NCBI GenBank assembly: GCA_964422625.1
Contig: CAYRBN010000003.1
Coordinates: 1-34,997 of the forward strand
Direction: 5' to 3'
Length of the DNA: 34,997 nt
Source of the DNA: an uncultured bacterium
GTDB lineage: Bacteria > Hydrothermota > UBA3073
Below the pieces are notes generated by a model. It was not told the DNA's origin. It did not search any database and saw only the letters and a list, made by a program, of their open reading frames with translations. Of this stretch, positions 1 through 34,997 are shown piece after piece. The translations under genes and the position numbers were made by a program. The number at the start of each line of letters is the position of its first letter. Positions within the stretch are counted from its first letter, which is position 1.

Positions 1-108
1 AGACTGTGAAAAACAACCTTGCTTACAACCACAAGGGTTGTCCCTACATTGTAGGGACAGGGTTTATCCCTGTCCGCAGACCTCGTAAATTGACTTTTTG
101 CACAACCT
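1..108 (-). mobile_element. Family-A MITE-like repeat, copy A1. Its far end is cut by the window edge. It lies inside the first hairpin loop of B1.
   Basis: The core CCACAAGGGTTGTCCCTACATTGTAGGGACAGGGTTTATCCCTGTCCGCAGACC and the terminal GACTTTTTGCACAACCT match the copies at 12082-12257, 20809-20916, 24135-24194 and 28950-29086. Confidence 0.75.
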
Positions 109-217
109 GTAAAGCTACGCTACTACTATGGTATAGATATCCAAATCTAATGTAGTAGCGGATATTTATATCCGCCCCAATGTAGTAGCGGATCTTTAGA
201 TCCGCCTCAAAAAGGAA
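109..217 (+). mobile_element. Family-B MITE-like repeat, copy B1. This is a variant with a duplicated 28-nt hairpin module and a degenerate right end.
   Basis: GTAAAGCTACGCTACTAC...AATGTAGTAGCGGATATTTATATCCGCC / AATGTAGTAGCGGATCTTTAGATCCGCC matches the internal part of B2-B5. Confidence 0.7.
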
Positions 218-309
218 CACTAAAAGTGGACATCTCCCGTTTTGCAAAGAATAGTTTACACTTACAGGATTATAACCACTTACTTGGACTTTAAGAGTTA
301 CTATCCATG

Positions 310-1467
310 TCAGAAGTTGCTTCTAAGGTTAACAATCTTTTGGACATATTCGATCTCCTCTTTTTTCCCTTTAATCTCTCCCTCTAATTTCTTTATCTTT
401 ATCTTTCTCAATATCTCTCCAACCAATTTTCCTTCCATAACTCCCAGTTTCTTTATATCCTCACCAGTCAGTTCCAATCTGACTGTTCTTATCTTCTTTA
501 AGTATGAGCAAACCTTCTCCTTTACACCTTTTCTCACCCCTATATATACAAGTGGATAATCAGGAAAGCCCTCTAAAATAGTGTCCATCTCTCTTAATTT
601 CTGGGACATTTTCAATTTAGGAATTTTTTTCTCTAATTCCTTTGTTGTCTTTAGATACCCTCTCTCTGCCTTTGTCAGTATATCTCTATTCTCATCATCA
701 ACAAGTGCCATAAAATAGAGGGGTTCAGGGCTTATTTCAATCTCTGCTGCAAATTCATCAAGTTCCTCAAAGAGCTTTTTACCATGATATGATAAGCCAA
801 TCTGGTCAAATATGCCCAGATCTGCCAACCTGTCTGTAATCTTCCATCTATTTTTTTCTTTGAAACATAGTGAAAGCTCATTTCTTATCCTCTGATAGGA
901 GAGGAGAGAAAGCGACTCTTTCTCAATCGCCTCTTTCATGAGTGATTCTGTAATAGTCTCTATCCTGAAGTCCAATCTTTCAGCAAGCTTAATGGCACGA
1001 AATATCCTTGTTGGGTCATCTATAAAACTCCTGCCGTGCAGAACTCTTATCAATCCTTTTCTTATGTCTTTCTCCCCTGCAAAAGGGTCTATAAGTAGAC
1101 CTGTACCAAGAGGAGATGCAATACTGTTGATGGTAAAATCCCTTCTTGCAAGGTCATCAAGTAGGAACCCTGGCTCAACTTTTGGTAGTGAGGCTGGTTT
1201 CTCGTATTTCTCCTTTCTTACAATAGCAATATCTATCCTGAGGCTGGAGATAGAGAGAAGAAATGTGCCAAACTGGGACTCTTTTTCAATCTTCACCCCA
1301 AATCTTTCACTCAAGCATATCGCAACTTCTCTTGCATCTCCTCTAACCATAAGGTCTATATCGTTACTCTCCATACCAAGGAGCTCATCCCTCAATGATC
1401 CACCGACTAGATAGACATCCTCTCTGGAGATGTTTTTTATAGCTTCTATAATATCTTCTCGTTTCAT
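310..1467 (-). CDS. cca: tRNA nucleotidyltransferase (CCA-adding / poly(A) polymerase family), short form without an HD domain
   Basis: 385-aa ORF with class-II nucleotidyltransferase head motifs GGSLRDELLG, DIDLMV and RRDFTINS. Confidence 0.8.
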   Translation of the reverse strand: MKREDIIEAIKNISREDVYLVGGSLRDELLGMESNDIDLMVRGDAREVAICLSERFGVKIEKESQFGTFLLSISSLRIDIAIVRKEKYEKPASLPKVEPGFLLDDLARRDFTINSIASPLGTGLLIDPFAGEKDIRKGLIRVLHGRSFIDDPTRIFRAIKLAERLDFRIETITESLMKEAIEKESLSLLSYQRIRNELSLCFKEKNRWKITDRLADLGIFDQIGLSYHGKKLFEELDEFAAEIEISPEPLYFMALVDDENRDILTKAERGYLKTTKELEKKIPKLKMSQKLREMDTILEGFPDYPLVYIGVRKGVKEKVCSYLKKIRTVRLELTGEDIKKLGVMEGKLVGEILRKIKIKKLEGEIKGKKEEIEYVQKIVNLRSNF

Positions 1468-1514
1468 CGCAGACTAATTATAACACATTTTTTTAAAAAA
1501 TGCAAACTTTTTTA

Positions 1515-1543
1515 TTGACAAATGGGAATTTTTCTGGTATTAT
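1515..1543 (+). promoter_or_regulatory. Sigma-70 type promoter
   Basis: TTGACA (1515-1520), 17-nt spacer, TATTAT (1538-1543), preceded by TGg (extended -10). It lies about 125 nt upstream of the 1671 start. Confidence 0.7.
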
Positions 1544-1670
1544 AATAAGGTGATTAGATTTATTTTTATATCCATCCTTTTCAAACAATAGACTGAAAAT
1601 CTCTTCTTGTAAATATTAATATTATAATATGAGTTGCAACTGTTATTGTGATAATATATAGGAATAAGAT

Positions 1671-2390
1671 ATGCGGGTTCTCATAATCATACCAACATAT
1701 AACGAGAGGGAAAATGTACCTGTTGTGTTAGAGAGGGTGCTATCGTTGATGAAGGAGATAGATGTTCTTGTGATTGACGATAACTCAACAGATGGAACAG
1801 GAGAGTATATAAGAGACCTGTCTCATAATGAGAAAAGAGTAAAACTTCTAAGCAGACCCCGCAAATTAGGACTTGGAACCGCATATATTGAGGGATTTAG
1901 ATATGCAGCGAAAAATGGTTATGACTATATCTTTGAGATGGATGCAGACCTATCGCATAATCCAGATGATATTCCAAGATTTCTTGAAAAGATTAAAGAT
2001 ATGGACCTCGTTATAGGCTCAAGATACTCGGATGGTGTCTCTGTGATAAACTGGCCAATGTCAAGGCTTATTCTTTCATACCTTGCGAACCTATATACGA
2101 GAGTAGTTACCGGTATTCCTGTCAAGGATATGACAAGTGGATATAAATGCTATAGAAGAAAGGTTGTTGAGAGGCTTCTTAAAGAAAAGATAGTATCTGA
2201 TGGATATGGATTCCAGATTGAAACGGTCTTCTGGAGTTATAGAAATAGATTCAGGGTGATGGAACTTTCCATCATATTTGCTGATAGAGTTGAGGGAAGA
2301 TCAAAGATGTCAAAAAGGATTATATGGGAAGCATTCTGGATGGTATGGAGGCTCAGGGTGATGGGGTTGGTAAGGAGAAGTGATAGGTAA
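1671..2390 (+). CDS. GT2 polyprenol/dolichol-phosphate mannosyltransferase-like glycosyltransferase
   Basis: 239 aa with IIIPTYNERENV, VIDDNSTDGTGE and FEMDADLSH motifs. The C-terminal FADRVEGRSKMS is typical of the Dpm1/Ppm1 family. Confidence 0.8.
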   Translation: MRVLIIIPTYNERENVPVVLERVLSLMKEIDVLVIDDNSTDGTGEYIRDLSHNEKRVKLLSRPRKLGLGTAYIEGFRYAAKNGYDYIFEMDADLSHNPDDIPRFLEKIKDMDLVIGSRYSDGVSVINWPMSRLILSYLANLYTRVVTGIPVKDMTSGYKCYRRKVVERLLKEKIVSDGYGFQIETVFWSYRNRFRVMELSIIFADRVEGRSKMSKRIIWEAFWMVWRLRVMGLVRRSDR

Positions 2391-2579
2391 TCGGTTATCG
2401 GTTTGCGTGTTTGCGAAGCCTCGCACCTTATATGAACATAATAGATTGTTTCTCGTAACTGGAATAAGACCTGCTTTTTTGAGTGGAGTAAAGATTAATA
2501 ATTGTTTTGAAAGGTCATTTCTCTTATTTTTCATTTTTCAATTTGCACTTTTCATTGAGCAATTGCGTATACCTAATCT

Positions 2580-3281
2580 ATGTCTGTTTCTGTCATAGTA
2601 GTTGCGGGTGGGAGAGGAAGGAGGGTAGGGGGGGGTGTCCCAAAACAGTTTCTTTCCATAAACGGAACTCCTATCATCTTCTTCTCTCTCGCGGACTTTG
2701 AAGAGGAGCCTCTAATAGATGAAGTGATAGTTGTAACGCTACCTGAGTGGATCTCTTACATAGATAAGGAGATTGAGACGAGAGGCTATAAAAAGGTGAA
2801 GAGCATTGTAGAGGGGGGGAGAAGACGACAGGATTCTTTTAAGAATGGACTTGATATTATATCAGGAGATATTGTTATTGACCATGATGCAGTGAGACCC
2901 TTTCCCTTTACATTGAATATAAAGAGTATGATTGAAAAATGCAAAAGATTTGGAGCAGTCATCCCCATTGTTCCAGTGAATGATACAATAAAATATCTGA
3001 AAAACGAGAGGGTTGAAAGGACGGTAAATAGAGAAGGTCTTTTTTTAATCCAGACCCCACAGGTATTTAAATCTGATATCTTAAGAAAGGCATACAAGAG
3101 GGTTGAGAGTGTTAAAGTCCATCTGACCGATACTGCATCTCTGCTTGAAAGCGCAGGTATACCTATCTTTACAATACCTGGGTCTGTTTTCAATATAAAG
3201 ATAACTACAAAAGACGACCTTAAACTTGCCAGCGCCATTAAGACAGGTGTCAGGGTGAAAAGGATAAAGGAAAAAGGATAA
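2580..3281 (+). CDS. ispD: 2-C-methyl-D-erythritol 4-phosphate cytidylyltransferase
   Basis: 233 aa with N-terminal VIVVAGGRGRRVGGGVPKQFL and a later IQTPQVF motif. The last residues (VKRIKEKG) are encoded by a heptamer array. Confidence 0.85.
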   Translation: MSVSVIVVAGGRGRRVGGGVPKQFLSINGTPIIFFSLADFEEEPLIDEVIVVTLPEWISYIDKEIETRGYKKVKSIVEGGRRRQDSFKNGLDIISGDIVIDHDAVRPFPFTLNIKSMIEKCKRFGAVIPIVPVNDTIKYLKNERVERTVNREGLFLIQTPQVFKSDILRKAYKRVESVKVHLTDTASLLESAGIPIFTIPGSVFNIKITTKDDLKLASAIKTGVRVKRIKEKG

Positions 3282-3318
3282 AGTAACCCAACGACCTAAT
3301 AACCAATAACTAATAACT
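3257..3318 (+). repeat. Heptamer tandem arrays: (AAAGGAT-like) at 3257-3283 and (YAATAAC)x3 at 3296-3318
   Basis: Read directly: gaaaaggataaaggaaaaaggataaag ... ctaataaccaataactaataact. The first array overlaps the ispD 3' end. Confidence 0.8.
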
Positions 3319-3389
3319 GTCTTTGATGTTGGTCTTTACCGATAACTGTCTTTGGTTAGGTGTCAGGTCGTTGGTCTTCGGTCTGTAGT

Positions 3390-3426
3390 CTATTAAAGAA
3401 TCTTGTTAATCTGCGAAAATCTGCGT
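3390..3426 (-). repeat. 37-nt D-related fragment (E repeat), inverted copy of 6246-6282
   Basis: The reverse complement acgcagattttcgcagattaacaagattctttaatag compares with 6246-6282 acgcagattttcacagattattaagattctttaatag. Confidence 0.7.
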
Positions 3427-3443
3427 CCTAAAAGGAGAGTGCG

Positions 3444-3896
3444 GTGCGTATAGGTATTGGATATGATGTTCATAAATTTGTAGAGGGAAGACCACTCATA
3501 TTAAGTGGGGTGGAAATATCTTATCATAAGGGACTTCTTGCCCACTCTGATGGTGATGTAGTACTCCATTCCATTGGCGATGCAATACTCGGGGCATACA
3601 GTATGGGGGACATCGGAACCCATTTTCCTGATACAGATGATAGATGGAAAGATGTAAGCAGTCTTCTAATCCTTGAGGAGATAAGGAGATTGACTTCCGC
3701 AGATGTTGAACATACAGATTCCATAATTGTATGTGAAAGCCCCAAACTCTCTCCTTACATCCTTCAAATGAGGGAGAGAATTGCAGAGGTGTTGAATATA
3801 TCAGTTTCTGCTGTCTCAATAAAGGCAACTACCGAAGAGGGACTTCTCTTAAAGGGAGAGGGGGTTGCCTCATACTCAATTGTGCTCTGCTCATAA
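3444..3896 (+). CDS. ispF: 2-C-methyl-D-erythritol 2,4-cyclodiphosphate synthase
   Basis: 150 aa with GIGYDVHKF and HSDGDVVLHSIGDAILGA signatures. GTG start with AAGGAGAG just upstream. Confidence 0.9.
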   Translation: MRIGIGYDVHKFVEGRPLILSGVEISYHKGLLAHSDGDVVLHSIGDAILGAYSMGDIGTHFPDTDDRWKDVSSLLILEEIRRLTSADVEHTDSIIVCESPKLSPYILQMRERIAEVLNISVSAVSIKATTEEGLLLKGEGVASYSIVLCS

Positions 3897-4808
3897 ATCT
3901 TTAATGATAAGTGTTATAATTCCTACCTATAACAGACTTTCATCTCTTAAGAATACGATAAGGTCACTTTTGAGACAGTCTCTTCCCCTAACTAAATTTG
4001 AGGTTATTGTGGTTGATGATGGTTCAAGTGATGGAACAGAGGAATGGCTGAGAGCATATACTGGCGGACTAAACCTAATATATATAAGACATACTACAAA
4101 TAGAGGAACAGCAAGAACAAGAAACGATGGTATCAAGGCAGCAGAGCATGATATTATTGTCTTTCTTGACGATGACATAAAAGCGGATAAAGATCTTCTC
4201 TCTACTTACCTTACCGTGCATACTAAAGAAGAGGGAGTATTTATTGGTAATGTTATATATGAGAAAAATCCTAAAGAGAGGGCAGTTTTAAGGTATCTTT
4301 CTACGAGAGGTGTCCACAAAGACAGGGAAGATTTCAGATCATTTATAACCCAGAATCTATCCCTTAAAAAAAGAGATGCAATAAATGCCGGGCTATTTTG
4401 TAACTCTATCCCAGATTTTTTCCAGGGAGAGGATATAGAGTTTGGGTACAGGTTATCACTAATCGGAGCAAAATTCATTTACATAAAGGATGCAGTTGCC
4501 TTTCATTCCCGGACTGTCAGTTTGAATAAGGTAATTAAAGACGCCAGAAGGTTTGGTAAAAATATCCTTCCCTTGCTTGTGGATAAACACCCTGTTTTTA
4601 GAGATACCTTTAAGTTATACCTCATTGAGCAATTGGATGTATTAAAAGAATCGCCTTCACTCTCTTTGAAAAAATTGGGGACAAGATTTTTCTTGAGTAG
4701 AGTTGTATACAGGATTATACATAGCTTTACTGTTTTGTTTAACAAGTTTTTTGTTCCGTCTTTATTCTTTGATTATCTCATTTTCTATAACAGAATTATG
4801 GGGATGAG

Positions 4809-4905
<97 letters not shown>

Positions 4906-4996
4906 GATGTAGGGATTTGATTTATCAAATCCAATAACCCAAGGATAAAGACTGCCTAATAGCCTATTATCAGTTTTTTGACAATACTTATTTGCA

Positions 4997-6154
4997 ATGC
5001 AGAGTTCTGATGTATTGATTTTTTCATACGAGTTTCCGCCAGACGATGGGGGTGTGGCAAGATATTCACACGGACTTGCAAAGGGGCTTTCCAATCTGGG
5101 CAAGAAGGTGATAGTGCTTGCACCAGGATATAGAGAGATGGATAAAGATCTAAGAGACAATTTTGTGATACTAAGAATACCGAATACAGGGCTCTTCTTT
5201 TTGAATCATCTTATCTCTTTTCTATTTTTTATTCGGATACTTTATAGGTATAAAATCACATCTGTCATTGCCACTGAGATAGCAGCAGAGAGGGTCGCAG
5301 TTATTGCCAGACTTTTTATTCCGTTCAGGTTCATAGCGGTTTTTCATGGTTATGAGATACTTGTAAGTGTCCAGTCTCCGGGTTTTTGGGGAGGGTTAAA
5401 AAAGGCAGTTTTCTATTTTATTGTTAGGCGTGCATATTGTGTAGTTGGGGTCAGTAGATATGTAAAATCACTCCTTGTTCGTGCCTCTGTGCCAAAAAAA
5501 AAGATAAGTATTATATCAGGGGGGGTTGATACAGAAAGATTTTCCAGCCCCGGCGACCCAGATGGGTTGAGAAAAAGACTCAATCTAAATGGAAAAAGAA
5601 TAATCCTCACTCTTGCAAGACTTGATAGCGTAAAGGGTCATTGTATGGTTATTAAGGCTTTGAAAAGGGCTATTAAGGAGGTCCCTGAGCTTATGTATAT
5701 TATTGCAGGCAAGGGGACGGGAAGAGGTGAAATTGAGAGATTTGTTCAGAAAAATGGTCTTTCTGATTATGTGCTATTTTTGGGTTTTATCCCTGAAGAG
5801 GATCTGGTCAGTCTTTACAAGATGTGCGATCTCTTTGTAATGCCCTCACAAAGAGCAGGTAAAGGTGTTGAGGGATTTGGGCTTGCCTTTTTAGAGGCAA
5901 ATATGTGCGGCAAACCGGTTATTGGAGGAAGGCATGGAGGAGTAGTTGATGCGATAATAGATAGAGAGACCGGCTTTCTGGTTAACCCTCATAATGAAAA
6001 AGAACTTTCAGATAGGATTTTAGAGTTGTTAAATAACAGCAGATTTTCATCCCATCTTGGAGAGCAGGGCAGGAAAAGATGCATTGAATTTTTTGATTGG
6101 AAGAATGTTGCAGCACGATTTCTTGATTGCATAGAAAAGTCTGATTTTTCTTGA
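4997..6154 (+). CDS. GT4 (group 1) glycosyltransferase
   Basis: 385 aa with N-terminal EFPPDDGGVARY and C-terminal GFGLAFLEANMCGKPVIG (E-x7-E region). Confidence 0.8.
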   Translation: MQSSDVLIFSYEFPPDDGGVARYSHGLAKGLSNLGKKVIVLAPGYREMDKDLRDNFVILRIPNTGLFFLNHLISFLFFIRILYRYKITSVIATEIAAERVAVIARLFIPFRFIAVFHGYEILVSVQSPGFWGGLKKAVFYFIVRRAYCVVGVSRYVKSLLVRASVPKKKISIISGGVDTERFSSPGDPDGLRKRLNLNGKRIILTLARLDSVKGHCMVIKALKRAIKEVPELMYIIAGKGTGRGEIERFVQKNGLSDYVLFLGFIPEEDLVSLYKMCDLFVMPSQRAGKGVEGFGLAFLEANMCGKPVIGGRHGGVVDAIIDRETGFLVNPHNEKELSDRILELLNNSRFSSHLGEQGRKRCIEFFDWKNVAARFLDCIEKSDFS

Positions 6155-6179
6155 CTTATAAAGAAAAGTATGGTATAAT
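6151..6179 (+). promoter_or_regulatory. Sigma-70 type promoter. Its -35 box overlaps the GT4 stop codon.
   Basis: TTGACT (6151-6156), 17-nt spacer, TATAAT (6174-6179) with TGg upstream. It gives a leader of about 220 nt to the 6404 start. Confidence 0.75.
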
Positions 6180-6245
6180 GGGTAGGGATGTTAAGTTAAT
6201 CCTAACGAGTTTCGATTCATTAGTCTGTCAGGAACAGGTTTTAAT

Positions 6246-6282
6246 ACGCAGATTTTCACAGATTATTAAGATTCTTTAATAG
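6246..6282 (+). repeat. 37-nt D-related fragment (E repeat)
   Basis: See 3390-3426. It shares CAGATTTTCACAGATT with the family-D termini. Confidence 0.7.
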
Positions 6283-6330
6283 GCGAAACATCTTGCCTCA
6301 CTGTGGAGCAAGATGCTTCACCTGTTTCTT

Positions 6331-6403
6331 CTAATATAATAAATTTGCAATTTGCATTTTGCAATTTGCATTTTGCAATGGAGCGAAGCGACAAGGGGGT
6401 GTT
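6331..6403 (+). promoter_or_regulatory. C cassette copy C1: (WTTTGCA)x5 heptamer array, then ATGGAGCGAAGCGACAAGGGGGTGTT immediately before the start codon
   Basis: The same module precedes pmbA (22412-22480) and tldD (24051-24125). AAGGGGG supplies the Shine-Dalgarno sequence. Confidence 0.7.
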
Positions 6404-7462
6404 ATGCGTAAAACTATCTTAATACTACTGCTCGCCCTTGTGGGGTGTGCAGAGGTCCCAAGGGATGTGGTTGTTATCCTTCCTCTATCCGGAAAGCTAG
6501 GGGGATATGGAGAAGATTGTCGTAGGGGAATAGAGATTGCACATTCTATGGCAGAGAAACCCCTTCCTCTGGTGTTTCTCGACAATAAAGACGATATAGA
6601 AACCACTATATCCATAATGAGAGAACTTCCCAAAACTACACTTGCAATAATAGGACCTATGACCTCTGCCACTGCCTTGGCCGCAGCAAACATTGCACAG
6701 ATGCTCGGAATTCCAATATTTCTCCCGTCCGCTACACATACTATGGTGACAGATGTGCCAGAATACGCCTTCCGTCTCTGTTTCAGCAATGCTGAACAGG
6801 CAGCCTCACTTGCAAAATTTCTTCATCAGGAGCTTGGAAAAAGAAGGGCCGCTCTTTTAATTGAGGCTGAGAGTCTGTACAGTAGCGACCTGGCTATCAG
6901 TTTCCTGTATGAATTTAAGAGACTTGGGGGAGAGATAGTAGATAATATCCACTATGAGGCTGGCGAGACAGACTTCCGAGAAAAGTTAGAAAGACTGATT
7001 AGAGACCCCCCTGATGTTATATTCATACCGGGCTACTATAGAGATGTAACGAAGATAATAATGGAAGCAAGAAAGATGGGTATAAAAATACCATTTGCAG
7101 GGGGAGACGGTTGGGATTCAGATAAGCTGTTAACTATTCCAGAGGACCTCCGTGGCGAAAACTACTTTACTACACACTTCTCTCCACAAAGGGATGTGCC
7201 GTTTGTAAAACGTTTTGTGGAAGAATATGAGAAGAGACATTACACACCCCCATCTGCTTTTTCTGCACTTGGTTTTGATGCATATAACCTCCTGATGGCA
7301 GTTTCTCAAGATGGAAGGAGAGGGATCGTAGATGGTATGAAGGGATTGAAAGGGTTTATGGGGGTAACAGGGATGATATACGAGCGTGGCGAGGCAGAAA
7401 AATCTCCTATATTGATCAAGTTCTCAGAAGATGGATTTGAATATCGTGGAATTATAAATTAA
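6404..7462 (+). CDS. Periplasmic-binding-protein (LivJ / Peripla_BP_6-like) lipoprotein; orphan, with no permease genes adjacent
   Basis: Start chosen at MRKTILILLLALVGC (lipobox L-V-G-C). The upstream 15 codons of the ORF-track call lie in the C cassette. The body resembles branched-chain amino-acid type binding proteins. Confidence 0.65.
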   Translation: MRKTILILLLALVGCAEVPRDVVVILPLSGKLGGYGEDCRRGIEIAHSMAEKPLPLVFLDNKDDIETTISIMRELPKTTLAIIGPMTSATALAAANIAQMLGIPIFLPSATHTMVTDVPEYAFRLCFSNAEQAASLAKFLHQELGKRRAALLIEAESLYSSDLAISFLYEFKRLGGEIVDNIHYEAGETDFREKLERLIRDPPDVIFIPGYYRDVTKIIMEARKMGIKIPFAGGDGWDSDKLLTIPEDLRGENYFTTHFSPQRDVPFVKRFVEEYEKRHYTPPSAFSALGFDAYNLLMAVSQDGRRGIVDGMKGLKGFMGVTGMIYERGEAEKSPILIKFSEDGFEYRGIIN

Positions 7463-7647
7463 TCCAAATTATGCGTTAAAAAACCACGAGATTACACAAG
7501 ATTATCACAAGACAAGTCAGTAAAGAATTTGCAACAATCAGATCAAGATATGTTCTTCACCTAAAAGGTGAAAAGTCATATTCTTGAAGATTCTTATACA
7601 ATCTGTGAAAATCTGTGTGATCTGTGGTTAATGCATATTCTGGGATT
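7461..7647 (+). mobile_element. Family-D MITE-like element, complete copy D1 (about 187 bp)
   Basis: Terminal inverted repeats: AATCCAAATTATGCGTTAAAAAACCACGAG versus the reverse complement of the right end, AATCCCAGAATATGCATTAACCACAGAT. The right 137 nt matches 34861-34997 inverted, with 4 mismatches. Confidence 0.75.
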
Positions 7648-7653
7648 AATATT

Positions 7654-7730
7654 AGAGGAGAAGGGGAGAAGGATGGAGAAGGGGAGAAAATAAAAAACTC
7701 TCCTTTTCCCCCAATTCTCCCTTTCCCCTT
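7654..7730 (+). repeat. Polypurine block of about 44 nt followed directly by a polypyrimidine block of about 33 nt (imperfect inverted repeat)
   Basis: agaggagaaggggagaaggatggagaaggggagaaaataaaaaa / ctctccttttcccccaattctccctttcccctt, in the lysS leader. Confidence 0.6.
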
Positions 7731-7750
7731 GAAAAAAAGGAGAAGAATTG

Positions 7751-9193
7751 ATGCAATTTACATCAGAACACGAAAGGGTAAGGATTGAGAAGATTGCCTC
7801 TTTGAGGGAGAAGGGTATAGACCCCTATCCTGCAAAGGGATTCAATAGAACACATACTGTCCAGGAAATAAGAGAAGATTTTCGTGATGGATGGGATATA
7901 AAGATAGCAGGGAGACTTGTTGCATTGAGAAGACATGGAAAGAGCTCTTTTGGTAATATACTGGATGATGGCGAGAGAATACAGATATATTTTAAGAAGG
8001 ATCTTCTCTGTGAGAGTTATCATCTCCTCTCCCTTCTGGATATAGGAGATTTCATCGGTATAGAAGGAGAAACTTTTACAACACATACTGGTGAGCCTAC
8101 AGTACTTGTTCAAGGTTTTACCATCCTTGCAAAATCCATATCACCCCTACCAGAAAAGTGGCATGGCTTACAGGATAAGGAACAGAGATATAGACAGAGG
8201 TATATTGACCTCATCGTCACCCCACAGACAAGGATCTCATTGCAGAGGAGAACCGAGATAGTCAAGCTGATAAGAAGGTTCCTTGATGAGAAGGGGTTTC
8301 TTGAAGTGGAGACACCAATTTTACAGCCTATATACGGTGGAGCCTTTGCAAAACCATTCAAAACAGACTACAAGGCTCTTAGTCGGGAGTTCTTTTTACG
8401 AATATCAGATGAGCTATATCTGAAAAGACTTATATGTGGTGGTTTTGATAAGGTTTATGAGATTGGTAGGGATTTCAGGAACGAGGGTATTGATAGATTA
8501 CACAATCCTGAGTTCACCCAAATTGAGTTATATGAGGCATACAGCGATTATATGGATATGAAAAGACTGACAGAAGAGATGCTTCTCTGGGTTGTGGAGA
8601 ATCTTTATAACAAAAAAGAGATAGAGTATCAGGGGGTGAGATTAAATTTTGCCCCCCCATGGGAGACAATCTCCTATTTTGATGCAATAAAGAAGTTTGC
8701 TGGAGTTGATCTCCAAAACGCAGATATTGAGTATGTAAAAAAAGTGGTAGAGCAGGCGGGTATTGATGCCGATCTCTCCCTGGATAGAGATACCTTGATA
8801 GACAAGATATTTGGCGAGAAGGTGGTCCCCCGAATAGAACAGCCAACATTTATTATAGACTATCCGAGTTCCATTTCTCCGCTTGCAAAGAGACACCCTG
8901 ACAACCCAAAACTTGCACAGAGATTTGAACCTGTCATTGTAGGTATAGAGATTGGAAATGCCTTCTCCGAGCTCAACGACCCCCTTGAACAGGAGAGGAA
9001 GTTTGCAGAGCAGATGGAGAGGAAAAAGAAGGGTGACCAGGAGGCACACCCTCTTGATCAGGACTTTCTGAAGGCACTTGCCATAGGTATGCCTCCAACC
9101 GGTGGTCTTGGACTCGGTATAGATAGGATTATTATGCTTCTTACAGATTCAAGATCAATAAAGGATGTGATTGCCTTTCCACAAATGAGATGA
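7751..9193 (+). CDS. lysS: Lysine--tRNA ligase, class II
   Basis: 480 aa from the ATG at 7751, with AAAGGAGAAG upstream. It has an OB-fold N-domain, FRNEGID, and class-II motif 3 GGLGLGIDRIIMLL. Confidence 0.92.
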   Translation: MQFTSEHERVRIEKIASLREKGIDPYPAKGFNRTHTVQEIREDFRDGWDIKIAGRLVALRRHGKSSFGNILDDGERIQIYFKKDLLCESYHLLSLLDIGDFIGIEGETFTTHTGEPTVLVQGFTILAKSISPLPEKWHGLQDKEQRYRQRYIDLIVTPQTRISLQRRTEIVKLIRRFLDEKGFLEVETPILQPIYGGAFAKPFKTDYKALSREFFLRISDELYLKRLICGGFDKVYEIGRDFRNEGIDRLHNPEFTQIELYEAYSDYMDMKRLTEEMLLWVVENLYNKKEIEYQGVRLNFAPPWETISYFDAIKKFAGVDLQNADIEYVKKVVEQAGIDADLSLDRDTLIDKIFGEKVVPRIEQPTFIIDYPSSISPLAKRHPDNPKLAQRFEPVIVGIEIGNAFSELNDPLEQERKFAEQMERKKKGDQEAHPLDQDFLKALAIGMPPTGGLGLGIDRIIMLLTDSRSIKDVIAFPQMR

Positions 9194-9196
9194 TAG

Positions 9197-9664
9197 ATGC
9201 GCAATTTTCTATTTATCCTTCTCGCCATAAGTTTCTGTCTCATTCAGAGCACCGCTATAAGGTATATATCCATAGGCAATGCCACCCCTGACCTTATACT
9301 TATCCTTCTCTGTTATATTGCTCTCTTTCATGGCAGAGTTGCTATCTGGTATGGGTTTGGAATGGGATGGTTCGTAGACCTTTACAGCATAAAGGGGTTT
9401 GGATACAATATCTTGATAAAGACCCTTATTGGCGGACTGCTTGGATACTTCAGCAATTATCTGTATAAAGGCAGAGTCCTATCCCATCTGATCATCCTCT
9501 TTTTTACAGCATGGATACATGATCTTATAATTGCTCTCGCAAGGGGGGAGCTATCCTTCTTTAGATTCTATAGCAGGATTATTCCATCAAGTATCTATAC
9601 GACCCTTGTAGGGGTCTTTCTTTTTTTATTCTTTCAAAAAATAGACAGAAAATGGGGTGACTGA
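9197..9664 (+). CDS. mreD: MreD-like rod-shape membrane protein
   Basis: 155-aa polytopic protein. The pattern PDLILILLCYIALFHG...GFGMGWFVDL resembles MreD, but no mreBC is adjacent. Confidence 0.5.
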   Translation: MRNFLFILLAISFCLIQSTAIRYISIGNATPDLILILLCYIALFHGRVAIWYGFGMGWFVDLYSIKGFGYNILIKTLIGGLLGYFSNYLYKGRVLSHLIILFFTAWIHDLIIALARGELSFFRFYSRIIPSSIYTTLVGVFLFLFFQKIDRKWGD

Positions 9665-10677
9665 TGATTGATAGACTGGATATCAGACCTTTGAAGAAGA
9701 TGTTGAGGATATTTTTGGTCTTGACAATTATATCAACCACCCTTCTTCTTGTTTTTACCGTTACCGAGGAGACCCTCCCCTCTTTTGGAGACCTACATCT
9801 TTCCTATCTTGGACTTACTATTTTTGTGGTCTTTTTCTATATTTTTGTTGAGACGGTATGGTTACGAATTCTTGTATCCTGCATATCTGGAAGGCTCTCG
9901 TTCAAAGGAGCGTTGGAATATACACTTGGGGGCTCTTTTCTGACTCTTGTGCCATTTGGTCTGGCAGGGGTTCCACTCCAGATGTATATACTTAACAGAG
10001 AGAGTAGCCTCTCTATCGGAAAGGCTGGCAGTGTTATAATTGCAAGGGGTACTCTTCTTGGTCTGATGGTGCCCGTAGTTCTTCCTATTATATTCGTCTA
10101 CCATAGAACTATCTTTGAAGGAGGATTTGTTCTGCATCTTACAAGATACCTTCTTATAGCCGCGGGACTGGCAATATTAATTATTACAGTTGCCTCATTG
10201 AATCCCGATAGGACCAGAAATTTTTTATATAGATTTATTCGAAGCAAGAAGAGAAGAGATATTATTGAAAAAGCGACCAGAGAGATCTCTGTGATGAAGT
10301 CCACATTACGGGAATTTTTCGTCATCGGCAGATGGCGACTCCCACTTGCATTTCTTGTTGCCTGTCTTTCCAGGGCTGCTTTGTTCTTTCTTCCCTATCC
10401 CATATTGAGGAGTCTCGGGCTTTCTCCACCGATTTTTGAGGTTATATTAACCCAGATAGTTATCAGCTATCTCATCCTCTACTCCCCCTCACCTGGGGGT
10501 AGTGGAATAGCAGAAGGTGGTGGGTTTCTGCTCTTTAGTCCGTTATGCCCTCCTCACCTGATAGGGATATTTGTTATTCTATGGAGGTTCTTCTCCTCTT
10601 ACCTGCCTATGATACTCGGGGGCATCATTCTTACAAGAATGGTTTCGGTGGGACAAGGGAAAAGGCGTAAGGCGTAG
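9664..10677 (+). CDS. UPF0104 / lysylphosphatidylglycerol-synthase transmembrane-region family membrane protein
   Basis: 337 aa and polytopic. YSPSPGGSGIAEGGGFLLF is typical of this family. The start overlaps the mreD-like stop (TGATG). The tail GQGKRRKA runs into the (GGCGTAA)n array. Confidence 0.65.
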   Translation: MIDRLDIRPLKKMLRIFLVLTIISTTLLLVFTVTEETLPSFGDLHLSYLGLTIFVVFFYIFVETVWLRILVSCISGRLSFKGALEYTLGGSFLTLVPFGLAGVPLQMYILNRESSLSIGKAGSVIIARGTLLGLMVPVVLPIIFVYHRTIFEGGFVLHLTRYLLIAAGLAILIITVASLNPDRTRNFLYRFIRSKKRRDIIEKATREISVMKSTLREFFVIGRWRLPLAFLVACLSRAALFFLPYPILRSLGLSPPIFEVILTQIVISYLILYSPSPGGSGIAEGGGFLLFSPLCPPHLIGIFVILWRFFSSYLPMILGGIILTRMVSVGQGKRRKA

Positions 10678-10727
10678 GGCGTAAAGCGTATGGCGTAATA
10701 ATCCAATAACCAATAACCAATAACTAA
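10664..10727 (+). repeat. Heptamer arrays: (GGCGTAA-like)x5 at 10664-10699 and (CCAATAA)x3 at 10703-10727
   Basis: Read directly: ggcgtaaggcgtagggcgtaaagcgtatggcgtaa ... ccaataaccaataaccaataac. Confidence 0.9.
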
Positions 10728-10730
10728 TAT

Positions 10731-11954
10731 ATGATTACTGTTGTCGTTGGCACACACTTTGGAGATGAGGGAAAGGGCAAGATTGTTGACTATCTTGCAA
10801 AAGATTGTAATATGGTGGTGCGGTATAATGGGGGAGATAACGCCGGACATACAATAATATCTCCTCATGGTGAAGTTGTTCTCCACCTCATCCCATCAGG
10901 CATATTTGACCCTGACTGTATCTGCATTATAGGTCCTGGGGTGGTTATCAGACCCAGAAGTCTATATAGGGAGATATGCACACTGAATAAATTAGGAGTC
11001 AATTTAAGGGGCAGATTTTTCATAAGTTCAAAGGCACATCTCGTTATGCCCTGGCACCTTGCATTAGATGAGGTTGAGGATAGAAAAAGAAAGATAGGAA
11101 CCACCAAAAGGGGCATAGGGCCTGTATATTCCGACAAGATGGCAAGAGATGGTATAAGGACAGGAGATGCACTTTTGTCGGGATTTAGGGAGAAGATAAA
11201 GGACTTATCAGAGGAAAGGGCGAAATTTTTGATGAGAGAGTATAGGTTTACCCTGACAGCAGAGCTTGAAGAATGGTTATCTATAAGAGATAGAATTGGA
11301 GAATATATAGTGGATACGGAGCCTCTTATATGGGATGCAGTGGATGCCAATAAAAAGATATTATTGGAGGGAGCACAAGGCACATTGCTTGACATAGATT
11401 ATGGAACATATCCTTATGTAACATCATCATCTGTAACTGCCTCAGGTGCCTGTCAGGGCTCAGGTATTCCCCCTAACAAAATAGATGAGGTGATAGGTGT
11501 TGTAAAGGCATATACAACAAGGGTTGGAGAGGGACCATTTTCAACCGAGATAACGGGTGAGCTGGGTGATGAGATGAGGCGAAGTGGAGGGGAGTATGGT
11601 GCAACCACAGGAAGGCCAAGACGCTGCGGATGGCTTGACGGCGTATCCTTGAGATATGCAGTCAGACTATCGGGTATAACATCACTTGCACTCACAAAAC
11701 TTGATGTCCTATCAGGTTTTAGAGAGGTAAAGATATGCACTGCATACCGAATAGATAATCAATATTATGATTATCCACCGTTCAATCTAAAAATGGTCCA
11801 ACCTGTATATAAATCCTTTCCTGGATGGGAGATGATAGGCGAGGATCTCTCAACAAATGCCCTTTTGTTTATAAAGGCTATAGAGAGTATCTCCGGTGCG
11901 AAGGTCAAGATCGTCTCTGCAGGTCCCCAAAGGGATGCTACAATAGAGGTGTAG
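10731..11954 (+). CDS. purA: Adenylosuccinate synthase
   Basis: 407 aa with GTHFGDEGKGKIVD (P-loop), GTTKRGIGP and TTGRPRRCGWLD. Confidence 0.93.
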   Translation: MITVVVGTHFGDEGKGKIVDYLAKDCNMVVRYNGGDNAGHTIISPHGEVVLHLIPSGIFDPDCICIIGPGVVIRPRSLYREICTLNKLGVNLRGRFFISSKAHLVMPWHLALDEVEDRKRKIGTTKRGIGPVYSDKMARDGIRTGDALLSGFREKIKDLSEERAKFLMREYRFTLTAELEEWLSIRDRIGEYIVDTEPLIWDAVDANKKILLEGAQGTLLDIDYGTYPYVTSSSVTASGACQGSGIPPNKIDEVIGVVKAYTTRVGEGPFSTEITGELGDEMRRSGGEYGATTGRPRRCGWLDGVSLRYAVRLSGITSLALTKLDVLSGFREVKICTAYRIDNQYYDYPPFNLKMVQPVYKSFPGWEMIGEDLSTNALLFIKAIESISGAKVKIVSAGPQRDATIEV

Positions 11955-11957
11955 TAA

Positions 11958-11987
11958 AAGTCCGATGTTCTGGAAGTCCAAAGTCCA
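11958..11987 (+). repeat. AAGTCCR heptamers immediately after the purA stop
   Basis: AAGTCCG at 11958-11964, and AAGTCCA twice at 11974-11987. The same unit is tandem x3 on the other strand at 28507-28527. Confidence 0.7.
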
Positions 11988-11995
11988 ATGCCAAC

Positions 11996-12372
11996 CCTGT
12001 GGAGCATCGTCGCTTCGCTTTATGGCAAAAATAAAATTGCAAAGTGCAGATTTATTATGTTAACGCATTTGAGTGCAGTAGAGGCTGTGCAAAAAGTCAG
12101 TTTACCCTGTTAAATAAAGTCGCCCTATAGTAACGCTCTGGTACTTGGGTTAAGTTATGTGAATGATGGCAAAACTGGTCTGCGGACAGGGATAAACCCT
12201 GTCCCTACAATGTAGGGACAACCCTTGTGGTTGTCCGCAATTGTTTTTGCACAACATCAGTAGCTTGCTACTATTTACATTACCAAGTAATGCACTCCAA
12301 GTCGCTTTGCTCCATTGCAAAATGCAAAATTAAAGACCAACTAACAAACTAACCAACTAACACCTGACAATA
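11996..12372 (-). repeat. C cassette copy C4: decayed, no gene served, interrupted by A2
   Basis: It aligns module by module with 22412-22622 (GCGAAGCGAC, heptamers, TTATTATGTTAAC, Y-structure, second GTCGCTTYGCTCCATTG, CAAACTAACC tail). Confidence 0.7.
12082..12257 (+). mobile_element. Family-A MITE-like element, copy A2 (176 bp), flanked by a CAGTAG direct repeat
   Basis: CAGTAG (12076-12081) | AGGCTGTGCAAAAAGTC...TTGTTTTTGCACAACAT | CAGTAG (12258-12263). The homologous uninterrupted site is GGAGTGCAGTAGCTTGCTAC at 22491-22510. Confidence 0.85.
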
Positions 12373-12483
12373 GCCTATGGCTTTATGGCTAGTAATATTC
12401 CGTAAACTGCCCAGCAAATTGCCACCTTAGCCAATTTTAAAGCCAGATTAGTTCCATTCATTGTTCCCCCTATTTTATGAAAT

Positions 12484-12639
12484 TTATAAGAACAAAAACA
12501 CAAGGTATCCGCCAACAATAAAAACAGTTAGCATAGCTATAACATCCCATCCCAGTTTCAAAAAAGATTTCTGAGACTTATAGATTAGACCTACGATAAC
12601 TATAGCATTCAGAATTATTGCTAACATTAAAGTAAGTAG
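12484..12639 (-). pseudogene. C-terminal remnant of the CaCA antiporter pseudogene, separated from the rest by MITE B2
   Basis: My translation is LLTLMLAIILNAIVIVGLIYKSQKSFLKLGWDVIAMLTVFIVGGYLVFLFL*. It is in frame with 12780-13106 once B2 and one TAAGTAG copy are removed. Confidence 0.6.
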
Positions 12640-12790
12640 TGTCCGATGAATAATTCGTTTTTTTGCGTAGCTAAAGCTACGCTACTACACGGGATGGATA
12701 TCCAAAGCTAATGTAGTAGCGGATCTTTAGATCCGCCCCAAAAGGGAATATCGGTATTGATTGTGGTTTTGGCAATTTTTCACCGGTAAC
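12640..12790 (+). mobile_element. Family-B MITE-like element, copy B2 (151 bp), flanked by a TAAGTAG direct repeat
   Basis: TAAGTAG (12633-12639) | TGTCCGATGAATAATTCG...TTTTTCACCGGTAAC | TAAGTAG (12791-12797). Terminal inverted repeat CCGGTGAA. Confidence 0.85.
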
Positions 12791-13106
12791 TAAGTAGATG
12801 ATTAGGCGATATACTGGACAAGAATTCCTCCTTTCTACAAAGTATATCGCAAAAGGGAATGATCATCATATCAAGAAAATTACTCCCCAGAATATTACCT
12901 ACAGCCATAGATACTGTAAATTTAAGTGAAGCAAGCGAGACTACTAATTCCGGTAGAGAGGTAACAATAACGAAAAAGGTTGTGCCTACAAAACTTTCAC
13001 TCCAGATTCCCAGTCTCCCTATTTCCCCACCAATCTGAGCAAGCCATATCCCCAAAAATATAATAGCCACGAAGTAGATACAAAACTTAAAGAGGGCTAT
13101 CCTCAA
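12780..13106 (-). pseudogene. CaCA (Na+/Ca2+ exchanger, YrbG-like) fragment 3, alpha-2 repeat
   Basis: VTSLPELVVSLASL...GNILGSNFLD. The terminal residues SYR plus the stop are encoded by the B2 terminus. Confidence 0.7.
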
Positions 13107-13121
13107 GGAAATTTGCCTATA

Positions 13122-13316
13122 TTATAAATTAACTGAATTTGTTGTCCGTCTATTTCGTTCAAATTGAAAAATCAGATTCACTCCTATAACAAAGATAAAA
13201 ATCAGAAGAAGGCTCTCTATCCCAACTCCCAGAATTCCAAATATGATGTCAAAATGGAATCTCAAAAAGATACTGAAGGAGATGATAGTCAAAAGAATTG
13301 TAGTAAGAGCTGCCAA
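13122..13316 (-). pseudogene. CaCA fragment 2 (central transmembrane helices)
   Basis: It is in the same frame as fragment 3 but separated by an in-frame TAA at 13122-13124. It is frameshifted relative to fragment 1. Confidence 0.6.
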
Positions 13317-13338
13317 TAGAATATTACCCTTTCCTGCC

Positions 13339-13635
13339 TTATAATAGAGCTCCTTTTCCGTGAACGAAGTCTAATATAGCTATACACATTAAGTTTATTA
13401 TAATCGTTCCAGATACATCTCCAAATGCCAAATCATGAGAACCCACTATTGCCACAGCACTACCACTGACGACGAATTCAGGGAGAGAAGTAGCAAATGA
13501 TAGAAAAATGAATCCCATTAATGCCTTTGTTATACCTGTTTTCTCTGCGACAATATCTCCGTATTGAGCAAGTTTATAACCAACATATATGAGTCCTAAT
13601 GCGCAAATACTAAATTTTACCCGGGTGATTATCAT
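13339..13635 (-). pseudogene. CaCA fragment 1, alpha-1 repeat
   Basis: GFIFLSFATSLPEFVVSGSAV...GDVSGTIIINL. Confidence 0.7.
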
Positions 13636-13708
13636 TCTTTTCCTCTATTCCTTTTAACAGAGATACAAAATTTATAATCAGAGCACAAGGGAAGCAAAAT
13701 ACCGTTCC

Positions 13709-13737
13709 TTTATAACAGAGAAACTAAAAAAAGTCAA
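13709..13737 (-). promoter_or_regulatory. Sigma-70 type promoter (F cassette) of the CaCA pseudogene
   Basis: On the minus strand: TTGACT (13737-13732), 17-nt spacer, TATAAA (13714-13709). The upstream GCGACTTTGCGCCTTTGCGTGAGA is shared with 20287-20365. Confidence 0.7.
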
Positions 13738-14033
13738 GGAAAAGTTCTCACGCAAAGGCGCAAAGTCGCAATAACAGGTGGAGCATCTTGCTCCACAACC
13801 TTGACTGTGGGAAAGCCCTTCTAAACACCAGGCTCAATGAAAAAGGAATGTGAGGTATGCGATAGCAGTAAAGTTATATTATTCCATTCAAGAGAGGCTT
13901 CCTTATTTGGACTATGAGGAGGTAGGGGTCTGCAGCGAATCTATTTTTTAGGTAAATTTTTCCTCGGAATAGAGCAGTACTGATTATGACTACATCTCAC
14001 CAATGCATATCAATTTCAAACTCTTTGGCGTGA

Positions 14034-14354
14034 TCATTTAATATCACTTAGATCAGGAAGGTTAAAGGCTATTACGATAAGAGCATCACCTTCTTCAAAT
14101 CTCTCGAATTTTTTGTCCTTTTGTCCCGTCCGTTTTTCCTTGGGATTTAGGATAATTCGGTCTTCTCTACGGACTCCAATTAGAATTGCAGGGTTTACTG
14201 GGTCTCTATTCCTGTAGAACATTTCTGCTGTTTCCTCGAATGTTTTCCCTATAATTGCCTTAGGGAATTTGTCCTCGGTGATAATGTAGATTCCGTTTGT
14301 ATCTTCGGAATATGTAAGTAGTTCCCGGTGAAAAAATGCTAAAACCACAATCAA
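14034..14354 (-). pseudogene. C-terminal RCK (TrkA-C like) fragment of the composite channel gene
   Basis: The first 11 codons (MIVVLAFFHRE) lie inside MITE B3. The remainder, LLTYSEDTNGIYIITEDKF..., continues the RCK domain. Confidence 0.6.
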
Positions 14355-14471
14355 TAGCGATATTCCTTTTTGGGGCGGATCTAAAGATCCGCTACTACAT
14401 TAGCTTTGGATATCCATCCCGTGTAGTAGCGTAGCTTTAGCTACGCAAAAAACGAATTATTCACCGGTAAC
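14322..14471 (-). mobile_element. Family-B MITE-like element, copy B3 (150 bp), flanked by a TAAGTAG direct repeat
   Basis: TAAGTAG (14315-14321) | TTCCCGGTGAAAAAATGC...CGAATTATTCACCGGTAAC | TAAGTAG (14472-14478). The interior is the reverse complement of B2. Confidence 0.85.
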
Positions 14472-14979
14472 TAAGTAGATTGTTATAAACTGTGGAAAGT
14501 TTCGCATGTAGTGCACACTGGGCAAGGAGACCCAATCCATAATCAGTCGCACATATTACCTCACCTACTCCAGCATCTCTTAGATGTTCTATTTTCCGAT
14601 GATTGATAGCTTCGGTCACGATATGAGGCCTCGGTCCTGTATTACACAGTTTTATGATCGCTAAAGCAATTAAAGCGGAGTTCGCATCCGGATCTGGACT
14701 TTCTTCATTTGCAAGTATAACCACGCTCTTTGCCAGATTAACACGCGATGCTTTTAACACATAGTGGAGGATTGGATCACTTCTTATGAAGAACACCCTT
14801 TCGTATGCTTTGTTCTTTCTTAATTCGGCTTCATTGATCTCTCTGTCTGTAACTATAACTATCTCTGTCTTTGGTTCGGCTTGAGGTTTGTGGAGTTCTT
14901 TTACAATCCCATCTCCCCTCTCATTCCAGTTACAAATTGCGATATGTCCCTTAGTCCCTTCTGGTATCTTTACCTCCTT
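14461..14979 (-). pseudogene. RCK N-terminal (CASTOR/POLLUX- or TrkA-N-like) fragment of the composite channel gene
   Basis: The open frame continues upstream of the listed Met: KEVKIPEGTKGHIAICNWNERGDGIVKELH.... It is in frame with 14980-15489 but separated by TAA at 14980-14982. It ends in the B3-encoded SYR and stop. Confidence 0.65.
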
Positions 14980-15633
14980 TTAAAAAAAATGTGGTGCAAT
15001 CAATCCCACTACTGTGCCAAGACAGACAAGACTTGCAATAAATACAAAAATGGAACCAACCCATCCTGCGGGATTTATTGGTATTCTCTCTTCAAAACCA
15101 CTGAAGACATAAACCAAACCCGATTTTAAGGTCTCCCAGGGAGTTATAAAATATTCGTTAACATTACGTTCCCCAACATACATTATGAACATTCCTACGA
15201 AGAAGAAACTAAGTAATGTCACAGCAAGTTTTCCATAGATGCTTTTGCACCATATAACCTTCCAAATGGGGCGCCTATATTTAATAAGGAGACCCGCTGC
15301 AGAAACAGATAGAATAATGAATAACCATGTTGGTAGATCTACATGTCTTCTGTAATGTTTATCAGCAGATGGATGGAGTTTAATGCTCATACCTCTTCGT
15401 GCATTCCTTGGCTTTATATACGATCCTGCCAGGTGGCTTTCTCTCAAAATTGCTGATTTCTTAAAAATCGCCCTTGTAATTTCTTCCACTATGGTAGGAT
15501 GTAAATCTTTTCTGACGACCAGCAGTGCTCTTACACCAATAGTAGAAATATTCCTATATCGTTCAAGGTAATCAACACGAGAAATTCTTGCAAATATAAA
15601 ATAGGATAGTTTTTTCGTAGTTCTCTTACCATC
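14980..15633 (-). pseudogene. Fragment holding the C-terminal part of the TAXI binding domain, a transmembrane anchor, and a 2-TM pore module
   Basis: My translation upstream of the listed start gives ISTIGVRALLVVRKDLHPTIVEEITRAIFKK...KLHPSADKHYRR (TAXI C-terminus). Three hydrophobic helices follow, with a P-loop-like PWETLKSGLVYVFSGFEE. Confidence 0.55.
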
Positions 15634-16292
15634 TCATTAGGCATAGAAACAAAATTTATCTTCCTTGCTTCTTCTAAATAGCGAATAGCGGGGGTCGGGT
15701 AACCAGCTGTTATAAAGGCGGCATGAATCGTGCCAGCAAGCAGAGAATCTTTTGCATCGCCAAAAGAAAGGTATAATGTATCTTTGAGAGCAATATCAAA
15801 GGCACCTAAAATAGTGAATGCATTGGATAGGGTTCCGCTATTTTTTGGTCCCACAGAGACTTTTCTGTCTCTCAGACCGTTAATAGAGGTAATTCCTAAC
15901 TCTTTTCTTGTCACAATTTGAACAACTTCTGTGTAAAGGGATGCAATTCCTCTCAATACCGACGAGTCTCTCAATGCAATATCATTCTGGATAAGGGCAA
16001 TATCAGCCTTTCCTTCTTTTATCAACCTCGCATTTGCAATTGAGCCTGCTGTAGTATCAACAATAACTTCTATACGACCGTGAGATTCTTCCTCTATTGC
16101 TTTTTTGATCCCCTGCCCCACACATAAGCTTATGTGCAGGGTGAACGAGCTCTGTGATTTCCCCTGTTCTTTTATACTTTTTTTGACAGTACCCTCAATA
16201 AGCGAATTTAAAGAGATGAACAAGGTAAGCCAGGTAAATGAGAAGCAAGAAAGCTCCTTCCCAGCGAACCAGACGGGAACCGCTACTGGCAA
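15531..16292 (-). pseudogene. TAXI-family (TRAP-type) solute-binding domain, N-terminal two-thirds
   Basis: VDTTAGSIANARLIKEGKADIALIQNDIA is typical of TAXI receptors. The frame is lost near 15595-15610 and resumes in the 14980-15633 frame. The N-terminus overlaps the CaCA 3' end by about 98 nt. Confidence 0.65.
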
Positions 16293-17193
16293 AGATGAGC
16301 ATGACCAGAGTAATGAATAGCATCACTGGCATGGTTATCCTGAGAGTCTGGCTATCTATGTCCAGGGGGTTAATGAGAGAAGATGTCCCCAGTACCCAGA
16401 GGATGTTTACGATATTAGAACCGATTATAGTCCCGGCCGCTATATCTTCCATCTTCTTGGACACCGCCACCAGGGCGGTAAATAGCTCAGGAAGAGAGGT
16501 TCCCACCGCTACCATAGAGAGACCGATAACTACTTCGGGAACTCCTAAGAACTTCGCGATACTTATTCCGCTGGGAATAACCCCATAGGTCGCCGAGGCG
16601 ATTACCCCAACGGCCCCGATTAAGAACTTGATAGCATCTTTCTTCATACTCGGAGGAGGGTCTCTGCTGTTAATCGCCTTTCTCCTTATCATCAGTTCCT
16701 TTCTAACGATATAGATGGAAGACGCGATAAGCAGAATGCTAAGGAGAAGTCCATTTCCAAAACCCAGATTTCCCCCATCAAGAATCCCCCCTGGTCCTCT
16801 TTGGAAATCGAGCATTAAGAGAAAAAGAAGTATGGCTATTCCGATGAGGAATTTCAATTCCAGTTTTATCAACCTGGGTTGGAAATGAATGGACCTGACC
16901 ATAGCCGCCAGACCCAATATCAAACCGATATTAGCGATGCAGGAGCCCAGGGCATTCCCCACAGCCATTCCCCCGATGCTCTCTTTTAAGGGCAATCGTG
17001 ACATATATGCGGAAATAGTGGATACGGCAAATTCAGGCGCTGAAGTAGCTAAACTGACTATGGTCAGTCCAATAATCATCCGGGGAATTTTCAAAGACTG
17101 AGCCAATCCGGAGGCGCCGCTGGTGAACAGGTCAGCGCTCTTGACGATGACACCAATGGCGATGGCAAAGATGATAAAGTCTCTGATAGGCAT
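16195..17193 (-). CDS. CaCA family sodium/calcium (K+-dependent type) antiporter, intact
   Basis: 332 aa and polytopic, with both alpha repeats: GLTIVSLATSAPEFAVS...GNALGS and GLSMVAVGTSLPELFTAL...GSNIVN. Confidence 0.85.
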   Translation of the reverse strand: MPIRDFIIFAIAIGVIVKSADLFTSGASGLAQSLKIPRMIIGLTIVSLATSAPEFAVSTISAYMSRLPLKESIGGMAVGNALGSCIANIGLILGLAAMVRSIHFQPRLIKLELKFLIGIAILLFLLMLDFQRGPGGILDGGNLGFGNGLLLSILLIASSIYIVRKELMIRRKAINSRDPPPSMKKDAIKFLIGAVGVIASATYGVIPSGISIAKFLGVPEVVIGLSMVAVGTSLPELFTALVAVSKKMEDIAAGTIIGSNIVNILWVLGTSSLINPLDIDSQTLRITMPVMLFITLVMLIFASSGSRLVRWEGAFLLLIYLAYLVHLFKFAY

Positions 17194-17245
17194 ATCAACT
17201 CATTCCCATATTCTCGGCCCTATTCTGCCTTTCGCTTATGATATG

Positions 17246-17466
17246 ATCCCAAAATATGCGTTAATAAAACCACAGAGGACACAGAGATTATTCTAAAGAT
17301 AAAAATTCTGTGATTCTCAAAGGATTCTCTGTGCTCTCTAATATAAAAGTTTAGTATATCTTAATGAGGGTTTTTGCACTAAAAGAGTGCACAGAGAAAA
17401 ATGACTAAGTCTTTTATTTTTAACATCTTTCTCCGTGTTCTCTGTGGTTAATGCATAATCTGGGAT
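17246..17466. mobile_element. Family-D MITE-like element, copy D2 (about 221 bp)
   Basis: Terminal inverted repeats: ATCCCAAAATATGCGTTAATAAAACCACAGAG versus the reverse complement of the right end, ATCCCAGATTATGCATTAACCACAGAG. Confidence 0.7.
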
Positions 17467-17484
17467 GATAGGATACTATCCCCC

Positions 17485-18735
17485 TCACAAATTCATTTTC
17501 TCTTTTCCTTTCTCTGATGGATGGTAATATTTTTTCCCTCTCAACTTCTCTGGCAGATAGTTTTCCTTTAGGTCTTCTCCCTTGAAATTATGTGGATATT
17601 TATATCCCTTACCATAACCCAGTTCTTTCATAAGGGAGGTTGGTGCATTGCGGAGATGGAGCGGAACAGGCAGCGTGCCATATCTCTTTACATCCTCTAA
17701 TGCCTTTTTATAAGTGATGAGGGCAGAGTTGCTTTTTTGGGCGGTGGCAAGATAGATTGTGGTCTGGGAAAGGGGTAGAAAATCCTCAGGTCTTCCGACA
17801 AAATGGGCAGCTTCTTTGCAGGAGACTGCAAGAGTGAGTGCCTGTGGGTCAGCATTTCCCACATCCTCCGCGGCAAATATCACCATCCTCCTTGCGATAA
17901 AGAGTGGATCTTCTCCCGCCTCCAGCATTCTTGTAAGCCAGTATACAGCAGCATCAGGGTCAGAGCCACGGAGGGATTTTATGAATGCGGATATAAGGTT
18001 ATAATGCTCCTCGCCTTTCTTGTCATATACTAAAGGGAGTTCGTTCACAATCTCCTTTATTCTCTCTGTTGTTACTCTTTTTTTACCTTCTGCTGTCCCC
18101 GCTGCAAACTCTAAAATATTGAGGGCTATCCTGGCATCGCCCCCTGATATCTCTGCTATATAATCCCTTACACCATCTGGAATATCTGGAGAAAGCGCTT
18201 TCAATCCGTTCTCATCTGTAATTGCTCTGTTCAAAATAGTTCTTATCTCATCTTTTGAGAGGGGATAGAATATGTAGACACTTGTCCGGGAAAGCAGGGG
18301 AGAGATAATCTCAAATGAGGGGTTCTCAGTGGTTACACCTATAAGAATTATAGTTCCATCCTCAACATAAGGCAGGAATGCATCTTGTTGAGCCTTATTA
18401 AATCTGTGTATCTCATCTATGAATAGAATTGTTCGGGTGCTTGATGTCTTTGCAGATGCTATGGCCTTTCGGACATCGTTCACACCGGAGAGCACTGCAC
18501 TGAATGAGATAAACCTATAATCCTTCTGGGATGCTATCAGTCTTGCAAGACTGGTCTTACCTGTTCCAGGAGGTCCCCAGAAGATCATTGAGTGAATCTC
18601 TCCCTTTTCTATCGCGGATTTTATGGGTCCTTTTTCCGAAAGAAGATGACCCTGTCCCACAAACCCTTCAAGATTCTCTGGTCTCATCCTATCTGCAAGT
18701 GGGGGTCTCTTCTTCTTTGCAAATAAATCTTGCAT
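17485..18735 (-). CDS. rarA: Replication-associated recombination protein A (AAA+ ATPase)
   Basis: 416 aa with Walker A GPPGTGKTS, Walker B LFIDEIHRFNK, and MgsA C-terminal domain residues (AAVYWLTRMLEAGEDP). Confidence 0.92.
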   Translation of the reverse strand: MQDLFAKKKRPPLADRMRPENLEGFVGQGHLLSEKGPIKSAIEKGEIHSMIFWGPPGTGKTSLARLIASQKDYRFISFSAVLSGVNDVRKAIASAKTSSTRTILFIDEIHRFNKAQQDAFLPYVEDGTIILIGVTTENPSFEIISPLLSRTSVYIFYPLSKDEIRTILNRAITDENGLKALSPDIPDGVRDYIAEISGGDARIALNILEFAAGTAEGKKRVTTERIKEIVNELPLVYDKKGEEHYNLISAFIKSLRGSDPDAAVYWLTRMLEAGEDPLFIARRMVIFAAEDVGNADPQALTLAVSCKEAAHFVGRPEDFLPLSQTTIYLATAQKSNSALITYKKALEDVKRYGTLPVPLHLRNAPTSLMKELGYGKGYKYPHNFKGEDLKENYLPEKLRGKKYYHPSEKGKEKMNL

Positions 18736-18738
18736 AGT

Positions 18739-18972
18739 CCTAAATTATGCATAAAGCCACAGAATAACACAGAATTTCACAGAAAAAATTCTATTTTTCC
18801 CATCTTCTGTCTGTTTCTGTGAAGTTCTGTGGCTGAAAAAAGTTTTCTGTGTGCTTCTGTGGCTGGACATATGTTTTTTCATAGATTTAATCTATTTCTG
18901 TGTTTTTTCCTGCTCCGCACCTATGCATAGGTGCGGGGTGAATGAAATTCTGTGGCTAACTCATATTCCAGG
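18739..18972. mobile_element. Family-D-related MITE-like element, copy D3 (about 234 bp)
   Basis: Terminal inverted repeats: CCTAAATTATGCATAAAGCCACAGAAT versus the reverse complement of the right end, CCTGGAATATGAGTTAGCCACAGAAT. It contains a perfect 22-nt palindrome, CCGCACCTATGCATAGGTGCGG, at 18915-18936. Confidence 0.7.
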
Positions 18973-18976
18973 TAAA

Positions 18977-20077
18977 TCAATTCAGGTCATCAAACCACCC
19001 TGCGGTTCTGTTTAATCTTCGCTTAAAGAACTTTCCAATCTTTTCTGGGTCTTTTGCCTGATGTTGTTTGAAATAGATTTCATTCCCTTTGATGGCTATA
19101 ATTTCTATCTTGCCGGTCTTATGAGCGATAATATACTTGAACCTTTTACTGTGACCGTCAAGTTTTTTCCTTGCCTGTTCAACAATCTCATAGCCATGGT
19201 GCAGTGGAACCTGGAAATGATGCTTAACCCTTTTTACTGGTCTGCATTGGAAAACATAATATGGGTTAACCCCAATACTTACCAGTTTTCTCTGTAATAG
19301 AGATAGAATGTCCGGGTCATCATTGACACCTCTTAACAGAACGCTCTGATTATTCACAACTACACCCGAAACAAGGAGACTGTCAATAGCATCTTTTGAT
19401 ATATCAGTAATCTCTCCTGGGTGGTTGAATTGAGTAACTACATAGATTCTTTTATCCTTTAGTGAGTTTCTCTTGAACAGGGTTAATAGTTTCTTATCTT
19501 CTAAAATCCTATGAGGAAAGGTTACAGGGGTTTTGCTTCCAAATCTGATAAAATCAAGATGGGAGATTCTGGACAACCTTTCTATGAATTTAGTGAGTAT
19601 CCTTGTTGACAAATGAAAAGGATCACCTCCACTTACAAGCACATTATTGACCTCTGTATGTTTTTCAATATAGTTTGCAGCCTTACTAAATCTATGTAAT
19701 ATCTCTTCAGAAGGTAGACCAACCAACCTTTTTCTGAAGCAATATCTACAATAGGCTGAGCATCTGTTCGTTGAGAGAATTAAGACTGTTTGTGGATATT
19801 TATGCTGTAACCCAGGCATCTTGGTGTTTTCGTGCTCGCCGCTTGTATCATAGGAACCAGACAGATTTAGTTCGTCTTCAATAGGAATTATCATTCGTCT
19901 AATAGGATCATCTGGATTATCCCAATCAATCAGAGATATGTAGTAACGGGTAATACTCATAGGATGCCTCTCTATAATTTTCCTCAATCGCTTCTCTTGC
20001 TTTGGCGACATTTGCATATATACCTTTAACTGTTCTGTAGTGCAGATATTATTTTTAAGTTCCTCTTTCCATCTCAT
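18977..20077 (-). CDS. KamA-family radical-SAM aminomutase-like protein (lysine 2,3-aminomutase / EpmB relatives)
   Basis: 366 aa with the cluster motif CSAYCRYCFRKR and KamA-type N-terminal TRYYISLIDWDNPDDPIRRMIIP. The substrate cannot be read from the sequence. Confidence 0.75.
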   Translation of the reverse strand: MRWKEELKNNICTTEQLKVYMQMSPKQEKRLRKIIERHPMSITRYYISLIDWDNPDDPIRRMIIPIEDELNLSGSYDTSGEHENTKMPGLQHKYPQTVLILSTNRCSAYCRYCFRKRLVGLPSEEILHRFSKAANYIEKHTEVNNVLVSGGDPFHLSTRILTKFIERLSRISHLDFIRFGSKTPVTFPHRILEDKKLLTLFKRNSLKDKRIYVVTQFNHPGEITDISKDAIDSLLVSGVVVNNQSVLLRGVNDDPDILSLLQRKLVSIGVNPYYVFQCRPVKRVKHHFQVPLHHGYEIVEQARKKLDGHSKRFKYIIAHKTGKIEIIAIKGNEIYFKQHQAKDPEKIGKFFKRRLNRTAGWFDDLN

Positions 20078-20257
20078 AATTTAGACCTCTGTAGTGGTAC
20101 CCCTTGCTGTTACCCTATTGGGTAGGGGCAAGCCCTGCCCCTACATTACTTAATCTAATCCCTATATTTTCTACAACCAGGCCCTCGCCAATAATATAAG
20201 AGCCGCAGGCAGCCTCTTTTGCGATATTGTAGCTTAGGATAATTCGTTTTCTCTGTT

Positions 20258-20286
20258 ATTATAACATAAAAAATAGGAAAAGTCAA
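20258..20286 (-). promoter_or_regulatory. Sigma-70 type promoter (F cassette) of the KamA-like gene
   Basis: On the minus strand: TTGACT (20286-20281), 17-nt spacer, TATAAT (20263-20258). The leader is about 170 nt. Confidence 0.75.
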
Positions 20287-20471
20287 GAAAAATCTCTCAC
20301 GCCCCAGTTAAATAAAAACCAAAGACATTTAACGGGGTAAACAAAGGCGCAAAGTCGCGAAGAAGCTTAATCCTGTAGGAGGGACTTTCTAGTCCCGACA
20401 TAATCGGGGTTAGAAAACCCCTCCTACAACTTTCGGATAATATAGATTAGTAAAATTAGTGGGGTTTTTTC

Positions 20472-20500
20472 TTGACAAAATCCCAATTATAGGGTATAAT
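20472..20500 (+). promoter_or_regulatory. Sigma-70 type consensus promoter
   Basis: TTGACA (20472-20477), 17-nt spacer, TATAAT (20495-20500). Confidence 0.75.
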
Positions 20501-20531
20501 TAGTTTTTTAGGTAGAGAAAAGAAGGTTCTT

Positions 20532-20768
20532 ATGGAGATTCTAACTATTCTGTTAGTCCTTATCTTCCAGGATGTAAGGGGTTATGATACCCCAAACGAT
20601 GCAGGAGGTTCAATAACGGTTGAGTGGGAGAGAGAGGATGCTCCTCTTGTTGTGGGCTATGAGATATGGAGAAGCCAGTTTCCTGATACTGGCTTCACTA
20701 TGGCTGGCTCTGTTGTTAATGGTATTTGGACATCCTTATTTATGAAAAATGCTTCAGTAAATTTCTAA
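20532..20768 (+). pseudogene. 5' remnant of a surface-protein gene (signal-anchor plus the start of an FN3/Ig-like domain)
   Basis: 78 aa containing YDTPNDAGGSITVEWERED...GYEIWRS. The ORF stops at the TAATTAG site where B4 sits, and there is no room for the rest of the domain before pmbA. Confidence 0.35.
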
Positions 20769-20772
20769 TTAG

Positions 20773-21035
20773 TATCCGGTGAATAACTCGTTTTTTGCGT
20801 AGATAAAGAGGTCGTGCAAAAAATCAATTTACGAAGTCTACGGACAGGGATAAACCCTGTCCCTACAATGTAGGGACAACCCTTGTGGTTATCCGCAAGG
20901 TTATCTTCACAGCCTGTAACGCTACGCTACTACACGGGATAGATATCCAAATCTAATGTAGTAGCGGATCTTTAGACCCGCCCCAAAAAGGAATATCGGT
21001 ATTGATTGTAATTTTGGCAATTTTTCACCGGTAAC
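20773..21035 (+). mobile_element. Family-B element copy B4 (263 bp) carrying nested A3, flanked by a TAATTAG direct repeat
   Basis: TAATTAG (20766-20772) | TATCCGGTGAATAACTCG...TTTTTCACCGGTAAC | TAATTAG (21036-21042). A solo B-type terminus, TTTCCAGTGAAAAAATGG, follows at 21043-21060. Confidence 0.85.
20809..20916 (+). mobile_element. Family-A element copy A3 (108 bp), nested in hairpin 1 of B4
   Basis: TAAAG | AGGTCGTGCAAAAAATC...CTTCACAGCCTG | TAACG. Confidence 0.8.
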
Positions 21036-21082
21036 TAATTAGTTTCCAGTGAAAAAATGGTTAGGACGCAGATAGACATACT

Positions 21083-22411
21083 TCAATATTCTGTCTTACC
21101 TGTAAAGCCAAAATCTTCAATCAGAAGAGAGGGAGCCAAACACCTGAACCGCTCTCCAATCATACTTCTTTCTTGTGAGATCTCTCTCACTTTTTTGAAG
21201 GCTTCAAGGATATTTATAGTAAATCTGAGATTCTTAAGCCCCCGGTCAATCTTCCCATCCTTTATCAGAAAAGTTCCATCACGGGTCATCCCTGTTACCT
21301 GTGTCTGATCAGGGTCTACAATCCTCGTATACCAGAACCTCGTTATCAAAATACCCTCAGATATTGAAGAGAGCATCTCTGATTTACTTGCATCTCCGCC
21401 TTCTATCACAAGATTTAGCGGAAATGGACCACTTTCTTGACAGAGCAGGGCATGACCTGTTGATTGTTTATCTTCCTTGTTTGCATAGAAGGAATCATAG
21501 ACCACCCCTTTTGCTACACCACTCTCTATCAATGGAACTCTCTTCTTAGGGACGCCTTCAAAGTCAAAGACTAACCCTGACATTTGCGGGTGATGGACAT
21601 CATCAAAGATTGTGATATTACTTCCAGTTATAAGATTGCCAATCTTACCCGCCATGAAACTTCTGCCTTCCTGAAATGTCCTAGCGCCAAAGCCTATCCA
21701 GGCTAAAAACATAAGCAGTTCACCAACAGCCTCTTCCTCAAGTAGGACAGTATAAGGTTCTAACTTTGCCTCCTGGGGGTTCTTACCCAACATTGCTTTT
21801 TCTGATGCAATCTCGGCAAGTTCCTCAAAATCTATTGAATAGAAATCATCTGTCCTTATCCCGGCATATCCTGAGGAACTTCCAGATGAGGCAAATATAC
21901 CAATCTTGCAATCACTCTCTTCTCCAAAATTATGGACTCCAAGTGAGTTTGCAATCCCTAACGAACTTCTGCTGGTATTGATAGCGCCTGCTGAGCCAAG
22001 TCCATATCTTTTGCAAACCTTAACAATCTTCTCTACAGCATCTGCCCTCTCTTCTGGGCTGACCTCTCTAATCTCTTTGGGTATCTTTTTTCCCTTTGAA
22101 GGAGAAGGGGATGGAAGAGATACAAATTCATCATCTCTCATCTGGTGAGTTGAGATCTGATAAGCGGTATTCATCAGACCTTTGATATCTGTTTTGTCCT
22201 TTATATGAGCTGATATAGCACCTATCCGCTTATCCTTGATCACCCTTGCCCAGAAACTGTCTTTTTCGCTCTGCAGGTTTTGATGAATGATTGAATTGGC
22301 AAATCTTGTCGTCGCACTCTCCTCTGACCAGATTCCAGCCTCAATCTGATCCGCAGGCACTGACTTGCACGCAAGTCCCAAAATCTCTTCTGCTTTTGAT
22401 TTTGATAACAC
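21083..22411 (-). CDS. pmbA: PmbA/TldE metalloprotease-family protein
   Basis: 442 aa in the TldD/PmbA fold family, lacking the HExxxH motif. GTG start 5 nt after AAGGAGG. Paired with tldD upstream. Confidence 0.8.
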   Translation of the reverse strand: MLSKSKAEEILGLACKSVPADQIEAGIWSEESATTRFANSIIHQNLQSEKDSFWARVIKDKRIGAISAHIKDKTDIKGLMNTAYQISTHQMRDDEFVSLPSPSPSKGKKIPKEIREVSPEERADAVEKIVKVCKRYGLGSAGAINTSRSSLGIANSLGVHNFGEESDCKIGIFASSGSSSGYAGIRTDDFYSIDFEELAEIASEKAMLGKNPQEAKLEPYTVLLEEEAVGELLMFLAWIGFGARTFQEGRSFMAGKIGNLITGSNITIFDDVHHPQMSGLVFDFEGVPKKRVPLIESGVAKGVVYDSFYANKEDKQSTGHALLCQESGPFPLNLVIEGGDASKSEMLSSISEGILITRFWYTRIVDPDQTQVTGMTRDGTFLIKDGKIDRGLKNLRFTINILEAFKKVREISQERSMIGERFRCLAPSLLIEDFGFTGKTEY

Positions 22412-22622
22412 ATTACCTCCTTGTCGCTTCGCTCCATTGTAAAATGAAAATTGTAAATTGCAAAATGCAAATTTATTATGTTAACACATTGGAGTGCAGT
22501 AGCTTGCTACTGCATGCATTACCAAGGTAATGCACTCCAAGTCGCTTCGATCCATTGTCCAATGAAAAATCAAAGACCACAGACTGCAGACCAAAACAAA
22601 CTAACAAACTAACCACCTGACA
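22412..22622 (-). promoter_or_regulatory. C cassette copy C2: the full-length, uninterrupted tldD-pmbA intercistronic module
   Basis: Its parts are a tail of CAAACTAAC-type repeats, two copies of TTTTCATTnnACAATGGAKCGAAGCGAC, a 48-nt Y-shaped palindrome at 22491-22538, a heptamer array at 22438-22472, and the Shine-Dalgarno AAGGAGG. Confidence 0.7.
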
Positions 22623-24050
22623 TCACCTCCCTATCTTCACATTTCTAAATCTGACAGGTGATGTGCCATGACCTACATAGGCTGTCTGCATCGGTTCACC
22701 TTTGCCACAATTGGGTATACCCCAGACATTCCACTCCTTACAGATTGCATCGCAGTTCCTCCATACCTGATATGAGATCCCAGAGTAAGAGGGCCTTTTT
22801 ATCATAGCACCTAATTTTCCGTTTTTGATCTCCCAGCCTATCTGAGCACCTATATGGAAGTTTAACCGCTTATCATCTATGGATGGGGATGTAGGCGCTT
22901 CAATATAGATTCCGCTCTCTGTATCAGCAATCAGATCGGAGAGACTCCAATCTCCAGGTTTAAGATTTATATTTGTCATTCGTATAAGTGGGATACTTGC
23001 CCATGAATCTGCCCTCATTGTCCCGTTACTCTTTTCACCTATTCTGTGGGCTGTCTCTCTTGAGGTTATGTATCCCTTGAATATACCATCTTCCACTAAG
23101 ATTGAGCATTGTGCAGGTATACCTTCGTCATCGTATCCAAAGGAGCCAAGTCCATCCGGAATTGTGGCATCGGACGTAAGTGTTACTATTGGAGAGGCAA
23201 ACTGAAACTTGCCACGCTTATCCAGTGTTAGATGAGAAGTGCCTGCCAAACTCTCCTCTGTCCCCAATACCCTATCAAGTTCAGTTGGATGACCAACAGT
23301 TTCATGGATATGTAATGCCATAACCGAACCATCACATATTATAGTAGTTACCTCAGATGGACACTCTTTTGCAGAAAGTAGGGCATAAGCCTCTTCTGCA
23401 ACTCGTTCTCCATTCTCTTCAAGTTTTAACCCTTTTACAAATTCATATCCTGAGTTCCTGTAATCTCCCATACCGCCAGGAAAGGAACGATCACCTGTCT
23501 TGCCATCTTTTACTGCAGTAGCATGGATGTAAGCTCCTGACTGGGTTATCTCTTGCTCAATAGATGTACCTTCAGAGTTTTTGAACAGCTGGTTCTTTCT
23601 GACAAAAAGAAGGCTTGACTGGGAGATTTTTATTCCCCTTACCTTTCGCATAATCTTATCACAGGATAGGAGCAGATCGATCTTATCTTCATAGGAGACG
23701 GAGAAGGGATCAATTGCTATATCAGTCTTATATTGGGCAACAAGTTTCGGTGCGGATGCCAGTTCTATCTCTTTCTGTTTAAGAGCGCTTGATGACCGGG
23801 CGATCCGACAGGCCAGGGCTGCTGTTTTTTCTATATCCTCACGCGTAAGCCTACAGGTTCCTGCAAACCCCCATGACCCGTCTGTTATGACTCTCACCCC
23901 AATTCCTCTGCTCTCATCGCGTTTAAGAACCTGAACCCGTCCATTTTTCACCGTGATATCCTCTTCTATCCGCTCAAGGAATCTGGCATCAGCATAGCTT
24001 GCTCCTCTAAGTTTTGCGGTATCTATTGCAAGATCAAGTAGTTCTCTCAT
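22623..24050 (-). CDS. tldD: TldD metalloprotease
   Basis: 475 aa from the ATG at 24050 (MRELLDLAIDTAKLRGASYADARF), with AAGGGGG upstream. Contains HETVGH (HExxxH). The 15 extra N-terminal codons in the ORF track lie in the C cassette. Confidence 0.88.
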   Translation of the reverse strand: MRELLDLAIDTAKLRGASYADARFLERIEEDITVKNGRVQVLKRDESRGIGVRVITDGSWGFAGTCRLTREDIEKTAALACRIARSSSALKQKEIELASAPKLVAQYKTDIAIDPFSVSYEDKIDLLLSCDKIMRKVRGIKISQSSLLFVRKNQLFKNSEGTSIEQEITQSGAYIHATAVKDGKTGDRSFPGGMGDYRNSGYEFVKGLKLEENGERVAEEAYALLSAKECPSEVTTIICDGSVMALHIHETVGHPTELDRVLGTEESLAGTSHLTLDKRGKFQFASPIVTLTSDATIPDGLGSFGYDDEGIPAQCSILVEDGIFKGYITSRETAHRIGEKSNGTMRADSWASIPLIRMTNINLKPGDWSLSDLIADTESGIYIEAPTSPSIDDKRLNFHIGAQIGWEIKNGKLGAMIKRPSYSGISYQVWRNCDAICKEWNVWGIPNCGKGEPMQTAYVGHGTSPVRFRNVKIGR

Positions 24051-24261
24051 AATACCCCCTTGTCGCTTCGCTCCATTGAAAAATGAAAAGTGCAAATTGC
24101 AAAATGCAAATTTATTATGTTAACAGATTGGAGGACTGCGGACAGGGATAAACCCTGTCCCTACAATGTCCGCAGGATTGTTTTTGCACGGCCTCAGTAG
24201 ATTGCTACTGCCTCGCAACCAGGAGGTTGCTCCTACCATCTACGCTCTACGCTCAACGCTT
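24051..24261 (-). promoter_or_regulatory. C cassette copy C3, interrupted by A4; includes (TACGCTC) heptamers at 24241-24261
   Basis: It has the same 5' module and heptamers (24077-24111) as C1 and C2. The Y-structure is retained with a different third hairpin, GCAACCaggaGGTTGC. Confidence 0.65.
24135..24194 (+). mobile_element. Family-A element copy A4, an internally and terminally deleted 60-bp derivative
   Basis: ACTGCGGACAGGGATAAACCCTGTCCCTACAATGTCCGCAGGATTGTTTTTGCACGGCCT, followed by CAGTAG (24195-24200). It occupies the same site within C as A2. Confidence 0.7.
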
Positions 24262-24340
24262 TCAATATCGGATATGGGTCAACATAATGGAGATCAAAAT
24301 TGCATATCTTCTCATCAAGTCCAGGTGATAGTGCCATCAG

Positions 24341-25594
24341 CTAATCCCATCCCTTCCGTCGGTGGTTCAACAGGGCGAGTGTCCTGTTCATCTCGTTGTA
24401 CACGATCATCAGACCCTCGTCCACACCCATCCCGGGTTTGGCCAGGATCTGGTCCGGCTGCACAGCAAGAGCGAGCTGCGTACACACCTGCGCTGATCGA
24501 TCTGTCTCGTTGCTTGTCCCCCCTTGGTAGGCACCCACGCCCTTCGCTTTGCAGTAGAGTATCGCGTCTATCGTGTTGGTGATGCTCCCCAGGTCCGGTG
24601 TCTTGATCTGGATCACATCGGCTGCCTGCGCATCGGCGAACTCACGGATATCTTCGAGCGTGTTGCACCACTCGTCAGCGACGATCTTCACCGTGCCACC
24701 CAGCCTGTGTATTCGCCTTCTCAGAAGGGAGAGCCGTTCTATCTGCGCCGATTTGCCTCCAGCGTCGAGCGGTCCTTCAATCAGCAGTTGGTGAGGTGCA
24801 GCCATTTGCTCTAGTTCTAACAGGTAGTCGGCCATCCGCGGGATATCGTCGGAAAAGGCGAGTGCGATCGTGCCGTAGACATCAAGGTGGAAGGACGGAC
24901 GATACCGATCGCCACCGAGCAAGGCACACCGCTCCTTCAACCAGCCGATATACTCGCACAGCAGCTCTCCACGCTGTCCGAGCTTATCTCGCACATTGTT
25001 GATCAACCCGTGGGGAAGGATCGCCGCGTGCTTCAATATTGCCTTGTCCGCGCCTTTATACCGATCATCTCCGCTTTGTGAGAAGATCGGCACCGGTTTC
25101 ACATCGTACGGAAGCCCGTACTCTTCCAGGATTACCTCGGTCATCGTCATCGCTCTTGCTTTGGCTACAGCATCTAGGATCGCTTGCGTCAGCCCGTACT
25201 CGATCGCGGTGTGGACCCGTTTTCCATCGCTTAATCGCACCGATTCACAGTCTGCGGCCAGATCTCTGAACGAATTGAGAGTGCGTCCTTCAAAGAGAGG
25301 GATCACCTCCCGCTCGATGATCGGAATATAATCACGAGCCAGGAACAGAGGGTCACGCCCTCCGGTTCCAGAATACTGGACCGCAGCACAGTCGCCGTAT
25401 GCAACCTGCCCGTCGCACAAGATGAGGATAATAGATATCGACTCCCCCTGTTGACGTATGGAGGTGAACCCGGCGGTCAGAGGAGCGCCGCGATAGGTGA
25501 ACCCATCTGCCTTTGCATCGGCTTTGATCGCCCGCTGGTCGTCGAAATAGAACCCGGTCAATCCGGAAGATAACAGAATCTTAGAAATCTTCAT
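24341..25594 (-). CDS. mal: Methylaspartate ammonia-lyase (3-methylaspartase)
   Basis: 418 aa from the ATG at 25594. MKISKILLSSGLTGFYFDDQRAIK... closely follows the clostridial MAL N-terminus. The start overlaps the glmE end by 14 nt. The CDS is GC-rich. Confidence 0.9.
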   Translation of the reverse strand: MKISKILLSSGLTGFYFDDQRAIKADAKADGFTYRGAPLTAGFTSIRQQGESISIILILCDGQVAYGDCAAVQYSGTGGRDPLFLARDYIPIIEREVIPLFEGRTLNSFRDLAADCESVRLSDGKRVHTAIEYGLTQAILDAVAKARAMTMTEVILEEYGLPYDVKPVPIFSQSGDDRYKGADKAILKHAAILPHGLINNVRDKLGQRGELLCEYIGWLKERCALLGGDRYRPSFHLDVYGTIALAFSDDIPRMADYLLELEQMAAPHQLLIEGPLDAGGKSAQIERLSLLRRRIHRLGGTVKIVADEWCNTLEDIREFADAQAADVIQIKTPDLGSITNTIDAILYCKAKGVGAYQGGTSNETDRSAQVCTQLALAVQPDQILAKPGMGVDEGLMIVYNEMNRTLALLNHRRKGWD

Positions 25595-27071
25595 CGTGCT
25601 TGGGGTCGGTCTTAGGACAGCCGACGAGATGCCCTTTCCCGATCGCGTATACATCATCAATGACCATCTGGAAGTTAGGTTCGCGCCCTTCGCTCTTCCC
25701 CCGTTCGGCGAGCTTCTCCTGATGGAACTCCTTCACTTCCCGGTTGAACGGCAGGTCGCCTGTGGAGAGGAATCTAACCGCCCCTTCTTTGTCGCGCGCC
25801 GGCAGCATTGCCCCATGGGTATGCCGACTCGGAGCAAACGGCACATCAATCACCCCGGCTTCGAACCCCCTGACCGATCCCAAGGCCCAGTCTCCATCGC
25901 CTAGCTCGAGTATCTTATCGATGATCTGCGCAACCTCGGTCTTGATCATCCTCTTCTCAATGTCCAGCTTCTTGGTCTGTTCGATCGACTGTTCTTTGAG
26001 CATCTCCACGATCTGCCTGGTCGCCCGCAACCCTTGCACGTTCGCCTCGCGGGTCGGAACACCGACCGCTTCATGGGGGGTCTTGACGATGATCTTGTTT
26101 GCCTTAGCCATGGCCGCCACGACCGCGCCCCAGGATATCACAGCGAATGCCCTCGCTTCATCCTGAGGAAAACCACCCATCCATTGGTGGAAGACCGTGG
26201 TTACGGTAACATCAGAGAAACCCTCCTGAGCAAGATAATTATCGGCCAGCTCGCGCAACGTTTGAATCGCTGCCACATCCTGCAAAAAATGGCCGTTCTG
26301 CCCACAACCGAAGGTGATGTTTTTCACTCCTTGCTTCGCTGCAAGTACCCCTTCTATGATTCCCACCACATGCGAGATAGAAGGGGGGATCAAAGTGCCG
26401 GTCAAAGTCCCGTACAGTTCACGGTTGATATGTACCCCGTGCTCGTGGTAGTAGCCGACCAGTCGATCAACGTACTGCCAGGAAGAGATCGTCGATTCGA
26501 GGGAGACATCCTTAGCATAAGGGATGTTGTACCCGATTCCTCCTCCTTCGAAGTCGGTGAACCCACCGGCAAGGGTGATCTCGGCGAGGAGCCTGGCGTC
26601 GGGAGTACCGTGGCGGACCTGCAATGGCCGCTTGAGCGCATCCACCAGTCGCCGGCAAGAGGCGACACCGTAGTTGACAGCAGGGAATCCGTTGAGCATC
26701 GACCGCCCCATCTGCTTACTCTCCTTGATCCCATTGTCCGCGTCCTCGTACCGATTCTGACGGGTATAACTGTCTATTGTCGTCGGGAGGATATCGGCCT
26801 CCCCCTCATCCTGCAGGAAGCGAAGCAGTTTGATCTGCTCATCGATGAGAGTTACACCTGCACGTGGTTGGACGAGAGTGCGACCTTCTTTAGCTGCCCG
26901 GTCCAGGACTGTTACGACGTTCTTCTTCCCGGGGAGATCTTTATGGTACGCAAATGCGTCATCTATATCTACATCTTTGCCGGTCGGCCAGAAGGTGAGG
27001 ACCTTCTTCCGCTCCTCTAAGAATACCTCTTCGGGCAACCGCTGATCACTGAACCCTTTTTCATTCATCAT
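25581..27071 (-). CDS. glmE: Glutamate mutase (methylaspartate mutase) epsilon / E subunit
   Basis: 496 aa with WPTGKDVDIDDA...LVQPRAGVTLIDEQIKLLRFLQDEGEADILPTTIDSYTRQNRYEDA. Confidence 0.92.
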   Translation of the reverse strand: MMNEKGFSDQRLPEEVFLEERKKVLTFWPTGKDVDIDDAFAYHKDLPGKKNVVTVLDRAAKEGRTLVQPRAGVTLIDEQIKLLRFLQDEGEADILPTTIDSYTRQNRYEDADNGIKESKQMGRSMLNGFPAVNYGVASCRRLVDALKRPLQVRHGTPDARLLAEITLAGGFTDFEGGGIGYNIPYAKDVSLESTISSWQYVDRLVGYYHEHGVHINRELYGTLTGTLIPPSISHVVGIIEGVLAAKQGVKNITFGCGQNGHFLQDVAAIQTLRELADNYLAQEGFSDVTVTTVFHQWMGGFPQDEARAFAVISWGAVVAAMAKANKIIVKTPHEAVGVPTREANVQGLRATRQIVEMLKEQSIEQTKKLDIEKRMIKTEVAQIIDKILELGDGDWALGSVRGFEAGVIDVPFAPSRHTHGAMLPARDKEGAVRFLSTGDLPFNREVKEFHQEKLAERGKSEGREPNFQMVIDDVYAIGKGHLVGCPKTDPKHDEDF

Positions 27072-28492
27072 CTCTCCTCCTGGTGAACTTCTACCAGATA
27101 TCGGGTTAAGAGTTTGAACGCTGTCCTGGGCATCTGCTTTGCCAGCAGCCCGGCTGAGGCTATGATGTAATCCTTATCTATGTAAAATATTCCTTCTGTC
27201 GGTGTGAGGACATCTACTTGATCCGCTCGCCGTACAGCCCCTGCAAGCACACAACGCGGTGTTTGATGGTGGACAAGAACCCCTCCGGTGCCGATGATTC
27301 TTCGCACCATAGTCAGGTCTTTGCCACGCTGGATGGTTATCTTCCCGTGGGGAGTGAAGAGGTAGTTTAACTTACCGGCATGGCGTGTTACAGCCATCTC
27401 CACCGCTGTGCGAGCAATGATACTCTCTAACACTATCTCTCGCTCGGAAGTGCATATCCGGTCGCTCTCCTGGCTGATCATCTTTACGAAACGCTCCAAC
27501 TCAGTGATAGTAAATCGCTTCTCCTTGTCCAATTGAACCCCGATACGCAGCAAATCAGATTCCTCTATCGCCGCCATTAGGCTGGCCGCACTGTAGCGCA
27601 TTCCCATGTCGCCTTCCACTGTCCGCTTGTCCCAGGGTTCGATCAGCCCCTTGCGAACCACCCCCGGAAGGGTAGGGTCCCCACCAGCCATGGAGTGGAC
27701 ATCGGTCGTTGCTCCGCCTATATCTACGACGATCAGCTCACCCCAACCTTTGTTTTGACCATCCCCTCGAGCGAGCAACCGGGCAGCATCCATCACAGCG
27801 GACGGCGTGGGCATGACGACTCCATCGATCAAATCCTGAATTCTATCAAGCCCTTTGGCGACGACGATCTTCTCCAGGAAGAGTTTGCGGATCGCCTCGC
27901 GCGCCGGCTCGATGTTCAAAGTTTCCAGCTGAGGCATTACATTGTCGGCAACCCGGACATCCTTGCCAGCCCGTCGCAGGATATCAGCCACCTCGTCTTG
28001 CGCAACCTTGTTCCCGGCAACAATGATCGGTGCAGTTAAATCAGATCGGGCAAGCAGACGGGCGTTGTGCAGAATTGTATTACTGTTGCCGCCGTCGATC
28101 CCACCGGCGAGGAGAATGATATCGGCCTCTACTCGGTCGATGGCGGTGATTTCGCTCTTGCTCAGATTGAAGGAGAAAGTCTGTAGGAGTTTAGCCCCCG
28201 CTCCAAGCACTGCCAACTTTGCGGCTTCAGCGGTCAGACTTGGGATCAACCCGATCGCCACCATGCGCAACCCACCTGCGGCACTGCTGCAGGCCAGTTT
28301 GAGATCAGTCCGGGAGAAAATCGGGCCGATCTGCTCCTCCACCTGCGCAACCGCACGGTGGAGTCCATCACTGACATCACGGCCGATCGTTGTCGGCGCC
28401 TTACCGACCGCGAGGATAGTCGCCTGCTCGCAATCGACGGCGACCACTTTGGTAAAAGTGCTCCCAATATCACATAGAATCGCAACTGCCAT
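27068..28492 (-). CDS. glmL: Glutamate mutase accessory / reactivase protein GlmL (MutL)
   Basis: 474 aa in the ASKHA-like fold (CDIGSTFTKV, VVDIGGATTDVHS). It sits between glmS and glmE as in clostridial operons and overlaps the glmE start (ATGATGA). Confidence 0.85.
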   Translation of the reverse strand: MAVAILCDIGSTFTKVVAVDCEQATILAVGKAPTTIGRDVSDGLHRAVAQVEEQIGPIFSRTDLKLACSSAAGGLRMVAIGLIPSLTAEAAKLAVLGAGAKLLQTFSFNLSKSEITAIDRVEADIILLAGGIDGGNSNTILHNARLLARSDLTAPIIVAGNKVAQDEVADILRRAGKDVRVADNVMPQLETLNIEPAREAIRKLFLEKIVVAKGLDRIQDLIDGVVMPTPSAVMDAARLLARGDGQNKGWGELIVVDIGGATTDVHSMAGGDPTLPGVVRKGLIEPWDKRTVEGDMGMRYSAASLMAAIEESDLLRIGVQLDKEKRFTITELERFVKMISQESDRICTSEREIVLESIIARTAVEMAVTRHAGKLNYLFTPHGKITIQRGKDLTMVRRIIGTGGVLVHHQTPRCVLAGAVRRADQVDVLTPTEGIFYIDKDYIIASAGLLAKQMPRTAFKLLTRYLVEVHQEER

Positions 28493-28498
28493 TGGACC

Positions 28499-28933
28499 TC
28501 AGACCTCGGACTTCGGACTTCGGACTTCCAAATCTGCCTTCAGATCGCGAATCGGACCATCGGGCAACGTCCCCTGGGGGTAGACCCGGTCGAAACCCAT
28601 CCTCAGAAAACGCTCTTTCACCTCGTCCCAGTCCTGCTTACCTATCACCAGATTGCCGCCGATGTAGATTATGATATCATTCAGCCCAGCTTCTATGCAT
28701 CGTTCCCGGAACCCCTGACAGTCAAGCTCGCCATGGCCGTAGAGGGAGGAAACAAGAATCGCATCAGCATCCGCCTCTATCGCCGCCTCAATAAAATCTT
28801 GTTGTGAAGAAAGCACTCCGATGTTAACTACATGAAAGCCTGCTTCGGTGAATGCATAGTCGAGGATCTTGTTCCCCACTGCATGGACATCGGCTCCGAT
28901 AACACCTAATATCACGGTCTTTCGATCCTTCAT
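28499..28933 (-). CDS. glmS: Glutamate mutase sigma / S subunit (cobalamin-binding)
   Basis: 144 aa with the B12-binding DxHxxG motif ([12 protein letters not shown]). The last 8 codons (EVRSPKSEV) are encoded by the (AAGTCCG)x3 array. Confidence 0.9.
28507..28527 (-). repeat. (AAGTCCG)x3 heptamer array forming the 3' end of glmS
   Basis: The plus strand reads CGGACTTCGGACTTCGGACTT. The same unit occurs at 11958-11987. Confidence 0.85.
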
Positions 28934-28949
28934 TCTATGTCAACGGTCC

Positions 28950-29086
28950 GGTGCACGTACAAAAACAACCTTGCAGACAACTAGTAGAGTATGTAACCAC
29001 AAGGGTTGCCCCTACATTGTAGGGACAGGGTTTATCCCTGTCCGCAGACCAGTTTTACCATCATAAACTGACTTTTTGCACAGCCT
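28950..29086 (-). mobile_element. Family-A element copy A5, in the glmS / sucD-like spacer
   Basis: CGTACAAAAACAACC...CCACAAGGGTTGCCCCTACATTGTAGGGACAGGGTTTATCCCTGTCCGCAGACC...GACTTTTTGCACAGCCT. The left boundary is uncertain by a few nt. Confidence 0.75.
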
Positions 29087-29113
29087 CAAGTGACTGCATC
29101 TCTTTTCAATATA

Positions 29114-30010
29114 CTAGTTCAAGGCCTGCTGCAACAGGGGAATGATGTCATTAAACCGCTCGGCAACGTGCGCTCCTGCCTGACGCAACCGCTCGATCTT
29201 GCTAGACGGACGTCCTGCATCCCCCTCTATCATCGCTGCGGCATGTCCAAAGACCGTTCCCGACGGTAGCTGCTCGGTGAACCTCCCGGCTACATAGGCA
29301 ATGAGCGGTTTACTGAACTCGCCGGACTCCAGGGAGTCGCTTACCTGCTCTTCAAAACTGGTCCCCGGCTCTGCGAAGAGGACTACCGCTTCGGTAAGGT
29401 CGTCCTGTTCGAATAGCGAGAGCAGGGTATGTGGTTTCGTGCCGACCAGGGCGTCCCCGCCGATGCTAACGCTGGTGCTTACCCCGTAACCCGCTCTCTT
29501 GACCATCCATGAGCATTCAGCTGTCATCCCGCCGCTGCGCGAGATGACACCAACGGTCCCTGGGACGAAACAGCGCTCAACATTATCCCCGCCAATCGGA
29601 CCGAGCTTGCACCTCTCAGCCGGGCTGATGATGCCTACAGAGTTAGGTCCAATGATCTGTACACCGTGGACATGAGCCGACTGCAACAGCTTAAGTGCGT
29701 CCATCTGGGGGATATTCTCTGTAATGATGATGATCAGTTCAATCCCGTTGTCGACCGCTTCCAGGACCGCGTCCAGAACCGCTGCCGGGGGAACATAGAC
29801 AATACTTGTGTTTAACGGATGACTCTTGCACGCCGCCTTGATCGTGTCGTAGACCGGAACACCTTCCACATTTTGCCCGCCACGTCCTGGGGTGACTCCG
29901 GCGACTACCGGTGTCCCGTAGTCGAGCATCTGCTTTGCGACCATCGTCGCCTCGCGTCCTGTGATCCCCTGGATCAGAACCCGCGATTCTTTACCAACCA
30001 GGATAGCCAT
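29114..30010 (-). CDS. Succinyl-CoA synthetase alpha-like subunit of an ADP-forming acyl-CoA ligase (MtkB/SucD family)
   Basis: 298 aa from the ATG at 30010, preceded by GGGAGGGAG. The stop and start overlap as TAATG. It has the CoA-binding motif LIQGITGREAT...VAGVTPGRGG and the phosphohistidine motif FGHAAAMI. Confidence 0.8.
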   Translation of the reverse strand: MAILVGKESRVLIQGITGREATMVAKQMLDYGTPVVAGVTPGRGGQNVEGVPVYDTIKAACKSHPLNTSIVYVPPAAVLDAVLEAVDNGIELIIIITENIPQMDALKLLQSAHVHGVQIIGPNSVGIISPAERCKLGPIGGDNVERCFVPGTVGVISRSGGMTAECSWMVKRAGYGVSTSVSIGGDALVGTKPHTLLSLFEQDDLTEAVVLFAEPGTSFEEQVSDSLESGEFSKPLIAYVAGRFTEQLPSGTVFGHAAAMIEGDAGRPSSKIERLRQAGAHVAERFNDIIPLLQQALN

Positions 30011-31248
30011 TATTCCACTCCCTCCCATTGATCATAATCCGGATAGGCCCTGCGCATCTTCTCAACCATCAGTATAGCGGCTTCATCGAGGGTGATATCA
30101 TCGCCGTGGTAATCGATCCCAGCAGAGATAAATATCTGTCGCCCTTCCTCATCATGGGTACCGGCTTCGCGTACAACGACCGGAAATACTTTACTATCTA
30201 TCCCCATCTCGTCGAGTGCAGCAACGACCCCCTTGGCCATCAGATCAATTTGGGTATTGTTAGTAATGTTATGTGCCAAAAACAGTCCTTTAACTCCGGG
30301 TTTGGAAAGAATCCCCTTACACAAACTGTGGACCTTGCTCTCCGGAGGATTCCCGCCTATCTCGCTGTAGTTCGCCGGCCGGCCGCCGGCCCGTCTCAAG
30401 GCGTCCATCAGCAACAAACTGGCTCCGCCTCCACCGCACATGAACCCGATGTCACCACCGTCGAACTCGGTATAACGGGCAGTACCGCGGTAGGACTCCT
30501 TCGCACTCGCCTCAATCAGATTCTTCTCCAGTGCGGTGAGTGGACGCCAGGTGCGATCACTACCCGGCTGGACCATATGGGACAGTGCAGACTGGCGGTA
30601 GAGAGCGTTTTCATCTATGTTCAATACACAGTCAGCAGCAACGATCGTCTCCTCCTCGGTCAGCACGAGCGGGTTGATCTCGACCAGCATAGCGTCGTAT
30701 CTAACGAACATCTGATAGAGGCGGATAAGGATCGTGCTTGCCTGGCGCAGAGGCTTGCCGGTCAGACCGAGGTCGGACCATATCTCGATCGCCTTGTACC
30801 CAGGCAGGCCAACGAGAGGATCTATATGGGTCTTGCTCACCTTGTCAGGATGCTCACGACTCAGCTGTTCGATATTCACCCCGCCCAATGAGCTTGTCAC
30901 AATAGCCACCCGTTGGGCAGATTTATCTATGGTGATCGACAGGTAGAACTCCCGTGCGATCGCCAGCTTCTGCTCTACCAACACCTGCTCAACCGGATAG
31001 CCGGATACGGTCATTCCCAGTATCTTCTCCGTTCGTTCTATCGCCTCTTTCTCGTTCTCGGCAAAGGCGATTGCCCCTGCCTTCCCCCGTTTCCCTATCG
31101 GGATCAGCGCTTTGATCACCACAGGAAAAACAATCTCCTGAGCAAACTGCGCAGCCAGTGCGGCGGTCGATGCAGCCCTGCCTGTAGGAATAGGGATATT
31201 ACACTCTGCCAGCAGGCCCTTTCCATGGTCTTCGAGAATACGTGCCAT
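30010..31248 (-). CDS. Succinyl-CoA synthetase beta-like (ATP-grasp) subunit (MtkA/SucC family)
   Basis: 412 aa with N-terminal MARILEDHGKGLLAECNIPIP (compare the SucC ATP-grasp start) and C-terminal ANYSEIGGNP. AGGAGG lies upstream. Confidence 0.75.
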   Translation of the reverse strand: MARILEDHGKGLLAECNIPIPTGRAASTAALAAQFAQEIVFPVVIKALIPIGKRGKAGAIAFAENEKEAIERTEKILGMTVSGYPVEQVLVEQKLAIAREFYLSITIDKSAQRVAIVTSSLGGVNIEQLSREHPDKVSKTHIDPLVGLPGYKAIEIWSDLGLTGKPLRQASTILIRLYQMFVRYDAMLVEINPLVLTEEETIVAADCVLNIDENALYRQSALSHMVQPGSDRTWRPLTALEKNLIEASAKESYRGTARYTEFDGGDIGFMCGGGGASLLLMDALRRAGGRPANYSEIGGNPPESKVHSLCKGILSKPGVKGLFLAHNITNNTQIDLMAKGVVAALDEMGIDSKVFPVVVREAGTHDEEGRQIFISAGIDYHGDDITLDEAAILMVEKMRRAYPDYDQWEGVE

Positions 31249-31287
31249 ATCTGATACTTCCTCCTAACTTGCGATAAGATTAATTAG

Positions 31288-31437
31288 TGTCCGGTGAATA
31301 ATTCGTTTTTTGCGTAGCTAAAGCTACGCTACTACACGGGATGGATATCCAAAGCTAATGTAGTAGCGGATCTTTAGATCCGCCCCAAAAAGGAATATCC
31401 ATATTGATTGTGGTTTTAGCATTTTTCCAGCGGTAAC
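31288..31437 (+). mobile_element. Family-B element copy B5 (150 bp), in the citE-like / sucC-like spacer
   Basis: TAATTAG (31281-31287) | TGTCCGGTGAATAATTCG...TTTTTCCAGCGGTAAC | TAATTAC (31438-31444). The right repeat contains the citE-like stop codon. Confidence 0.85.
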
Positions 31438-31440
31438 TAA

Positions 31441-32310
31441 TTACTCCGCCCTTTGTATATCATTGGCAAGGGCGAGAAGCCTCTCTGCATTGCGGGCGAC
31501 AGGATAGTCAATGAATTTACCGTTGTCAAGCATTATTGCCGCATGCCCGGCGGATTCAGCTTCCCTGAACGCAGCCACGACACGCTCGGCATAGGCGATC
31601 TCCTCTTGCGATGGAGAAAAGACCTCATTTACCGGCTCTATCTGTGCAGGATGGATGACCAGTTTCCCTTGAAAGCCAAGCTTGCGCCCTACGCCCGCAT
31701 CAGCGAGCAGACCGGAAGGGTTCTTGATCTCAGGATAGACAGTATCAATCGGCGGTTCCAACTCAGCGGCGGCAGAGGCGTTGACAAGGTGTGAACGAGC
31801 ATAGAGGATCTCGACCCCGCCTTTCTCTAACTGAACATTGATATCGGTGGTATAGTCTATTGCCCCAAAGCAAAGTCGGCGTACACGCGCGACGCTCGTA
31901 GCGATATCGTAGGCGTTGTGAACACCGGCGGCATTCTCCACCAGCGGGATGAGGTCTATTGAACCGAGAGGAAGTGACCGCTCCTTCTCCAGATGTGAGA
32001 GGTACCAATCGACCTTGATCAGATCGACTGCTTTCTCCGTCTTAGCAAGGACGATCCCATCCAGGTGAGATGAGACGACAGCAGCTAGATCACCAATAGT
32101 AAGCCCAGTGGAAAGGGCATTAACTCGCACATAGCAGGGACGATCGCGAGAGGTCATCAACACCTCTGCAATTGACTTGCGCGTCGCTGCCTTCTCAGCG
32201 ACCGGTACCGAATCCTCCAAATCGAGGATGACGACATCGGCGTTGAGCTGCAACGCTTTCTCCACACGCCGGGACACATTTCCCGGGGCAAACAGCAAGG
32301 AACGAAACAT
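31441..32310 (-). CDS. CitE / HpcH-HpaI family acyl-CoA lyase (malyl-, beta-methylmalyl- or citramalyl-CoA lyase-like)
   Basis: 289 aa from the ATG at 32310 (MFRSLLFAPGN...). It has VILDLEDSV and the overall citrate-lyase beta pattern. The substrate cannot be read from the sequence. Confidence 0.8.
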   Translation of the reverse strand: MFRSLLFAPGNVSRRVEKALQLNADVVILDLEDSVPVAEKAATRKSIAEVLMTSRDRPCYVRVNALSTGLTIGDLAAVVSSHLDGIVLAKTEKAVDLIKVDWYLSHLEKERSLPLGSIDLIPLVENAAGVHNAYDIATSVARVRRLCFGAIDYTTDINVQLEKGGVEILYARSHLVNASAAAELEPPIDTVYPEIKNPSGLLADAGVGRKLGFQGKLVIHPAQIEPVNEVFSPSQEEIAYAERVVAAFREAESAGHAAIMLDNGKFIDYPVARNAERLLALANDIQRAE

Positions 32311-32466
32311 GATCAATCTCAAAATAGCAATGTTTATCGCCTACTACAACTCCACCAATCGGCGGTATAAAATATTGCGCAGCAAAGCAGAAGAGTGGTA
32401 CATGTTTAGCGTTCATCTGTCAAGCAAGCTCAACCACAGGAGACGATCGTTAGTTTGATTATCTCC

Positions 32467-32495
32467 ATTATACCATAGAAATTCTAATTTGTCAA
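32467..32495 (-). promoter_or_regulatory. Sigma-70 type consensus promoter upstream of the GC-rich operon
   Basis: On the minus strand: TTGACA (32495-32490), 17-nt spacer, TATAAT (32472-32467). An AT-rich leader of about 150 nt runs to 32310. Confidence 0.75.
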
Positions 32496-32528
32496 GATTT
32501 TTTTTTGACACACAACCATCTCACTCCA

Positions 32529-33407
32529 TCAAAACCTTACACTCCCAGAAATCCTTGTGTTCACTCCAAGTTCGTGTTGGCTCTGTCCGTAGTCTATTCT
32601 GAAACTGCCGATTTTGAGGCCCACACCAAAAGAGGGATCTCCTCTATCCAATCCCACCCTTACTGCAAATCTCTCTCTATATACATATTCAAGTCCTATA
32701 TAAGGATCACTCTTTAGGACATCAAGTTTCGTAATTTTACCCTCCAAATCTGTATCAAGTCCTGCTGCTATCACAAGGGTTCCATCAAACCTTTCAATAG
32801 GAATCTTATATGATACCCCTGTTCTCAAGAGAGGTGGAATTATTTCCCTTGTATTAGTGCTCCAGAATAGGACAGTAGTCGTGAGATTCTGGATAGAAAG
32901 CCCAAATGAAAAAGGAGGAAGATCATAGAGTAGACCACCATCTATACCAATCCCATAAGCAGTTCCCTCTCTGAAATTTCTGTATATCGCCATGAGAGTC
33001 ACACCCAGCGAGAGATTGGGATATATCGCATTTCTACCATAAGTAAAGTAGAATATCCAATCGTCTACATCCAAGGTGTCCAAGGGAATGGTATCGTCAG
33101 TGAATATCATATCCGGAATTCTTATCTGCCTGAGTGCAATTCCTATACCCTCGGTCTCCCCTGAGATAGCAAATGAGATGGCGTTATAGTTCACTATTCC
33201 ACCAAAACCCGGAGAGTGGAAAAGGAATATCTCTTTTCCTTTTCCCCTTACAATACAGGCAGGATTCCAGAAAGGAGCCTCTGCAGCCTCTGCCAGGGTA
33301 ACATAAGCAGAGCCTAATCCTTGTGCCCTTCCCCCGACAGGAAACAGTAGAAATTCGCCGGCATACTTTGCCCCAAATGATATTAGAAATGAGAGAAGGA
33401 GAGTCAT
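32529..33407 (-). CDS. Outer-membrane beta-barrel protein, PorV/PorQ-like
   Basis: Start chosen at MTLLLSFLISFG. GEFLLFPVGGRAQGLGSAYVTLAEAAEAPFWNPA resembles the N-terminal signature of PorV/PorQ-type barrels. The rest has an alternating beta-strand pattern and ends in a terminal F. Confidence 0.45.
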   Translation of the reverse strand: MTLLLSFLISFGAKYAGEFLLFPVGGRAQGLGSAYVTLAEAAEAPFWNPACIVRGKGKEIFLFHSPGFGGIVNYNAISFAISGETEGIGIALRQIRIPDMIFTDDTIPLDTLDVDDWIFYFTYGRNAIYPNLSLGVTLMAIYRNFREGTAYGIGIDGGLLYDLPPFSFGLSIQNLTTTVLFWSTNTREIIPPLLRTGVSYKIPIERFDGTLVIAAGLDTDLEGKITKLDVLKSDPYIGLEYVYRERFAVRVGLDRGDPSFGVGLKIGSFRIDYGQSQHELGVNTRISGSVRF

Positions 33408-33481
33408 ATCAGAATTAGGAGTAATGGAACAAGTTCGACCTTTGCAATTAGAGAGACTGATTGCCACAGATAACTAATAGT

Positions 33482-34822
33482 CTATGGCAATTTTATGAAC
33501 CCATCTTTCATAAGTGCATCTGTCTGATCCCTTGCCTTTTTTATCTTCTCTTTGGCAATCCTCATCAACTCTTCTTTTGAAAAGTTGAGCCTTGCAACGC
33601 CTTGTTCTATTGCCTTCAAAGCAACCGCAACCGCTTCTCTGGGGAATACATCCCAATCATCCATTGTCGGAATTATATACTCCTCATGGAAGCCTCTGTC
33701 CTCTGCACACTTTGCCAGCTCTACTGCGGCTGATATACACATCTCATCAGTAATAGTGGTTGCCATAACATCCAGAGTGCCTCTGAATATTGACGGAAAC
33801 CCAAGTGAATTATTCACTTGATTGGGAAAATCTGACCTGCCAGTTGCCACAATCCTTGCACCTGCCTCTTTTGCCTCCCATGGCCATATCTCTGGAATCG
33901 GGTTGGCAATGGGGAAAACAATAGCGTCTTTTGCCATACCTTTTATCCATTCCTGCTTTATGGTTCCCGGACCCGGCTTTGATGCGGCTATACAGACATC
34001 TGCACCTTTCATAGCATCAGGAATATCACCTACAACATTATCAGCGTTTGTTATCTGGCACAGTTCCCACTTCTCCTTATAGTTATCTACGAGGTCTGTT
34101 CTGCCTCTATGTAATGTCCCCTTTGAGTCGCACAATATTATATTAGCGGCTGGCACACCTGCCTTGATGAACACCCAAATACTCCTTATATTAGAGGCAC
34201 CCGCACCAATGAATACAACTTTAATTTTGCTAATATCCTTTCCAACTATCTTCACCGCATTTATAAAGCCTGCCAATATCACTGTTGCCGTGCCCTGCTG
34301 GTCATCGTGCCAGACGGGTATTCTTGCCCTTTTTCGGAGCTCATTCAGGATATAGAAGCATTTTGGTTGGGCTATATCCTCAAGGTTTATTCCACCAAAG
34401 GTTGGCTGGAGCAGAAGAGTAGTCTCTACTATCTTGTCAGGGTCTTTTGTATCAAGGCCTATAGGGAATGCATCAACCCCTCCAAGATACTTGAACAGTA
34501 GTGCCTTTCCTTCCATAACAGGCATCCCTGCCTCTGGACCTATATCCCCAAGTCCGAGTACCCTGGTGCCGTCTGTTATCACTGCAACGAAGTTTGCCTT
34601 GTTGGTATGTTCAAACACCTTTTCTGGATTTGCTTTTATATCTTTACAAGGCTGTGCAACTCCAGGCGTATACCAGATTGCGAAATCATCAAAACTCCGT
34701 ATACAACACTTTGGAACTACCTCCACCTTTCCTTGATAGAAAGGATGAAGCCTCATAGCATCCTCACCAGGCTTTTTTGCCCTGGCAAGGAGTTCCTCCA
34801 CTGTCAATTTTTTCCCTGTCAT
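33482..34822 (-). CDS. NAD(P)-dependent malic enzyme (short form, no PTA domain)
   Basis: 446 aa from the ATG at 34822, with AGGAG upstream. Motifs YTPGVA, VITDGTRVLGLGDIG and FIGAGASNI. The upstream 39 codons of the ORF-track call lie inside repeat D4. Confidence 0.9.
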   Translation of the reverse strand: MTGKKLTVEELLARAKKPGEDAMRLHPFYQGKVEVVPKCCIRSFDDFAIWYTPGVAQPCKDIKANPEKVFEHTNKANFVAVITDGTRVLGLGDIGPEAGMPVMEGKALLFKYLGGVDAFPIGLDTKDPDKIVETTLLLQPTFGGINLEDIAQPKCFYILNELRKRARIPVWHDDQQGTATVILAGFINAVKIVGKDISKIKVVFIGAGASNIRSIWVFIKAGVPAANIILCDSKGTLHRGRTDLVDNYKEKWELCQITNADNVVGDIPDAMKGADVCIAASKPGPGTIKQEWIKGMAKDAIVFPIANPIPEIWPWEAKEAGARIVATGRSDFPNQVNNSLGFPSIFRGTLDVMATTITDEMCISAAVELAKCAEDRGFHEEYIIPTMDDWDVFPREAVAVALKAIEQGVARLNFSKEELMRIAKEKIKKARDQTDALMKDGFIKLP

Positions 34823-34860
34823 ATCCACTCCTGGCGGAACTGAAATTCCACTTTTACTTA

Positions 34861-34997
34861 ATCCCAGATTATGCATTAACCACAGATTACACAGATTTTC
34901 ACAGATTGCATAAGAATCTTCAAGAATATGACTTTTCACCTTTTAGGTGAAGAACATATCTCGATCTGATTGTTGCAAATTCTTTACTGACTTGTCT
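34861..34997 (-). mobile_element. Family-D element copy D4 (cut by the window end)
   Basis: It is the reverse complement of 7511-7647, with 4 mismatches in 137 nt. Confidence 0.8.

Follow-up and report, generated by a model that had tools for sequence, protein, structure and literature searches.

MITEs are short non-coding elements that carry TIRs, are flanked by a duplication of the target and occur in multiple copies; those reviewed from bacteria include, for example, Correia/NEMIS of Neisseria, RUP of Streptococcus pneumoniae, Nezha of the Nostocales, Chunjie of Geobacter and QMITE1/2 of Coxiella (PMC10969869). The repeat described here, designated family B, resembles the bacterial MITEs in that it is shorter than 500 bp, AT-rich and non-coding, with TIRs and direct repeats of a duplicated target. 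It further resembles them in being multi-copy, in containing stable stem-loops, in its mostly intergenic or gene-end and sometimes intragenic location, and in nesting. It has no sequence similarity to any described family: Rfam, PLSDB plasmids and IMG/VR gave no match, and neither did searching the full-text literature for the termini. Correia and RUP duplicate TA, in contrast to family B for which a 6-bp duplication of TAAKTA is the preferred reading. Family B is presented as a previously undescribed family of an ordinary element class.

Two further systems invite comparison. IS481 of Bordetella generates a 6-bp duplication of the near-palindromic NCTAGN, and the ends of IS481-family elements begin with TGT. 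Family B resembles this family in the fixed 6-bp duplication, in the near-palindromic, TA-containing hexamer and in the use of both orientations; unlike that family, its ends begin with GT and its target word is different. The analogy is one of mechanism only. The Rickettsia palindromic elements (RPEs) are, like family B, small palindromic repeats found inside protein-coding genes. An RPE enters its host gene in frame and becomes part of the translated protein, whereas family B has stops in all six reading frames and truncates the host ORF.

The window, by which is meant the whole stretch of 34,997 nt that was analyzed, contains five copies of family B as determined by repeat finding and by BLAST with the B5 copy, which bears out the number given in the first-pass annotation; four of the five are complete. 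The uninterrupted complete copies are 151–152 bp in length, and pairwise identity among the complete copies is 90.7–95.4%. The copies and the features associated with them are as follows, with the duplications given in the 6-bp register argued for below.

110..217, + strand: B1, partial copy, starting in the helix-1 loop after a nested family-A element (~5-113); its right part takes in the tandemly duplicated helix-3 unit (30 nt) and the right terminus is lost; many same-species contigs stop here
12484..13106, - strand: CaCA gene fragments around B2, fused in frame by excision
12633-12796: B2 including its duplications
12633..12638: left target-site duplication of B2, TAAGTA
12639..12790, + strand: B2 element, 152 bp, within the CaCA (Na_Ca_ex) pseudogene
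12639-12650 and 12779-12790: TIRs of B2, GTGTCCGATGAA and TTCACCGGTAAC
12665..12736, + strand: three-hairpin core of B2, a sequence reading, with folding done on the equivalent B5 core
12665-12682: H1 of B2, GCGTAGC-TAAA-GCTACGC
12683-12718: H2 of B2, TACTACA-22 nt including GGATATCC-TGTAGTA
12719-12736: H3 of B2, GCGGATC-TTTA-GATCCGC
12791..12796: right target-site duplication of B2, TAAGTA, with a host G next, at 12797
14034..14796, - strand: gene fragments of the K+-channel RCK/Castor_Poll_mid gene around B3, fused in frame by excision
14315-14477: B3 including its duplications, core on the minus strand
14315..14320: first target-site duplication of B3, TAAGTA in the + strand reading
14321..14471, - strand: B3 element, 151 bp, in the RCK domain of the K+-channel pseudogene
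14472..14477: second target-site duplication of B3, TAAGTA
20766-21041: B4 including its duplications
20766..20771: left duplication of B4, TAATTA, the TAA of which is the stop codon of ORF 20532..20768 (+)
20772..21035, + strand: B4 element, 264 bp, including a nested 108-nt family-A element (20809-20916) in the helix-1 loop
21036..21041: right duplication of B4, TAATTA
21042..21060, + strand: B-like solo terminus remnant, GTTTCCAGTGAAAAAATGG, directly after the right TAATTA of B4
31281-31443: B5 including its duplications
31281..31286: left duplication of B5, TAATTA
31287..31437, + strand: B5 element, 151 bp, intergenic, right TIR degenerate (TCCAGCGGTAAC)
31438..31443: right duplication of B5, TAATTA, holding the stop codon of ORF 31441..32322 (-), with C next

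The inverted termini proposed in the first-pass annotation (CCGGTGAA) were present in all four complete copies. They were found to belong to a TIR of 12 bp that reaches the extreme ends of the element, 5'-GTnnCCGGTGAA...TTCACCGGnAAC-3', at both ends of each complete copy. Allowing at most one mismatch, the window contains eight matches to GTNNCCGGTGAA, where 1.2 would be expected; all but one are family-B termini, and the eighth adjoins the right repeat of B4.

Each complete copy had been described as flanked by a duplicated 7-mer. The letters were read correctly, whereas the length of the duplication did not hold and 6 bp (TAAKTA) is preferred. The four complete copies were written in core orientation and the two registers compared. 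In the 6-bp register the left end reads GT-nn-CCGGTGAA and the right end TTCACCGG-nA-AC in all four, the latter in degenerate form in B5, and all four repeat pairs are perfect (TAAGTA, TACTTA, TAATTA and TAATTA). In the 7-bp register B2, B4 and B5 begin with T(G/A)TCC and finish with GGTAAC, whereas B3 begins with GTTACC and finishes with GGGAA. The 7-bp model was rejected, since it displaces the ends of B3 by one base on both sides and leaves the repeats of B5 mismatched (TAATTAG/TAATTAC). Since the same ends in every copy, in either orientation, and four perfect duplications are obtained in the 6-bp register only, the duplication is most likely 6 bp and the element most likely ends GT...AC, a choice that, like the target logo, is based on only four complete copies. 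Counting against this choice, the seventh base also matches in three of the four copies. It is apparently the terminal G (or C) of the element on one side and a host G on the other; the host G is found at the seventh position in three of the four sites and may reflect target preference. The fourth base of the repeat is concordant on both sides of all four copies (G/G, G/G, T/T and T/T), indicating that the repeats are duplicated target and not element sequence. The solo terminus beside B4 is probably what is left of a copy that had entered this site earlier, and duplicated targets would then be used more than once; its sequence GTTTCCAGTGAA, directly after the right TAATTA, is also compatible with the 6-bp register.

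The targets used by the four complete copies are TAAGTA (twice) and TAATTA (twice), forms of a near-palindromic hexamer. Four insertions into two hexamers that differ at one base uphold the narrow target preference claimed earlier. Hexamers of the TAAKTA type occur 26 times in the window, where 30 are expected, and 8 of the 26 are the flanks of the four copies; the majority of such sites are thus unoccupied. Both orientations of the element relative to the target word were found, the core of B3 being opposite to that of B2 at TAAGTA. Flank type groups B2 with B3 and B4 with B5, whereas two informative internal substitutions group B2 with B4 and B3 with B5. This disagreement indicates that the target is newly chosen at each insertion rather than carried with the element, and it argues against homology-dependent recombination. 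The host flanks beside the repeats have no similarity to the arms of the element.

These results bear directly on an origin by site-specific recombination, according to which a circular form, TTCACCGGnnAC-TAAKTA-GTnnCCGGTGAA, with a 12-6-12 arrangement like that of lox/dif, would recombine with a chromosomal TAAKTA through a tyrosine recombinase or a DEDD enzyme of the IS110/IS1111 type and leave the 6-bp overlap on both sides. The symmetric 12-6-12 architecture obtained by abutting the ends and the very narrow target, with four insertions in two hexamers one base apart, would both be accommodated. Host flanks unlike the element arms, however, provide no binding sites of the attB type. The overlap should also follow the lineage of the element, which conflicts with the discordance of flank type and internal subfamily, and the non-palindromic TAAGTA was entered in both orientations. 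In IS110/IS1111 elements true TIRs at the ends are lacking, the junctions repeat just a 2-nt core and insertion is orientation-specific, in contrast to the terminal 12-bp TIR, 6-bp repeat and two orientations of family B, which speak against a derivative of these bridge/seek-RNA, DEDD elements. The TIRs, the true duplication, the two orientations and the absence of arm-like host flanks rule against both the bridge-RNA/IS110 and the tyrosine-recombinase versions, and recombination of this kind is considered very unlikely.

The reading frames of the two interrupted genes were examined by excision in silico. Removal of the element together with one repeat restores both genes, in agreement with the first-pass annotation, yielding an RCK protein with ...VYNNLLTYSEDTNG... 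and a CaCA protein with ...SPNHLLTLMLAII... Neither the CTA CTT A codon phase common to both genes nor the frame argument that had been raised against a TA duplication separates the models, since any in-register duplication of 1–7 bp yields the identical excision product. As had also been proposed, the terminus adds S-Y-R and a stop; both interrupted ORFs finish LLSYR*, five codons into the element. The Pfam models Na_Ca_ex and Slo-like_RCK/Castor_Poll_mid span the restored junctions. Alignment of the restored RCK protein with 11 K+-channel homologues showed no gap at the junction, with L168, L169 and Y171 invariant, and the restored CaCA fragment was likewise gap-free at the junction against 8 CaCA homologues. 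Some of the channel homologues are ~58% identical and labelled candidate division WOR-3. The closest channel relative (P0001) shares 81% amino acid identity and is encoded on a contig of a sister species (L041), which supplied an empty orthologous site. This contig is intact at the exact codon of the B3 insertion and reads ...GAT AAC TTG CTT ACA TAT TCC GAA..., where the window reads ...AAC AAT CTA CTT A[element]CTACTTA CAT ATT CC... The gap-free homologues and the intact sister-species gene indicate that the genes are not naturally split at the insertion points.

Both host genes carry further lesions. In the channel gene, the channel part is separated from the RCK part by an in-frame stop (14980-14982), and there is a frameshift upstream of the channel part, between it and an NMT1_3 (TAXI-like) part at 15531-16292. 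The CaCA gene has an additional frameshift and a stop and is in three pieces. Based on these lesions both are pseudogenes irrespective of the element. An intact CaCA paralogue is located at 16195-17193. The presence of a host stop codon inside the repeats of B4 and B5 was also confirmed, for the ORFs listed above.

Three contiguous helices had been described for the core and were found, as perfect 7-bp stems, at the same positions in B5 (31312-31329, 31330-31365 and 31366-31383). All three appeared in the minimum-energy and centroid folds of the B5 core on both strands, as RNA and as DNA, with z = -3.7 to -4.1 relative to dinucleotide shuffles. The core is pseudo-symmetric in that the reverse complement of H1 is a paralogue of H3, each unit having the form TGTAGTAG + GCGnnnC-TTTA-GnnnCGC, and the two are directed toward each other with GGATATCC in between. 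H1 and H3 differ in two stem pairs, yet each is a perfect hairpin. The duplicated third helix of B1 was also verified as a 30-nt tandem duplication in which GCGGATA-TTTA-TATCCGC stands beside GCGGATC-TTTA-GATCCGC. Among the four distinct variants of the hairpin unit, three stem pairs have both bases replaced (two of them distinguish H1 from H3, and the third is in the B1 duplicate) and one is broken (A·C in helix 3 of B4), and 8 of 500 shuffles equalled the observed double-sided changes. With regard to the claim of selection on the structure, the double-sided changes are no more than suggestive of a maintained palindrome and fall well short of a covariation test; support for selection is thin, with one change being disruptive. 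Since the stems are perfect DNA palindromes, they do not distinguish between an RNA structure, a DNA structure and a site for a dimeric protein. A scan of the window with Rfam 15, a check proposed in the first-pass annotation, returned no match at the gathering threshold, the best sub-threshold score being 22 bits against a cut-off of 44 bits and at chance level.

The fold could be taken to mean that the core is a functional RNA or DNA module under selection, such as an sRNA, an mRNA stabilizer or a set of protein-binding palindromes, for which mobility is secondary. A z score of about -4 and the three double-sided changes in four variants, the B1 duplicate included, that 8 of 500 shuffles equalled would agree with this explanation. 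It is at odds with the lack of an Rfam match, with hairpins that, being palindromic, fold equally on both strands and so carry no RNA strand signal, and with the state of the copies themselves: in B4 helix 3 contains the A·C pair and helix 1 is interrupted by 108 nt, B1 is truncated, and two copies lie within dead genes. Promoter-like and terminator-like sites were also absent from the element, and a terminator or promoter function was rejected on this basis. A module maintained primarily for such a function is accordingly judged highly improbable.

The same hairpins recall the REP/REPIN sequences mobilized by RAYT (Y1) proteins, GTAG-headed hairpin units that are scattered singly or in inverted pairs. 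As in a REPIN doublet, the family-B core consists of two inverted units, in each of which a short GC-rich hairpin comes after a head containing GTAG. The paralogy of H1 (as reverse complement) and H3, both preceded by TGTAGTAG and both perfect despite two differing pairs, and the folding of the core into three stable hairpins on either strand would fit a hairpin-driven, single-strand element of the REP/REPIN or IS200/IS605 (PATE) type. Unlike REPINs, which are without TIRs and target duplication, the family-B units occur only inside an element with TIRs and a TSD; no hairpin units were found outside the family-B copies within the 35 kb. Elements moved by Y1 transposases have no TSD and a fixed orientation 3' of the target, and those of the IS200/IS605 type have no TIRs either, whereas family B has clear TIRs, a true duplication in which the variable base covaries on both sides, and both orientations relative to the target word, with B3 inverted at the same word as B2. 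The Y1 reading, in either its REP or its IS605 form, was rejected on these grounds, and the chance that it applies is regarded as slight in the extreme.

A second structured repeat of ~108 nt, family A, is also present in the window and contains hairpins of GGACAGGG.../CTACAATGTAG/GGGACAACCC. Copies are located at 20809-20916 and 5-113, and also at 12141-12270, 24133-24207 and 28995-29064. In B4 and B1 family A is nested in the loop of helix 1 of family B, in opposite orientations. It is flanked by TAAAG/TAACG in B4 and abuts TAAAG in B1, and this pattern resembles what a 5-bp duplication and a favoured insertion site would give. A composite explanation can be framed from these features, in which family B is more than IS debris, being a TIR/TSD transposon that bears a functional, REPIN-like pair of GTAG-headed hairpins; these would serve as structure-specific sites bound by an as yet undescribed, hexamer-specific transposase of its own, or as a dedicated landing pad, with layered MITE-in-MITE targeting. 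The landing-pad option stems from the helix-1 loop having been hit twice by family A, independently and in opposite orientations. The composite explanation is considered unlikely.

The window is unusually rich in small repeats. A dispersed repeat with ...TTGTCGCTTCGCTCCATTG...AAATTGCAAAATGCAAATTTATTATGTTAAC... occurs at 6307-6406, 12009-12081, 12258-12339, 22401-22600 and 24048-24133 and often adjoins family-A copies. Another repeat family is represented by an inverted pair of 140 nt at 7510-7649 and 34858-34997, with 97% identity, such that the window ends inside one arm; several contigs of the same species end at 7517-7620, in this 140-nt repeat. Next to the aspartyl-tRNA synthetase gene, on its upstream side, positions 7650-7735 form a long imperfect hairpin in which a purine-rich run (GGAGAAGGGGAGAAGGATGGAGAAGGGGAGAAAA) precedes the complementary pyrimidine-rich run (CTCTCCTTTTCCCCCAATTCTCCCTTTCCCC). 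The G+C content is 52–56% at ~24000-32000, compared with 36–45% in the remaining window. The genes in this block encode methylaspartate ammonia-lyase, glutamate mutase (E chain, MutL and the B12-binding subunit) and a pair resembling succinyl/citryl-CoA synthetase. The block is bounded by repeats (24048-24209 and B5) and may be a horizontally acquired operon.

The distribution of family B was assessed in contigs of the same organism, which were collected by exact-protein look-ups and are all at least 99.2% identical to the window. The contigs originate from four ENA assemblies of BioSample SAMN16557391, from GCA_021129395.1, from JGI 3300032176 and from five Logan runs. The insertion was present in every contig spanning a B site, and these at least 99.2% identical contigs revealed neither new copies nor same-species empty sites beyond the ends of the window or among strains. 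The identical insertions in all samples give no sign of current activity and indicate that the copies are fixed. Many contigs, from at least 10 samples, terminate inside B1 or B5, and others terminate inside other repeats; breaks inside the copies point to a high-copy repeat, as expected in short-read assemblies.

Searches were also conducted in wider collections. Scans with the helix-3 pattern returned no match in species-representative genomes, two chance matches in JGI metagenomes and none in IMG/VR, collections that are blind to the organism of the window. The two JGI matches (L006 and L007) are 25-nt chance hits on unrelated contigs of high GC content. The metagenome scan also missed Ga0326351_1001570 (L029), a JGI contig of the same organism in which the search pattern is present, so that negative results from these collections carry no information on the organism of the window. 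In the species-representative genomes the best adenylosuccinate synthetase match is only ~45% identical, indicating that no close relative is among them. A 41-aa peptide encoded by the element, in an open frame entering from the right end, gave no candidates in the protein database. BLAST of the element yielded nothing against PLSDB plasmids and nothing against the fetched loci of relatives, and a full-text literature search for the termini or for insertion sequences targeting TAATTA retrieved only primers and unrelated papers; the accession numbers, searched likewise, gave no result.

Taken as a whole, the evidence identifies family B, with a probability of roughly 0.85, as a non-autonomous TIR transposon (MITE) of ~151 bp that would be moved in trans by a transposase encoded elsewhere. 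The assignment follows from the short, non-coding sequence, the 12-bp TIRs, the fixed-length duplication, the two orientations, the many copies and the precise restoration of genes. Four features by which a MITE is recognized were found, namely small size without coding capacity, TIRs, repeats derived from a duplicated target, and dispersed copies together with an empty site. The first-pass annotation was thus right in kind in proposing a mobile element of ~150 bp that encodes no protein, has inverted termini, carries a genuine target duplication and breaks two genes, although its description as the most system-like unexplained signal among the repeats is overstated, since TIRs, a TSD, multiple copies and the lack of coding capacity are those of a textbook MITE. 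No transposase is encoded within the window, in line with the earlier remark that no coding partner is in view. An autonomous element with family-B termini was likewise not found in the searchable DNA collections, which do not contain this organism, and no specific IS family was matched to the combination of a 6-bp duplication and GT...AC ends.

The following sequence of events is proposed for the MITE. A transposase encoded elsewhere in the genome would bind both GTnnCCGGTGAA termini and make cuts staggered by 6 bp at TAAKTA (TAATTA or TAAGTA, mostly with G next). The element would then be joined in either orientation, and repair of the gaps would give the 6-bp direct repeat. Insertion within a gene would truncate the product, the terminus reading ...S-Y-R-stop in one frame, and targets that contain TAA would lead to landing on or beside stop codons. 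From the sequence features we infer the action of the transposase in trans and chemistry of the DDE type, and the internal hairpins could, for example, be subterminal protein-binding palindromes left from the ends of the parent element.

Family B alone raises no new mechanistic question; interest would grow with an unusual partner enzyme or with genome-wide selection on the hairpin triplet. If the composite explanation were true, a targeting system of layered MITEs would be present in an uncultured, deeply branching lineage. As a MITE family, family B is an addition distinguished by its tidy core of three hairpins and by a hexamer target that is unusually narrow. The two host genes are seen to be pseudogenes interrupted by a transposon rather than naturally split genes, and family B accounts for several cases in which an ORF is split or a contig breaks off in the assemblies of this uncultured organism. 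A complete genome could tie family B to a transposase with 6-bp TAAKTA specificity, which may be worth characterizing.

Follow-up and report, generated by a model that had tools for sequence, protein, structure and literature searches.

How did a run of seven GC-rich genes come to lie in an AT-rich genome? The question is raised by a 34,997-nt stretch of DNA (hereafter, the window), whose features of interest are listed in Table 1. The initial annotation had read the seven genes as a horizontally acquired operon that was subsequently colonised by host elements. We conclude, with a probability of roughly 0.9, that a GC-rich operon of Candidatus Bipolaricaulota (Acetothermia) moved horizontally into an AT-rich WOR-3 host and was then domesticated, and that it specifies the upper methylaspartate pathway together with a ligase/lyase module. 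The transferred piece, an operon of 8.0 kb spanning 24341 to about 32342 on the minus strand, would have passed from its donor into the chromosome of a WOR-3 (Caldifarciminota) bacterium of the same habitat. After arrival, two host MITE-like repeats would have entered two operon spacers, the coding sequence would have shifted in part to the AT-rich composition of the host, and transcription would have come to depend on a host-style extended -10 promoter outside the transferred DNA.

Table 1. Features of the seven-gene block and its borders (positions in the window).
Feature	Position	Strand	Remarks
Sigma-70 consensus promoter (predicted), TTGACA-17 nt-TG-n-TATAAT, extended -10	32467-32495	-	12/12 match, with TG
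Leader	32343-32466	-	Without clear donor homology
5' UTR and ribosome-binding region of citE-like gene, donor-derived	32311-32342	-	Upstream limit of acquired DNA
citE-like CoA-ester lyase, HpcH/HpaI fold, 289 aa	31441-32310	-	Pfam HpcH_HpaI 5.8e-42
Host B-type repeat, about 157 nt, terminal inverted repeats	31284-31440		Directly after citE stop codon
Donor-derived rest of citE-sucC spacer	31249-31283	-	GGAGG ribosome-binding site; collinear with L085, L086, L087
SucC-like ATP-grasp beta subunit, ADP-forming acid-CoA ligase, 412 aa	30010-31248	-	Pfam ATP-grasp_2 4e-51
SucD-like CoA-binding alpha subunit, 298 aa	29114-30010	-	Pfam CoA_binding, Ligase_CoA
Host A-type composite repeat, about 129 nt, nested palindromes	28958-29086		sucD-glmS spacer; TGCAAAAA/TTTTTGTA-type ends
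glmS (mutS), B12-binding S subunit of glutamate (methylaspartate) mutase, 144 aa	28499-28933	-	NCBIfam NF002612
GAAGTCC heptamer array, 5 units	28494-28528	-	TRF (GGACTTC x5); spans glmS stop, reaches glmL start
glmL (mutL), glutamate mutase accessory (reactivating) protein, 474 aa	27068-28492	-	NCBIfam NF040745
glmE (mutE), catalytic E subunit of glutamate mutase, 496 aa	25581-27071	-	TIGR01503
Methylaspartate ammonia-lyase, 417 aa	24341-25594	-	TIGR01502
Host-type downstream spacer	24048-24340	-	GCGTAGA x3 run, partial A element 24131-24209, C cassette

The compositional shift of the seven genes is real. Sliding-window GC rises abruptly from 0.36-0.45 outside to 0.51-0.57 at about 24.0-32.5 kb, and the minus-strand genes between 24341 and 32310 show GC contents of 0.52-0.57 and GC3 values of 0.57-0.66. 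Their mean GC3 of 0.621 compares with 0.384 (sd 0.047) for the 20 flanking coding sequences, 19 of which lie within 0.31-0.44 (the single outlier, at 16195-17193, has 0.535); the block lies about 5 sd above host genes (Mann-Whitney p = 6e-5). GC1 is shifted likewise, as is amino-acid usage, with G+A+R+P at 0.29 in the block versus 0.25 in the flanks and F+Y+M+I+N+K at 0.23 versus 0.30. Spacers inside the block have a GC content of 0.39-0.45. The GC-rich block seen at first inspection thus stands, and the tetranucleotide check proposed at that stage gives it a foreign signature: GC-normalised usage in the block correlates with that of the host flanks at r = 0.37, whereas host chunks of 4.3 kb correlate with the remaining host DNA at a mean r of 0.86 (minimum 0.73).

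All seven genes are found in identical order on Bipolaricaulota/Acetothermia contigs (L085, L003, L086 and L089-L091), where the GC content of the operon agrees with that of the flanking genes. Contig L085, from the same sampling project (GC 0.59), matches the seven genes at 87% identity in DNA and at 84-93% in protein. On L003 (Ca. Acetothermia UBA7950; uniform GC 0.49), the only one among the matches listed in GTDB species representatives to hold all seven genes in order, protein identity is 64-81%. GlmE and SucC share clusters with proteins labelled Ca. Bipolaricaulota, and one protein with this label (P0121) is 92% identical to the SucC-like subunit. In tetranucleotide usage, the block resembles the flanking DNA outside the homologous region on contigs L085, L089 and L003 (r = 0.66-0.72); between that DNA and the host, r is only 0.21-0.26. 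Neighbour-joining places the window copy inside a clade of three diverged Bipolaricaulota lineages, as (((window, L085) 193/200, L089) 200/200, L003) 200/200. Since even the nearest donor-type contig is 13% divergent in DNA, the actual donor is unsampled. The flanking genes, in contrast, are those of WOR-3: cluster mates of PmbA, KamA and a flippase-like protein (at least 90% identity) bear this label, the best named matches of TldD are WOR-3 proteins (59-62% identity), and contig L096 from a WOR-3 MAG at NCBI corresponds to window positions 34908-31345 at 99.94% identity. These taxon labels derive from MAG binning, and one TldD relative at 88% carries the label Dehalococcoidia. Best hits and phylogeny, which the initial annotation had named as a check, separate block from flanks.

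Substitutions in the block are consistent with this direction of transfer. At third codon positions, the window branch shows 349 GC-to-AT versus 30 AT-to-GC changes and the L085 branch 146 versus 53, the contrast between branches being the only informative quantity because the very GC-rich outgroup used for polarising inflates GC-to-AT changes on both. At positions 1 and 2 the window branch gives ratios of 70:18 and 36:15, the L085 branch 26:31 and 14:22. Such AT-ward bias is expected for foreign GC-rich DNA residing in an AT-rich genome. One could suppose instead that the block is native to WOR-3 by vertical descent and GC-rich through selection (on codon usage where expression is high, or through constraints on amino acids), or that WOR-3 was the source and Bipolaricaulota the recipient. 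At least two host strains do carry the block, and an empty version of the operon site, flanked in the window by tldD and a PorV/PorQ-family gene, was not found in WOR-3 relatives (L083 does not extend far enough, and L092 lacks synteny). Both possibilities are nonetheless very improbable in view of the 5-sd excess in GC3 with its accompanying shifts in GC1 and amino-acid usage, the nesting of the window copy among Bipolaricaulota lineages in which operon and flanks are compositionally alike, the AT bias on the window branch, and the absence of WOR-3 genomes from the best 80 GlmE-encoding stretches, out of at least 591 that were confirmed among GTDB species representatives.

Comparison with donor-type operons also bears out the sequence of acquisition followed by colonisation. 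The alignment to a donor-type operon breaks only at the A- and B-type repeats, so the two copies represent filled and empty sites; donor-type spacers at these sites are 36 nt and 55 nt long, and both host repeats are precise insertions. As first described, the A-type repeat lies between the glmS and sucD-like genes and the B-type repeat between the sucC-like and citE-like genes, and both are host copies. Segment 28994-29064 of the A element matches 12163-12232 (97% identity, complementary), with more copies at 19-82 and 20836-20911 and a partial one at 24131-24209. The B element (31281-31444) is 95% identical to 14314-14477 and has further copies at 12659-12799 and 20904-21041. In a search covering this window and the fetched loci, neither was present in the donor-type operons and contigs examined. 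Like bacterial MITE/REP-like repeats, A and B are short (about 130-160 nt), multicopy, confined to spacers, palindromic or bounded by inverted repeats, and recognisable as insertions against an empty site. They differ in having no known parent transposase and in the ambiguity of the target-site duplication, the filled and empty B sites overlapping by 3-4 nt (TTAR) at the joint and A showing no clear overlap.

These insertions bear on whether the contig could be a chimera, in which an assembler joined a Bipolaricaulota fragment to WOR-3 DNA. Both organisms co-occur in the source metagenome and the GC content changes abruptly at the block edges, but such a join is effectively excluded: host-specific repeats sit within the block at two spacers, an argument already made in the initial annotation; at 13% divergence from the co-occurring Bipolaricaulota copy, the block is not that organism's DNA; and the drift towards AT is specific to the window copy. 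Furthermore, two further sample assemblies (L001 and L002) contain both junctions at 99.97-100% identity, and the upstream junction is again found in two Logan contigs (L094 and L095) and in L096.

The horizontal origin of the block is strongly supported, and its borders can be placed: downstream where the last gene has its stop codon, upstream some 30-65 nt ahead of the first gene. Homology to L085 stops at 24341, the end of the methylaspartase gene. Beyond it, where the initial annotation placed a C cassette, 24048-24133 is 92% identical to 22409-22494, preceding pmbA. tldD begins within this cassette, which also supplies its 5' UTR and ribosome-binding site and is likewise present in L083, the 88% relative. 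At the other end, a blastn segment pairs 32342-31438 with L085 1376-2281 (86.8%), and weak similarity to L085 may reach about 32375 within the leader. The leader is identical among host-strain contigs (99% in L094) and gave zero Rfam matches, even at E<=1. The promoter, separated by 157 nt from the downstream citE-like start codon (ATG at 32310), conforms to a template (A/T tract, CTTGAC, N17, TGnTATAAT) common to host promoters at 1515-1543, 6151-6179, ~13710 and ~20259, and no counterpart was found upstream of citE in L085, L087 or L089. It is of host type, as had been proposed, and lies beyond donor homology; its use is predicted. No integrase, tRNA, att repeat, plasmid or phage match that could explain integration was found in the window, which is devoid of any tRNA, in agreement with the first description of the borders. 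In this respect the block differs from classical genomic islands, which have an integrase, a tRNA target and direct repeats. It resembles genomic islets undergoing amelioration in its abrupt deviation in GC, GC3 and oligonucleotide usage, its phylogeny incongruent with the flanks, and its substitutions directed to host composition. The case is a very clean yet ordinary horizontal gene transfer.

What the operon would confer is suggested by its distal half. GlmS, GlmL, GlmE and methylaspartase occur in the canonical order (glmS-glmL-glmE-mal) of the Clostridium tetanomorphum-type methylaspartate pathway for fermenting glutamate, which further comprises mesaconase and citramalate lyase. All four exceed their equivalog cut-offs (GlmS 223 bits versus 110, GlmL 582 versus 475, GlmE 729 versus 390, methylaspartase 559 versus 286), and GlmE is 91% identical to its L085 and 79% to its L003 counterpart. 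The B12-dependent GlmS and GlmE, with accessory GlmL, would convert glutamate to 3-methylaspartate, from which methylaspartase would form mesaconate and ammonia. Unlike the C. tetanomorphum type, the operon lacks genes for a mesaconase (class I fumarase-like) and for the CitD and CitF citramalate lyase subunits; upstream it carries instead an ADP-forming CoA ligase of SucCD type and a CitE-like lyase that stands alone. Hydration of mesaconate would fall to an enzyme whose gene lies outside the operon, for instance a class I fumarase; enzymes of this class are able to act as mesaconases (PMC4682846). The SucCD-like ligase would then use ATP to activate (S)-citramalate to citramalyl-CoA and the CitE-like protein, a predicted (S)-citramalyl-CoA lyase, would split this ester into acetyl-CoA and pyruvate, the two standing in for the classical citramalate lyase complex.

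Ligase and lyase score under every curated family cut-off, so their substrates are deduced from context only. The CitE-like protein reaches 218 bits versus 443 for citE and 161 versus 375 for RipC_Ccl, the SucC-like subunit 287 versus 370 for SucC and 240 versus 604 for malate-CoA ligase, and the SucD-like subunit 277 versus 353 for SucD. The CitE-like and SucD-like proteins are 90% and 92% identical, respectively, to those of L085. Nearest to the CitE-like protein among solved structures are Deinococcus CitE (1sgj), human CLYBL (5vxc) and the acyl-CoA lyases 8khl/9nzb; it is closest to lyases of free CoA esters, including CLYBL and those of itaconate pathways. MtkAB-type thiokinases are homologs of SucCD. 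The module is comparable to the serine-cycle malate thiokinase/malyl-CoA lyase pair and to the (S)-citramalyl-CoA route of Burkholderia and Pseudomonas, in which activation also precedes cleavage by a CitE/HpcH-family lyase; it differs from the latter route (CoA-transferase plus Ccl/RipC lyase) in its predicted ATP-dependent, SucCD-type activation, and from the RipC_Ccl and malate-CoA ligase families in scoring below both cut-offs. In mesaconate and itaconate catabolism, a separate activating enzyme makes the hydroxy-dicarboxyl-CoA ester that such a lyase cleaves (PMC4682846).

It is possible, though we think it doubtful, that the transfer is real but the module acts otherwise, converting mesaconate directly to mesaconyl-CoA, in a bacterial counterpart to the methylaspartate cycle of haloarchaea, or handling citrate or malate unrelated to glutamate breakdown. 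The SucC-like subunit matches Citrate_bind (9.6e-11) and has citryl-CoA synthetase 6hxq among its solved relatives; the citE-sucCD triad is also seen with no accompanying glm genes (L097), and in Halanaerobiaceae it lies near glm-mal genes, yet not contiguous with them. The lack of a mesaconase gene, which extends to every operon copy examined, could be read the same way, but the mesaconyl-CoA route also requires a hydratase, equally absent. A role in citramalate cleavage is favoured by the citramalyl-CoA lyases among the closest characterised relatives of the CitE-like protein and by the tight linkage of the seven genes (spacers of 27-55 nt), whose order is constant in all Bipolaricaulota copies, at 64%-93% identity, and whose linkage holds in three diverged lineages. 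Most Bacillota loci have a CitE only 35-42% identical and no SucCD.

Two smaller points concern glmS and the coding sequence. The gene name does not denote glucosamine-6-phosphate synthase, an assignment rejected on the NF002612 match to the glutamate mutase S subunit. The heptamer array that contains the final 9 glmS codons had been taken for a host array. Its existence is confirmed; its host origin is not, as an array of the same motif, ~210 nt long, occupies the identical glmS/glmL junction in both L085 and L086, though not in L089 or L003. The array was brought in with the operon as part of the donor's DNA. The acquired coding sequence is itself not pristine, showing measurable drift to AT.

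The seven block genes (listed in the table below) stand apart in composition from the sequence around them. In a sliding window, GC content is 0.51-0.57 at about 24.0-32.5 kb, against 0.36-0.45 over the rest of the window. GC3 varies between 0.57 and 0.66 in these genes (mean 0.621) and averages 0.384 (sd 0.047) in 20 flanking genes (Mann-Whitney p = 6e-5). The deviation exceeds synonymous codon bias, since GC1 is likewise shifted and amino-acid usage differs between block and flanks (G+A+R+P 0.29 vs 0.25; F+Y+M+I+N+K 0.23 vs 0.30). GC-normalised tetranucleotide usage correlates poorly with that of the host flanks (r = 0.37), whereas 4.3-kb chunks of host sequence compared with the remaining host give a mean r of 0.86 and a minimum of 0.73. 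Spacers within the block have a GC content of 0.39-0.45. The GC-rich seven-gene block described in the initial annotation is thus confirmed, its difference from the surrounding genome being significant in GC3 and oligonucleotide usage. Elsewhere in the window, a Na+/Ca2+ exchanger gene with a GC3 of 0.535, about 3 sd over the host mean, could represent another, smaller gene of foreign origin.

Features of the block and of the remainder of the window (window positions)
Feature	Position	Strand	Basis or remark
Methylaspartate ammonia-lyase (mal)	24341-25594	-	equivalog TIGR01502, 559 bits (cut-off 286)
Glutamate mutase E subunit, catalytic (glmE)	25581-27071	-	equivalog TIGR01503, 729 bits (cut-off 390)
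GlmL accessory protein (glmL)	27068-28492	-	equivalog NF040745, 582 bits (cut-off 475)
B12-binding S subunit (glmS)	28499-28933	-	equivalog NF002612, 223 bits (cut-off 110)
SucD-like subunit	29114-30010	-	superfamily fits; under all curated cut-offs
SucC-like subunit	30010-31248	-	superfamily fits; under all curated cut-offs
CitE-like lyase	31441-32310	-	superfamily fits; under all curated cut-offs
Block promoter	32495-32467	-	TTGACA-17-TATAAT, extended -10 TG
Other host promoters	1515-1543, 6151-6179, ~13710, ~20259		same template
A-type element	28958-29086		129 nt, sucD-glmS spacer
B element	31284-31440		157 nt, citE-sucC spacer
GAAGTCC heptamer array	28494-28528		glmS/glmL junction
Other 7-nt-period arrays (examples)	2526-2556, 3259-3318, 4809-4860, 6342-6379, 10662-10729, 22436-22473, 24080-24110, 24239-24260		differing units
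C-type cassettes	24048-24133, 22409-22494, 6307-6406, 12009-12081		6307-6406 inverted
ORF-poor stretches	11955-14460, 20078-21082		2.5 kb and 1.0 kb
ORFs of 106-108 aa	12780-13106, 14034-14354		
140-nt inverted repeat pair	7510-7649 / 34858-34997		97% complementary; also 17432-17466
Na+/Ca2+ exchanger gene	16195-17193		GC3 0.535

The flanks consist of ordinary chromosomal genes. On one side lie those for a TldD/PmbA pair, a KamA-family protein and RarA; the other side has a PorV/PorQ-family protein and malic enzyme, and IspD, IspF, a class II aaRS, MreD and PurA are found farther out. Cluster mates of PmbA, KamA and a flippase-like protein at 90% identity or more are labelled candidate division WOR-3 (phylum Caldifarciminota in current NCBI taxonomy), and the best named matches of TldD are WOR-3 proteins (59-62% identity). 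In addition, a non-homologous region of L092, a contig of a related genome carrying a PorV homolog (60%), correlates with the host oligonucleotide signature at r = 0.93. By these MAG-derived labels, the flanking genes belong to WOR-3.

The possibility that block and flanks were brought together in a chimeric contig is ruled out by the recurrence of the junctions. Both are present on contigs that encode the exact GlmL protein in two further sample assemblies from this project (L001, 99.97% identity; L002, 100%), and the upstream one, comprising malic enzyme, the PorV-family gene and citE, recurs in two Logan contigs (L094 and L095) and in a contig (L096) of the NCBI WOR-3 MAG GCA_021129395.1, which is 99.94% identical and ends within the B repeat. 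The contig is therefore non-chimeric, as the initial annotation had argued.

The origin of the block was traced by scanning GTDB species representatives with GlmE, which returned at least 591 relatives; the best 80 loci were examined. Among these 80, the top match (79%) is Candidatus Acetothermia UBA7950 (L003), the sole locus with the full set of seven genes in matching order (proteins 64-81% identical). The others are mostly from Bacillota (60-67%) and have the classical architecture, with the exception of two Halanaerobiaceae MAGs harbouring a more distant SucCD/CitE set 3' of mal. A search with the SucC-like protein yielded closer relatives, at 92% (labelled Candidatus Bipolaricaulota), 86% and 82%. 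The contigs encoding them (L085-L091) all carry the seven-gene operon with short spacers; a taxonomy look-up gave Acetothermia and Bipolaricaulota as one phylum. L085 was obtained in the sampling project that also yielded the window. Its GC content is 0.59, and its DNA is 87% identical to the block over four collinear segments, which together span every gene (proteins 84-93% identical).

In these contigs the operon is compositionally native. L085 has a GC content of 0.56-0.60 across operon and flanks, L089 one of 0.57-0.67; in L003, operon and housekeeping flanks are uniform (GC 0.49, GC3 about 0.5). The tetranucleotide likeness of the block to the whole of L085 was discounted because the genes are homologous, and the non-homologous flanks of L085, L089 and L003 were used instead: these correlate with the block at r = 0.66-0.72 and with the host at 0.21-0.26. 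A neighbour-joining tree of concatenated GlmS, GlmL, GlmE and methylaspartase (200 bootstraps; this one method, with MAG-derived taxon labels) groups the window with L085 (193/200), then with L089 (200/200) and L003 (200/200), leaving Bacillota outside. The phylogeny of the block thus conflicts with the WOR-3 flanks. Nesting within a Bipolaricaulota clade in which the operon is compositionally native indicates a transfer from Bipolaricaulota to WOR-3, and the horizontal acquisition proposed from the sequence alone is borne out. The actual donor is unsampled, since the nearest contig, L085, differs by 13% at the DNA level. A cob(I)alamin adenosyltransferase (CobA/CobO/BtuR) gene adjoins the operon in the contigs L085-L091, for example in L085 (690-1259), L089 (8182-8724) and L090 (8649-9191), which fits a B12-dependent mutase; this gene did not come along with the block into the WOR-3 host.

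The borders of the transferred segment could be placed precisely. Upstream, donor homology stops 32 nt before the citE ATG, with weak similarity extending to about 65 nt. The promoter lies beyond this homology, 157 nt upstream of the first ATG (32310), and follows the template shared by other host promoters, namely an A/T tract, CTTGAC, N17 and TGnTATAAT; the leaders of the latter measure 130-180 nt. Neither an Rfam search of the window nor a permissive search of the 157-nt leader produced a match, so that the leader holds no riboswitch or known RNA. Downstream, the mal stop codon (24341) marks the end of the homology; beyond it lie a host heptamer run, a partial A element and a C cassette forming the tldD 5' UTR. 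As for the hallmarks of a classical genomic island, the window contains no tRNA, no mobility gene among its ORFs and no direct repeat at the borders, consistent with the reported absence of integrase, tRNA and att sites. No match came from the plasmid and phage collections in which a transfer vehicle was sought.

The DNA alignment between the block and L085 is interrupted solely at host repeats. Repeats of the A, B and C families lie where the initial annotation had placed them. The citE-sucC spacer, 36 nt long in the donor-type operon, holds the B element in the window, directly 3' of the citE stop codon; the joint has a 3-4 nt overlap that may be a target duplication. Similarly, the sucD-glmS spacer (55 nt in the donor-type operon) has gained an A-type element, for which the empty-site alignment reveals no clear target-site duplication. 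Both elements are absent from every donor-type contig checked. As candidate MITE-like elements, they are multicopy, have visible inverted ends, and their insertion is seen against an empty site. The comparison of filled and empty sites places these insertions after the acquisition and proves that the A and B intergenic repeats of the WOR-3 host are mobile, or recently were. Colonisation of the block by host repeats, as suggested initially, is thereby substantiated, and the interpretation of acquisition followed by domestication is supported.

The heptamer array at the glmS/glmL junction had also been taken as a host feature. It codes for the last nine GlmS residues and abuts the glmL ATG. The same motif occupies about 210 nt at this junction in the donor-type contigs L085 and L086, and is missing there from L089 and L003. 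The array was therefore rejected as a host marker; period-7 arrays occur in spacers of both WOR-3-like and Bipolaricaulota contigs. Throughout the window, tandem arrays of this period are common in spacers, often abutting gene starts or ends, and they are also seen in L092, L083, L084, L085 and L003.

Other repeats of the window are worth recording. Copies of the C cassette, 80-94% identical, lie at the start of several unrelated genes (tldD, pmbA and a periplasmic-binding-protein gene at 6359), for which they provide the 5' UTR, the ribosome-binding site and the region of the start codon; a copy is also found in the 88%-identical relative L083 (1812-1867). Two stretches, whose only ORFs of at least 100 aa are a pair of 106-108 aa, are full of A and B copies and promoter-like cassettes; at gathering thresholds neither stretch matches Rfam. 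A pair of 140-nt inverted repeats, one copy 5' of the aaRS gene and the other 5' of the malic enzyme gene that lies at the window end, is another host intergenic repeat family.

Since its arrival, the coding sequence of the block has been drifting towards AT. L089 served as outgroup for polarising the differences that separate the window from L085. At third codon positions, GC-to-AT and AT-to-GC changes number 349 and 30 on the window branch and 146 and 53 on the L085 branch. The corresponding values are 70:18 and 26:31 at first positions, and 36:15 and 14:22 at second positions. A GC-rich outgroup raises GC-to-AT counts on both branches, so that the evidence resides in the contrast between them. 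Across the operon, GC3 values of 0.57-0.66 for the window compare with 0.62-0.78 for L085 and 0.75-0.86 for L089.

Relatives of the host were searched for the unoccupied locus. A metagenome scan with host TldD, aimed at relatives without the block, yielded no confirmed relative. L083 (TldD 88%) extends just 250 nt upstream, in sequence that matches nothing, and bears on neither presence nor absence; neither L084 (with a WOR-3 TldD homolog) nor L092 is syntenic with the window. Hence the comparison with relatives gave no empty site and one further instance of presence, in the 1.8-kb contig L094 of a second host strain. Positions 1-1839 of L094 align with 31622-33482 of the window: identity is 99-100% over the block's citE, the promoter spacer and the final ~200 nt of the PorV-family gene, the rest of which shows 6-23 mismatches per 100 nt. 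The pattern indicates either a recombination breakpoint near 32720 or hypervariable surface loops. A near-identical copy in this second, diverged WOR-3 strain suggests a gene-specific sweep and, on the strength of this one 1.8-kb contig, that the block has lately spread by recombination among members of the host population.

Transfers of catabolic operons between phyla are already known, and the present case does not overturn current understanding. Its value is that of a clean example: a rare, fully documented transfer between two uncultured candidate phyla sharing a habitat, with near-donor sequence, exact borders, two later mobile repeats, a host-type promoter and measurable amelioration.

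Gene functions were assigned with Pfam and with NCBIfam at its curated equivalog cut-offs. All four components of the glutamate mutase and methylaspartase core match equivalog models, and the genes converting glutamate to 3-methylaspartate and then to mesaconate and ammonia are all present and intact. The gene designated glmS in the initial annotation is to be read as that for the B12-binding S subunit of glutamate mutase. The remaining genes are less readily named. Neither ligase subunit reaches the NCBIfam cut-off for SucCD or malate-CoA ligase, both being placed by superfamily fold and domains only: the SucC-like (beta) subunit scores 287 vs 370 and 240 vs 604, respectively, and the SucD-like (alpha) subunit 277 vs 353 and 271 vs 336. 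The closest solved structures are SucC proteins and citryl-CoA synthetase. The CitE-like protein, the sole one of citramalate-lyase type in the block, scores 218 against the citE cut-off of 443 (RipC_Ccl, 161 bits against 375). Its closest solved structures are Deinococcus CitE, human CLYBL and bacterial acyl-CoA lyases, CLYBL and the acyl-CoA lyases matching at E values of 1e-33 to 1e-37.

Relative to the classical methylaspartate fermentation the cluster is incomplete: no mesaconase (class I fumarase-like) or citramalate lyase CitD/F is found in the block, the rest of the window or the Bipolaricaulota copies. A hydratase or mesaconase is equally missing from the L003 flanks and from the interval between mal and citE in the Halanaerobiaceae contigs L009 and L012, which contains RNase PH and Ham1; no operon copy examined has a hydratase gene. 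Class I fumarases can hydrate mesaconate (PMC4682846). An enzyme encoded outside the block would convert mesaconate to (S)-citramalate, which the SucCD-like ligase would activate with ATP to citramalyl-CoA; the CitE-like lyase would then release acetyl-CoA and pyruvate, the pair standing in for the ACP-dependent citramalate lyase. This route is favoured by the tight linkage of the seven genes across Bipolaricaulota lineages (64-93% identity) and by the resemblance of the CitE-like lyase to citramalyl-CoA lyases.

Searches of the accessible literature found no description of the methylaspartate pathway in Acetothermia/Bipolaricaulota or WOR-3, nor of a citramalate-CoA ligase. We put at about 0.4 the probability that the citE/sucC/sucD-like module joined to glmS-glmL-glmE-mal constitutes a variant methylaspartate pathway not described before. 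Here the ACP-dependent citramalate lyase would give way to two enzymes, an ADP-forming citramalate (or mesaconate) CoA ligase and a free-CoA citramalyl-CoA lyase, with acetyl-CoA as the direct product; the unit would be native to Bipolaricaulota and spreading to other phyla in self-contained form. The uncharacterised ligase/lyase pair, as a putative replacement for citramalate lyase, is the most novel element of the case and offers a lead for enzymology. The block predicts that this WOR-3 lineage has gained B12-dependent glutamate fermentation.

As a caveat to the pathway reading, the citE-sucC-sucD triad is found by itself in one contig (L097, 7092-17137), which shows that it moves separately from the glutamate mutase genes. 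The SucC encoded there is 65% identical to that of the window. This stand-alone triad adjoins a JetABCD (Wadjet-type) gene set and faces an IclR regulator together with a TPP enzyme and a dehydratase cluster.

Follow-up and report, generated by a model that had tools for sequence, protein, structure and literature searches.

A glutamate mutase-methylaspartase operon with a candidate citramalate-CoA ligase and a CitE-like lyase in an uncultured WOR-3 bacterium

Here we describe a seven-gene locus within a 34,997-nucleotide stretch of DNA, called the window throughout, from an uncultured bacterium. Between 32310 and 24341 on the minus strand lie a citE-like gene, genes for the beta and alpha subunits of a CoA ligase, and glmS, glmL, glmE and mal, all seven intact, co-oriented and in the order given by the initial annotation (Table 1). 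The tight junctions that it had listed can each be read in the sequence: a TAATG overlap between the ligase genes, a 4-nt overlap (ATGATGA) between glmL and glmE, and a 14-nt overlap between glmE and mal; glmS and glmL are separated by 6 nt. Because the same arrangement, both flanks included, was found again in independent assemblies (L001 and L002), it is not an assembly artefact; two more (L003 and L004) share whichever operon genes they cover. The window holds no mesaconase, as had also been stated, and no MaoC or crotonase hydratase, nor does it hold a CoA-transferase, CitD or CitF.

Table 1. Features of the seven-gene locus, in window positions
Feature	Position	Strand	Description
sigma-70-type promoter-like site	32467..32495	-	TTGACA, 17-nt spacer, upstream TG, TATAAT; 12/12 consensus
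citE-like	32310..31441	-	289 aa; ATG at 32310; longest ORF from TTG 32322
inverted repeat	31312..31383		arms of 25 nt with 84% complementarity; lies within the 192-nt citE-ligase spacer
ligase beta (sucC-like)	31248..30010	-	412 aa
ligase alpha (sucD-like)	30010..29114	-	298 aa
REP-like dispersed repeat copy	29014..29050	-	inserted in the 180-nt ligase-glmS spacer
glmS	28933..28499	-	144 aa; glutamate (methylaspartate) mutase B12-binding subunit S
glmL	28492..27068	-	474 aa; mutase accessory (reactivating) protein
glmE	27071..25581	-	496 aa; glutamate mutase catalytic subunit E
mal	25594..24341	-	417 aa; methylaspartate ammonia-lyase
REP-like dispersed repeat copy	24133..24169	+	directly downstream of mal, left edge of the GC island
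compositional island	24200..32400		~55% G+C vs ~40-45% in both flanks; coincides with the seven-gene operon

The promoter-like site lies ~160 nt 5' of the citE-like ATG and is the sole 12/12 sigma-70 consensus site between 23900 and 32800. Because gaps of 192 nt (citE-ligase) and 180 nt (ligase-glmS) interrupt the operon, it is at most plausible that this single predicted promoter drives all seven genes, and internal promoters could lie in the two gaps. Neither gap contains a consensus terminator; the inverted repeat in the first is followed by no T-run and was not scored as one.

The compositional island under the operon, 55% GC in a 40% GC genome, had escaped the initial annotation. The host genome (~40% GC) belongs to WOR-3; housekeeping genes lie on either side of the island, and the named proteins most similar to the flanking LysS come from candidate division WOR-3. 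Proteins of the island are 82-92% identical to those encoded on contigs of 58-62% GC labelled Bipolaricaulota and Thermotogaceae, the closest relatives of the operon being in metagenome-assembled genomes (MAGs) labelled Bipolaricaulota. We suggest that the whole operon was transferred horizontally into a low-GC WOR-3 bacterium from a high-GC lineage, that of the MAGs labelled Bipolaricaulota.

The last four genes are readily assigned. GlmS, which contains the DxHxxG motif as DVHAVG, scores 223 bits against the NCBIfam equivalog NF002612 (cut-off 110), GlmL 582 bits against NF040745 (475), GlmE 729 bits against TIGR01503 (390) and Mal 558 bits against TIGR01502 (286). Family membership shows these four to be the set that turns glutamate into mesaconate and ammonia, by way of GlmS/GlmE, which GlmL keeps active, and then Mal.

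The ligase subunits and the lyase, in contrast, score under the cut-off of every curated family. The beta subunit matches the Pfam families ATP-grasp_2 and Citrate_bind, not Ligase_CoA, reaches 287 bits with the SucC model (cut-off 370) and 240 bits with the malate-CoA ligase (Mtk) model (cut-off 604), and is 34% identical to E. coli SucC. The alpha subunit matches CoA_binding, Succ_CoA_lig and Ligase_CoA, reaches 277 bits with the SucD model (cut-off 353) and is 39% identical to E. coli SucD; the GHAAAM motif noted earlier is indeed present as its phosphohistidine loop, with the His aligned to His246 and a Glu to Glu208 of E. coli SucD. In a neighbour-joining tree without support values, the ligase sits on a long branch apart from bona fide SucC; tight clustering with it is what would have pointed to a fortuitous linkage. 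The description of the enzyme as SucCD-type needs refining for its substrate domain: the N-terminal ATP-grasp half of beta is more like succinyl-CoA synthetase (SCS), and Thermus SCS is the best solved structure over the whole length (217 bits), whereas the C-terminal domain is nearest to CcsA (6hxq_B, 77 bits; SCS of Thermus and of E. coli reach 66 and 51, respectively), and its substrate domain is better called citryl-CoA synthetase (CCS)/ATP-citrate lyase (ACL)-like than SucCD-like.

The substrate pocket offers a more specific prediction. Residues N330-N331-T332 of beta align with N346-F347-T348 of ACLY, where SCS has G-G-I, and R360-E361 align with ACLY R378-R379, so that a Glu sits at the ACLY Arg379 position; across 24 family members, no variation is seen at H326, N327, I328, T329, N331, T332, R360 and E361, with N330 outside the invariant list. 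In ACLY, the N346-T348 loop reportedly holds the hydroxyl and carboxylate of the central carbon of citrate, and Arg379 is said to hold its third carboxylate. The N-N-T loop and the Glu at the Arg379 position therefore predict a 2-hydroxy-dicarboxylate as substrate. Where mesaconate, citramalate or a malate-type acid had been offered as alternatives, these motifs speak for citramalate rather than mesaconate or succinate. By the same reasoning malate would suit the pocket equally well, in a comparison that covered ACLY, CcsA and SCS, and substrate specificity cannot be securely read from sequence. We predict that beta, as the large subunit, and alpha form a candidate two-subunit, ADP-forming, phosphohistidine citramalate-CoA ligase. 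If this is true, the operon points to an enzyme activity of which we found no description in the literature.

The CitE-like protein matches the Pfam families HpcH_HpaI and C-C_Bond_Lyase and reaches 219 bits with NCBIfam CitE (cut-off 443), 161 bits with the RipC/Ccl equivalog (375) and 62 bits with the haloarchaeal Mcl equivalog (500). With the CitE proteins of classical clusters it shares only 37-41% identity, and in alignments it keeps the catalytic motifs, with LDLED, VRVN, VENA, FGxxDY, IHPxQ and a C-terminal ID(Y)P conserved. Its closest solved structures are Deinococcus CitE (135 bits), human CLYBL (131), Mcl (5ugr, 119) and entries named 'acyl-CoA lyase beta chain' (118). Citramalyl-CoA is the substrate of CLYBL; the beta chain entries, together with 3qll, are likewise citramalyl-CoA lyases, belonging to the itaconate pathway. 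The protein is thus a predicted acyl-CoA C-C lyase, specifically an (S)-citramalyl-CoA lyase.

Ligase and lyase form a module well beyond this locus. Among 56 genomic loci with a ligase relative and full flanks, all carry the alpha subunit and 48 a CitE-like gene, the trio being kept across many phyla. An SdhA-like flavoprotein (40/56), an MmgE/PrpD-family protein (36/56) and a class I fumarase (28/56) are frequent neighbours; crotonase-type genes occur in only ~6 of the loci. TRAP or DASS dicarboxylate transporters recur near the module in other lineages, as do GntR or sigma-54 regulators, and two 68%-identical relatives (L168 and L169) have the same partner genes for dicarboxylic acids. Class I fumarases are known to act as mesaconases (PMC4682846), and one member of the MmgE/PrpD family serves as a methylsuccinate isomerase (PMC12290011); both precedents fit C5-branched acids. 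The partners of the module elsewhere are enzymes and transporters of free dicarboxylic acids.

A search for the same synteny in public genomes found the order of the window (citE-ligase-glmSLE-mal) in its own clade (L005-L008, L043 and L167), the order glmSLE-mal-ligase-citE in a Sedimentisphaerales MAG (L060), and mal divergent from citE-ligase in a Syntrophaceae MAG (L058). These occupy three separate places in the neighbour-joining ligase tree, by which the trio has become linked to glm/mal on at least three separate occasions, in two gene orders. Conversely, the ligase is found in none of 80 other mal loci, while 24 of these carry a CitE gene; both of the two CitE-bearing loci examined read citD-citE-citF, with citC-citX added in one. 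Next to mal, then, ligase and citDEF genes are mutually exclusive in the loci compared.

We propose that the operon, acquired horizontally, serves glutamate fermentation with ATP-dependent cleavage of citramalate by the ligase and the CitE-like lyase, a reading to which we give about an even chance. Mesaconate formed from glutamate, with release of ammonia, by GlmS/GlmE (maintained by GlmL) and Mal would be hydrated to (S)-citramalate by a class I fumarase-type mesaconase encoded outside the window; judging from pocket motifs and context, the ligase would spend one ATP to activate citramalate as citramalyl-CoA, and the lyase would release acetyl-CoA and pyruvate. Ligase and lyase probably stand in for CitDEF with CitC/X, the classical citramalate lyase complex built around an acyl carrier protein, and the C2 unit would be released as acetyl-CoA rather than acetate. 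The core idea of the initial annotation, that a C5 acid is handled by an ATP-dependent ligase with a CitE-like lyase in place of a CoA-transferase or citramalate lyase complex, is supported by comparative evidence: the conserved module, its repeated glm/mal linkages, the lack of the ligase in other mal loci and the separation of the ligase from SucC. It is odd that a linked hydratase is missing from the window and from all eight glm-linked relatives, which is a point against this proposal if hydration of mesaconate is obligatory.

It is possible, though unlikely, that the ligase instead makes mesaconyl-CoA from mesaconate, which an unlinked MaoC/crotonase-type CoA-ester hydratase would convert to citramalyl-CoA or beta-methylmalyl-CoA, the lyase then yielding acetyl-CoA and pyruvate or propionyl-CoA and glyoxylate, an ATP-dependent counterpart of the corresponding steps in the haloarchaeal methylaspartate cycle. 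Mal makes mesaconate directly next door, no glm-linked cluster contains a free-acid hydratase, the unsaturated analogue itaconate is reportedly activated by succinyl-CoA synthetases (PMC12290011), and the lyase also resembles malyl/beta-methylmalyl-CoA lyases (5ugr). However, the substrate loop of the ligase is of the ACL/CCS hydroxy-acid type and not the SCS type, the recurrent hydratase of the module elsewhere is the free-acid fumarase, the haloarchaeal Mcl score falls far below its cut-off, and an unlinked hydratase is needed just as in the favoured model. Action on malate (malyl-CoA to acetyl-CoA and glyoxylate) or citrate (citryl-CoA to oxaloacetate and acetyl-CoA), with glmSLE-mal adjacent through co-transfer or co-regulation and not through consecutive reactions, seems improbable. 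Some family members bear the label citryl-CoA synthetase in source databases, beta matches Citrate_bind, the frequent Sdh-like and fumarase neighbours would also suit a succinate-fumarate-malate sequence, and malate is as good as citramalate by pocket logic; yet three independent glm/mal linkages in two gene orders would be difficult to account for if no intermediate were shared, and ligase and citDEF exclude one another beside mal. The invariant Glu at the ACLY Arg379 position further speaks against citrate, and the malate-CoA ligase and malyl-CoA lyase equivalog scores, far under cut-off, against malate.

The operon might also run in the biosynthetic direction, with the lyase condensing acetyl-CoA and pyruvate to citramalyl-CoA, the ligase recovering citramalate and ATP, and dehydration, amination and the mutase leading to glutamate, a route for anaerobes without citrate synthase, aconitase and isocitrate dehydrogenase. 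Every enzyme type involved is reversible, and engineered E. coli has been shown to form glutamate with the support of GlmES and Mal (bioRxiv 10.1101/2025.11.12.688011). We nevertheless regard this as very doubtful: the uptake transporters and GntR or sigma-54 regulators beside the module elsewhere are typical of catabolism, characterised glmSE-mal operons are all catabolic (PMC4682846), the hydratase is missing for this route too, and nothing indicates that the host lacks a normal glutamate route. Least credible is that the ligase is the ordinary succinyl-CoA synthetase of the organism, fortuitously adjacent to glm/mal. Gene callers and NCBI often label family members succinate-CoA ligase, and Thermus SCS is the top whole-length structure match, but this identity is disfavoured by the sub-cut-off SucC and SucD scores, the low identity to the E. 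coli subunits with a long branch, and the ACL/CCS-like C-terminal domain and insertion. Furthermore, a CitE-like lyase is nearly always paired with the ligase, the ligase and the other operon genes travel together inside the foreign-GC island, and one MAG has two ligase copies on a single contig (L033 and L034).

Under the favoured citramalate reading, the locus can be compared with several known systems. It shares with the clostridial methylaspartate pathway the first half (GlmS, GlmL, GlmE, Mal), a CitE-family beta-type lyase and, as expected end products of the C5 skeleton, a C2 unit and pyruvate; that pathway has the mesAB mesaconase and CitDEF with CitC/X/G, whereas the window lacks a linked mesaconase, CitD, CitF and CitC/X and has a two-subunit ATP-dependent ligase instead, so that the C2 product would be acetyl-CoA. 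The haloarchaeal methylaspartate cycle (Mct, Mch, Mcl) likewise leads from glutamate mutase and methylaspartase through mesaconate and CoA-ester chemistry to a CitE-like lyase, but the window has neither a family III CoA-transferase nor a MaoC hydratase, and its lyase is not close to Mcl. Itaconate/mesaconate degradation, which uses an itaconate or citramalate CoA-transferase, an itaconyl-CoA hydratase or mesaconase, and an (S)-citramalyl-CoA lyase (Ccl/RipC/CLYBL), ends in the same predicted step, citramalyl-CoA to acetyl-CoA and pyruvate, with a related lyase, and in Burkholderia a mesaconase is followed by citramalate activation by the same logic (PMC4682846); there the activating enzyme is a succinyl-CoA-dependent transferase, here it is proposed to be an ATP-dependent ligase, and the RipC/Ccl score stays below cut-off.

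Two further systems pair a ligase with a lyase. In the serine cycle, an SCS-family ligase (MtkAB) acts on a 2-hydroxy-dicarboxylate ahead of a CitE-superfamily lyase (Mcl), with malate in the place proposed here for citramalate; the window enzymes fall well short of the Mtk and Mcl cut-offs, and their genes neighbour those of glutamate mutase and methylaspartase instead of C1 assimilation genes. Hydrogenobacter CcsAB with citryl-CoA lyase, and ATP-citrate lyase, share with the window a two-subunit phosphohistidine ligase with beta C-terminal domain nearest to CcsA, the ANY/F-x-x-GGNPP and N-x-T motifs, and an insertion before the substrate domain; a ligase is followed by a C-C lyase, and the window pair would do for citramalate what theirs does for citrate. 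Their lyase is of the citrate-synthase type and not the CitE type, the window ligase differs by its Glu at the ACLY Arg379 position and a more SCS-like N-terminal ATP-grasp half, and the context is catabolic C5 metabolism here and the reductive TCA cycle there.

The REP-like dispersed repeat occurs in five copies in the window, with none expected, and the copy in the ligase-glmS spacer forms a 37-nt, 97% inverted pair with that downstream of mal. In relatives without a copy, the same spacer measures 33-57 nt.

On the minus strand, seven co-oriented ORFs (24341-32310) join putative glutamate-to-mesaconate genes with a CitE-like lyase and a two-subunit, SucCD-like ligase. Gene identities were assigned with NCBIfam and Pfam profiles under curated equivalog cut-offs; all four of GlmS, GlmL, GlmE and Mal, as named in the initial annotation, score above theirs, and the tight junctions it described (TAATG, ATGATGA and a 14-nt overlap of glmE and mal) are all present in the sequence. 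A predicted promoter, a perfect TTGACA-17-TATAAT with an upstream TG, lies ~160 nt before the first operon gene. Two spacers are longer: the 192-nt citE-ligase gap contains an imperfect inverted repeat with no T-run, and the 180-nt gap between ligase and glmS holds a 32-nt REP-like element, relatives without the element having 33-57 nt there. Co-transcription of the seven genes across both is likely. No Rfam family matched anywhere in the window at gathering thresholds, and a search of 24000-32600 at E<=1 returned a chance-level match only; thus, no cobalamin riboswitch is evident.

Table. Coordinates of the operon, its surroundings and features at related loci (window positions unless a locus is named).
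Feature	Location	Strand	Remarks
CitE-like lyase	32310..31441	-	upstream of glmSLE-mal; nearest curated models matched below cut-off only
ligase beta, SucC-like	31248..30010	-	nearest curated models matched below cut-off only
ligase alpha, SucD-like	30010..29114	-	nearest curated models matched below cut-off only
glmS	28933..28499	-	NCBIfam equivalog passed, 223 bits (cut-off 110)
glmL	28492..27068	-	NCBIfam equivalog passed, 582 bits (cut-off 475)
glmE	27071..25581	-	NCBIfam equivalog passed, 729 bits (cut-off 390)
mal, methylaspartate ammonia-lyase	25594..24341	-	TIGR01502, 558 bits (cut-off 286)
high-G+C island	~24200-32400		~55% G+C; flanks ~40-45%
32-nt REP-like intergenic repeat, GCGGACAGGGATAAACCCTGTCCCTACAATGT	46-77, 12182-12213, 20840-20871, 24138-24169, 29014-29045		internal palindrome
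TldD-like gene	22623-24095		490-aa ORF, directly downstream of island
TldD-like gene in L001	L001 11243-12067		called 232 aa; part only, at 100% match
PorV/PorQ-like gene	32529-33467
malic enzyme	33482-34939		host-GC DNA; two genes upstream of operon
KamA-family radical SAM aminomutase	18977-20077		below all cut-offs
ORF-poor stretch	12000-16300		few ORFs
Ca/Na antiporter-like fragment	12780..13106		108 aa
Ca/Na antiporter-like gene, intact copy	16195..17193
TAXI-family TRAP binding-protein gene	15531..16292, 14980..15489		split in two ORFs
Wadjet genes (JetA, SMC-like, JetD)	L009 12375-19137; L011 3934-5283		directly downstream of ligase-lyase module; Syntrophomonadaceae MAGs
module with B12 enzyme	L025 14491-18666		Syntrophothermus MAG

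Sequence comparison sets the ligase apart from housekeeping succinyl-CoA synthetases (SCS). The beta subunit reaches 287 bits against the SucC model (cut-off 370) and the alpha subunit 277 or 271 bits against the SucD models (cut-offs 353 and 336, respectively), identity to E. coli SucC and SucD is 34% and 39%, and a very long branch separates the family from E. coli SucC in a neighbour-joining tree of family members and E. coli SucC. The tight clustering with bona fide SucCD that the initial annotation had raised as a sign of fortuitous linkage is therefore not what we see. Nor does the beta subunit pass the malate-CoA ligase beta (MtkA) equivalog (240 bits, cut-off 604). The phosphohistidine motif GHAAAM is present in the alpha subunit as described, aligned to E. 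coli GHAGA (His246), and the two Glu residues that serve the phosphohistidine loop in E. coli SCS, alpha Glu208 and beta Glu197, are both conserved in the alignment. The SCS substrate motifs (ANFLDVGGGA and NIFGGIVRCD) are not matched by the window ligase.

The substrate domain resembles instead that of citrate-activating enzymes. In Pfam, the C-terminal domain of beta falls under Citrate_bind, the citrate-binding domain of ATP-citrate lyase (ACL), rather than under Ligase_CoA, and, searched alone, it best matches citryl-CoA synthetase (CCS) CcsA of Hydrogenobacter (77 bits, 6hxq_B), followed by Thermus SCS (66), Chlorobium AclB (56) and E. coli SCS (51 bits). The window motifs ANYSEIGGNPP and HNITNNTQID correspond to ANFTDIGGNPP and GGTANNTRID of CCS, their ACL counterparts being ANYAEYSGDP and IANFTDV. 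By transitive alignment, N330-N331-T332 falls on NNT of CCS, NFT of AclB and N346-F347-T348 of human ACLY, so that the ACL/CCS N-x-T loop is present, and R360-E361 falls on ACLY R378-R379, CCS, AclB and ACLY all carrying Arg at the second of these positions. That Arg is absent here; E361 replaces it and, like H326, N327, I328, T329, N331, T332 and R360, is invariant in 24 family members of 54-92% identity. Sun and co-workers are said to have found in 2010 that the ACLY 343-348 loop binds the hydroxyl and carboxylate of citrate's central carbon, and that Arg379 salt-bridges its pro-R (third) carboxylate. Taking these reported residue roles together with the alignment, the family would keep the 2-hydroxy-acid loop and place an acidic residue at the third-carboxylate site; the most parsimonious expected substrate is a 2-hydroxy-dicarboxylate, either citramalate or malate. 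Searches of the open-access literature yielded no account of such a citramalate- or mesaconate-CoA ligase, an absence that is not proof.

The partner lyase has an HpcH_HpaI TIM barrel (Pfam 144 bits, cut-off 25) with a C-terminal C-C_Bond_Lyase lid, and keeps the catalytic Asp, together with the metal and CoA-ester motifs, when aligned with Deinococcus CitE, human CLYBL, a malyl/beta-methylmalyl-CoA lyase and an "acyl-CoA lyase beta chain" entry (1sgj, 5vxc, 5ugr and 8khl). It falls short of the equivalogs for CitE, the citrate lyase beta subunit (219 bits, cut-off 443), RipC/Ccl (161, cut-off 375) and Mcl (62, cut-off 500), and stands roughly equidistant from its solved relatives (95-135 bits), which on sequence grounds makes it a separate branch within the CitE superfamily. 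Given this equidistance and just 37-41% identity to the CitE subunits of classical glm-mal clusters, the lyase did not arise in situ from the beta subunit of a citramalate lyase. Its predicted reaction is cleavage of (S)-citramalyl-CoA.

The three ligase and lyase genes recur together as a conserved module. A family-alignment scan with one genome per species returned 80 loci, placing it in at least 80 species-level genomes. All 56 loci with full flanks have the ligase alpha subunit as a neighbour and 48 a CitE-like gene; an SdhA-like flavoprotein (40/56), an MmgE/PrpD-family protein (36/56) and a two-subunit or fused class I fumarase (28/56) follow, and other frequent companions are dicarboxylate transporters (TRAP or DASS) and regulators of GntR or sigma-54 type. 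Carriers include isolates and MAGs labelled Bacillota, among them Bacillaceae (Cytobacillus, Fictibacillus) and Brevibacillus, and also Desulfosporosinus, Desulfofundulus and Desulfovirgula; other MAGs are labelled delta-proteobacteria, Acidobacteriota, Chloroflexota, Armatimonadota, Bipolaricaulota and Sedimentisphaerales, the last belonging to Planctomycetota. The two nearest metagenome relatives without glm genes (L168 and L169, 68% identity) have the same partners, one of them as a complete citE-ligase-PrpD-FeS-flavoprotein-fumAB operon.

A wider operon of CitE-like lyase, ligase, MmgE/PrpD protein, Sdh-like ABC subunits, class I fumarase and TRAP/DASS transporter (for example at L057, L062, L022 and L041; within L014-L084, L168 and L169) is widespread, being present in Bacillaceae and Desulfotomaculia as well as in MAGs labelled delta-proteobacteria, Acidobacteriota and Chloroflexota. 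It has the look of a free-acid route, so far uncharacterised, for dicarboxylates that are C5-branched (or other), in which methylsuccinate might pass through mesaconate, citramalate and citramalyl-CoA to acetyl-CoA and pyruvate, an order that we infer but find coherent. Promiscuous mesaconase activity is established for class I fumarases (PMC4682846), and a recent study identified an MmgE/PrpD protein as a methylsuccinate isomerase (PMC12290011). Other settings also occur. At L009, the closest relative outside the glm-linked loci, the neighbours are uninformative (Wadjet genes, a dehydratase and a TPP enzyme), and L011 has Wadjet genes as well; in a Syntrophothermus MAG (L025) the module has a fused D-ornithine/lysine aminomutase-like B12 enzyme and a GlmL-like reactivase ~2.4 kb away, a further neighbourhood with an amino-acid mutase. 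One delta-proteobacterial MAG carries a sigma-54 regulator-citE-ligase locus twice (L033 and L034), ~54 kb apart on contig CAWDTD010000003.1.

Linkage of the module to glm/mal is recurrent and exclusive. The seven-gene order, for which a search of public genomes had been proposed, recurs in the window's own clade (L005-L008, L043 and L167). Furthermore, a Sedimentisphaerales MAG (L060) has glmS-glmL-glmE-mal-ligase-citE, and in a Syntrophaceae MAG (L058) mal is divergent from citE-ligase; the three occupy different places in the neighbour-joining ligase tree, and the nearest relatives of L060 have a fused class I fumarase where it has glm-mal. A metagenome scan with a Mal alignment added 80 mal loci (57-63% identity), none with the ligase beside mal; 26 have a two-subunit class I fumarase and 24 a CitE gene, which in both loci examined stands in a citD-citE-citF context (with citC-citX also in L107), as has been reported from clostridia and their relatives (PMC4682846). 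Mal is thus accompanied by one of two systems, the ACP-dependent lyase complex or the ligase-lyase module. We found no description of the seven-gene combination in the open-access literature, and it goes unmentioned in a paper on Oman Acetothermia with a study site to which the isolate name of L043 (NSHQ14) corresponds.

Several known systems resemble parts of this operon, and the ligase and lyase fail the cut-offs of every enzyme equivalog compared. By pathway, the clostridial methylaspartate route is closest, with GlmS/E/L and Mal in common, but the window has no MesAB-type mesaconase, CitD or CitF. The haloarchaeal methylaspartate cycle differs in its succinyl-CoA:mesaconate CoA-transferase and mesaconyl-CoA hydratase, both absent from the window. 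In architecture, malate thiokinase with malyl-CoA lyase is a close analogue, yet the window proteins fall below the MtkA and Mcl cut-offs; so is citryl-CoA synthetase with citryl-CoA lyase, whereas the window lyase is HpcH_HpaI/CitE-type rather than citrate-synthase-type. ATP-citrate lyase and CCS share the N-x-T loop but not the Glu at the Arg379 position. The itaconate/mesaconate route, which finishes with citramalyl-CoA lyase, is nearest in its last step.

We favour a route in which GlmSE, reactivated by GlmL, would convert glutamate to (2S,3S)-3-methylaspartate and Mal would release mesaconate and ammonia, two steps predicted from equivalog-level family membership. An unlinked class I fumarase or mesaconase may then hydrate mesaconate to (S)-citramalate, which the ligase would convert to citramalyl-CoA (ATP to ADP + Pi) and the CitE-like lyase would split into acetyl-CoA and pyruvate. 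ATP can be regained from acetyl-CoA by phosphotransacetylase and acetate kinase or by an ADP-forming acetyl-CoA synthetase; by our own reasoning, the ligase route is thus energetically neutral relative to the lyase complex, yet delivers acetyl-CoA directly. The hydration step is the gap that the initial annotation had pointed out, and it persists: tblastn with three queries found no class I fumarase, and tblastn likewise no crotonase, in the window and seven glm-linked loci, neither is among the called genes of L167, and no annotated window ORF of at least 100 aa has a MaoC domain. Tblastn likewise found no CitD or CitF, leaving the CitE-like gene alone, and no family III CoA-transferase. Either a housekeeping class I fumarase fills this step, or the ligase takes mesaconate itself and a CoA-ester hydratase is encoded elsewhere.

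Flux direction is not fixed by sequence, and it is conceivable that the operon is a natural reverse methylaspartate route from acetyl-CoA and pyruvate (supplied, for example, by the Wood-Ljungdahl pathway and pyruvate synthase) to glutamate. Condensation by the CitE-like lyase would be followed by the ligase running backwards, conserving the thioester as ATP, and then by citramalate dehydration, amination and rearrangement, giving anaerobes without an oxidative TCA branch an ATP-yielding glutamate synthesis. GlmES together with Mal is able to sustain the formation of glutamate in vivo (bioRxiv 10.1101/2025.11.12.688011). However, the module's neighbours in other lineages are catabolic, and we consider this reversal very improbable.

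The favoured degradative reading implies a widespread ligase family with citramalate-CoA ligase activity, for which we know of no EC entry and for which a full-text search of about 8.3 million open-access papers returned only an unrelated genome paper from 2007; it would be a new enzyme activity. It would also give the methylaspartate pathway a third ending, beside the ACP-dependent lyase complex and CoA-transferase routes, and complete a citrate, malate and citramalate series of SCS-family ligases paired with C-C lyases. Kronen and Berg pointed to the unclear fate of citramalate in bacteria that possess glmSE-mal and lack citramalate lyase (PMC4682846); the ligase-lyase pair is a testable candidate for this problem and for the new activity, drawn from genomes and with one step missing. 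The operon draws on a widespread and apparently uncharacterised ligase family. In its carriers it is annotated as succinate-CoA ligase or as acetate-CoA ligase family, and pathway reconstructions consequently place it wrongly in the TCA cycle.

The operon coincides with the high-G+C island. Its flanks hold housekeeping genes (IspD/F, LysS, MreD, PurA, RarA, a TldD/PmbA pair, a PorV/PorQ-like protein and malic enzyme), and the best named relatives of LysS belong to candidate division WOR-3 (65-67% identity), which assigns the host to WOR-3. The proteins of the island share 82-92% identity with those of 58-62% GC contigs labelled Candidatus Bipolaricaulota and Thermotogaceae, and 63-82% with their counterparts in MAGs that carry the labels Acetothermia and Thermotogae. 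Together, these observations suggest a fairly recent cross-phylum transfer of the whole operon, a case of a complete amino-acid catabolic operon moved into an uncultured WOR-3 bacterium. Homologues of the PorV-like protein (~60% identity) sit in another neighbourhood, with a ribosomal operon and POR genes, and no empty insertion site was found. An assembly chimera as the source of the GC step was ruled out, as the junctions recur in independent assemblies and a host repeat lies within the island.

That repeat is the REP-like element, with five copies in the window against none expected; among 84 loci it occurs only in contigs of the same organism, and it has colonised the island. Two inverted copies bracket glmSLE-mal, and others lie in the low-GC backbone. 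Because the same 32-mer recurs five times across the window, including this backbone, a 37-nt inverted repeat around glmSLE-mal was rejected as the ends of a mobile cassette and is rather a dispersed REP-like element.

At the island edge, the TldD-like gene differs from its counterpart in the otherwise identical contig L001, which is a strain or assembly difference. As for the malic enzyme near the operon, such an enzyme (SfcA) is also listed in some classical glutamate-fermentation clusters (PMC4682846), and one adjoins fumAB in L090. Elsewhere in the window, the ORF-poor stretch, with its antiporter-like fragment and split TRAP binding-protein gene, possibly reflects gene decay, and the KamA-family aminomutase reaches ~250 bits alike with the 2,3-aminomutase models for lysine, glutamate and arginine.
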